DNA of 32,000 nucleotides from Pseudomonas aeruginosa (lineage in GTDB: Bacteria > Pseudomonadota > Gammaproteobacteria > Pseudomonadales > Pseudomonadaceae). The stretch's first letter is position 1. Each line of letters opens with the position of its first letter. Below, one piece after another: positions 1 through 32,000 of the stretch. Position numbers and translations under genes: made by a program. The notes under the pieces were generated by a model, which had not been told where the DNA came from, made no database searches, and was given only the letters and a program-made list of their open reading frames with translations. The stretch lies in contig NZ_LN831024.1 of NCBI RefSeq assembly GCF_001457615.1, forward strand, positions 3,030,001-3,062,000, read 5' to 3'.

Positions 1-176
1 TCGATGACCTCGACCCGCGCGCCGAAGGCGCGGAAGCGCTCCACCGTGTCGTCGCTGGAGCGGCTGTCCACCACCAGGATGCTGTCCGGCTGCCGCCGTT
101 GCGCGGCCAGGGCCGGCAGCAGCCGGTCCAGGTGCGCGCCGGCGTTGCGCGTGGGAATGACCAGGGCGCAGCGCAT
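1..176 (-). CDS. pslC: Family-2 glycosyltransferase, 5' portion only (runs off the left edge). Position and sequence fit pslC.
   Basis: Absent from the ORF track because it has no stop in the window. The reverse-strand ATG at 174-176 overlaps the pslB stop (176-178) by 1 nt. The translation MRCALVIPTRNAGAHLDRLLPALAAQRRQPDSILVVDSRSSDDTVERF is a typical GT2 N-terminus. Confidence 0.75.
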   Translation of the reverse strand, partial: MRCALVIPTRNAGAHLDRLLPALAAQRRQPDSILVVDSRSSDDTVERFRAFGARVEVI

Positions 177-1642
177 CAGGCTTTCTTCTCGTCGCTGGCG
201 GGGGCGCGACCGTATATGTCGTTGAAGCGGACGATGTCGTCCTCGCCGAGGTACTCGCCGCTCTGTACCTCGATCATCACCAGGTCGATGATCCCCGGGT
301 TGCTCAGGCGGTGGCTATGCCCGGCGGGGATGAAGGTGGATTCGTTGGTGTTGAGGAGAAACTCGCGCTCGCCATTCTCCACCAGCGCCATGCCGCTGAC
401 CACGATCCAGTGCTCGCTGCGATGGTGGTGCATCTGCAACGACAGCGAAGCCTTGGGGCGCACCACGATGCGCTTGATCTTGAAGCGGCGGCCTTCCTCG
501 AGCACGGTGTAGGTGCCCCAGGGCCGGCTGACCGTGCGGTGCAGGCGGAAGGCGTCGTGGCCGCGACGCTTGAGTTCCTGGGCGACGAACTTGACGTCCT
601 GGCTGCGCGCCGCGTCGGCCACCAGCAGGGCGTCGGGGGTGTCGACGATGATCAGGTCGTGCACGCCGACGGCGCCGACCAGGCGCTTCGGCGAATCGAT
701 GTAGCAGTTGCTGACGTCGTGCAGCACGCTCTCGCCGCGTACCTGGTTGCCGTTCTCGTCCGCCGCGCTGAGTTCGCGCAGCGCCTGCCAGGAGCCGATG
801 TCGCTCCAGCCGATGGAGCAGGGCACCACGGCGACCTTGTCCGAGCGCTCCATCAGCGCGTAGTCGACGGAGATGTCCGGCGCCTCGGCGAAGGCCCCGG
901 CGGCCAGCTCGCGCTGGCGGCACTGGCCGTTCTCCAGGCTGCTGCCGTCGGCCAGGGCGGCGCGGGCGGCGATCAGCACCTCCGGCGCGTGGCGCTCCAG
1001 TTCCTGCAACACGGTGGCGGCCTGGAAGCAGAACATGCCGGCGTTCCACAGGTACTTGCCGCTGTCCAGGTAGGACTGGGCGGTGGCCTGGTCGGGTTTC
1101 TCGACGAAGCGTGCGACCCGGAAGCCGTTGCCCAGCGGGGCGCCCTGTTCGATATAGCCGAAGCCGGTCTCGGCGCGCTCCGGGGTGATGCCGAAGGTCA
1201 CCAGGTAGCCTTGGGCCGCGAGTCCGCGAGCCTCGGCCACCGCCGCGGCGAAGGCCTGCTCGTCGCGGATCAGGTGGTCGGCGGGAAGGATCAGCAACTG
1301 CGCCTGGTCGCCGAAGTGCTCCTGCACATGCAGCGCGGCGGCGGCGATGGCCGGCGCGGTATTGCGTCCCATCGGCTCCAGCAGCAGGTCCTGGGCCAGG
1401 CCGCTGCGGTTGACCGCGCGGTAGTCGTCCAGGGTACGGAACAGCAGATCGCGGTTGGTCACCGTGAGCAGGCGGGCGACGTCCGGCAGCCCGGCGATAC
1501 GCAGGAAGGTCTTCTGCAACAGGCTCTGGTCATCGGCCAGGCGCATGAAGGGTTTCGGCATGCTCTCCCGGGAAACCGGCCACAGGCGGGTCCCGGAACC
1601 GCCGGAAACGATGCAGGGGATCAGCGGGGCGACGGCGTTCAT
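176..1642 (-). CDS. pslB: Bifunctional mannose-1-phosphate guanylyltransferase / mannose-6-phosphate isomerase (PslB/AlgA/WbpW type)
   Basis: ORF 176..1717, trimmed to the internal Met (MNAVAPLIPCIVSGGSGTRLWPVSR, a nucleotidyl-transferase G-rich loop). This gives 488 aa, the length I recall for PslB. It has a C-terminal cupin/PMI part (HHHRSEHWIVVSG). Its start overlaps the pslA stop by 1 nt. Confidence 0.9.
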   Translation of the reverse strand: MNAVAPLIPCIVSGGSGTRLWPVSRESMPKPFMRLADDQSLLQKTFLRIAGLPDVARLLTVTNRDLLFRTLDDYRAVNRSGLAQDLLLEPMGRNTAPAIAAAALHVQEHFGDQAQLLILPADHLIRDEQAFAAAVAEARGLAAQGYLVTFGITPERAETGFGYIEQGAPLGNGFRVARFVEKPDQATAQSYLDSGKYLWNAGMFCFQAATVLQELERHAPEVLIAARAALADGSSLENGQCRQRELAAGAFAEAPDISVDYALMERSDKVAVVPCSIGWSDIGSWQALRELSAADENGNQVRGESVLHDVSNCYIDSPKRLVGAVGVHDLIIVDTPDALLVADAARSQDVKFVAQELKRRGHDAFRLHRTVSRPWGTYTVLEEGRRFKIKRIVVRPKASLSLQMHHHRSEHWIVVSGMALVENGEREFLLNTNESTFIPAGHSHRLSNPGIIDLVMIEVQSGEYLGEDDIVRFNDIYGRAPASDEKKA

Positions 1643-3078
1643 CAGTAGACTTCCTTGGTCAGGAGTACGGCTGGCACCGTACGGAACAGGATGTAGAGGT
1701 CGAACCACACCGACCACTTGGCGATGTATTCGAGGTCGTATTCCACGCGTTTCTTGATCTTGTGCAGGGTGTCGGTCTCACCCCGGTAGCCGTTGATCTG
1801 CGCCCAGCCGGTGATGCCGGGCTTGACCCGGTGGCGCGAGCTGTATTCGCTGACCGCCTCCTCGAAGGGAATGCCGGCGGCCTTGGTCGCGGTGGCGTGG
1901 GGGCGCGGGCCGACCATCGACATGCTGCCGGCGAGCACGTTGAACAGCTGCGGCAGCTCGTCGATGCTGGTCTTGCGGATGAAGCGGCCGACCCGGGTGA
2001 TGCGGTCGTCGTCGCGGGTGGTCTGGCGTTCGGCGTTGGCGTCGGTCCTTTCCGTGTACATCGAGCGGAACTTGAAGACCCAGATCAGCCGGTTGTTGTA
2101 GCCGTAGCGTTTCTGCCGGAACAGCACAGGCCCCTTGGAGTCGAGCCTGATCGCCAGGGCCACCAGGGCCATCAGCGGGGCGAAGAGGACCAGCGCGATG
2201 CTCGCCAGGACCAGGTCCTCGCAGCGCTTGATCAGCGGCGACCAGCCGCGCAGCGGCAGCTCGGACGCGTTGAACATGGGGATCCCGGAGACATCGACGA
2301 TGCGGTTGTGGGCATGCCGGAAGGCAGCCATGTCCGGCACCAGCAGGACGTTCACCGGCAATTGCCGCAGGCGATGGACGATGGCGCCGATGCGCCCCTC
2401 GGCGAACCAGGGCAGGGCGACCAGCACCTGGTCGACCTGTTCCTGGCGGATCAGCTTCTCCAGGTCCTTGGTGTTGCCCAGCAGCGGCAGCGAGTTGTAG
2501 TTCTCCGGGACCCGCTCAGAGCGGTCGTCGATGAAGCCGATGATGCCGGAGCGGATGTCGTGGTTGCGTACCAGGTATTCGGCCAGGTGCATGCCGCTCT
2601 CGGTGAAGCCGAGGATCACCGTGCGTTGCAGGTACATGCCGCGTTTCATCCAGGCCCGGTACAGGCGCAGCACCAGCAGGCGCTGCACGCCGAACAGCAG
2701 CAGGCTGCCGGTGAACCAGAAGATCACCAGCTTGCTGCTGAGGTAGGGAAACAGGCCCAGGCCCTGGTACATGAACAACAGCAGGCAGAACGCCGAGGCC
2801 CAGGCGAAGAACATGATGCGGAAGCGCAGGCGGTTGCTGAAGATATCGTCGGAGTAGACGTCCAGTGCCTGGAACATGATCACCGTGAGCGCGCCGAAGA
2901 ACAGCAGCAGCCCGAGCATGTTGCTGCGCAGCTCCACGGGAACCAGGCCGGGGTAGTACAGCAGGAACAGCGCCGGGGCGATGGCGGTGAGCGCGTGTAC
3001 CAGTTTGGTCGCGACCAGGAAGTACTCGATGAATCCAGCCCGTGTCAGCGACAGGCTATCTACCGACTTCGAATGCAT
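1642..3078 (-). CDS. pslA: Undecaprenyl-phosphate sugar phosphotransferase (polyprenyl glycosylphosphotransferase), initiating enzyme of Psl synthesis
   Basis: ORF 1642..3147, trimmed to MHSKSVDSL, giving 478 aa, the length I recall for PslA. Multi-TM N-terminus and a conserved C-terminal bacterial sugar transferase domain (PVLFRQKRYGYNNRLIWVFKFRSM...DELPQLFNVLAGSMSMVGPRP). Confidence 0.9.
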   Translation of the reverse strand: MHSKSVDSLSLTRAGFIEYFLVATKLVHALTAIAPALFLLYYPGLVPVELRSNMLGLLLFFGALTVIMFQALDVYSDDIFSNRLRFRIMFFAWASAFCLLLFMYQGLGLFPYLSSKLVIFWFTGSLLLFGVQRLLVLRLYRAWMKRGMYLQRTVILGFTESGMHLAEYLVRNHDIRSGIIGFIDDRSERVPENYNSLPLLGNTKDLEKLIRQEQVDQVLVALPWFAEGRIGAIVHRLRQLPVNVLLVPDMAAFRHAHNRIVDVSGIPMFNASELPLRGWSPLIKRCEDLVLASIALVLFAPLMALVALAIRLDSKGPVLFRQKRYGYNNRLIWVFKFRSMYTERTDANAERQTTRDDDRITRVGRFIRKTSIDELPQLFNVLAGSMSMVGPRPHATATKAAGIPFEEAVSEYSSRHRVKPGITGWAQINGYRGETDTLHKIKKRVEYDLEYIAKWSVWFDLYILFRTVPAVLLTKEVY

Positions 3079-3088
3079 GTTGTTTGCT

Positions 3089-3105
3089 CTGCCGATCACG
3101 GGCAG
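3089..3105 (-). promoter_or_regulatory. Small stem-loop in the pslA leader, directly upstream of the start codon
   Basis: CTGCC/GGCAG 5-bp stem with a 7-nt loop, ending 10 nt from the ATG where a Shine-Dalgarno would sit. An AUGGA (GGA) sequence lies directly 5' of it on the mRNA (3106-3110). This is compatible with the published idea that psl translation is controlled at the RBS by RsmA. Assignment is weak. Confidence 0.3.
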
Positions 3106-3142
3106 TCCATTGAGTGGATAGGGAAGAGCAAGGCGGTGAAGC

Positions 3143-3156
3143 GTCAATTTAGTGAC
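3143..3156 (-). promoter_or_regulatory. FleQ-box-like site (proximal) upstream of pslA
   Basis: The minus strand reads GTCACTAAATTGACGCTT. It matches the FleQ consensus as I remember it (GTCaNTAAATTGACNGTT) at nearly all defined positions. It lies 65-78 nt upstream of the pslA ATG. Confidence 0.5.
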
Positions 3157-3281
3157 TATTTTTCATTTGCCACGCGGTTTAGTCATTTTCCCGTCGAATA
3201 GGTTCATTCGTCGATAGTGGCTTTGTGATAGCTATCTTAGCATTCCCAGGGAAATATCCGTAGTCTGGGTAAGTTTTTTTA

Positions 3282-3295
3282 GTCAATTTATTGAC
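3282..3295 (-). promoter_or_regulatory. FleQ-box-like site (distal) upstream of pslA
   Basis: GTCAATTTATTGAC is a perfect GTCAAT/ATTGAC inverted repeat. The minus strand reads GTCAATAAATTGAC, the same core as the proximal box. It sits 139 bp from that box in the AT-rich psl upstream region. Confidence 0.5.
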
Positions 3296-3610
3296 GTATT
3301 TCTGGCGCCAAACTTTTATCCAAACAGTAGACGAGGAAATCTGACGCCGCCAATCCGCGAGCGCTCTGGCCTGAGAAGCGAAGCGGGGTGAAAGGTGAGG
3401 GCAGGCCGCTCGGTCAGGTGGCCAGCCGCCGGTTCGAAGACCCGCCTGTCCACTGGCGCTGCGGGCTGCCTGGGCAGGATGCGCCTGCGGTTCCATGACG
3501 CAGGTTGGCCGTTCGAGCGTGCCGGTCCGACCTGGGGGGCTTGGCGGACGTTGTCCGTTGCCCTCGTCGAAGGCGGAAGAGGTTCGGGCCCGCGGCGTGC
3601 GCGGACGGCT

Positions 3611-4207
3611 CTACCAGAACCAGCCGCCGCGCGACAGCTCCTGCTGGCAACTGCGGTACTGGGCGCCGAACAGCGAGGCGCGGGACTGGACCTTCTGCGA
3701 GACGTTCTTCAGCCATGGCTTGGCGTCGTAGCTGCGGTTGCGGTAGCCGCCCCAGCCCTCGTGGTAGTTCAGGTACTGGCCGTAGGCGTCCCACTTGGAG
3801 ACGCCGTTGACCCGCTGGCTCTTCTGGATGTACCAGCCCATGAAGTCCAGGGCGTCGGCGAAGTCGTCGCGGCTGGCGCCCCAGCCGCCGGCCTCGCGCT
3901 TGTAGTCGGCCCAGGTCTCGTCCTTGGCCTGGGCGTAGCCGTAGGCGGAGCTGACCCGGCCCCAGGGGATGAAACCGAGGAAGTAGTAGCGCGGCGGCAG
4001 GGCGTCATGCTTGAAGGAAGATTCCTGGTACATCATCGCCATCGGCACCTGGACCGGCGCGCCCCAGCGCTGCTGCATCTTCAGCGCCGCCTCGTGCCAT
4101 TTCGGTTTTTCGCGGAAGATCTCGCAGAGGTTGTCGGGATTGGCGGGGGGCTTGGTGGCGCAGCCGGCAAGAGCCAGGAGCAGGGCCGGCATCGAGAGCC
4201 GCAGCAT
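3611..4207 (-). CDS. Lipoprotein with an SLT-like (lytic transglycosylase-like) domain
   Basis: ORF 3611..4282, trimmed to MLRLSMPALLLALAGC (signal peptide plus LAGC lipobox). MMYQESSFKHDA resembles the catalytic-Glu motif of SLT domains. Confidence 0.7.
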   Translation of the reverse strand: MLRLSMPALLLALAGCATKPPANPDNLCEIFREKPKWHEAALKMQQRWGAPVQVPMAMMYQESSFKHDALPPRYYFLGFIPWGRVSSAYGYAQAKDETWADYKREAGGWGASRDDFADALDFMGWYIQKSQRVNGVSKWDAYGQYLNYHEGWGGYRNRSYDAKPWLKNVSQKVQSRASLFGAQYRSCQQELSRGGWFW

Positions 4208-4324
4208 GAAAGGGGTCCTTTGGCAGACGTCTGGGTCGCTTAACGCTGGCGCTTTATACCCGCTTTCCGGCACTCCATGCATCCCCAGGCCGATTCCCTG
4301 CCTGCGGGGGGCGTCGGCGCTTCC

Positions 4325-5044
4325 TCAGGTCGGCCTGGGCGTCTCGGCCTGGCCGGGGGCTCCCTCCAGGCGCGGCCCCCAGTCCTCGACCTGGCCTTTT
4401 TCCAGGCGCCGCTCCAGGGTGCGCCGCCAGGATGGCGTCAGCGGCAGCGCCAGGCACTGGCGCAGCAGCTCGGCGTCGGCCCGCCTGTCGAACAGCACCT
4501 CGGACAGGCGCAACAACGACCAATCCGGATGGCGCCGTTCGACCAGTTGCAGGATATCGCCAGCCGCCACCACGCCTTCCTCCAGCACCCGGTAGTACCA
4601 GCCGGTGCGCCCGGACTCCTGCACCCTCAGGGACATCCCGGCGACCTCGAAGCGGTCGTTGAGCTTCCAGCAGGGCATGCGCCCCTGGGACACTTCCAGC
4701 AGCGCGGTCCCGGCCCGCACGCGGTCGCCGAGGCAGACGTCGGCTTCGCTCCAGCCGCTGGTGCTGAAGTTCTCGCCGAAGGCGCCCGCCTGCATCAGCA
4801 GGGGGTGTTCGCCCAGTTCGGCGATCCAGGCGGCGTAGTGTTCGCGTGGGTAATGGTGGATCGCTTTCTCGACGCCGCCATGGACGCGCAGGTCGCCCTG
4901 TTCGTCGCCTTCCAGGCCGACGGGGGTGACCCTGAGCGCACCGTCGCGCGGAGACTTGGCGATGCCGCTGCGCGAGCCGGGGCGGGTGAAGGGCCGGGCG
5001 CGGCCGGTGAGAAGGGCATCCAGGGGTAGGGCAGGCAGGGGCAT
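4325..5044 (-). CDS. MOSC domain-containing protein (YiiM-like)
   Basis: 239-aa ORF. GDLRVHGGVEKAIHHYPREHY and LEVSQGRMPCWKLNDRF, with the conserved Cys, are typical of the MOSC beta-barrel family. Confidence 0.8.
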   Translation of the reverse strand: MPLPALPLDALLTGRARPFTRPGSRSGIAKSPRDGALRVTPVGLEGDEQGDLRVHGGVEKAIHHYPREHYAAWIAELGEHPLLMQAGAFGENFSTSGWSEADVCLGDRVRAGTALLEVSQGRMPCWKLNDRFEVAGMSLRVQESGRTGWYYRVLEEGVVAAGDILQLVERRHPDWSLLRLSEVLFDRRADAELLRQCLALPLTPSWRRTLERRLEKGQVEDWGPRLEGAPGQAETPRPT

Positions 5045-5221
5045 GGGAGGGTTCTCTAAGATGCAAGATGGTATCGACTAAATACAATATAGAGTCCGCC
5101 AAGCCTTCGCCCGCTGTCAAGCCGCCAGACCCTCCGGATGCGTCGATAGCCTCGGCGAGCCGGGGGCATCCAGGCCCCCTAGTTGAGCTGCCGTGGGGTC
5201 CCGACAGGAAACCGCAAAGGC

Positions 5222-5248
5222 GCCGGACGTCGCGATACGACGTCCGGC
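5222..5248 (-). terminator. Rho-independent terminator candidate for the SDR gene
   Basis: Perfect 11-bp stem (GCCGGACGTCG / CGACGTCCGGC) with a 5-nt loop, 12 nt below the SDR stop. On the minus strand it is followed by CGCCTTTGCGGTTTCC, which is only moderately T-rich. Confidence 0.55.
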
Positions 5249-5259
5249 ATCGGCGGCCC

Positions 5260-6000
5260 TCAGCGCAGCCCGTAGCCCTTGTCGACGATCAACTCCTGGC
5301 CGTAGAGCCCGGCGGATTTCGACGACAGCAGGAACATCACCACGTCGACGATTTCCCCGGGGCTGAGGAAGCTGCCGTCGACCAGGCGCTGGTTGATGCT
5401 CCGGGTGACAGACTCCGCCTGGGCATCGCTCAGGCCCAGCGACGCCCATATCGGGGTGGCGGTAGGGCCGGGGGAGACGAGGTTGATCCGCACGCCTTTT
5501 TCTGCCCATTCCACCGCCAGCGTCCTGGCCTGGGCGATCAGGGCCGCCTTGGAAGCGATGTAGGCGGCGAGCCCGGGGAAGGTCACTTGGCTGAGGAAGG
5601 TACCGATGAAGACTACGCTGGCCGGTTTGCTCGTTTGCCGGCTGAGCACGGAAAAGGTGTTCAGCGCCCCGGCGCCGTTGACCCGCCACTGCTGCTCGAA
5701 CGCCAGGCTGTCCAGGCCGTCGGCGAGCTGGGCGATGCCGGCGTTGGGTACCAGGTAATCGACGGGGCCGATGGACGCGGCACGCGAAGCCAGGGCGTCC
5801 AGGTCCCGTTCGCGGGTGACGTCGCCCGCCAGCCAGTGCAGACGCTTGCCGGAGTGGGCGTGCAGGCTTTCCGGCGGTCCTTCGCGCCTTGCCATCGCCA
5901 GGACAGTCGCGCCGTGCCCGAGCAACGTTTCGGTCAGTTTCAGGCCGATGCCGGAACTCGCGCCGGTGACGACGGCGAACCGGTCGTTGAATTCACTCAT
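5260..6000 (-). CDS. Short-chain dehydrogenase/reductase (SDR family oxidoreductase)
   Basis: 246 aa. TGASSGIG cofactor motif at the N-terminus and YxxxK (YIASKAAL) catalytic motif. Confidence 0.9.
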   Translation of the reverse strand: MSEFNDRFAVVTGASSGIGLKLTETLLGHGATVLAMARREGPPESLHAHSGKRLHWLAGDVTRERDLDALASRAASIGPVDYLVPNAGIAQLADGLDSLAFEQQWRVNGAGALNTFSVLSRQTSKPASVVFIGTFLSQVTFPGLAAYIASKAALIAQARTLAVEWAEKGVRINLVSPGPTATPIWASLGLSDAQAESVTRSINQRLVDGSFLSPGEIVDVVMFLLSSKSAGLYGQELIVDKGYGLR

Positions 6001-6049
6001 GGGAATCCCTCGTGGGGTGATGGAGATACGGGTCTTCGATAGGGATGGA

Positions 6050-6412
6050 TCAACGCGAGAGCGACGGGGCAGGGATGAGGCGGATGCCCTGTACCTGCAC
6101 CTGGTCGCCGGCGTCGAACCGGGCGTTGGGAGAGCGGAAGCGTTCGGTCGTGCCGTCCTCGTAGCGAACGGTGTAGGCGTTTTCGCTCAGACCGGTTGCC
6201 TGCTGGACGGAGGCGCCTCCCAGGGCTCCCAGCGCGGCCCCGGCGATAGCGCCCAGGGGACCGCCGAGGGCCGCGCCGACCATGACGCCAACCACGCCGC
6301 CGGCGCCGTAGCCGACCGTTCGGTCCCTATCTGCGGAAATCACTTCGGCGGAGTGGGCGAGGGGAGTCGTGGTTGCCAGGGCCAGTGCGATGAGGGGGAG
6401 CATGTGTTTCAT
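6050..6412 (-). CDS. Glycine-zipper (2TM-type) small secreted or outer-membrane protein
   Basis: ORF 6050..6487, trimmed to MKHMLPLIALALATTTPLAHSAEV (signal peptide). It has a long GxxxG-rich segment (GYGAGGVVGVMVGAALGGPLGAIAGAALGALGGA). Confidence 0.7.
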   Translation of the reverse strand: MKHMLPLIALALATTTPLAHSAEVISADRDRTVGYGAGGVVGVMVGAALGGPLGAIAGAALGALGGASVQQATGLSENAYTVRYEDGTTERFRSPNARFDAGDQVQVQGIRLIPAPSLSR

Positions 6413-6761
6413 GGGAAATCCTGAATGGGAAGGAGTCGCCATTGGCTTTCCATTTCCCATGCCAGGTTTTTTATTGATGTAGATCAATGATTTGAAGGTC
6501 TATGAGTCATATTGACATGATCTTTTTGCGGTCGTAATGACCCGCATGTAGTCGGTTTGACTCTGCGCCGATGACAGTTTCGGGCGCTTCGGAACGGCCT
6601 CGTCGATGACGCTCAACGATCGGGGCGAGCGGGGCATTCGACCGTTTGAGCAGGCCCGCACGATCGGGCAAGGACTCCCGAGGAATAGGCAATGACGAGG
6701 AGGGGAGGATGCCCAATAGTGACCGCGAACGAATGTCGGCGGCTGCGCTACGGTTGTCGAA

Positions 6762-7856
6762 ATGCCAGACAGGAATAATGACGCTTTGAAACTTCCCTCG
6801 ATACGGCGAGCCGCCATCGGCGGACATCACGATTCCCCGCAATTGCGCCAGGGGCGTTTCCACAATCTCAGCCCCAGGCCGGCGGACATGCCGGCACCCG
6901 GTGCCCGGGTGCTCTGGAACGCGCTTTTCAACAAGCCGAGAAGCACCGTCCCGCGGCAGCCTTTACCCGTGCTCAGCCCGAGTCGTGCCGAGCTCGATGC
7001 GACCGTCGATGGCAGTCTGTTCCGCCTGGGTCATTCGACCTTGCTGCTGAAACTGGCCGGTAGCTGGTGGTTGACCGACCCGGTATTTTCCGAGCGCGCC
7101 TCGCCGTTGCCGTTCGCCGGGCCGAAGCGTTTCCATGCGCCGCCGGTGGCATTGGCGGATCTCCCGCCGATCCGTGGGGTAATTCTTTCCCACGATCACT
7201 ACGACCACCTGGACCGCGCCGCGATCAAGGCCCTGGTCCCGCTCGTCGAACTGTTCCTGGCGCCGCTCGGCGTAGGCGACCGCCTGCTGGCCTGGGGCGT
7301 ACCGCCAGGCAAGGTGCGCCAACTGGACTGGTGGCAAGGTATCGAGGCTGGCGGTTTGCGCCTGACTGCCACGCCGGCACAGCACTTCTCAGGCCGTGGG
7401 CTACATGATGGGAACCGTACGCTGTGGTGTTCCTGGGTGATCGAAAGCGCCGAACTGAAGCTGTTCTTCAGCGGAGACAGCGGTTACTTCGATGGTTTCG
7501 CCGAGATTGGCCGCCGCTACGGACCGTTCGATCTGACCATGCTGGAAACCGGCGCCTACAACGAACATTGGCCGTACGTGCACATGCACCCGCAGCAGAC
7601 CCTCCAGGCTCACCGGGATCTTGGCGGGCGCTGGCTGCTGCCGATCCACAACGGCACCTTCGACCTGGCCATGCATGCCTGGTACGAGCCGTTCGAACGG
7701 ATACTCGAACTGGCCACCGAACACGGCGTGCGGGTTTCCACGCCGATGATGGGCGAGCGGATCGACCTGCAAGCACCGCATGCCGGCCGACGCTGGTGGC
7801 GCGAAGTGGTCGACAGCGAAACGCAGGTGCAGGGTTACGGCTGTTGCAGAAGCTAG
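6762..7856 (+). CDS. MBL-fold metallo-hydrolase (COG2220 / NAPE-PLD-like Zn hydrolase)
   Basis: HDHYDHLD metal-binding motif. GRFHN near the N-terminus is typical of this family. The start is uncertain, with no clear SD at 6762. Confidence 0.8.
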   Translation: MPDRNNDALKLPSIRRAAIGGHHDSPQLRQGRFHNLSPRPADMPAPGARVLWNALFNKPRSTVPRQPLPVLSPSRAELDATVDGSLFRLGHSTLLLKLAGSWWLTDPVFSERASPLPFAGPKRFHAPPVALADLPPIRGVILSHDHYDHLDRAAIKALVPLVELFLAPLGVGDRLLAWGVPPGKVRQLDWWQGIEAGGLRLTATPAQHFSGRGLHDGNRTLWCSWVIESAELKLFFSGDSGYFDGFAEIGRRYGPFDLTMLETGAYNEHWPYVHMHPQQTLQAHRDLGGRWLLPIHNGTFDLAMHAWYEPFERILELATEHGVRVSTPMMGERIDLQAPHAGRRWWREVVDSETQVQGYGCCRS

Positions 7857-8574
7857 GTCGGCGAGCGATCGCACGAGGGCTCCAGACGGAAGCCGCCATG
7901 GAGTCGCTTCGAAATGCGTGATGCCTGCCCTAGGTCCTGTGAACCTGTAGATTCGCATAATGTATATTATGTTAAATTGTGTAAATCGTTTATTAGACCC
8001 TTGCTCTTTTGCGCTCCGTTCCCGCTTCCATGCTTGGTTTGAAGCCTTCAGTCGAGTCCCACACCTCGACGGCTTGCTGCCCAGGTTAAATCCCGGACAG
8101 ATTTGGCAGCACCCGCACAAGACCTCTGCTACCTCCTTCGCACGGAGCCGATTGCAACAATGCGGTATCGCCCGACACGGACCCGACATGAGCAAATGCC
8201 CGTCTGCACGCTGAATATCGCGCAGCCATGAAGCTGCATCTGTACCGCGGCTCATTGGCCCCATGGCTGATTTTTTCACCCTGTGCCACGTACTCGCAGC
8301 CTGCCGGCTGCTCTGGCACTCCGTCTGGACAATGGATTGGCAATCAACAGTCGAATGGATACATCGACGTTGAATGCATTGGGACGACGTCCGCTGTCTT
8401 GGGTCGAAACCGGAACATGACATGAAGATGAAATTGTAGGTATGTTCCATTGACGATGACGGCGCTGCTGCGGCAAGCGCCGTCCTGCATTGAATATTAA
8501 AAAAGTGCTCTGGCGGGACTCATCTTTCTATTTGAAGATGAAACCAGCAGGCAACCATAGCAGAAGGACGACGG

Positions 8575-9117
8575 ATGTCACCTAGCCCCTCCCCCGACGA
8601 GCGTCGGCTTGTATTCGAAGCGCGCCGACTGACCATTGAAGCACTGGTGAAAATCTATCTTGAGCAGGTTTCTTCCTCAAGGAACCTGGTGACGGTCTAC
8701 CTTCGCCTCATGTTCACGTTGTCACTCGGTGCCCTCGCCGGCGTGATAACTCTATATGGGACCATGCTTCGCTTTGGCACTTCGGCCAGTATCAGCATGA
8801 TCACTCCCCTGGAGGTGGTTCTTGCTATCGCAGCGCTTGCGGCCCTGGTCACTTCGGCTCTGCTTTCCGCGCGTGCGCTCCAGAAAAGTGCATTCGATGT
8901 CGCTCCGCTCTTGCATAACCCATTTCCAAGCGCGGACTCGGTGATCGATTCAATATTCGATGCAGACGATATCGATGAGCGGCAAATACTCAGAAAGCTT
9001 TATTTCGCCCTGGACAAGACTGTCGAGCATCAGCCTCCTCTCAGGCTCAGCACTCGTCTGATCACCCTCTTCCTTATTGGCGGTCTTTTCCTGACCGGGG
9101 CATCCTTTTTACTGTGA
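8575..9117 (+). CDS. Hypothetical membrane protein (3 predicted TM segments), no family recognised
   Basis: 180-aa ORF with a GAAGGA SD 7 nt upstream. Hydrophobic stretches: LMFTLSLGALAGVITLYGTML, VVLAIAALAALVTSALLSA, LITLFLIGGLFLTGASFLL. By eye it is AT-richer than the flanks. Confidence 0.55.
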   Translation: MSPSPSPDERRLVFEARRLTIEALVKIYLEQVSSSRNLVTVYLRLMFTLSLGALAGVITLYGTMLRFGTSASISMITPLEVVLAIAALAALVTSALLSARALQKSAFDVAPLLHNPFPSADSVIDSIFDADDIDERQILRKLYFALDKTVEHQPPLRLSTRLITLFLIGGLFLTGASFLL

Positions 9118-9139
9118 AGAGCGCGTTCGGTCTTTATGG

Positions 9140-10393
9140 TTATTTATCATCATCGATCAGGGGAGTACTCCAGATCACCAGTTCAAGGGCCGCGGCGATC
9201 TGAATGCGATGATCGGCAAGCCGGACGGGCAACAGGTCCTGGGCACGCTCCAGCCGGCGCAGCAATGTGTTGCGATGCGTGCCCAGCGCTTCTGCGGTCT
9301 GGGTGATATTGCAGCCATTGGCCAGGAAGGCGTGCAGCGAGCGCTGAAGCACCGAAGGCTCCGTCGCCAGACGCCCCAGGGTGCTCAAGACGAACTGCCT
9401 GGCCGCGCGGTCGTCCTGGGTCATCAGCGACACCATCCTCACCTGGTCGATGGTGGCAACGGCGGGTGCGCCCGCCAGGCGGCCCATCAGCCTTTGCGTC
9501 GTCAGGGCCTCCAGATGCGAGCGACGGAAGCCATTGACTCCCGTGCCCGGCGAGCCGATTGCCGCGCGAATCCCTGAAAACCGCAGTGCGATGCCTTGCA
9601 GCAGGTTCAGGTCCAGCGGTTTCGCCGCATGGCTCCAGACCCACAGGGTCGCGGGGCCGGCGAATACGATCAACGGCGCCGCCGTGCCCGTGAGTTGCGC
9701 CAGGGTACGCGCCACATCCTCCAGAAGGCGGATCTCGGCGTCCGGGCTTTCGCACCAGACCAGGCCGGCGTAGTGCTTCTGGAAAAGGCTGTAGCCCAGC
9801 CGCCTGCCGAATTGCTCCGTATCCACATCCCTGCCCTCGAGCAGCCGACTGATCAGGCTTCGTTTGTCGATCGGGTCGTCATGGGCCTGGGCGCTCTTTT
9901 CTTCGAGGATGATCTGGGTCACCACACGCATGTTGCTGTCGATGAACTCCGAGATGGACCGCGACGAGACCTCCAGGAATTCCTCAAGCACCCTGGGATC
10001 CTGCGTCAGGTTGAAGGCCATCTTCATCCAGAGCTCCCAGGCGGTGTTCTGTGTCGACCTCGCGACATTCATCAGCAGCTCGGACAGCCCTCTGCGGGCG
10101 AGTTCCCTGGCCGTGTCCACCATGTCGGCCGAGACGTAGGGTTGCACCGGTTCTCCGGGGCGCTGCAGATTGGCGTTCGCCCAATGCAGCAACTCTGCGC
10201 GGTTGGCGCGCCGGCACGCCGCGAGGATGACCGGGTCCTCCAGCAGCTTGGCATCTTCCGGTGAAGAGAACAGCGCCTGATTGAGGCGCTCGACCCACTC
10301 CGGCGGCAGCGTCTGAGCGAGCTCGGCGCCTTTGCGCATGAGTTCACGAACGGCTTCCGATGGGCGTGGCCAGGAGGATGGCGTACTGGTCAT
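9140..10393 (-). CDS. PucR/CdaR-family transcriptional regulator
   Basis: 417 aa. The C-terminal HTH LHAFLANGCNITQTAEALGTHRNTLLRRLERAQDLL is the characteristic PucR C-terminal motif. The gene is divergent from PhyH1. Confidence 0.85.
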   Translation of the reverse strand: MTSTPSSWPRPSEAVRELMRKGAELAQTLPPEWVERLNQALFSSPEDAKLLEDPVILAACRRANRAELLHWANANLQRPGEPVQPYVSADMVDTARELARRGLSELLMNVARSTQNTAWELWMKMAFNLTQDPRVLEEFLEVSSRSISEFIDSNMRVVTQIILEEKSAQAHDDPIDKRSLISRLLEGRDVDTEQFGRRLGYSLFQKHYAGLVWCESPDAEIRLLEDVARTLAQLTGTAAPLIVFAGPATLWVWSHAAKPLDLNLLQGIALRFSGIRAAIGSPGTGVNGFRRSHLEALTTQRLMGRLAGAPAVATIDQVRMVSLMTQDDRAARQFVLSTLGRLATEPSVLQRSLHAFLANGCNITQTAEALGTHRNTLLRRLERAQDLLPVRLADHRIQIAAALELVIWSTPLIDDDK

Positions 10394-10632
10394 GGGCGGT
10401 GCAAATCACTCAAAAATCACAGAGGAAATGGTGCAGTTCGTACCTTGGCGCAAGGTTGGGGGAAACCTAGCATGAACTCACTGCCTGAACAAAAAATACA
10501 AGGAGGCGCCGTGACGCTCCATGTTCTTTTTTTGGGGTTTAGCGCAGTGGCAAGCGGGCTTGTTCGCCGGTGCCCGTTGCCCGGGCAGCGACCCGCCTGC
10601 GCCAACCGTTCCTTCAATCCGGAGTTCTTTCA

Positions 10633-11499
10633 ATGTCAGCCTCTCGCGATACCTTCAGCCTGCCCGTCGTAACCCGCTCGACTCCAGCGCAAGAGATTGC
10701 ACTGCTGAGCGACCAGGCAGGTGCGGTGATCATCCGCAACTTCATGACCCCCGAACAAGTCGCACGGATCAACAACGAACTGGACGCTCCCCTGGCCGCG
10801 CTCGAGGCCGGCTCCAAGCACCAGCACGAGCTGATCGCCGAGTTCCATGGCCGCCAGACCAAACGGCTCACCAACCTCGTCACCCACAGCAAGACCTTTC
10901 GCGAGGAGATCCTCGATGACGACCTCTTTCACGACCTGGGGAACGTGCTCTACGCCGCGGAGTGCGGTGACTGGTGGCTGACCACGGCCCAGTTGATCGA
11001 GATCGGCCCAGGCAACAAAGCGCAAATGCTGCACCGCGACATGGCGCAGTACCAACCGTTCGTGGCCATGAATAAACATGCGCCGCGCACCATCACCAAC
11101 CTGATGCTGGCGCTGACCGATTTCACCGAGGAAAACGGTGCCACGCGCTTGATCCCCGGGAGCCAGGACTGGGATGACTTCGACGATGTAGGAACCCCAG
11201 AAATGACGATCCCTGCCCTGTTGAAAGCAGGAGATGCCGTGCTGTTCGGCGGGAAAGTCGTTCATGGCGGCGGGGCCAACGTGACCGCTGACTTCTACCG
11301 TCGCGGGCTCACCATCCCGATGCAGGCTTCGATCATCACGCCTGAAGAGGCCTACCCGTTGATCGTGCCGCTCGAACTGGTCAGAACGCTTGCTCCGCGC
11401 GTTCAGAAGATCCTCGGCTTCCGCTCCCAGTACCCCAATGGCAGCCCAGGCCTGTGGCAACATAACTACGCAGACCTGGCCGACTATCTCCAGCTCTAG
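10633..11499 (+). CDS. Phytanoyl-CoA dioxygenase (PhyH) family Fe(II)/2-oxoglutarate dioxygenase, paralog 1
   Basis: ORF 10570..11499, trimmed to MSASRD (GGAG SD 8 nt upstream). HxD (LHRDMA), distal His (VVHGGGAN) and FTEENGATRLIPGS motifs are present. Confidence 0.85.
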   Translation: MSASRDTFSLPVVTRSTPAQEIALLSDQAGAVIIRNFMTPEQVARINNELDAPLAALEAGSKHQHELIAEFHGRQTKRLTNLVTHSKTFREEILDDDLFHDLGNVLYAAECGDWWLTTAQLIEIGPGNKAQMLHRDMAQYQPFVAMNKHAPRTITNLMLALTDFTEENGATRLIPGSQDWDDFDDVGTPEMTIPALLKAGDAVLFGGKVVHGGGANVTADFYRRGLTIPMQASIITPEEAYPLIVPLELVRTLAPRVQKILGFRSQYPNGSPGLWQHNYADLADYLQL

Positions 11500-11517
11500 A
11501 AGCCTTCCACGCTGGCC

Positions 11518-11542
11518 GGCCTGGCCCCGAAGGCGCCAGGCC
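11518..11542. terminator. GC-rich hairpin between convergent genes (possible bidirectional terminator)
   Basis: GGCCTGGC / GCCAGGCC 8-bp stem plus inner CC/GG pairs, between the PhyH1 stop (11499) and the BNR-protein stop (11584). No U-tract on either strand. Confidence 0.35.
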
Positions 11543-11583
11543 CAACCGAGTCCCCGGACAAGCAAAGAGGCCGGTGAACACTT

Positions 11584-12546
11584 TCATTCCTGGCGGGGCA
11601 TTACTCCGCGACGTGAAAACAGCAGCGGCGTGCCGTCGGCGTTGAACAGCGCCGCCGTCAGCGAAAGGCCGTCAGCCGACGGTGCTTCCTGGAAACTGTT
11701 TCCACCATCCCTGCTCCGTACCTTCAGTCCGTCAAGCCCGACCGCCAATACCCGAGCGCCAGCCACTGCTATGGATGTGACCGAGCCCTTGCCTTGCGTT
11801 GGCACTCTGAGAAAAGCCTTGCCATCGGCAGAGCCCTGCAACAGGGTGCCACGCTGACCACCCAGCAGCAGACGCCCATCGGCCAGCACCGCGCCAGACC
11901 ACAGGGTGCCCTCATAGCCGGTATCCAGGTAACGCCAGTTCTTCCCCTGGTCGTCGGAGCGCAGCACCTGCCCATGCTCGGCCGTGGCGTACAGGGTGCC
12001 GTGGTTGTCGGCAAACAGCCCCATCAGGTTGAGGTCGGCCCGCTTGGCTCCTGGAGGCGCTTGCAACGGCTGCTCCGTCCATGTCTTGCCGCCATCCTCG
12101 GTGGTCAGCACCAACGACCAGAGGCCTACCGCAACGCCCTGCCGGGCATCGAAAAAGTGCACGGCGAACAGCGGCCGGTCTTCTTCGCTCGACAGGCGCT
12201 GGACCTGCCAGGATTCCCCGCCGTCGGCGGTGGACAGGATCGCCCCCCAGTGACCCACCGCCCAGCCGTGCCTGGCATCCACGAAGGACACACCCGTCAA
12301 TGGCGTGGATAGTGGGACCGAGCGTGCCTGGCGCCACTGCCTGCCCTGGTCATCGGACAACAACACGACACCGTGGTCGCCCACGGCAACCACTCGCTCT
12401 CCGGCCCAGCCGGCGGCCAGCATGGTGGCCTGCGTGGCATTGCCCGCCTGCACGGCCGGCACGGCCTGCAACGGCGCGGCCTGGAGAGACATCAGCGGCA
12501 ATCCTGCTGCGAGCAAGGCCGCGGTGAATGAAACCCTGAACTTCAT
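11584..12546 (-). CDS. Secreted BNR/Ycf48-like beta-propeller protein (WD40/YVTN/BNR-like repeat protein)
   Basis: 320 aa with a signal peptide (MKFRVSFTAALLAAGLPLMSLQAAP). Repeated S.D.G..W units (TADGGESWQ, TEDGGKTWT, SDDQGKNWR, SRDGGNSFQ). Last gene of the DUF1329 operon. Confidence 0.8.
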   Translation of the reverse strand: MKFRVSFTAALLAAGLPLMSLQAAPLQAVPAVQAGNATQATMLAAGWAGERVVAVGDHGVVLLSDDQGRQWRQARSVPLSTPLTGVSFVDARHGWAVGHWGAILSTADGGESWQVQRLSSEEDRPLFAVHFFDARQGVAVGLWSLVLTTEDGGKTWTEQPLQAPPGAKRADLNLMGLFADNHGTLYATAEHGQVLRSDDQGKNWRYLDTGYEGTLWSGAVLADGRLLLGGQRGTLLQGSADGKAFLRVPTQGKGSVTSIAVAGARVLAVGLDGLKVRSRDGGNSFQEAPSADGLSLTAALFNADGTPLLFSRRGVMPRQE

Positions 12547-12556
12547 GCTTCTCTCC

Positions 12557-14971
12557 TCAGTGCACCAGCGCGCCGATCATGCGCACGGGACGTTTGCGCG
12601 GGAACGCCCGCTCCAGCCATACGGCGAAGGCCGGCAGCACGGTCATGGCCATGACCATGTTGACGACGAACATGAAGGCCAGCAGCTTGCCCATGTCGGC
12701 CTGGAACTTGAGCTCCGAGAAGGCCCAGGTGGCCACGCCAACGGCCAGGGTGATGGCGGTGAAAATGGTGGCGACGCCCACCTCGAGCAGCGCGTACTCC
12801 ACCGCCTTGGTGATCGTCTGGCCATGGGCCAGGTGCAGTTGCAGGCGGTTGTAGATGTAGAAGGCGTAATCGACGCCAATGCCCACTGCCAGCACCATCA
12901 CCGGCAAGGTGGCGATGGTCAGGCCGATCTGCAGCTCCTTCATGAACCAGTAGCCAATGAAGGTGCCGATGGTCAGCGGCAGGCAACACACCAGGACTGC
13001 CCGCAAGTCGCGATAGACCACGAACACCAGCAAGGCGATGGCGGCATAGACGTAAAGCAGCATGGGGGTTTCGCTCTTCTCCACCTCTTCGTTGATCGCT
13101 GCCAGGACGCCGGCGTTGCCGGAGGCGAGGCGGATCGAAATGCCTGACATCGGATACTCGCTGCGGAACGCCTTGGCGGCGTCCACCACTCGGTTGATGG
13201 TCGTGGCCTTGTGATCGGCCAGGTACAGGTGCACGGCCGACATGCTGCAATCGGTGCGCATCAGCCCGGGGGTTCGCGCAACCTCGGTGGCCAGCGCGGC
13301 GTAGTTCATCGGGTCGATGGGCACCGCCGCCATCTTCGGGTTGCCTTCGTTGTAGCCCTCGTTGAACTGACGCATGGTGGTGGAAAAGGACGCGACCGAG
13401 AGGACGCCGGGCACCCCCTGCATGGCCCACACGAAACGATCCTGGTACTGGCCCAGGGCGACATCCTCGCAGGCCACCTCGGAAGGAGCCTTGTCGACTT
13501 CGAACACCACGCTGAGCCAGTCCAGGCCAATGTCGTAGTTGCTGGCGATGGAGACCGCGTCGCGATTGAAGCGCGAGTCCTCGCGCAACTCCGGCGCACC
13601 CGCCTGCAGCGTGCCGACGACGCGGTCATGGCTTTGCCAGATCGCCGCCAGGAACACCGCCAAGGCCGCGCCGAGCACCCACTGCGCCTTGCGTGGCTCG
13701 GCGAGCCGGGCCAGGCCCCGCAGCCAACGGCTGCGACGCTGCCGGGAAACCTCCTGGGCGGCTGCGTACTTGTCGTCGACGCGCAGCAACGACGCCATCA
13801 ACGGCAACATCACCAGGTTGGTGACGATCTTGTAGGCCACGCCAAGCGAAGCCGTGATCGCCAGTTCCCGCACCATCGGGATCGGGATCAACAGCAGCGT
13901 CACGAAGGAAACCAGCGCGGTCACCAGCGCCAGCGTCCCGGGAACCAGCAACCCGGTGAAGCTCGAGCGTGCCGCCTCTTCGGCGCTCTTGCCGATGGCG
14001 ATCTCGCGCACGATGAAGTTGATTTGCTGCACGCCATGGGAAACCCCGATGGCGAACACCAGGAAGGGCACCAGCACTGCCAGCGGATCGAGCCCATAGC
14101 CCAACAGGCGCAGGCTGCCGAACTGCCAGACCAGCGAGGCCAGCGAACAGACCAATGCCAGCAAGGTGAAACGCAGCGAGTGGCAATACCAGTACACCGC
14201 CCCCGCCGTCAGCAGCAACGCCAGCAAACAGAACTCCAGCACGGCTGAAGCTCCGTCGGCGATGTCGCCGATCTGCTTGGCGAAACCGATGATCTGGATT
14301 TCGAAATCGCCGTCTTCGAAGCGCTGGCGGATCTCTTTCTCCAGCCGATGGTTGAAGGTTACGTAGTCCAGATGGGCGCCCTGGCTATCGTACTCGTTGA
14401 GTTCCACCGTGATCATCGCGCTGCTCTGGTCCCGGGAAACCAGCGTACCGATGAAGCCGCCCTGGGCAGTGGAATTGGCGATCTTCGCGATGATCCGGTC
14501 ATCCAGGTGCTCGGGAGAAACCGTTCCGGGTACCAGCGGATCAGCACGAAAACCTTCCTCGGTGATTTCGTTGACGAAGGCGTTGGGCGTCCACAGGGAG
14601 CGCACGCTGCTGCGCGATACTCCCGGGAGGAAGGTCACCGCCTGGGTGACGTCATACAGCCGCTTCAGGCCCGGGGCGCTCCAGATATCGCCCTCTCGGG
14701 CCTTGACCACGATGGTCAGTCGGTTCGCCCCCAGCAGGTCATTGCGGTAGGCCTCGAATGTCTCGATGTATTCGTGGCCTACCGGCAATTGCTTTTCGAA
14801 GCCGGCATCCATGCGCAGCTGTACGGCGAACCAGCCCATGATCAGCGTGAATACCGCCAGGCTCGCCAGCACCAGCCGGCGATGCCTGAACAACACACCT
14901 TCGACATATGACAACAGGCCACGTGTCGGGGCCTCAGGTAGCTTTACAGAACCGTTCACGGCAAGCCTCAC
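12557..14971 (-). CDS. RND-superfamily (MMPL/HpnN-like) inner-membrane transporter
   Basis: 804 aa with two 6-TM bundles separated by large periplasmic loops. The GTG start overlaps the DUF1302 stop (GTGA at 14968-14971). Confidence 0.85.
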   Translation of the reverse strand: MRLAVNGSVKLPEAPTRGLLSYVEGVLFRHRRLVLASLAVFTLIMGWFAVQLRMDAGFEKQLPVGHEYIETFEAYRNDLLGANRLTIVVKAREGDIWSAPGLKRLYDVTQAVTFLPGVSRSSVRSLWTPNAFVNEITEEGFRADPLVPGTVSPEHLDDRIIAKIANSTAQGGFIGTLVSRDQSSAMITVELNEYDSQGAHLDYVTFNHRLEKEIRQRFEDGDFEIQIIGFAKQIGDIADGASAVLEFCLLALLLTAGAVYWYCHSLRFTLLALVCSLASLVWQFGSLRLLGYGLDPLAVLVPFLVFAIGVSHGVQQINFIVREIAIGKSAEEAARSSFTGLLVPGTLALVTALVSFVTLLLIPIPMVRELAITASLGVAYKIVTNLVMLPLMASLLRVDDKYAAAQEVSRQRRSRWLRGLARLAEPRKAQWVLGAALAVFLAAIWQSHDRVVGTLQAGAPELREDSRFNRDAVSIASNYDIGLDWLSVVFEVDKAPSEVACEDVALGQYQDRFVWAMQGVPGVLSVASFSTTMRQFNEGYNEGNPKMAAVPIDPMNYAALATEVARTPGLMRTDCSMSAVHLYLADHKATTINRVVDAAKAFRSEYPMSGISIRLASGNAGVLAAINEEVEKSETPMLLYVYAAIALLVFVVYRDLRAVLVCCLPLTIGTFIGYWFMKELQIGLTIATLPVMVLAVGIGVDYAFYIYNRLQLHLAHGQTITKAVEYALLEVGVATIFTAITLAVGVATWAFSELKFQADMGKLLAFMFVVNMVMAMTVLPAFAVWLERAFPRKRPVRMIGALVH

Positions 14972-16614
14972 AAGGTGCGGGAGATCGCGATGCCGACATA
15001 ATCGCGGTCACGATAAAGCTGGTCGTAGGGCGTCTCACCGCCCATGAACTTCGCGTAGTTGAGGGAAATCTGCCAACTGGCCGGGTTCCGCACGAAGTTC
15101 AGGTACAGGTTCATGCTGCTCGCGTCCTCGGTGAAGGTTGCGCTGAGGTTCGGTGTCCGTCCTCCCAGCGACCGTGCATAGAAGACGCCCGGCGTGACCT
15201 GCCAGCCCGGCAACAAGGTGCCGTCATAGGTCAGGCTGAAGTCCAGGTTGATCCCTGAAGAGGTCTTGTCGCCACGGGACTTCGGCGCTCTGGCAGGATC
15301 CAGCTGCCAGGCATTGAGCCCCGCGGCGAGCGGTTCGCCATTGACCTCGTCATGCAGCCCCGGGTACTTGATGACCACCAGTTCGGTCAGCAAGCTGCCC
15401 GTGCTGGCCCCGCTGAAATCCAGAAGCGTCGGGGAATTGGACGGCGTGAAGCTGTACAGGCCTGTCAGGTGCCACTGGAATTTCTTCTCGTCCTTCCAGC
15501 ATTTGCCGCCGTTGCCGGTACACAGGTCGATGACCGGGTTGAGCATGACCGAGTCCTTCGGCCGGTACGACAGCTCCGTACCGACGGCCCAGTCACCGAT
15601 CGGCATGTTGGCACTGATGCCGTACATCATCCGGTCTTCCTGGTACTCCCAGGTCGGTGCCGCCGCGAAGGTGTTCGGGTCGAGAATGGCGACACGCAAC
15701 GATGGCAACTTGTCGTGATAACGCATCACGTAGAAGCCATAGGCGACGTCGCTGTCCTCCGGCTGCCAGCGCAGCGAAAGGCCCCACTGGCCGCTGTCGC
15801 GGGCGTCCTTTTCGGAGAATCCGTAGTCCCCCCTGCCCTCACCCAGCGCGTTGGTGGTGGACCAGTAGCTGCCCACCGGCGGCAATTCGCTCTTGTTCCA
15901 GCGGAATTGATAGTAGGCCTCGACGTTGACACCCGAGCCCAGGCCCGACGCGACACTGAGCATCGGCGCCGGCAGCACGGCCTCCTTGAGCTGCACGCCG
16001 GGGCGCGCCAAGGCCTGGTAATCATAGGCGTTGGTATTGTTGATGCCACCGGCCACGAACAGGCTTTCGCCCCAGTTGATCACCTGGTTGCCCAGGCGTG
16101 CGCGGACCCGCTGCCCGCCCACGTCGAAGCCTTTGCTCACCCACAGGTCCAGCAGGCGGGCCTTGAACGCGAGGTCGTCGCGGGCGTCGTCGCTCAGCCC
16201 GTTGCTGCCGACGCTCTCCGGGGTGTTGAACGACAGCGTGCCGGTGGTATCGGTGGCAGCGAAGTCGCGGATCCAGGTGCCGCGCGCCATGAAGGTGATG
16301 TCCTCGGGCATCTTCAGCAACAGCTCATGGGTGCCCTTGAGGTAGTTGGTGAACATGTCGCCGCGGTCGTAGTTCAGGTCGCCCTGGTCGGCCACGCCGG
16401 AGCTCTGCGCCAGGCAGCCGGAGGGCGCGTTGTGCCCGGTCGGTCCCTGGTTGATCAGGTTGCAGCCCCGTGACTCGGTACGCAGACCCATGCCTGCGGT
16501 GATCGTGGAGTCGAAGGAGCCATTGAGGGTTTCGGTTTCGAACGTGAATCCCATTGCCAGTGGGGTTGTGCACGCGATGACAAGGCCTGAGGCTTTCGTA
16601 ATTATTTTTTTCAT
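14968..16614 (-). CDS. DUF1302-family outer-membrane beta-barrel protein
   Basis: 548 aa with a signal peptide (MKKIITKASGLVIACTTPLAMG). N-terminal LNGSFDSTITAGMGLRT, an aromatic-rich alternating pattern and a C-terminal ...IAISRTL fit my memory of DUF1302 proteins. Confidence 0.75.
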   Translation of the reverse strand: MKKIITKASGLVIACTTPLAMGFTFETETLNGSFDSTITAGMGLRTESRGCNLINQGPTGHNAPSGCLAQSSGVADQGDLNYDRGDMFTNYLKGTHELLLKMPEDITFMARGTWIRDFAATDTTGTLSFNTPESVGSNGLSDDARDDLAFKARLLDLWVSKGFDVGGQRVRARLGNQVINWGESLFVAGGINNTNAYDYQALARPGVQLKEAVLPAPMLSVASGLGSGVNVEAYYQFRWNKSELPPVGSYWSTTNALGEGRGDYGFSEKDARDSGQWGLSLRWQPEDSDVAYGFYVMRYHDKLPSLRVAILDPNTFAAAPTWEYQEDRMMYGISANMPIGDWAVGTELSYRPKDSVMLNPVIDLCTGNGGKCWKDEKKFQWHLTGLYSFTPSNSPTLLDFSGASTGSLLTELVVIKYPGLHDEVNGEPLAAGLNAWQLDPARAPKSRGDKTSSGINLDFSLTYDGTLLPGWQVTPGVFYARSLGGRTPNLSATFTEDASSMNLYLNFVRNPASWQISLNYAKFMGGETPYDQLYRDRDYVGIAISRTL

Positions 16615-16637
16615 GCTGGCTCTCGATCTGGCGTCGG

Positions 16638-18062
16638 TTAGCGCTCGCTGATGGCTCGCAGATTGTCGGAGGTGAAGAAGTCACGCTTCAGGCGGGGGGA
16701 GCCGTTGTCTTCGGTGAGCCAGCGAATATCGTTCTTGCCCGCCCCGATCGAGGTCATGTCGAAGAGGTAGCGGCCATCCGCCAGGTTGTACTGGACCTGG
16801 GCCTGGACGTCGCAGGCGCCTGTCTCGTACACGGGAATCGAGAACCCTTCGCGCACTTTCCAGATCTGCCCTTGCTTGTCGTAGTCCACCGCCAGCAACG
16901 GGTTCCAGCTGTCCTCGTCGATGTAGAACATGCGCTTCGGCGCCTGATGGCGCATGCCTTGACGGACATTGGCCTCGACGACCCAGACCCGATGCAGCTC
17001 ATAGCGACGCGACTGCGGCGCGATCGAGTCGTTGCCGGCAAACGTCTCCACCTTGGCGCCAGTGTCGTAGGCACCGAAATCGTTGTAAGGCACCAGCAAC
17101 TCCTGCTTGCCGATCAGCTTCCAGTCGAAACGGTCCATGGTGCCGAAGAAGACGTTCGCCTCGTCGACGGTGTACTGGTTATCCAGGCCGATCTGTGGCG
17201 CATCGTAGGAGTACGACGGCATTCGCCGCACGCGGCGCTGGCCGGGGAAGTAGTAGAAGGTCGTGGCCTGTTCGCCGGCCACGGCAGTCTGTACCGCGGA
17301 CTGGCCGGCCAGAGCAGCCGGCTCGAGGTAGTTGAAGAAGGTCGCATTCTCCAGGCGGCCAACTGACGAGAAGAGCGCACTCCCCTTTTTCCCCCAGGGC
17401 GTGAAGAAGAAGGTATCTGTCGACTGACGTAACCATTCCCCCCCTTTGCGTGGAGAAATTCCGGAAATGGTCCGGGGAATTTCGACGCCAACGCCGCGGT
17501 AGCGCATCTTCATGTTCCACATCACCTCGGCACCGGTACTCGGCATGGGGAACGGGATGCCCGGAACGTGAGCCTCGTCCAGAGCGAGGCCGGCAGCATC
17601 GAGCTTGGCGAAACCAACGTTCTGCCGGGTGTTCTCGACCACGAAGTCCGGAGCGCTACAGGTCCGACGGGTCGGATACACATCCATGCGATAGCCGGGA
17701 ATCCTCTTGAACAGCTCGACCTGTCCGGGGGACAGCTTGCTCGAGTGTTGCGCGAGATTGTTCGCGTCGATGCTGTAGAGCGGCTTGTCGCCCTTGAACT
17801 TCCAGTGCTCTCCTCGCACCTGGCCGTAGCTCCATCCCTCGTCCTGCTGTCCAGGCTGCGTCCAGGCAGGAATATCCCCGCTTGCACTCGCTGCGATCTC
17901 CCCGCCCAAGGGGGTCAGTTTCGACCCCAGCGCCTCGGGGCCCTGGGGCGCAGCCTGGACCGAACAGAGCACGGTCGATACCGCGAGGGTCATGAACAAC
18001 TGCTGCTGGAAAACACGACGGGTGGGCGCTTCACCTTCCAGCCGTTCAGTTACATCTTTCAT
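16638..18062 (-). CDS. DUF1329-family periplasmic/outer-membrane lipoprotein-sorting-like (LolA-like) protein
   Basis: ORF 16638..18143, trimmed to MKDV (the Met at MTLAVSTVLCSVQA is also possible). LTPLGGEIAASASGDIPAWTQPG matches the conserved N-terminal signature I associate with DUF1329. Confidence 0.75.
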   Translation of the reverse strand: MKDVTERLEGEAPTRRVFQQQLFMTLAVSTVLCSVQAAPQGPEALGSKLTPLGGEIAASASGDIPAWTQPGQQDEGWSYGQVRGEHWKFKGDKPLYSIDANNLAQHSSKLSPGQVELFKRIPGYRMDVYPTRRTCSAPDFVVENTRQNVGFAKLDAAGLALDEAHVPGIPFPMPSTGAEVMWNMKMRYRGVGVEIPRTISGISPRKGGEWLRQSTDTFFFTPWGKKGSALFSSVGRLENATFFNYLEPAALAGQSAVQTAVAGEQATTFYYFPGQRRVRRMPSYSYDAPQIGLDNQYTVDEANVFFGTMDRFDWKLIGKQELLVPYNDFGAYDTGAKVETFAGNDSIAPQSRRYELHRVWVVEANVRQGMRHQAPKRMFYIDEDSWNPLLAVDYDKQGQIWKVREGFSIPVYETGACDVQAQVQYNLADGRYLFDMTSIGAGKNDIRWLTEDNGSPRLKRDFFTSDNLRAISER

Positions 18063-18136
18063 TGGATGGCTCCTCACACAGGGCATGGACCGGTTGCTCG
18101 ACCTCCCAAGGGGAAGAAGTCGGCTCCTGTCGATAA

Positions 18137-18179
18137 TGATCATTTGACCTGATCAATTGACCATGTCGGACGATCATGA
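18137..18179 (-). promoter_or_regulatory. Operator-like array, site 1 (upstream of the DUF1329 operon)
   Basis: TGATCATTTGACC TGATCAATTGACC ATGTCGGACGATCATGA. The first part is a tandem 13-bp repeat. The reverse complement aligns ungapped to 21813-21855 (32/43 identical) and to 23048-23073 (22/26). Confidence 0.6.
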
Positions 18180-18417
18180 GGCAAACCATATGCCAGTTCT
18201 CTTTCATGTTTTTTTAATTGTTATAAATCAGGCGGTTATGGAAAAAGTTCTGTTCCAGGCCCAGTGCCCTGTGCACCACCTTGGGAAGTAAAGAAACATG
18301 TGTTACCTGGAGATGCTTGGTAACAGGGCACAAGAGAGCTTGAGGGGAACTTTCGTAGATATCGGCTCGGGCATTTTTAATTGTCGTTTCGCCTCGGGTC
18401 AGAGGGAGCGATCGGAT

Positions 18418-18429
18418 ATGACCGGTCAT
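18418..18429. promoter_or_regulatory. Perfect 12-bp palindrome ATGACCGGTCAT in the long AT-rich region upstream of the DUF1329 operon
   Basis: Read directly from the sequence. It contains two GGTCA half-sites, the same half-site as the operator-like arrays. Function unknown. Confidence 0.25.
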
Positions 18430-18499
18430 GAATCGAGCAACTTTATCCGACAATGCACGCTCCGCGGCGGAGCGGGACTATAGCGGATGTAATGCCTGC

Positions 18500-18523
18500 A
18501 AAAAAAACCGCCCCGAAGGGCGG
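18500..18523 (-). terminator. Rho-independent terminator of the PhyH2 / FAD oxidoreductase / 7-TM operon
   Basis: The minus strand reads CCGCCCTTCGGGGCGG followed by TTTTTTTT. It lies 93 nt downstream of the 7-TM gene stop. A second small hairpin (GGCAGG/CCTGCC) sits at 18531-18549. Confidence 0.8.
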
Positions 18524-18615
18524 TAAAAGGCAGGGCCAGGGCCTGCCATGGAGTTACAGCAGAACAGTTCTGCCAGGTTATCGGTAAGAAAGAAAAACTT
18601 GTCGCGCCGTATTGT

Positions 18616-19278
18616 TTATCGCGGACGAGGAAACGCTTGGCCGTATACCTTGTTCGAACGCTCCAGCGCACCATAGGCATAGTACAACTGCACCATGGAA
18701 TAGGACCAAGCCAGGAAGGCCATGGTCATGAAGACCATCTTCGTGTCGTCTCCCGGAATCGGGAAGAAGTCATATCTGAGTGCTACTACCAGGCCCGCCA
18801 GCCCGCCAGCGATGGTGGCCAGAGTATGGAGGGCTTCGCCTGCACGGGCCAGTTGCAAGGTGAAGTAGCAAAGATACAAGGTATAGGCTGACCACATGAA
18901 TACATAGAAATAAGGGAGGAATCCCTCGATGATTCCAGACAGGAAATAGACGCCGGTAGCGGCAAAGCCAGCTACAAAAATGAGGATGTCCTTGGCGGGC
19001 GACGGTTTGTAATCGTGGGTAACTGCCATTAGCCCGAGCGTAGCGATAACTGGCACTCCCACCCCTCGCGAAAAGGCGTCGAGAAAGATCGCGATGTTGT
19101 AGTTGGCTTGCCAGCCGGTGGCTATGAATGTAGTGAAGTTCGATGCCGAGATACCTACGATCAAGAACTCCAGGCCAAGCAAATAGTTTTTCCGCCTGAT
19201 GAATGCAGCGCCATAAAACAATCCGGAAATCACCAGGAGAATACATGAGAGCAGAGCGAACAAGTCTCTCGGTTCCAC
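18616..19278 (-). CDS. Hypothetical integral membrane protein (about 7 TM), no family recognised
   Basis: 220 aa, GTG start with an AAGGGG SD. Very hydrophobic and aromatic-rich. Clearly AT-richer codon usage than its neighbours, judged by eye. It has its own strong terminator. Confidence 0.65.
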   Translation of the reverse strand: MEPRDLFALLSCILLVISGLFYGAAFIRRKNYLLGLEFLIVGISASNFTTFIATGWQANYNIAIFLDAFSRGVGVPVIATLGLMAVTHDYKPSPAKDILIFVAGFAATGVYFLSGIIEGFLPYFYVFMWSAYTLYLCYFTLQLARAGEALHTLATIAGGLAGLVVALRYDFFPIPGDDTKMVFMTMAFLAWSYSMVQLYYAYGALERSNKVYGQAFPRPR

Positions 19279-19373
19279 GTTAACTGCCCCTTCAGATAGA
19301 GTTGTATCGATGCCTTGTGTCTAATCGGTGCAAGGGAGTACGGGCATAACCCCATTAACTCCCCGCATCGTTA

Positions 19374-20741
19374 TCAGCCGTTCAAGGCTTTGTCTTTGCG
19401 CACTTTCTTGTCGGTCCATGCATCCAGTAGCCTGGCGGCCGCAAAGGCCGTCTTTATGGCGCACCATTGAAGTGGCTCGGGTAGCATGGATGGCGTCTTG
19501 TGTTCCAGCGCCGCTAGCAGCGGAGGCTCTCCACCGCCGATTCGCTCGGCGAAAAGCGCGCCCATGAGCGATTGAGTGGCAAGGCCATGCCCTGAACATC
19601 CCGCCGTATAGAAGATGTTCTGCCTGGCCCCTGTCACCCCGACCACGGGGAGGAAGTCGTAGGCCCCGCTGATATACCCGCTCCAGCAATGCCGAATGGC
19701 AAGGCCCTGCAAGGAAGGAAAACGCTCGCGCAACACTCTCGACAACGCGGCGTAGGCGGCGTGGTCCGGAACATTGGGTGTCTTCGAGCCGTAGGCATAA
19801 CCCAATTGCTTCACGGTCAGCAGCAGGGTGTCATGGGCCGTCAGGCGATGACTTTCCATGGTGTAGTGCGGCGTAATGAGGCCTTCACGCTCTTGCCAAC
19901 CCAGGGACGCCAGTTGCTCCGCCGATAGCGGCTGGGTTTCGATTGCCGAAACCCGGATCGGTGCAACCTTGTTGCGGAGCACTCCCAGCTGAGGCGTGTA
20001 GGCGTTGGTCGCCAGAACCATTACAGGGGCGGTGGCGATACCCTGGGCCGTATTGCAGGTAATCACCTGCCCTTCACAGTAGGAAAGCACCGGCGTGCGT
20101 TCGTACAATTTCACGCCAGCCTTGATTGCCGCACGACGCAGGCCGTTGACGTACTTTCCCGGATTCAAGGTGCCGCCACGCTGCTCGCTGCCAAACAGGA
20201 ATGCGGGCGGTATGCCTCGCGCGCGCATCTCGGCGCTATCCACGAAGCGCGTGACAGAGCCCAGCGCGTGGCCAAGCTCCATGTTCGCTCGCAGTCGCTT
20301 TTCCTGGCTGGGATGGACGGCGGCCCGGATGATTCCCGAGGGCGTGTAATCGCAATCGATGTCCAGCGCAGCCAAACGCTCTTCCACATAGGTGACGGCC
20401 TCGTCATAGAAACCGACGAACTTACGTGCCTGCTCAAGCCCCACTCGCTTGACGAAAACCTCGCATTCTATGCCCATGCTGCCGAGCAGATAGCCGGCAT
20501 TGCGCCCGCTGGCCCCGAAGCCTGCGAACTGCTGTTCCAGAACGATGACGTTCGCTCCACGCGCCCTTAGTTCCAGCGCCGTTGACAGGCCGGCGAACCC
20601 GGCGCCGACCACGACTACGTCTGCGTGCTCGTGGCCTTTCAGCGCCGGCTGCAGGTCGTCTGGCTGCTCCACCCATCCGCCAAGGCTGCGGAATCTCATG
20701 GGTTCGGCATTGTTGCGTGCCGCTCCGTTGAAGGCATTCAT
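19374..20741 (-). CDS. FAD-dependent (DAO-family) amine oxidoreductase, PuuB (gamma-glutamylputrescine oxidase)-like
   Basis: ORF 19374..21011, trimmed to MNAFNG (GGGAG SD 8 nt upstream). VVVVGAGFAGLSTALEL dinucleotide fold, GFGASGRNAGYL and a C-terminal GCSGHGL, as in PuuB-type enzymes. Confidence 0.8.
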   Translation of the reverse strand: MNAFNGAARNNAEPMRFRSLGGWVEQPDDLQPALKGHEHADVVVVGAGFAGLSTALELRARGANVIVLEQQFAGFGASGRNAGYLLGSMGIECEVFVKRVGLEQARKFVGFYDEAVTYVEERLAALDIDCDYTPSGIIRAAVHPSQEKRLRANMELGHALGSVTRFVDSAEMRARGIPPAFLFGSEQRGGTLNPGKYVNGLRRAAIKAGVKLYERTPVLSYCEGQVITCNTAQGIATAPVMVLATNAYTPQLGVLRNKVAPIRVSAIETQPLSAEQLASLGWQEREGLITPHYTMESHRLTAHDTLLLTVKQLGYAYGSKTPNVPDHAAYAALSRVLRERFPSLQGLAIRHCWSGYISGAYDFLPVVGVTGARQNIFYTAGCSGHGLATQSLMGALFAERIGGGEPPLLAALEHKTPSMLPEPLQWCAIKTAFAAARLLDAWTDKKVRKDKALNG

Positions 20742-20802
20742 TCTCATCACTCCCGGGTTGCCGGACGTTGTTCCTCTCATGGGCCGATCCATGGCAGTGC
20801 CG

Positions 20803-21690
20803 CTAGAACCCCTTCCCCGCCTCGGAAAAGGAGGGCATGCCCAACAGCTCTTGCGGGTCACGCATCTGACCATCGATCTCCACCCAACCCAGTAGCGTGG
20901 AACTGGCACTCCATCCCAGCAGACGCTGCATTTGCGAGGGGAGCTGCCGAACGCGCTCGACGGGTATGGAAAGGAAGTGGTTTTCTTCCAGGCGCAGGAA
21001 GGCCAGGTCATAGGCCATGGTCAGGCCTGTGCGAGGAGCGTCGGATCTGTTGGCGCCACCGCCGTGATATACCGATCCCAGCCAGAGAAGCGCAGTGCCT
21101 GCCTTCATTTCTGCGCCGATGGTTTCTTCCTGGGTGGGCATCCGTTCGTCATCCCATTGATGACTGCCAGGAATGACCCGCGTCGCGCCGTTCTCTTCGG
21201 TGAAGTCGGTAATCGCCAGCATGAGCTGCAAGCGAGCCTCGCGACCATACTGCGGATGCCGCCAGAGCGAAGTGGCATCGTCGCGATGCAGGGGTTGAAG
21301 ACCTTGTCCAGGCCCGATCTGTATCGCCTGGGTCATGCTCAGTTGGATATCGGGCGTGATCTCGACCCGATCGTTCCCTACCCAGACATGGGTGGGAGTC
21401 TGCAATACCTGCTTTGCCGTCTCGAGGAACAGGGGGGTCAGTGCCACTTCCACGGCGGAGTCGCTTTTCGCCAGGATCCGCGCGGTACGTCGAGTCTGGG
21501 TGCCGGCGAAGTAAGGGTCCATGCCGCAGGGGGTAACGCCCAGATAGCTGTCCAGGTCCTCGGTAAGAGACTTCAAGGTTTCTTCCGAGACGAAGTTGCA
21601 AATAGCGACAGCGCCATCACGCCTGATGATTTCCACTACCTGCTCGATCGGGGTGTCGCAGCTGACTGTCGTCAATCTTCGCGTACTCAT
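20803..21690 (-). CDS. Phytanoyl-CoA dioxygenase (PhyH) family Fe(II)/2-oxoglutarate dioxygenase, paralog 2
   Basis: 295 aa. LHRDDA (HxD), VYHGGGAN (distal His) and FTEENGATRVIPGSH. This block is nearly identical to the one in paralog 1. Confidence 0.85.
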   Translation of the reverse strand: MSTRRLTTVSCDTPIEQVVEIIRRDGAVAICNFVSEETLKSLTEDLDSYLGVTPCGMDPYFAGTQTRRTARILAKSDSAVEVALTPLFLETAKQVLQTPTHVWVGNDRVEITPDIQLSMTQAIQIGPGQGLQPLHRDDATSLWRHPQYGREARLQLMLAITDFTEENGATRVIPGSHQWDDERMPTQEETIGAEMKAGTALLWLGSVYHGGGANRSDAPRTGLTMAYDLAFLRLEENHFLSIPVERVRQLPSQMQRLLGWSASSTLLGWVEIDGQMRDPQELLGMPSFSEAGKGF

Positions 21691-21812
21691 CTGATGCCTA
21701 CCTGTGTGGTGTTGTCATTGTTCTGCAGGGCTTCCGCAATCAACCTCAGCCCATGAGCGTTCACTCTCATGCGGTCAGACCGCCCTCTCCTTGCGCCTGG
21801 CACGGAAAGGAG

Positions 21813-21855
21813 GTTTGATCATACGACATGATCATGTGATCAAGTCAAACGATTA
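21813..21855 (+). promoter_or_regulatory. Operator-like array, site 2 (PhyH2 / tetR divergent region)
   Basis: GTTTGATCATACGACATGATCATGTGATCAAGTCAAACGATTA, with three TGATCA cores at 21816, 21829 and 21837. Ungapped match to the reverse complement of site 1. Confidence 0.6.
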
Positions 21856-22138
21856 ATAATTCTGCGTGGCATCTCGGCGCTCAGGAAAGGCCTGCCGAAT
21901 CAAGATCCGGCTCTACGCGGGTTCGCGCTGGCGATAGCGGATTGCCCAGGCTCGATCCTGTTTCGCTTCGGCTACACATCGCCGGCGGTCGGAGCGAAAC
22001 ATCTGGAGAGACAAAGGGTCGCTGCCTCGGTCCTCAAGCGTGTCGACTCATGGATTGGGGGACGGCCATGCGTTAGCATTCGTCCCGGTCGACAGCGGAC
22101 CAGTCGCCTGGCGGCAACACCGAAGAAGGAGAAGCTGA

Positions 22139-22720
22139 ATGGCTCGAGTGGGCGCCGAAGTGCGCAGGCAAGACTTTATTGAGGCCGCCGTGAAGGTGAT
22201 CGCGGAATATGGTGTGGCGAATGCCACTACGCGTCGCATCGCGGCCGCGGCGAATTCTCCATTGGCCTCCCTGCACTATGTCTTCCACACCAAGGACGAA
22301 TTGTTCGACGCGGTCTATGAGTCCCTGATAGACAAGCCACAGCAGTCCTTGCTGCATGTTACGGCGGGAGCCACGGCGGCAGACTCGGTAGCAGAGATAT
22401 TGCGCCAGTTGGTCGGGTGGTTCACCACGCATCCGGAACTGGCGACTACGCAGTTCGAGCTGTTTTTCTGGAATCTGCGTAACAACCCCGCTATGGCGAG
22501 CAAGATCTACACCGATTCCGTCGAAGCGACGAAGCAGGCCATTGAACAGGTCGCTGGCTCGGTGCTGGACCAGGAAGCGCTGGCCACTGTCAGTCGCTTG
22601 CTCATCAACCTGTTCGATGGCTTGCTTCTCGCCTGGTCCGCCCATGGTGACCAGGAGCGGCTGAATGCCGAGACCGAAGCCGCCTGCCAGGCTGTGAAGC
22701 TGTTGGTGGCCAGCTTCTGA
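22139..22720 (+). CDS. TetR/AcrR-family transcriptional regulator
   Basis: 193 aa. N-terminal HTH RQDFIEAAVKVIAEYGVANATTRRIAAAANSPLASLHYVFHTKDELF. GAAGGAGAAG SD upstream. Confidence 0.9.
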   Translation: MARVGAEVRRQDFIEAAVKVIAEYGVANATTRRIAAAANSPLASLHYVFHTKDELFDAVYESLIDKPQQSLLHVTAGATAADSVAEILRQLVGWFTTHPELATTQFELFFWNLRNNPAMASKIYTDSVEATKQAIEQVAGSVLDQEALATVSRLLINLFDGLLLAWSAHGDQERLNAETEAACQAVKLLVASF

Positions 22721-22745
22721 TCTTTTCGAAGGCGCATCTCTAGAG

Positions 22746-22777
22746 AGGGGCATGGTGACACGGTTCGCCGTGCCCCT
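22746..22777 (+). terminator. Weak hairpin downstream of tetR
   Basis: AGGGGCA / TGCCCCT 7-bp stem with an 18-nt loop, followed by GCTCTTCGGG. There is no real U-tract. Confidence 0.2.
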
Positions 22778-23047
22778 GCTCTTCGGGCCTCTTGCCAGTT
22801 CAGGTGCGGCGCCTCTTCTAGTTCTCCTCTCCCCGCCTCCGCTTCCAGCGGAATCCTGGGCGGCTATCTCGCCGGTCCTTCCCCCTCATAGTCCTGCAAG
22901 TTGACTGTGCGCTTCTCGTCCATGCAACAGGCCTTCCGCCATGGCCTGGCGGGAACTGGCTGCGGCACCTAGGTGCAAATAAACCCAAACCGATGGAAAC
23001 CTGGTGCATTTCGCACCTTGTACCAGCAACTCGCTCGCGCCTATTCT

Positions 23048-23080
23048 GGTCAAACGATCAAGTCAAAAGATCAAGTCTCT
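23048..23080 (+). promoter_or_regulatory. Operator-like array, site 3 (directly upstream of the BVMO gene)
   Basis: GGTCAAA CGATCA AGTCAAA AGATCA AGTCTCT, with 13-bp periodicity. It ends 23 nt before the BVMO ATG. A possible sigma70-like TTGTAC-N17-TATTCT lies just upstream at 23019-23047 (speculative). Confidence 0.6.
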
Positions 23081-23103
23081 ATAACACAACAATAGGAGGC
23101 GAC

Positions 23104-24630
23104 ATGTCCTCTCACACTGCTCTTCCAATTGAGCCGCTCGATGTTCTGATCATAGGAGCCGGTGTGTCTGGCATCGGCGCTGCGGCTTACCTTCGACGTC
23201 ACCAGCCGCACAAGGTGTTTGCGATTCTCGAGTCCCGGGAGCGAATGGGCGGCACCTGGGACCTGTTCCGCTATCCCGGCATACGCTCCGACTCGGACCT
23301 GTACACCTTCGGCTTCGACTTCAAGCCTTGGACCAAGGCGAAATCTCTGGCGGATGCCGCCGACATTCTCGAATACCTGCGAGAAGCCGTCGCTGAATAC
23401 CAGTTGGACCCCTTCATCCAGTACCGGCAGAAAGTGGTCTCGGCGAATTGGCAGAGCGACAAAGGGCTGTGGGCAGTATGCGTCGAGGACGGCCACACGG
23501 CAGAAACCCGCACCATCGAATGCCGCTGGCTGTTCAGCGCAGGCGGCTACTACCGTTATGACCAAGGCTTCAGCCCACGCTTCGAGGGCGCGGAGCAGTT
23601 CAAGGGGCAAATCATCCACCCGCAACACTGGCCCGAGCGCTTGGACTATCGAGGCAAGCATGTGGTGGTCATCGGCAGCGGCGCAACGGCGGTGACCCTG
23701 ATTCCCGCCATGGCCGACGAGGTCGCCAGCATCACCATGTTGCAGCGGACGCCCTCCTATATCGTCAACCAGCCCGCCAACGATTCCGTTGCCGCTTTTC
23801 TTCGCAAGATTCTGCCGGCGCAAACCGCCTACTCACTGACGCGCTACAAGAATGCCAAGATCACCCTGGTCTTCTGGCGATTCTGCCAGCGCTTCCCCGG
23901 GCTCGCCCGCAAGCTGCTCATATGGCTGACCCGTAGAGAATTACCGAAAGGCTATCCGGTCGACGTTCATTTCAACCCGCCCTACAAGCCCTGGGACCAA
24001 CGCTTGTGCTCGGTTCCCGAAGGCGATCTTTTCAAGGCCATCAGTGCAGGTAAAGCCTCGGTCGTTACCGACCATATCGAGCGCTTTACCGAGTCCGGTG
24101 TCTTGCTCAAGTCCGGCACGGAACTGAAGGCCGATATCATCATCACGGCCACCGGTCTGAACGTGCAGTTGTTCGGCGGTATCGCCCTGCACAAGGATGG
24201 CGAGCCGGTAGTGTTGAGCCAGACGCTGGCGTACAAGGGCACGATGCTTTCCGGCGTACCCAATTTTGCCTTTGCGGTGGGCTATACCAACTCATCCTGG
24301 ACGCTGAAAGTATGCCTGCTGTGCGACCACTTCTGTCGCTTGCTGGGCTTCATGGACAGCCAGGGCCATAACGTCTGCGAGCCGAAGGCGCCGGATGGTG
24401 TCGAAACCCGTCCCCTGCTGGATTTCGGGGCCGGATATGTCCAGCGGGCATTGGATGGCATGCCGCGCCAGGGGCCTCGCGAGCCCTGGGTGATGTCGAT
24501 GGATTACTTCCGTGACATCAAGCTTTTGCGCCGAGGGAAGGTCGCCGACGAATGCCTCCGGTTCAGCACGGTGCCTGACGCCTACCTGCACAGAAGCGTG
24601 GCGCTTCAGACTCAGGGCGGCGGGCGATGA
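23104..24630 (+). CDS. Type I Baeyer-Villiger (flavin-containing) monooxygenase, EthA-like
   Basis: ORF 22993..24630, trimmed to MSSHTAL (AGGAGG SD). GAGVSG FAD fold, BVMO fingerprint [12 protein letters not shown] (FxGxxxHxxxWP) and a second Rossmann GSGATA. Confidence 0.9.
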
Positions 24631-25502
24631 CTGCGGATCGGTTCTGCGAGCTACCGGGCAAGCGTAGCCTCTGCTATCGCAGCCACGGTCCGGAAACCGC
24701 GCCTGCGGTCATCCTCATCGTCGGCCTGGGGCTGCAATTGATCTACTGGCCTGAAGCGCTCATCGCCGGCCTGGTCGAGCGGGGCCTGCGCGTGATCACG
24801 CTGGACAACCGTGACTCGGGCAGGTCTTTCTTCACCGAGGTTACCCCGCCCTCGACCCTGCAACAGTTCTTCCGCAAACCGACTGCGGGGTATGACCTGG
24901 GCGACATGGCCGACGATGTGATCGGCCTCATGGATGGCCTGCGCCTGGGGGCGGCGCACGTCGTAGGGATGTCGATGGGCGGCATGATCGCCCAGACACT
25001 TGCCGCTCGTTATCCGCAGCGAGTCATGAGCCTGGCGTCCATCTTCTCGACGACAGGATCGCTGCGAGTAGGCCAGCCAGCGTTCAAGACCATCTTGCAG
25101 CTTCTCCGGCGTCCTCCCCGGAACCAGCGGGAGAGCGTTCGCGACTATGTGGAGATCATGCGTTCCGTCGGTACGACGCTGGAATGGGACGAGCAGGCCC
25201 ATCGCGACTACGCCATGCAAGCCTGGGAGCGAGGCGGCGGGGAAGCGAGCAACCTCGGGATGGCGAGGCAGATCGGCGCCATCATCAACTCGGGCGACCG
25301 AACGCAGGAACTCCAGCGAATTCGCTGCAACACACTGGTCATCCATGCTGAGAAAGACCTCATGGTCGCCACCAGCGGAGGCTTCGCCACGGCGGCGGCC
25401 ATTCCCAGGGCACGCTTGGTGCTGTTGCCGGGAATGGGGCATGACTTCCCCGCCTGCCTGACAGGAACGCTGCTTTCCCTGCTCGCAGGCCAAATGCATT
25501 AG
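24627..25502 (+). CDS. Alpha/beta-fold hydrolase (putative esterase partner of the BVMO)
   Basis: 291 aa. Nucleophile elbow GMSMGG and C-terminal GMGHDFP. The start overlaps the BVMO stop (ATGA at 24627-24630). Confidence 0.85.
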
Positions 25503-25518
25503 TACGGAACATCCCTTC

Positions 25519-25547
25519 AGGGGCGGGTGGGTGCCGCCCCTCTTTTT
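25519..25547 (+). terminator. Rho-independent terminator of the BVMO-esterase operon
   Basis: AGGGGCGG / CCGCCCCT 8-bp stem with a 7-nt loop, followed by CTTTTTA. It lies 17 nt after the hydrolase stop. Confidence 0.8.
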
Positions 25548-25732
25548 ACACCTCGGGACTTGCATGGGGCTTTTCGAAGTTCGTGCTTATCCAGGCCCAC
25601 ATAAGACAAAAAGGTTCCCGGTTGATTCTCGACCGCAGAGCCATGCATCACACGCCGGAGCCGTTGGTTCGCCCTGCGCGTGAATTCCTCCACTGCCGTT
25701 CAACAACGACAAAAATCGAGCAAGAGGTACGT

Positions 25733-26890
25733 ATGGAATTCAAGTTCTTACTCCCCGCCAAAGTCGTGATGGGACCCGACCTGCGCGAGCGCACCGGCGA
25801 ATACCTGCGGGAACTCGGCATGGCGCATGTGCTGATCGTGACGGACGCCGGGGTAAAGGCCGCAGGCCTGTTGAATGGCGTGTATGCCAGCCTGAATGAG
25901 TGGGAGATCGCGTTCGACGAGATATCGGAGGTCAAGGCAAACCCTCGCAGCGAAGACATCAACCAGGCGGCGCAGCTGTATCGCGGCAAAGGTATCCACG
26001 GCCTGCTGGCCATCGGCGGCGGCAGCGCGATGGACGCGGCCAAGGCGATCAGCCTGCTGCTGACCCACGAGGGTCGGATCGAAGACTACGAGGGCTCTTT
26101 CACCCTCAGGCACGCCATCCCGCCTATCGTCGCCATCCCGACCACCGCCGGAACCGGCAGCGAAGTGACCTGCTTCTCGGTGATCACCGATACCGCCCGG
26201 CATTTCAAGATGAGCGTCCAGGATTACCGGGTGGGCCCCGTTCTGGCATTGCTCGACTCCCGCATTCTCGACACGCTGCCTGCATCGATTGCCGCCGCAA
26301 CCGGCATGGATGCCCTCACCCACGCCATCGAAGCCTACACCTGCCGTGTGTCGAATCCGATCAGCGACGGGCTGGCGCTGCATGCCATCCGCCTGATCAG
26401 CCAATACCTCAGGCCCGCCGTACTGGAGCCGGGCAACCTGCATGCACGCGAGCAAATGCTGGTGGCCAGCCTGATCGCCGGCATGGCCTTCGGTAACGCG
26501 GACGTCGGCAGCGTGCACTGCATTTCCGAAGCCATCGGTGGCATGTACGACACGCCACACGGCGTGGGCAACGCGATCTTCCTGCCCTTCGTGTTCGGCC
26601 ATAACCGCGACGCCGACATCACCCGCCACGCGCAGGTCGCCTACGCATTGGGTATCGACCCCAACCTCTCGCCGGCCGAGGCCGCCGAGGCCGCCGTTGG
26701 CTACCTGTTCCAGATGAGCAAGGACCTGGGCATCCCCCGCTTCGCCGAGGTGAAAGGCGTGCGCGAGGAAGACTTCCTGAGCATCGCCGAAAAGTCGAAG
26801 AAGAATTTCTCCGACGGCAGCAATGCCAAGCAAATGACGGTGGAAACCTACCGTGAAATCGTCGCCGCCGCTTACCACTACGTAGCGTGA
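25733..26890 (+). CDS. Iron-containing (group III) alcohol dehydrogenase
   Basis: ORF 25583..26890, trimmed to MEFKFLLP (AAGAGG SD). GGGSAMDAAK motif and metal-binding His residues (DALTHAIEAY, CISEAIGGMYDTPHGVGNA). Confidence 0.9.
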   Translation: MEFKFLLPAKVVMGPDLRERTGEYLRELGMAHVLIVTDAGVKAAGLLNGVYASLNEWEIAFDEISEVKANPRSEDINQAAQLYRGKGIHGLLAIGGGSAMDAAKAISLLLTHEGRIEDYEGSFTLRHAIPPIVAIPTTAGTGSEVTCFSVITDTARHFKMSVQDYRVGPVLALLDSRILDTLPASIAAATGMDALTHAIEAYTCRVSNPISDGLALHAIRLISQYLRPAVLEPGNLHAREQMLVASLIAGMAFGNADVGSVHCISEAIGGMYDTPHGVGNAIFLPFVFGHNRDADITRHAQVAYALGIDPNLSPAEAAEAAVGYLFQMSKDLGIPRFAEVKGVREEDFLSIAEKSKKNFSDGSNAKQMTVETYREIVAAAYHYVA

Positions 26891-26902
26891 AGGAGGCCCG
26901 TC

Positions 26903-28234
26903 ATGAGCGAATCAATCGCCGGCGCTTCATTGAAGCGCACGCTGGGTCCGTTTTCCGTTCTGCTGTTCGGTCTGGCGTTCCTCGCTCCGTTGATCGTGTT
27001 CGGCACCTATGGCGTGATCACGCAGGCCAGCGGCAACACCACTGCGATGGCCTACCTGATCGCGGCAATCGGCGTGGTGTTCACGGCCTTGAGCTATGGC
27101 CGGCTGGTCAGGGTGTTCCCGGTCGCCGGTTCGGCCTACACCTATACCCGCAAGATGCTGAGCGCGAACCTCGGCTTCATGGTGGGCTGGGCCGCCCTGC
27201 TCGATTACTTCTTCATCCCGATGCTGATCTGGCTGCTCGGCGCCAGCTACCTCAACATGGCCTTTCCAGAGGTGCCGCAATGGGTGTGGATCATCGGCTT
27301 CATCGTCTCCACCTCGCTGCTTAATATCCTGGGCATCCAGGTCGCCAACCGCTTCAACGTGCTGTTGATGGTCGCGCAACTGGCCATCATCGTCGTGTTC
27401 ATCGGCCTGTGCGTGCACTACATCGTCGCGGCCAACGGCCCTGGCGGGCTGCTGTCGGCCAAGCCGTTCTTCAACCCGGACGTGTCTTTCGCCACCAGCA
27501 TGGCCGGCGCCGCCATTGCCGCGTACTCGTTCCTGGGCTTCGACGCGCTGTCCACGCTCAGCGAGGAGACCCGCGACCCGGGCCGGACACTGCCGCGCGC
27601 GATCCTGCTGGTCGCATTGATCGGCGGTTCGGTCTACGTCGGCTCGTCGTACTTCATGTACCTGGCGCACCCCTCCCCCGCCTTCGAGCATGTGGACGGC
27701 GCCGCCTTCGAGATCGCCCGCATGATCGGCGGCGACCTGTTCTTCGCCGTGGTCCTGGCGGGGATCATCATCGCCCACTTCGCCGCAGGCATGTCGTTCC
27801 AGGCCAGCGTGGGCCGGCTGCTGTACGCCCTGGGGCGGGACAACCAACTGCCGCGCAAGCTGTTCGGTGTCCTGCATCCTCGCTACAAGACCCCGGCCTT
27901 CAACATTCTGCTCTGCGGCATTTTCGGCTGCGCGGGTTTTGCCCTGACGATCGCCACCGCGACGTCCCTGGTCAATTTCGGCGCGTTTCTCGCCTTCAGT
28001 GCAGTCAACCTTTGCGCGTTGCGGCTCTCCTTCGATACCCGCCTCGGAGACGGGGCGGGCTTGCTGCGCGGGGTGCTCTGCCCGCTCGTTGGCCTGGTCA
28101 CGGCCGGGTGGATGCTGGTCAGCCTGGATAAAGACGCGCTGATCATGGGCTGTAGCTGGCTGGGCCTGGGGGCGGTCTATCTCGCTTGCCGGACCAGCTT
28201 CTTCCGCAACCCGGTGCCCGACGCGCTGGCGTAG
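26903..28234 (+). CDS. APC-superfamily amino acid/polyamine permease, PuuP/PlaP (putrescine importer)-like
   Basis: 443 aa, about 12 TM. AGSAYTYT, GFMVGW..LLDY, FPEVPQWVW, FLGFDALSTLSEETRDP and RLLYALGRDNQLP closely track E. coli PuuP as I remember it. GAAGGAGG SD. Confidence 0.85.
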   Translation: MSESIAGASLKRTLGPFSVLLFGLAFLAPLIVFGTYGVITQASGNTTAMAYLIAAIGVVFTALSYGRLVRVFPVAGSAYTYTRKMLSANLGFMVGWAALLDYFFIPMLIWLLGASYLNMAFPEVPQWVWIIGFIVSTSLLNILGIQVANRFNVLLMVAQLAIIVVFIGLCVHYIVAANGPGGLLSAKPFFNPDVSFATSMAGAAIAAYSFLGFDALSTLSEETRDPGRTLPRAILLVALIGGSVYVGSSYFMYLAHPSPAFEHVDGAAFEIARMIGGDLFFAVVLAGIIIAHFAAGMSFQASVGRLLYALGRDNQLPRKLFGVLHPRYKTPAFNILLCGIFGCAGFALTIATATSLVNFGAFLAFSAVNLCALRLSFDTRLGDGAGLLRGVLCPLVGLVTAGWMLVSLDKDALIMGCSWLGLGAVYLACRTSFFRNPVPDALA

Positions 28235-28312
28235 CGACCACCCTTCTATCGAACGCTCTGACAACAACCACAAGGCCGGCTTCGAGCCTGCCCTTCAATG
28301 GCGAGAATCGAT

Positions 28313-29737
28313 ATGCAAACCAAACTTCTGATCAATGGTGCCCTGGTGGCCGGCGAAGGCGAGAGCCACGCGGTGTACAACCCGTCCCAGGGCAACGTCC
28401 TGGTGCGAATTACCGAGGCCAGCGGTGCCCAGGTCCATGCCGCGGTGCAGAGCGCGGATGCGGCCTTCGACGCCTGGTCGCAAACGCCGCCCAAGGATCG
28501 CGCGGCCCTGCTGCTCAAGCTCGCCGAGCGCATCGATGCCCAGGCGCACGTGTTCGCTCGCCTGGAGGCGGACAACTGCGGCAAGCCTTTCAACGCCGTG
28601 CTGCTGGACGAACTGCCCGCCGTGTCGGACGTGTTCCGTTTCTTCGCCGGCGCCGTGCGCTGCCTTCAGGGCTCGGCGGCGGGAGAGTACGTCGCGGGGC
28701 ATACCTCGATGATCCGCCGCGACGCGGTGGGCGTGGTCGCCTCCATCGCGCCGTGGAACTATCCGTTGTTGATGGCAGCGTGGAAACTCGGCCCGGCATT
28801 GGCCGGCGGCAACACCGTGGTGCTGAAACCGTCGGAGCACACGCCGCTGAGTACCTTGAAACTGGGCGAGCTGCTTGCCGAGATCTTCCCCGCCGGCGTG
28901 GTCAACATCGTCCACGGTCGAGGTGCCTCGGTGGGTGAGCCGCTGACCAGCCATGCCCAGGTGCGCATGGTGTCGCTGACCGGCTCCGTGCGCACCGGCA
29001 GCCGGATCATCGAAGGTACGGCCGAGAGCGTGAAACGCATGCACATGGAGTTGGGGGGCAAGGCTCCTGTACTGATCTTCGACGATGCCGACATCGACGC
29101 CGCCGTCGAAGGCATCCGCACCTTCGGCTTCTACAACGCCGGCCAGGACTGTACCGCCGCGTGCCGCCTCTATGTGCAGAAAGGGGTCTACCAGGAGTTC
29201 GTTCGCAAGCTCGGCGAGGCCGTATCCAGCATCCGGTGCGGGCTGCCGGACGATCCGGCGACCGAGATGGGACCGCTGATCACCAAGGAGCATCTGGAGC
29301 GTGTCGAGGGGTTCGTGAACCGTGCCAGGGAGTTGCCGCACATCGAAGTGGTCACCGGCGGCAAGCGCGCCGAGGGTGCCGGCTTCTTCTTCGAGCCGAC
29401 GGTCCTGGCCGGCGCTACGCAGGAGGATGAGGTGGTGCGCCGCGAGATCTTCGGCCCGGTGGTGACCGTCTCGTCGTTCGAGGATGAAGCCCAGGCGCTG
29501 GCTTGGGCGAACGACTCCGACTACGGCCTGGCGTCTTCGGTATGGACCGCCGATGTGGGGCGCGCTCATCGCCTGGCCGCCCGCCTGCAATACGGCTGCA
29601 CCTGGGTCAACACCCACTTCATGCTGGTCAGCGAAATGCCCCACGGCGGGGTCAAGCTGTCCGGCTACGGCAAGGACCTGTCGATGTACGGCCTGGAAGA
29701 CTACACCGTGGTGCGCCACGTGATGTTCAAGCACTGA
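28313..29737 (+). CDS. patD: Gamma-aminobutyraldehyde (omega-aminoaldehyde) dehydrogenase, PatD/Prr-like
   Basis: ORF 28298..29737, trimmed to [17 protein letters not shown] (E. coli PatD starts MQHKLLINGELVSGEGE as I recall). Near-collinear similarity through to the C-terminus ([14 protein letters not shown]). Catalytic ELGGKAP and GQDCTAACR. Confidence 0.85.
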
Positions 29738-29782
29738 CCGCCCACACCCCGGACTACCCAGATCATTTTTCAAGAGGTTTGC

Positions 29783-31036
29783 ATGAACAACATCGAGACG
29801 TTCGAAAGGCTCGAATCCAACGTGCGGATGTACTGCCGCGACTTGCCCCTGGTGTTCGATACCGCCCAAGGCAGCAGGATCCGCGGCGAAGATGGCCGCG
29901 AATACCTGGACTTCTTCGCCGGCGCCGGCGCCCTGAACTATGGCCACAACGACCCGCGCATGCGCGATGCGCTGATCGCGTATCTGTCGGCCAACGGCGT
30001 GACCCACGCCCTCGACCTGCACACCACCACCAAGCGCCAGTTCCTGGAAGCGATCGAGCGCGACCTGTTCAAGCCACGCGGCTGGGACTACAAGGTCCAG
30101 TTCACCGGCCCGACCGGTGCCGACGCCGTCGAGGCGGCGTTGAAGCTGGCGCGCAAGGCGACCGGGCGTACCAAGGTCGTATCGTTCTACGGGGCTTACC
30201 ACGGCATGACCGCCGGCGCCCTGGCCGTCACCGGCAACCGCACTCGCCGTGGCCCTGGGCTTTCCACCGACGTGGTGTTCGTGCCCTACGAAGACAGCCC
30301 CTATGGCGAATTCGACAGCATTGGCTTCCTCGAGCGCCTGGCCAACGACCAGGGCAGCGGCTCGGAGCTGCCGGCGGCGGTGATCGTCGAGTCGGTGCAG
30401 ATCCAGGCCGGCGTCTACCCGGCTTCCAACCAATGGCTGCAACGCTTGCGCAAGTGGACCACCGACCACGGCGTGCTGCTTATCTGCGACGAGATCCAGG
30501 CCGGTTGCGGCCGCACCGGCGACTTCTTCGGCTTCGAGCGCTCCGGGGTGGTGCCGGACCTGATCACCTGCGCCAAATCGATCGGCGGCTTCGGCCTGCC
30601 GATGGCGATCGTGTTGCTTCGTGCCGGGCTGGATGTATGGCAACCGGGCGATCACATCGGCACCTTCCGCGGCAACCAGTTGGCGTTCCTGACCGCCCGC
30701 ATCGCGCTCAGCTATTGGCACGATGAGCAGTTCCTGAAATTGCTGGCCGGCAACTGCGCGGCCATGGAGCGCGCAGTTGCCGGCTTTGCGGAAATTCCAG
30801 GCGTCGCGTCCGCGCGTTGTCGCGGCATGATCGCCGGCATCGATTTCGGCCGCGGCAACGTCGAGGTCGCCAAGGACGCCCAGCAGCGCGTGCTGCAAGC
30901 GGGCGTGCTGGTCGACCGCTGCGGCCCGAATGGCGAAATCATCAAGCTGATGCCACCGCTGAACACTCCGACCGACCAACTCGAAGACGGCCTCAGGGCC
31001 TTCGGCGAATCGGTCGCGGCAGCGCTGGGCGAATAG
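29783..31036 (+). CDS. Class-III PLP aminotransferase of the diaminobutyrate--2-oxoglutarate transaminase (EctB/Dat/PvdH) type
   Basis: 417 aa. N-terminal FERLESNVRMYCRDLPLVFDTAQG...YLDFFAGAGALNYGHNDP is the signature N-terminus of DABA transaminases. DEIQAGCGRTG motif and PLP-Lys region TCAKSIGG. AAGAGG SD. Confidence 0.85.
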   Translation: MNNIETFERLESNVRMYCRDLPLVFDTAQGSRIRGEDGREYLDFFAGAGALNYGHNDPRMRDALIAYLSANGVTHALDLHTTTKRQFLEAIERDLFKPRGWDYKVQFTGPTGADAVEAALKLARKATGRTKVVSFYGAYHGMTAGALAVTGNRTRRGPGLSTDVVFVPYEDSPYGEFDSIGFLERLANDQGSGSELPAAVIVESVQIQAGVYPASNQWLQRLRKWTTDHGVLLICDEIQAGCGRTGDFFGFERSGVVPDLITCAKSIGGFGLPMAIVLLRAGLDVWQPGDHIGTFRGNQLAFLTARIALSYWHDEQFLKLLAGNCAAMERAVAGFAEIPGVASARCRGMIAGIDFGRGNVEVAKDAQQRVLQAGVLVDRCGPNGEIIKLMPPLNTPTDQLEDGLRAFGESVAAALGE

Positions 31037-31124
31037 CTGCCAGGGTCACCCTTCGGCCTGTGTTGAAGCGCAGGCCGGAGACCTGTTGGACATCAGCCAG
31101 AACAATAATCAGGAGACCTCGAGC

Positions 31125-32000
31125 GTGCGTGAACACAATGATGAAAGCTTCGAGTTCGAAGTGTCCGTGATCGGGCTCGGAGCCATGGGAACCATCATGG
31201 CCCAAGCGTTGCTCAGGCAAGGCAGGCGCGTGGCGATCTGGAACCGCTCACCCGGCAAGGCCGCGGCGCTCGTCGCCGCTGGCGCTCACCTGTGCGAGAG
31301 CGCCGAAGCCGCGCTGGCTGCAAGCCCGGCCACGATCTTCGTGCTCCTGGACAACCAGGCGACCCACGAGGTGCTCGGGATGCCAGGTGTGATGCAGGCA
31401 CTGGCCAACCGTACGATCGTCGATTACACGACCAACGCCCGGGACGAGGGCCTGGCGCTTCAGAGTCTCGTCAACCGCGCGGGCGGCCATTACGTCAAAG
31501 GGATGATCGTGGCCTACCCGCGCAACGTTGGTCGTCGCGAAAGCCACAGCATTCATACCGGTGATCCTGAGGCCTTCGAACGGCATCGGGCGCTGCTTGA
31601 GGGGCTTGCCGGCCATACGACGTTCCTCCCCTGGGACGAAGCATTGGCCTTCGCCACCGTGCTCCACGCGCATGCGTTTGCCGCGATGGTGGCTTTCTTC
31701 GAGGCCGTGGGGGCTGGTGTCCACTTCGGCCTGCCGCCTTCGAAGACCGCTCGGCTCATGCTCGACACGTCGCGCTTTTTCGTCGCCGATGCACTCGAGG
31801 AAGCGGTCCGTCGGCTGGAAGCGCAGGATTTCGCAGGCGATCAGGCGAGGCTCGATGTACATGCCCAGGCCTTCGCCCATATCGCCGGAGCCCTGCACGC
31901 ACAAGGGACCTGGACGCCGGTCTTCGACGCGCTGTGCCAGGCCGTGCAACGCGCGGCAGCCATGGGCTATGGCGACCAGGACATCGTAGCCGTCACCCGC
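31125..32000 (+). CDS. NAD(P)-dependent oxidoreductase of the 6PGDH-like / beta-hydroxyacid-dehydrogenase superfamily, imine-reductase-like (3' end beyond the window)
   Basis: Not in the ORF track (no stop in the window). GTG at 31125 with an AGGAG SD 9 nt upstream. Open frame to position 32000. The translation begins VREHNDESFEFEVSVIGLGAMGTIMAQALLRQGRRVAIWNRSPGKAAALVAAGA (Rossmann GxGxxG). The helical C-terminal domain (...ARLDVHAQAFAHIAGALHAQG...AAAMGYGDQD) resembles imine reductases. Confidence 0.75.
   Translation, partial: MREHNDESFEFEVSVIGLGAMGTIMAQALLRQGRRVAIWNRSPGKAAALVAAGAHLCESAEAALAASPATIFVLLDNQATHEVLGMPGVMQALANRTIVDYTTNARDEGLALQSLVNRAGGHYVKGMIVAYPRNVGRRESHSIHTGDPEAFERHRALLEGLAGHTTFLPWDEALAFATVLHAHAFAAMVAFFEAVGAGVHFGLPPSKTARLMLDTSRFFVADALEEAVRRLEAQDFAGDQARLDVHAQAFAHIAGALHAQGTWTPVFDALCQAVQRAAAMGYGDQDIVAVTR

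Follow-up and report, generated by a model that had tools for sequence, protein, structure and literature searches.

The locus analyzed here lies in a 32,000 nt stretch of Pseudomonas aeruginosa DNA (NZ_LN831024.1:3030001-3062000, assembly GCF_001457615.1; hereafter, the window), for which an earlier note had described a tight minus-strand operon. In an ORF scan of the window, four tightly spaced genes, all on the minus strand, were found at 11584–18143. The ORF of the first gene, which encodes a DUF1329 protein, spans 16638–18143, and its MKDV start, kept in 40 or more related loci, is at 18062, giving a gene of 16638–18062 and a protein of 474 aa. It is followed by a DUF1302 gene (14968–16614, 548 aa), an RND gene (12557–14971, 804 aa) and a gene for a Ycf48-like BNR protein (11584–12546, 320 aa). 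The junctions are as the note had described them, namely a 23 nt gap between the DUF1329 and DUF1302 genes, an overlap of the DUF1302 stop with the RND start via GTGA (a second candidate GTG start of the RND gene lies 12 nt further downstream), and a 10 nt gap between the RND and BNR genes that carries a GGAGAG ribosome-binding site. The claim that this arrangement recurs in Proteobacteria was confirmed by the gene neighborhoods, in which the order DUF1329-DUF1302-RND-BNR, on one strand, is constant across all 72 complete related loci (loci interrupted by contig ends were left out). An intrinsic terminator, a GC-rich hairpin followed by T8 at 18507–18524 on the minus strand, ends the upstream PhyH-DAO-220 aa unit, and therefore the four-gene module is a separate transcription unit. 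The four genes form a genuine operon for a type of envelope transporter of hydrophobic molecules that was known already.

PhyH dioxygenase genes are present on both sides of the module, as had been claimed. The first (10633–11499, plus strand) is convergent with the module end, whereas the second (20803–21690) is separated from the module by the genes for a DAO-type FAD amine oxidoreductase (19374–20741) and a 220 aa multi-TM protein without a Pfam family (18616–19278), these three forming a minus-strand unit at 18616–21690. The DAO and 220 aa genes also accompany the module, differently arranged, in other Pseudomonas loci. A gene for a PucR/Rv1453-family regulator is located at 9140–10393 on the minus strand, and the motif TGGTGCAnTTCGnACCTTG is common to 10429–10447 and 23002–23020. 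On the far side, seven genes on the plus strand (23104–31036) include those for a BVMO, which is the first gene and carries the operator described below, an alpha/beta hydrolase, an Fe-alcohol dehydrogenase, an APC permease, an aminobutyraldehyde-DH-like ALDH and a DABA-type class-III aminotransferase. The gene order of this run is annotated likewise on plasmid p12939-PER, the same island is also present on P. aeruginosa megaplasmids, and in many relatives a MexCD-OprJ-like tripartite pump, which has a TetR of its own, adjoins the island. An amine-oxidizing or transaminating enzyme is encoded within 10 kb of the module in 40 of the 64 full loci (a raw count, without background control), and either such an enzyme or an ALDH in 46 of the 64 (likewise without background control); the amine-enzyme association is missing from about one-third of the loci. 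Neighbors of this subfamily are often amine-oxidizing enzymes and aldehyde dehydrogenases. The view that the context is informative for a substrate class is borne out, and it is extended by the TetR and CbrB logic of the promoter and by this link to enzymes for amines, aldehydes and ketones.

Profile-HMM searches of Pfam and NCBIfam bore out the proposed families of all four proteins (DUF1329, DUF1302, MMPL/RND and BNR/Ycf48). The DUF1329 protein matches PF07044 with an E-value of 7e-123 and carries an N-terminal Sec-type signal peptide that ends in SVQA, followed by AP. Its AF2 model (pLDDT 89, pTM 0.88) has LolA3 (9tp6; E 7e-16, TM 0.82 on target) as the top Foldseek match, and further matches are the DUF1329 protein 4z48 (E 1e-13), 3bk5, 3buu, RseB and LolA; among solved structures, those nearest to the model are DUF1329/LolA3-type proteins of unknown function. 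Relative to the LolA fold, the model has an additional N-terminal domain. Assignment as a LolA/LolB lipoprotein-sorting protein was rejected, the Pfam LolA_like score being 26 bits, under the cut-off of 30. As modeled, the DUF1329 protein is a soluble periplasmic carrier with a LolA-like lipid-binding fold. The DUF1302 protein has a signal peptide and matches PF06980 (E 8e-135) over positions 4–540 of the 541 profile positions, and no solved relative was found by sequence search. A member of this family has been modeled as an 18-stranded membrane barrel (PMC13499233), and Delftia members were detected in outer-membrane and vesicle fractions (PMC3110197); the protein is predicted to be an outer-membrane beta-barrel. 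From the fatty-ester phenotype of P. putida, it had been proposed that DUF1302 and DUF1329 proteins are hydrolytic enzymes (esterases) and not transport components (bioRxiv 10.1101/2020.07.04.188060). This is highly improbable given the barrel model and the LolA-like lipid-carrier fold, for which no hydrolase match appeared among the Foldseek results. Moreover, the same RB-TnSeq data were later re-read with both proteins as transport components (PMC10866462), and the island already encodes an alpha/beta hydrolase.

The RND protein is an HAE3/MMPL-type inner-membrane permease. It matches Pfam MMPL (E 3.8e-23; 82.4 bits vs. a cut-off of 20.5), as well as Patched SSD and, partially, ACR_tran (36.6 bits), and its best NCBIfam match is HAE3 (TIGR00921, E 3.5e-50), where the score of 170.8 bits is under the subfamily cut-off of 351.9. 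The score for the BstA equivalog is far under the cut-off, and the PDB matches, to MmpL5/AcrB, are distant. Hydropathy agrees with TM segments arranged as 1+5+1+5, and the second TM bundle contains a GVDY motif. Assignment as the HpnN hopanoid transporter was rejected (TIGR03480, 50.2 bits vs. 751.85; NF052374, 20.1 vs. 1100). Consistent with the claim of the earlier note that adaptor and outer-membrane partners are missing, no MFP (HlyD) or OMF (OEP) gene was found in the operon or among the window ORFs scanned with Pfam. A classical tripartite RND pump (AcrAB-TolC/Mex, HAE1) was rejected on the same grounds and because the ACR_tran match is only partial. The BNR protein matches Pfam PSII_BNR/Ycf48 (E 3.8e-20; 72.8 bits vs. 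a cut-off of 27) and Ycf48-like proteins in the PDB (E 1.5e-20), and its N-terminus, MKFRVSFTAALLAAGLPLMSLQA followed by AP, is a signal peptide in whose region a lipobox is absent. A role as the photosystem II assembly factor Ycf48/HCF136 was discarded, since NF010237 scores 73.4 bits vs. 326 and the host is a Pseudomonas; the protein is a Ycf48 homologue, not a functional equivalent. The propeller is a probable periplasmic partner of the RND protein. Published AlphaFold co-folding predicts contacts that suggest DUF1302-DUF1329 and DUF1329-BNR-RND complexes, with a strong BNR-RND contact for the P. putida homologues (PMC10866462), and an ipTM of 0.84 has been given for co-folding of these families (PMC13499233).

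A sigma-54 type −24/−12 promoter, TGGCATATGGTTTGC, is located upstream of the module at 18181–18195 on the minus strand (−133 to −119, centered at −126 from the ATG). It is the sole match to the sigma-54 pattern within the window, and the element is kept in 42 of 43 Pseudomonas loci vs. none of 33 betaproteobacterial loci; no sigma-70-like site was found in 18063–18615. Further upstream, CbrB-type subsites are present at 18301–18325 on the minus strand, with F1 TGTTAC at 18320–18325 (−263 to −258 from the start codon) and R1 GTAACA at 18301–18306 (−244 to −239), the latter being the best-conserved upstream block in a 20-locus alignment. Between these activator sites and the sigma-54 promoter lies an IHF-like site, TAACCGCCTGAT (18227–18238, minus strand; −176 to −165), which is a resemblance to the consensus only; a TAAnnnnnTGA block is conserved in the alignment. 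This geometry fits that of the PP2810 promoter of P. putida KT2440, with the sigma-54 position, the CbrB subsites and the IHF-like site at the published distances. According to PMC6296734, the PP2810 sigma-N promoter is centered at −127, the IHF site lies at −165 to −189, and the CbrB footprint extends from −210 to −270, with R1 GTAACA as the key subsite. The same paper describes this promoter as CbrB- and IHF-dependent, with a 20-fold induction in the poorest carbon source, and the CbrB regulon given there places the PP2810 operon alongside OprD, ArgT and permeases (PMC6296734). From the sites, we infer that the module promoter would be under the control of CbrB and IHF and, in addition, of a TetR protein.

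The window was scanned for the operator pattern GATCANGTCAAANGATCA, with up to three mismatches allowed. Six matches were found vs. 0.11 expected, clustered at 18137–18176, 21816–21855 and 23043–23073, so that the operator array that the earlier note had seen at both the module and the BVMO operon occurs at three promoters. The first array (18137–18176, minus strand) consists of an inverted repeat, TGATCnnnnGAC-N3-GTCAAnTGATCA, and one extra direct half-site. It follows immediately downstream of the −12 promoter element, and its position is conserved in related loci at −91/−113 from the start codon. The second (21816–21855, no strand assigned) is intergenic, between the PhyH-DAO-220 aa unit and tetR, and the third (23043–23073, plus strand) lies 30–60 nt upstream of the BVMO start codon (~23104). 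The tetR gene (22139–22720, plus strand) encodes a TetR-family regulator of 193 aa, and a TetR_N domain is recorded for the identical gene in a related locus (L001). In many other Pseudomonas loci the TetR gene is divergent from the module, and operator and TetR gene co-occur: both are present in 33 loci and neither in 6, with 4 discordant loci (Fisher p = 1e-4). The adjacent TetR protein is thus likely to be the repressor at all three arrays. The location of the operator array directly downstream of the sigma-54/CbrB/IHF promoter implies an AND gate of carbon limitation and a hydrophobic ligand. What this analysis adds is an operator array that is shared by three promoters and, at the module, adjoins a conserved sigma-54 promoter with CbrB/IHF sites.

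In the mechanism that we propose, the RND protein would use the proton-motive force (PMF) to exchange a hydrophobic or amphiphilic small molecule with the LolA-like carrier, either giving or taking it, and the DUF1329 carrier would shuttle between the RND-propeller complex and the DUF1302 barrel. Such shuttling would bring the cargo through the aqueous periplasm and past the LPS barrier with no need for a duct of the MFP/TolC type. Activation of the sigma-54 promoter by CbrB and IHF, shown in KT2440 and presumed here from the sites, would be the carbon-limitation input; the second input would be the release of TetR from the operator array, which begins in the region of transcription start. This operator would also control the PhyH/amine-oxidoreductase unit and the BVMO-esterase-alcohol dehydrogenase unit. 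The net role would be the capture of a poorly soluble lipophilic growth substrate, possibly from the class of medium- or long-chain amines, alcohols or ketones, which would be handed to the co-induced oxidative enzymes. To this reading, in which a PMF-driven shuttle spanning outer membrane, periplasm and inner membrane takes up lipophilic substrates on behalf of the co-regulated enzymes, we give a little less than an even chance. By analogy, acquisition of this kind would resemble NPC2-to-NPC1 or Mla-type retrograde lipid traffic and not a drug pump, and the transport direction is its least certain step. Several observations argue for acquisition over efflux: the dependence of the operon on carbon limitation and its grouping with OprD, ArgT and permeases in the KT2440 CbrB regulon, as given in PMC6296734; the amine-enzyme counts given above; the ordinary tripartite pump that already adjoins the island in many relatives; the need of P. 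putida for its split paralogues when growing on Tween 20 and butyl stearate, which was cell-autonomous in pooled assays (bioRxiv 10.1101/2020.07.04.188060); and the impaired growth on phenanthrene of a Delftia DUF1329 deletion mutant, as reported in PMC13101534.

Alternatively, the RND protein might take a toxic lipophilic substrate, or a toxic intermediate such as an aldehyde or amine, out of the inner membrane and pass it via the DUF1329 protein to the DUF1302 barrel for release; such a valve would hold membrane loading sub-lethal during breakdown by the co-induced enzymes. To our knowledge, every bacterial RND protein of known direction (AcrB, HpnN, MmpL3/5) moves its cargo outward, and outward transport is generally the rule for these proteins. 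Furthermore, the module has a TetR-type repressor and operator, RND pumps under TetR control typically are efflux pumps, and hydrophobic substrates normally require no inner-membrane importer, all of which speaks against acquisition. Cationic amphiphilic amines are strongly membrane-toxic, which favors efflux. The sole direct genetics on an intact four-gene cassette, that of AmeABCD, was also read as efflux or tolerance, in that the ameABCD deletion mutant grew more poorly on monoterpene hydrocarbons, was partially rescued by acetate up to 5 mM limonene, and accumulated more Nile Red, although this effect was called slight and appeared only in the presence of CCCP (PMC6394551). In KT2440, 1-octanol and prodigiosin production induce PP_2805 (BVMO) and PP_2807, which lie two genes upstream of PP2809/PP2810 (PMC10832525); both compounds are membrane-active stressors, so that induction of the island equally fits a stress response. 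However, a need for carbon limitation via CbrB and sigma-54 is not what one would expect of a detoxification pump. In many relatives the island already has a conventional tripartite pump, with a TetR of its own, beside it, and butyl stearate, on which P. putida depends on its paralogues, is practically non-toxic. Altogether, we consider efflux the main rival, a serious possibility but somewhat less probable than acquisition.

A further alternative is that the cargo is made by the cell itself. The module would then carry an envelope lipid or a component of vesicles outward, from inner to outer membrane, much as hopanoids are carried by HpnN, and this would remodel the surface or promote vesicles and enable contact with hydrophobic substrates. 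The distant HAE3 relatives HpnN and BstA export membrane lipids, and the pleiotropic mutants of Shewanella and P. stutzeri led Price et al. to propose cell-wall export (bioRxiv 10.1101/072470). In addition, Delftia DUF1302 and DUF1329 proteins were found in phenanthrene-induced outer-membrane vesicles and nanopods (PMC3110197), and vesiculation of KT2440 increased upon overexpression of the neighboring BVMO gene (PMC10832525). On the other hand, no lipid-biosynthesis genes were found in the window or among the frequent neighbor families, which are catabolic; single genomes harbor several paralogous modules, each within a different catabolic cluster, which points to a substrate-specific and not a housekeeping function; and a substrate-responsive TetR combined with a carbon-limitation promoter would be unusual for envelope biogenesis. 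Lipid export is therefore improbable.

The acquisition reading, drawn out in full, is that of an inward RND-superfamily machine for PMF-driven nutrient uptake, in which cargo would pass from the barrel to the LolA-like carrier and on to the RND protein and propeller, in the manner of NPC2/NPC1, in a lineage devoted to amines, alcohols or ketones and expressed from a CbrB- and TetR-controlled promoter. In this complete form it is tentative and rather doubtful. If transport is inward, this would be the first bacterial RND importer, with bearing on bioremediation, the engineering of uptake in P. putida and envelope biology. The set of DUF1302, DUF1329, HAE3 RND and Ycf48-like proteins is among the most widespread uncharacterized envelope systems of Proteobacteria. 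It has been found in catabolic islands for monoterpenes, phenanthrene, p-cresol, steroids and benzene (bioRxiv 10.1101/072470, PMC6394551, PMC13101534) and is conserved in 629 of 635 P. aeruginosa strains (PMC13499233). The question of its substrate, direction and mechanism dates from 2016–2018, and a 2026 paper still called DUF1302 functionally dark (PMC13499233). The statement that no substrate or mechanism is experimentally established holds at the biochemical level, but it would be overstated as a claim that nothing experimental exists, given the published genetics, promoter studies and AlphaFold work (AmeABCD, the co-fitness cluster and PP2810-PP2813). The locus links these three separate literatures, and it offers a test bed in a model strain, with a two-input promoter, a candidate repressor and operator, 1-octanol and prodigiosin as candidate inducers and a narrowed substrate class.

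The product of the operon is an envelope system with four components, of the AmeABCD/PP2810-PP2813 type. PP2810-PP2813 of P. putida KT2440, a different strain from that of the window, has these four genes too, ordered as here (Barroso et al., 2018; PMC6296734), and four published PP2810 primers match the promoters of the closest related loci (L012–L014 and L017) with 0–3 mismatches at the expected positions. Judging from these primer matches and the promoter geometry, the module is the direct counterpart of PP2810-PP2813. In the accessible text, Barroso et al. deal with CbrB regulation only, annotate two 'hypothetical' proteins, a transporter and a BNR protein, and term the operon a putative efflux pump (PMC6296734). 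The same text contains no occurrence of 'DUF1329', no mention of DUF1302, of the TetR operator array or of a link to the BVMO/PhyH units, and no mutant phenotype or substrate for PP2810-13, for which none was found in the searchable literature either.

AmeABCD of Castellaniella defragrans, published as a 'tetrapartite' RND system, is alike in family composition, and its components, an HAE3 RND protein, a DUF1302 protein, a DUF1329 protein of the LolA superfamily and a COG4447/Ycf48-like protein, all have their equivalents here; it also lies within a catabolic island for hydrophobic compounds. The setting there is the anaerobic monoterpene metabolism of a betaproteobacterium, and the order is DUF1302-DUF1329-BNR-RND (ameA-B-C-D) vs. 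DUF1329-DUF1302-RND-BNR here. The Ame-type order is found in a 38%-identical paralogue on pPAMH19. Because gene order is not a functional criterion, this difference marks a distinct sub-lineage and does not exclude the module from the AmeABCD type. The four families also form a co-fitness cluster in several bacteria (Price et al., bioRxiv 10.1101/072470). They act together genetically in Sama_1588-1591 and, in P. putida, in a split set consisting of PP_0765/0766 and PP_2018/2019 (bioRxiv 10.1101/2020.07.04.188060, PMC10866462). These sets are partly split across the genome, LuxR-associated and pleiotropic or fatty-ester-specific in phenotype, whereas the present copy is contiguous, has TetR, CbrB and sigma-54 sites, and lies among amine and ketone enzymes.

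HpnN/MmpL3-type exporters are likewise small RND proteins with two periplasmic domains that work without MFP or OMF in the PMF-driven removal of lipids from the inner membrane; HpnN belongs to HAE3, whereas the mycobacterial MmpL proteins are a separate RND family. These systems lack DUF1302, DUF1329 and BNR partners, and their hopanoid or mycolate genes are absent here. By analogy, the Lol and Mla pathways and the eukaryotic NPC2-NPC1 pair can also be compared, with a soluble carrier whose hydrophobic cavity takes lipid between an energized inner-membrane machine and an outer-membrane acceptor. Lol and Mla are powered by ABC transporters and not by RND proteins, and NPC2 has no homology to the module carrier; its partner NPC1 is an RND-superfamily protein to which a soluble carrier delivers the cargo for inward transport.

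An ORF scan of the window revealed that the module consists of four successive minus-strand ORFs, which encode a DUF1329 protein (16638–18062; Pfam E 7e-123), a DUF1302 protein (14968–16614; Pfam E 8e-135), an RND permease of 804 aa (12557–14971; Pfam MMPL E 3.8e-23, together with ACR_tran and Patched-SSD) and a BNR protein of 320 aa (11584–12546; PSII_BNR/Ycf48 E 3.8e-20). The best NCBIfam match of the permease is the HAE3 family TIGR00921 (E 3.5e-50). At the first junction the genes are 23 nt apart, at the second the start and stop codons overlap (GTGA), and at the third there is a gap of 10 nt that is served by a GGAGAG ribosome-binding site. These results confirmed the tightly packed operon described in an earlier note, and the profile-HMM searches placed all four products in the families proposed there. 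The start of the first gene at 18062 was likewise upheld: the longest ORF begins at 18143, but in an alignment of more than 60 homologues conservation begins only with MKDV at 18062, and the upstream ATG lies within the operator described below, so that the longer version was discarded. Neither the operon nor the scanned window ORFs include an adaptor (MFP) or outer-membrane-factor gene, in agreement with the earlier description of the permease as lacking such partners.

The DUF1329, DUF1302 and BNR proteins have signal peptides without lipoboxes. Lipoprotein status was discarded, given that the DUF1329 cysteine is not preceded by a lipobox and that the BNR signal peptide has no cysteine. The N-terminus of the DUF1329 protein (TRRVFQQ) resembles a twin-arginine signal, but the RR pair is kept only in the closest relatives; Tat export was therefore rejected in favor of the more probable Sec-type signal peptide. 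The hydropathy of the permease agrees with the customary 1+5+1+5 arrangement of TM segments and two periplasmic domains. Its putative proton-relay helix differs between the two halves (AIGVSHGVQQ in the first TM bundle, residues 305–315, versus GIGVDYAFYI at residues 695–705), and the second TM bundle, with GIGVDYAFYI, aligns with the conserved DY motif in the first TM bundle of MmpL5.

Two sequence features within and next to the operon deserve mention. In Pseudomonas catabolite repression, Hfq/Crc bind A-rich stretches of the AAnAAnAA type, and the start region of the DUF1302 gene (16590–16614, minus strand; ATGAAAAAAATAATTAC) includes such a stretch; this candidate Hfq/Crc site would fit the link to CbrB discussed below. 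A GC-rich hairpin without a T-run (GGCCTGGC...GCCAGGCC, 11515–11545), located where the BNR gene and the first PhyH gene converge, may represent a bidirectional terminator. An Rfam scan of 11400–18700 returned no match at gathering score; weak matches overlapped the hairpin of the intrinsic terminator upstream of the module (18507–18524).

A sequence search of the PDB did not retrieve solved relatives of the DUF1329 and DUF1302 proteins, the BNR protein matched Ycf48 structures, and the permease matched MmpL5 and AcrB just distantly. For the DUF1329 protein, a model was built from a 56-sequence alignment (pLDDT 89, pTM 0.88). In a fold search, its residues from about 190 to 470 matched solved LolA-superfamily proteins, namely P. 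gingivalis LolA3 (9tp6; E 7e-16, TM 0.82 on target), the DUF1329 structure 4z48 (E 1e-13) and, further, 3bk5, 3buu, RseB and LolA, whereas an extra N-terminal domain (about 40–190) lies outside these matches. Thus, the label "LolA-like" given to this protein previously is supported by the predicted fold, although the Pfam LolA_like score was below the threshold.

The arrangement of the module is highly conserved. A scan restricted to one genome per species yielded 80 loci with RND proteins 71–95% identical, in Pseudomonas and many Betaproteobacteria, and an identical RND protein is present in the Pseudomonas assembly GCA_023917525.1. The order DUF1329-DUF1302-RND-BNR on one strand was found in all 72 complete loci; the remaining 8 of the 80 are truncated at a contig end. 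Several genomes (P. parasichuanensis, P. soli and P. japonica) contain two such modules each. An alternative order, DUF1302-DUF1329-Ycf48-MMPL, was observed for a paralogue on pPAMH19 that is only 38% identical.

The whole island, with an RND protein 95% identical, is also present on 0.5-Mb P. aeruginosa megaplasmids; in p12939-PER (NZ_MF344569) it runs from aminotransferases to a MexCD-OprJ-like pump. In L001, the locus with identical genes, a Tn3-family transposase (18959–22338) adjoins the island, which is therefore mobile. The cluster of the 100%-identical DUF1329 protein has 581 member sequences, some of them labelled P. aeruginosa. Past a 180-aa ORF (8575–9117), the window appears unlike L001, where a transposase stands, suggesting an island boundary near this position. 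In the same part of the window, a metallo-beta-lactamase-fold protein (6762–7856, plus strand; Lactamase_B_2 E 2e-46) overlaps a 349-aa ORF of no family (7401–8450, minus strand). The exopolysaccharide-type genes at 176–3147 (minus strand), for a mannose-1-phosphate guanylyltransferase/isomerase and an undecaprenyl-phosphate sugar transferase, are unrelated.

The most informative part of the locus is the intergenic region 18063–18615. It harbors a sigma-54 −24/−12 element (TGGCATATGGTTTGC, 18181–18195) that is unique in the window and lies directly upstream of the operator array; a sigma-70-like promoter was not found in this region. Of the Pseudomonas loci, 42 of 43 have the element, and it is retained where a TetR gene is missing; it occurs in 0 of 33 betaproteobacterial loci. 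An alignment of 20 upstream regions revealed a conserved IHF-like TAAnnnnnTGA block further upstream as well as a GTAACA that is strictly conserved and has TGTT(T/C)C and TGGTGC in its vicinity. No Sigma54_activat domain was detected in the scanned window ORFs, and the lack of a local activator gene is accounted for by the global activator CbrB. NtrC was discarded as activator, since only a TGGTGCA half-site is present and the CbrB literature fits better.

Indeed, Barroso et al. (PMC6296734) dissected such a promoter in P. putida KT2440, upstream of PP2810–PP2813, whose products are listed there as a transporter, a BNR protein and two hypothetical proteins. In that operon, the sigma-N promoter is centred at −127, the IHF site is at −165 to −189, the CbrB footprint extends from −210 to −270 with GTAACA as the critical subsite R1, and expression requires cbrB and ihf and is 20-fold up on the poorest carbon source. 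The counterparts in the window are at −126 (sigma-54), −176 to −165 (IHF-like), and −263 to −258 and −244 to −239 (CbrB subsites). In addition, the primers given in that paper can be placed, with 0–3 mismatches, at the equivalent promoter position of the most closely related loci, and one of these primers contains the operator sequence itself. Judged from promoter architecture and primer matches, the operon in the window is the counterpart of PP2810–13. In the passages and term searches of that paper that were covered, "DUF1329" occurs 0 times and no mention of a TetR operator was found.

The operator sequence GATCANGTCAAANGATCA, allowing up to 3 mismatches, has 6 matches in the window compared with 0.11 expected. 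They form three clusters, upstream of the module (18137–18176), between the PhyH-DAO-220aa unit and the TetR gene (21816–21855), and upstream of the BVMO gene (23043–23073), so that the operator array was rightly reported to be shared by the module and the BVMO operon. Its position in relatives is constant, at −91/−113 from the DUF1329 start. Across loci, operator and adjacent TetR gene were both present in 33 cases and both absent in 6, with 4 discordant cases (Fisher p = 1e-4). Because the operator occurs with an adjacent TetR gene and is absent without it, the TetR protein encoded at 22139–22720 is likely to be the repressor of all three operator-bearing units. Taken together, the conserved sites imply a promoter with two inputs, in which carbon limitation would act via CbrB, IHF and sigma-54, and release of TetR would provide the second signal. 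In KT2440, PP_2805 (BVMO) and PP_2807 are among the few genes strongly induced by both 1-octanol and prodigiosin production (PMC10832525), which fits a hydrophobic TetR ligand. As PP_2807 is by gene numbering two genes upstream of PP2809/PP2810, it probably corresponds to the gene that opens the second of the units carrying the operator.

Another motif, TGGTGCAnTTCGnACCTTG, an inverted repeat GGTGC-N6-GCACC, is shared by the upstream regions of the first PhyH gene (10429–10447) and of the BVMO gene (23002–23020), with 2 matches where 0.10 would be expected. Conservation at both positions is confined to loci with the PucR/Rv1453-type regulator, so that the motif is probably the site of this regulator, in which case the BVMO promoter would have two regulators. 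The promoter type depends on the lineage: sigma-54/CbrB sites characterize the Pseudomonas loci and are absent from the betaproteobacterial loci L046–L082. In 16 betaproteobacterial loci an AraC-type regulator adjoins instead. By these regulatory features, the same module has been rewired to different regulators between lineages.

On one side, the module is flanked by the PucR/Rv1453-type regulator and a PhyH dioxygenase; on the other side lie the genes for a 220-aa membrane protein, a DAO-type FAD amine oxidoreductase and a second PhyH dioxygenase, and beyond them the TetR gene. PhyH dioxygenases are thus present on both flanks, as previously noted, with the qualification that the second belongs to the PhyH-DAO-220aa unit (18616–21690, minus strand). 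A run of seven same-strand genes includes those for the BVMO, an alpha/beta hydrolase, an Fe-alcohol dehydrogenase, an APC permease, an aminobutyraldehyde-dehydrogenase-like ALDH and a DABA-type aminotransferase. The last two (28298–31036, plus strand), which follow the permease, constitute a polyamine- or diamine-type pair (PRK13473, 812 bits versus a cut-off of 615; diaminobutyrate-2-oxoglutarate-type transaminase, 567 bits versus 438).

To characterize the neighborhoods more generally, all neighboring ORFs of the 80 loci were clustered and the frequent clusters annotated. Aldehyde dehydrogenases (32 loci) and DAO oxidoreductases (27) were recovered, along with flavin amine oxidases (13), methylamine-dehydrogenase heavy-chain-like proteins (13), class-III aminotransferases (9) and APC permeases (8); acyl-CoA synthetase, acyl-CoA dehydrogenase, FadB-like, GMC oxidoreductase and cytochrome c genes are also recurrent. 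As raw counts with no background control, an amine-oxidising or transaminating enzyme lies within 10 kb in 40 of 64 full-flank loci, and such an enzyme or an ALDH in 46 of the 64. An annotated Azoarcus plasmid locus combines the module and an ALDH with an APC permease and alanine dehydrogenase. These recurrent neighbors suggest that this gene-order lineage goes together with the breakdown of lipophilic compounds by amine-to-aldehyde-to-acid and ketone catabolism. The 220-aa multi-TM protein (18616–19278, minus strand) has no Pfam or NCBIfam family and travels with the DAO oxidoreductase; other Pseudomonas loci have a run of DAO, flavin amine oxidase, cytochrome c, 220-aa protein and ALDH genes just downstream of the module. 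This protein may serve as a membrane partner of an amine-oxidising electron-transfer chain.

The earlier statement that the module has no experimentally established substrate or mechanism stands in its literal sense, since none of the published studies establishes substrate, direction or mechanism; the literature search found no defined substrate and nothing tying the module to alkylamine degradation. Nevertheless, experimental work on such systems exists. Deletion of AmeABCD, a "tetrapartite" HAE3 RND system of the same composition in the monoterpene island of Castellaniella defragrans, resulted in less growth on hydrocarbon monoterpenes, partially rescued by acetate, and slightly more Nile Red, and efflux was proposed (Puentes-Cala and Harder, PMC6394551). 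The four families are co-fit in Shewanella, Kangiella and Pseudomonas, demonstrating genetic co-dependence, and export of a cell-wall component was proposed (Price et al., bioRxiv 10.1101/072470); DUF1329 genes are also listed there in phenanthrene, p-cresol and steroid clusters. Delftia outer-membrane vesicles contain DUF1302 and DUF1329 proteins (PMC3110197), placing DUF1302 in the outer membrane. That the module exports a lipid made by the cell or a component of vesicles, a reading to which these two studies are pertinent, seems unlikely. AlphaFold co-folding points to DUF1302-DUF1329 and DUF1329-BNR-RND complexes (PMC10866462; ipTM 0.84 in PMC13499233), and a 2026 study drew attention to this set of genes in an organism that degrades benzene anaerobically (PMC13101534).

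We propose that an inner-membrane complex of RND permease and propeller would trade hydrophobic cargo with the DUF1329 carrier, which would dock on the DUF1302 barrel, the latter taking the place of the MFP/TolC duct of classical pumps. As to direction, a role in efflux or tolerance is somewhat less probable than acquisition. In favor of efflux, bacterial RND proteins whose direction is known transport outward, the AmeABCD data lean that way, the module is under putative TetR control, and the island is induced by membrane stressors. We tentatively prefer acquisition as the net role, at slightly less than even confidence, because carbon limitation would license the operon along with CbrB-regulated uptake genes, because the operon would be co-repressed with catabolic enzymes, and because a conventional tripartite pump already adjoins in many relatives. 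Furthermore, the P. putida paralogues are cell-autonomously needed on a non-toxic ester: the split set PP_0765/0766 and PP_2018/2019 of KT2440 is required on Tween 20 and butyl stearate (bioRxiv 10.1101/2020.07.04.188060). An esterase role is very improbable.

Systems of this kind have been described before, and the module itself will not surprise a specialist, but the locus makes the question of their mechanism directly testable in a model organism. New are the amine, aldehyde and ketone signal in the neighborhood, the placement of a three-promoter TetR operator on a CbrB/sigma-54 promoter, and the identification of PP2810–13 with the DUF1329/DUF1302/HAE3/BNR family. HpnN and BstA identities were discarded, as both scored far below cut-off, and by membership tests the module is not a Ycf48 orthologue, a LolA or a tripartite HAE1 pump. 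By composition, it is a member of the AmeABCD-type family, differing from AmeABCD in gene order, with PP2810–13 as its counterpart in P. putida.

Follow-up and report, generated by a model that had tools for sequence, protein, structure and literature searches.

Three short tandem arrays of a palindromic 13-bp unit lie in front of three transcription units in a stretch of Pseudomonas aeruginosa DNA (32,000 nucleotides in its entirety and hereafter called the window). From sequence comparison we estimate a probability of roughly 0.8 that these arrays are the operators of the TetR-family protein encoded at 22139-22720, or of a near-identical paralogue with the same recognition helix. The fuller reading, for which we see even odds, is that one array sits inside a sigma-54 promoter, so that the DUF1329/DUF1302/RND/BNR genes would need both CbrB and release of the repressor by a ligand, and would be coupled to the BVMO/esterase and PhyH/amine-oxidase genes. 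The genes and units concerned are as follows:

9140-10393: PucR-family regulator
11584-18062, minus strand: envelope operon, defined by Pfam matches and corresponding to P. putida PP2810-13; comprises DUF1329 (16638-18062), DUF1302 (14968-16614), MMPL/RND (12557-14971) and BNR/Ycf48-like (11584-12546) genes
18507-18524, minus strand: intrinsic terminator 3' of the 7-TM gene, dividing the PhyH2 unit from the DUF1329 unit
18616-21690, minus strand: PhyH2 unit, defined by Pfam matches and synteny; comprises PhyH2 (20803-21690), an FAD/DAO oxidoreductase (within 19374-21011) and a 7-TM protein (18616-19278)
22139-22720, plus strand: TetR-family regulator, the proposed binder, assigned by its TetR_N domain, its fold and motif co-occurrence
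23104-25502, plus strand: BVMO unit; comprises BVMO (23104-24630) and an alpha/beta-hydrolase esterase (24627-25502)

The terminator, CGCCCCTCGGGGCGG followed by a T-run, is conserved in the alignment of related loci. A Pfam search that included the remaining ORFs recognised only the TetR and PucR proteins as regulators with DNA-binding domains, and none of the enzymes of the window scored above cut-off with an NCBIfam model.

Anatomy of the arrays

The preliminary description of this DNA rested on two gapless alignments, both of which proved exact: when 18137-18179 is reverse-complemented, 32 of its 43 positions agree with 21813-21855, and the last 26 nt of that complement share 22 identities with 23048-23073. 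The three sites lie where they had been placed, and the next-best match to the 26-mer in the window has at most 16 of 26 positions identical.

18137-18176, no strand: site 1, a 40-bp pseudo-palindrome of three 13-bp units (starting at 18139, 18152 and 18165, with cores 18139-18148, 18152-18161 and 18165-18174), 74 nt upstream of the DUF1329 ATG (18062)
21816-21855, no strand: site 2, a 40-bp pseudo-palindrome with units starting at 21818, 21831 and 21844, 125 nt upstream of the PhyH2 ATG (21690) and 283 nt upstream of tetR
23049-23084, plus strand: site 3, with good units at 23049-23058 and 23062-23071 and a degenerate one at 23075-23084; the array ends 30 nt before the BVMO ATG (23104) and spans about -6 to +20 of a putative promoter

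The motif is far too frequent in the 32-kb window to have arisen by chance. With one mismatch or fewer GTCAAWNGATCA is found six times against 0.73 expected, a number reached in none of 100 shuffles, and five of the six matches fall inside the three sites; TGATCANGTCAAANGATCA, with up to three mismatches, is likewise found six times (0.05 expected). A weight matrix of 24 positions, trained on other genomes only, gives nine matches of at least 8 bits, all nine within the three sites, compared with about 0.1 in Markov shuffles. The psl, PucR/PhyH1 and Fe-ADH intergenic regions are free of motif matches, as the preliminary description had stated.

The unit itself has to be redrawn. Its 13-bp period was correctly recognised and so was the number of units per site, at two to three (three each in sites 1 and 2; two good and one weak in site 3), but the division into RGTCAAW and NGATCA gives way to RTCA-NN-TGAYCA-W, with the palindromic core RTCANNTGAY. 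Flanks that played no part in site selection (RTCA at -5 to -2) carry 1.6-1.8 bits and so reveal the 13-bp unit independently; our first model, a 19-bp element TGATCA-N-GTC-N4-GATCA, was dropped once these unselected flanks were seen. Since sites 1 and 2 are pseudo-palindromic, the idea that they point toward DUF1329 and tetR is meaningless. The distances given earlier for DUF1329 and tetR are accurate and that for PhyH2 (about 120 nt) nearly so, while the 23 nt given for the BVMO gene should be 30.

Palindromes of this length might act as the hairpin of an RNA 5'-leader or as a DNA cruciform instead of binding a protein. The non-conserved arm spacers lend this some colour: of 49 distinct sites, 15 have perfectly complementary spacers, comprising nine or more different sequences, and the mean number of spacer matches is 2.04 of 4, whereas permuting arms between loci gives 1.61 (sd 0.11). 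Nevertheless we regard such a function as very improbable: site 3 is a direct-repeat array rather than a palindrome, the putative sigma-54 start (below) falls inside the first arm of site 1, the predicted leader fold is no better than that of shuffled sequences (z = -0.61), and Rfam has no match in the window. The bimodal spacer pattern fits occasional DNA-level quasi-palindrome correction better than steady selection for a hairpin.

The TetR-family protein and the distribution of the motif

The product of 22139-22720 has an N-terminal helix-turn-helix (Pfam TetR_N, residues 14-59, 38.6 bits against a cut-off of 24). A match to TetR_C_31 (24.4 bits) lies below its cut-off of 27.4, and no NCBIfam equivalog scored above cut-off. 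The AlphaFold model (mean pLDDT 73.6, with the N-terminal 28 residues below 50) comprises nine helices and predicts the all-helical, approximately nine-helix fold of the family with its C-terminal ligand and dimerisation domain; each of the best 50 Foldseek matches in the PDB belongs to the TetR family, TM-scores ranging from 0.42 to 0.63, and none reaches E <= 0.001. A close relative of solved structure was sought and none lies near, EthR being absent from both the profile (E <= 0.001) and the Foldseek matches. The DNA-binding region is nearly invariant across homologues. Our literature search found no description of this operator, nor binding or expression results for this TetR.

For comparison 55 loci (approximately 1.1 Mb of DNA) from Pseudomonas, Burkholderia, Paraburkholderia and Streptomyces were retrieved via TetR homologues. 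The motif accompanies the TetR orthologues through all 55, in four genera and several gene orders, an association that is partly built into the sample because the loci were fetched through TetR peptide patterns. All motif clusters of at least 18 bits are intergenic and lie upstream of DUF1329, PhyH2/tetR, BVMO or PhyH1. The motif is kept where synteny changes: in the type B loci of Pseudomonas, in which tetR is divergent from DUF1329; in Burkholderia, where two tetR genes stand in tandem; and in Streptomyces, where TetR identity is only 38%. Spacing is conserved as well. In type A loci carrying the module, 72-79 nt separate site 1 from the DUF1329 ATG, and site 3 is kept 18-31 nt upstream of BVMO in those type A loci where BVMO was found. 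For the type B operator the distance to the DUF1329 ATG is mostly 73-75 nt; four loci give 129-166 nt, and in these the protein match may end short of the start codon.

These comparisons argue for one locally encoded regulator at the three sites, most simply the TetR, as had been proposed from the window. It is quite improbable that another regulator, either of the PucR family or an unlinked global factor, binds the arrays and that the link to TetR is one of synteny only. In favour of that possibility, PucR is the sole further recognisable regulator of the window, and the motif is assigned to TetR by comparison. Against it, PucR homologues are present in only two of the 55 motif-bearing loci, so that PucR is not the common factor; the PucR/PhyH1 intergenic region lacks the motif; and the motif occurs with TetR in Burkholderia and Streptomyces despite an otherwise different gene order.

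A question within the TetR family is which member occupies the sites. Pseudomonas has two paralogous TetR classes that hardly differ in their DNA-binding regions and share one operator consensus, and some genomes or contigs hold both or several copies: P0047 and P0098 agree in their longest contig (6,159,158 bp) and are both labelled Pseudomonas sp. QE6, and loci L020 and L035 share one contig. The arrays could thus be bound mainly by the paralogous type B TetR, divergent from a second DUF1329 operon, leaving the local TetR a secondary role or one of cross-talk. We consider this unlikely, for the type A loci inherit the three sites and the local tetR as a block, and we retain the TetR of 22139-22720 as the preferred binder.

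A scan of metagenomes with the motif alone returned 85 loci, 16 of them in the canonical gene context; every match adjoining homologues of the window's genes (16/16) is of this kind, and where the geometry is readable (e.g. L134, L072) the match lies just upstream of BVMO or tetR. The rest are mostly low-GC 13-bp satellites or a dispersed repeat, with a few in unrelated bacterial contexts, and the scan yielded no new regulon members. The occurrence of the same 25-mer in many unrelated metagenome sequences might suggest that we are dealing with dispersed repeats without function, akin to REP elements or mini-satellites, which lie in intergenic DNA by chance. This is scarcely credible. In Pseudomonas-type DNA the arrays are confined to positions at a set distance from certain start codons and from the sigma-54 box; they are conserved across genera, with fixed gene distances in the 55 loci, and the window has no extra copies, its matches being confined to the three promoter regions.

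Candidate promoters at the three sites

The promoter elements discussed in this section are:

18181-18195, minus strand: sigma-54 (-24/-12) box TGGCATATGGTTTGC of the DUF1329 operon, the sole exact match in the window
18219-18239, minus strand: IHF-like site TAACCGCCTGATTTATAACAA, a conserved alignment block between enhancer and promoter
18302-18325, minus strand: CbrB-type enhancer subsites, GTAACA (18302-18307) and TGTTAC (18320-18325)
22043-22084, plus strand: promoter-like block upstream of tetR, conserved in the alignment
23018-23047, plus strand: putative weak sigma-70-like BVMO promoter, TTGTAC (23018-23023), 18 nt, TATTCT (23042-23047)

The box matches TGGCAC-N5-TTGC and has the GG-N10-GC signature, and site 1 begins four bases past it. 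If C18181 is taken as -12, transcription would start at about 18169 and site 1 would extend from about -7 to +33. The 23 type A loci with site 1, and almost every type B locus, have an exact box within a few bp of the operator; in five Burkholderia loci the gap is 13 bp. Promoter and operator have stayed paired in two paralogous operons of Pseudomonas and, at the 13-bp spacing, in Burkholderia. In the upstream region GGTAACAC is invariant in 15 aligned loci and is also found in type B loci.

This arrangement is that of P. putida PP2810, the promoter of which depends on CbrB, IHF and sigma-N (Barroso et al. 2018, PMC6296734). There the GG-N10-GC element is centred at about -127 from the ATG, the IHF site lies at -165 to -189 and the footprint covers -210 to -270 (PMC6296734). 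PP2810-13 is the orthologous DUF1329, DUF1302, RND and BNR operon, and its box, IHF site and R1/F1 subsites match those of the window in position, GGTAACAC corresponding to R1, F1 and the footprint. In contrast to our reading, the published work deals with activation only and has no TetR, and "palindromic" refers there to the activator binding sites (PMC6296734). To that picture the present comparison adds the array downstream of the -12 element.

Six-frame translation of the window and of every locus gave no GAFTGA motif, no activator of this type is encoded within 10 kb at any locus, and a locally encoded sigma-54 activator was dropped as a candidate for this reason. By orthology with PP2810 the activator of the DUF1329 promoter is taken to be CbrB. 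One observation speaks against repression: the PP2810 fusions were strongly expressed in oxaloacetate medium to which no inducer had been added. All were plasmid-borne, and the repressor may consequently have been titrated out. Alternatively, repression could be weak, or the ligand could be made by the cell.

Neither site 2 nor site 3 has a sigma-54 box in the window; at site 2 a box is found in four related loci only and has decayed in the window. A strict sigma-70 consensus scan called no promoter at any of the three sites. At site 3 the TTG and (T/C)AT..T hexamers are conserved in 25 loci, and it is from this conservation, the strict scan having made no call, that we infer a weak BVMO promoter. 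The palindromic cores of the operators would thus overlap the sigma-54 start region at site 1 and abut the putative -10 element at site 3. No convincing promoter adjoining site 2 was found in the window. The conserved block upstream of tetR has no operator motif by weight-matrix scan, and self-control of tetR through site 2 is no more than a possibility.

A proposed regulon and its significance

We propose that the operator is a short tandem array of 13-bp period in which each 10-bp core, RTCA-NN-TGAY, is flanked into TGAYCA hexamers. With two or three cores at this spacing, two or three repressor dimers could load side by side, partly overlapping, and would probably bind cooperatively. Ligand-free repressor would cover the stretch between about -7 and +33 at the sigma-54 promoter for DUF1329-DUF1302-RND-BNR (site 1), the -10 and start region of the BVMO-esterase promoter (site 3), and a position 125 nt upstream of PhyH2-DAO-7TM (site 2); a ligand would release it from the DNA. 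What the sequences establish is the motif with its significance, conservation and positions, together with the sigma-54 box; that this TetR binds and represses, how many dimers load, where transcription starts and that there is a ligand are deductions. For the envelope operon there would be a second input, from CbrB, IHF and sigma-N under carbon limitation, a dependence carried over from the literature on the P. putida orthologue. As PP2810 fires only with these three factors, the envelope operon is expected to behave as an AND gate (ligand plus poor carbon). The three units had previously been proposed to form a single inducible system. The comparisons support the shared regulator, but that description is incomplete: the promoter beneath site 1 is of the sigma-54 type, CbrB and IHF are required by its counterpart in P. 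putida, and TetR would not govern the envelope operon on its own.

Several known systems bear comparison. The core of tetO is an inverted TCA/TGA pair (TATCA-N-TGATA). Cores of the window resemble it in this respect, the repressor gene adjoins its targets in both cases, and the operators overlap promoters; the cores of the window differ in having 2-bp central spacing, in being repeated every 13 bp and in serving three target promoters. Two dimers of the TetR-family protein QacR occupy a single 28-bp operator, IR1, and overlapping palindromic half-sites would similarly allow more than one dimer per operator here, to judge from the 13-bp spacing. QacR differs from the present system in that its one target is an efflux gene with a sigma-70 promoter. 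In Mycobacterium tuberculosis the EthR-ethA pair also has a TetR-family repressor gene beside that of a Baeyer-Villiger-type flavin monooxygenase, and EthR is described as binding cooperatively to a 55-bp operator of repeated elements in an account that cites Engohang-Ndong 2004 for octamerisation (PMC3326297). There is no close sequence relationship between the two repressors, and the motif of the window is different and serves three promoters, including one that depends on sigma-54.

There is nothing unusual in a local TetR repressor that has repeated operators. What the arrays add is a probable negative input to the PP2810 promoter, a sensitive CbrAB reporter that has been studied on plasmids only; if our reading is true, this widely used reporter of CbrB activity carries an unrecognised second input. 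A natural TetR operator on a sigma-54 promoter would also constitute a compact two-input switch, useful for circuit design. Beyond this, three operons of obscure physiological role would be tied into one regulon from Pseudomonas to Burkholderia and, in part, Streptomyces. The DUF1302/DUF1329/RND/BNR envelope proteins have been flagged in fitness screens; if the proposed regulation is true, the ligand of the repressor should indicate the substrate class of this envelope machine and so give practical access to its function.

Arrays and adjoining genes

The genes had been correctly assigned in the preliminary description, and its three operator-like arrays lie where it had placed them, upstream of DUF1329 (site 1), PhyH2/tetR (site 2) and BVMO (site 3).

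Genes, terminator and array units in the window
11584-18062, minus: BNR/Ycf48-like, MMPL/RND, DUF1302 and DUF1329 (the envelope operon)
18507-18524, minus: strong intrinsic terminator (CGCCC..GGGCG stem, then T-run) 3' of the 7-TM gene, kept across loci
18616-21690, minus: 7-TM protein, DAO-type flavoprotein and PhyH2
22139-22720: TetR
23104-24630: BVMO
24627-25502: alpha/beta hydrolase
18137-18176: site 1, units starting at 18139, 18152 and 18165
21816-21855: site 2, units starting at 21818, 21831 and 21844
23049-23084: site 3, units starting at 23049 and 23062, a degenerate third at 23075

The terminator confirms that the PhyH2 and DUF1329 units are separate transcripts. The 7-TM protein (18616-19278, minus strand, 220 aa), which has no Pfam or NCBIfam match, is kept beside PhyH2 in Pseudomonas and Burkholderia loci. 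The longest DAO flavoprotein ORF (19374-21011) overlaps PhyH2 (20803-21690) by about 200 nt; since homologue matches in many other loci end just before PhyH2, translation probably begins well downstream of 21011.

The reverse complement of 18137-18179 is identical to 21813-21855 at 32 of 43 positions, and its last 26 nt to 23048-23073 at 22 of 26; elsewhere in the window the best match to this 26-mer is at most 16/26. The 12-mer GTCAAWNGATCA noted previously occurs six times with at most one mismatch (0.73 expected), five of these inside the three sites, and a longer consensus six times (0.05 expected). A 24-position weight matrix, trained solely on sites of other genomes and applied with a cut-off of 8 bits, gave nine matches at or above it, all within the three sites; the corresponding figure for shuffled sequence was 0.1. 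Nothing scored in the intergenic regions of psl, PucR/PhyH1 and Fe-ADH, which bears out the earlier remark that they are free of the motif. That the arrays are non-functional repeats is the least probable of the explanations considered.

Across 141 distinct instances, drawn from window and related loci together, RTCA at -5 to -2, positions unused in site picking, carries 1.6-1.8 bits; the repeat unit is therefore 13 bp, RTCA-NN-TGAYCA-W. The 13-bp period reported before stands, and the unit is the same one in a different register. Its RTCANNTGAY core is a small palindrome, and with three such cores in a row sites 1 and 2 are 40-bp pseudo-palindromes of the form TGATCAnnnGACwTGATCA-NN-TGAYCAwGTCnnnnGATCA, so that the notion of arrays pointing toward a gene is baseless at these two sites. 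The palindromes might instead work as RNA or DNA structure, which we consider very improbable. With the BVMO ATG at 23104, the site 3 array ends 30 nt before it rather than the 23 nt first given.

In 15 of 49 distinct 40-bp sites, the four non-conserved spacer bases of one palindrome arm are the exact complement of those in the other, in a survey of 18137-18176 and its equivalents in L004, L007, L009, L011, L012, L015, L017-L019, L021, L025, L027, L032-L034, L054 and L055. The complementary spacers vary by species (ATCT, AAAC, ACGC, ATCC, ATTT, GCCT, AATT, AAAT, ACCT); match counts are bimodal, with a mean above all 2000 permutations, and window sites 1 and 2 each match at 1/4. Template-switch correction of the quasi-palindrome at the DNA level may be responsible.

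Distribution of the motif and its predicted binder

Fifty-five loci (L001 and L055 among them), one genome per species, were fetched via aligned TetR homologues. As they were found with TetR peptide patterns, co-occurrence of motif and TetR is partly built into the sample. Four gene arrangements are represented. Type A comprises 25 Pseudomonas loci with the gene order of the window, two of them with no envelope module in the flank retrieved; the PhyH2/tetR site is conserved, as is the BVMO site (18-31 nt upstream), and the 23 loci with the module keep the DUF1329 site 72-79 nt upstream. In type B (about 14 Pseudomonas loci) a paralogous tetR is divergent from a second DUF1329-DUF1302-RND-BNR operon, and their shared intergenic region holds a three-unit array. 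In Burkholderia and Paraburkholderia, tetR is present once or twice per locus, and arrays precede tetR, a PhyH operon, PhyH1 or a BVMO. Lastly, three Streptomyces loci encode a TetR 38% identical, with the motif upstream of tetR and, in two, also of a BVMO-like gene. Over about 1.1 Mb, clusters of at least 18 bits are all intergenic and all adjoin DUF1329, PhyH, BVMO or tetR families.

Burkholderia loci L039-L049 (e.g. L041 2423-13750) carry two tandem tetR paralogues and, next to PhyH, 7TM and the DUF1329 module, an NAD-binding (imine-reductase-like) dehydrogenase, an MFS transporter, an aldehyde dehydrogenase and a class IV aminotransferase. The window also encodes a DAO-type oxidase, an aldehyde dehydrogenase (28298-29737) and a class III aminotransferase (29783-31036). 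These enzyme sets hint at metabolism of an amine-bearing compound.

As a check on the TetR-based sampling, metagenome contigs were scanned by motif alone. Of 85 loci obtained, 16 have the canonical gene context; most of the remainder are low-GC and hold either 13-bp satellites or a dispersed repeat, and a few come from unrelated bacterial contexts. Because of these look-alikes the motif is not unique across sequence space; in this lineage it occurs at these promoters only. The low-GC look-alikes (35-48%; L059, L063, L065, L073, L075, L080, L082, L085 and some 50 further metagenome loci) have satellites such as (GTCACATGATCAT)n, or else a dispersed repeat with ATCATGTGACCAAGTCAGGTGATCA in it; they have no relation to the TetR system and probably stem from eukaryotic DNA in JGI samples. 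High-GC bacterial loci L066, L098, L116, L123, L138 and L139 have three to four tandem AGTCACCTGATCA units between two ORFs, both of which look secreted from their N-termini; a homologue of the window's TetR was not seen near these arrays.

The TetR at 22139-22720 passes the TetR_N threshold, and its model has nine helices; structural matches were to TetR structures only, none of them close. Its DNA-binding region is almost invariant in the alignment of homologues. Apart from TetR and PucR, the window showed no recognisable DNA-binding regulator. The motif follows TetR homologues through all four arrangements, which argues for the earlier proposal that this protein binds all three sites, and on sequence grounds we predict, with a probability of about 0.8, that the arrays are its operators. 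A paralogous TetR, such as that sharing an array-bearing region with the type B operon, is unlikely to be the main binder. PucR is encoded in the window and its homologues occur in only two of the 55 loci; binding by it or by an unlinked factor is improbable. No description of the regulon or motif was found in the literature searched.

Promoters at the arrays

Promoter elements near sites 1 and 3
18181-18195, minus: sigma-54 -24/-12 box TGGCATATGGTTTGC, four bases beyond site 1
18219-18239, minus: IHF-like site, from the spacer alignment
18302-18325, minus: CbrB-type GTAACA/TGTTAC subsites (invariant GGTAACAC block, in the window with TGTTAC upstream of it)
23018-23023 and 23042-23047: putative site 3 promoter hexamers, from conservation

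Across the window, TGGCAY-N5-TTGC is matched exactly only by the box at site 1. The 23 type A loci carrying site 1, and almost every type B locus, have an exact box within a few bp of their array; in five Burkholderia loci the gap is 13 bp. The aligned 7TM-DUF1329 spacers contain, in transcription order, the terminator, the CbrB-type block, the IHF-like site, the -24/-12 box, the palindrome and a leader of about 75 nt; the promoter region of type B loci has an equal layout. The promoter of the P. putida counterpart, PP2810-13, depends on CbrB, IHF and sigma-N, as established by ChIP-seq, EMSA, footprinting and lacZ fusions (Barroso et al., PMC6296734); relative to the ATG, GG-N10-GC is centred at -127, IHF lies at -165 to -189 and CbrB contacts at -210 to -270 (PMC6296734). 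These distances hold equally in the window, where 18181-18325 (minus strand) reads as a complete sigma-54 promoter region orthologous to that of PP2810. If C18181 is taken as the -12 base, standard sigma-54 geometry would have transcription start near 18169 and the array span about -7 to +33. TetR is unmentioned in PMC6296734 and in a later review; the array on this promoter is a layer unreported so far.

Upstream of site 3, 25 loci keep a TTG hexamer followed, after 17-18 bp, by TATTCT or CATCAT, and the array would lie at about -6 to +20. This promoter did not come up in the scan with the strict consensus and is therefore listed as putative. Site 2 has a sigma-54 box alongside, reading toward PhyH2, in four related loci (L001 9690-9704, L002 9690-9704, L008 9678-9692 and, weaker, with two mismatches and spotted by eye in the alignment, L018). 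The window counterpart (21856-21875, ATGCCACGCAGAATTAT) has lost both GG and GC elements, so that no PhyH2 promoter was identified there; the window scan called no sigma-70 promoter at site 2. The block 22043-22084 (TCGACTCATGGATTG...TGCGTTAGCATTCGTC), some 55-95 nt upstream of the tetR ATG, is conserved throughout an alignment of 13 sequences, from the window plus 12 type A loci, and looks like tetR's own promoter or leader. It has no operator motif, and for this reason autoregulation of tetR is put forward only as possible.

Proposed regulation

We propose that each array would take up two or three TetR dimers, neighbouring dimers falling on partly overlapping positions because of the 13-bp spacing, a stacking likened to the multi-dimer operators of QacR and EthR. 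While bound, TetR would prevent initiation from the BVMO promoter and, on the sigma-54 promoter, either open-complex formation or escape, until freed by a ligand. The envelope operon would additionally need CbrB, hence a two-input logic. The two-input and multi-dimer details we hold to be about evenly balanced. PP2810 fusions were active in oxaloacetate medium without added inducer, which counts against the model; the reported expression data come from plasmid fusions throughout (PMC6296734 among the sources for both). This activity could come from plasmid copies titrating the repressor, from a cell-made ligand or from weak repression.

Systems in which a local TetR repressor acts on repeated operators are already known. 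Less ordinary are the conserved placement of the array on a CbrB/sigma-54 promoter and the linking of an unexplained DUF1302/DUF1329 machine to a BVMO-esterase route.
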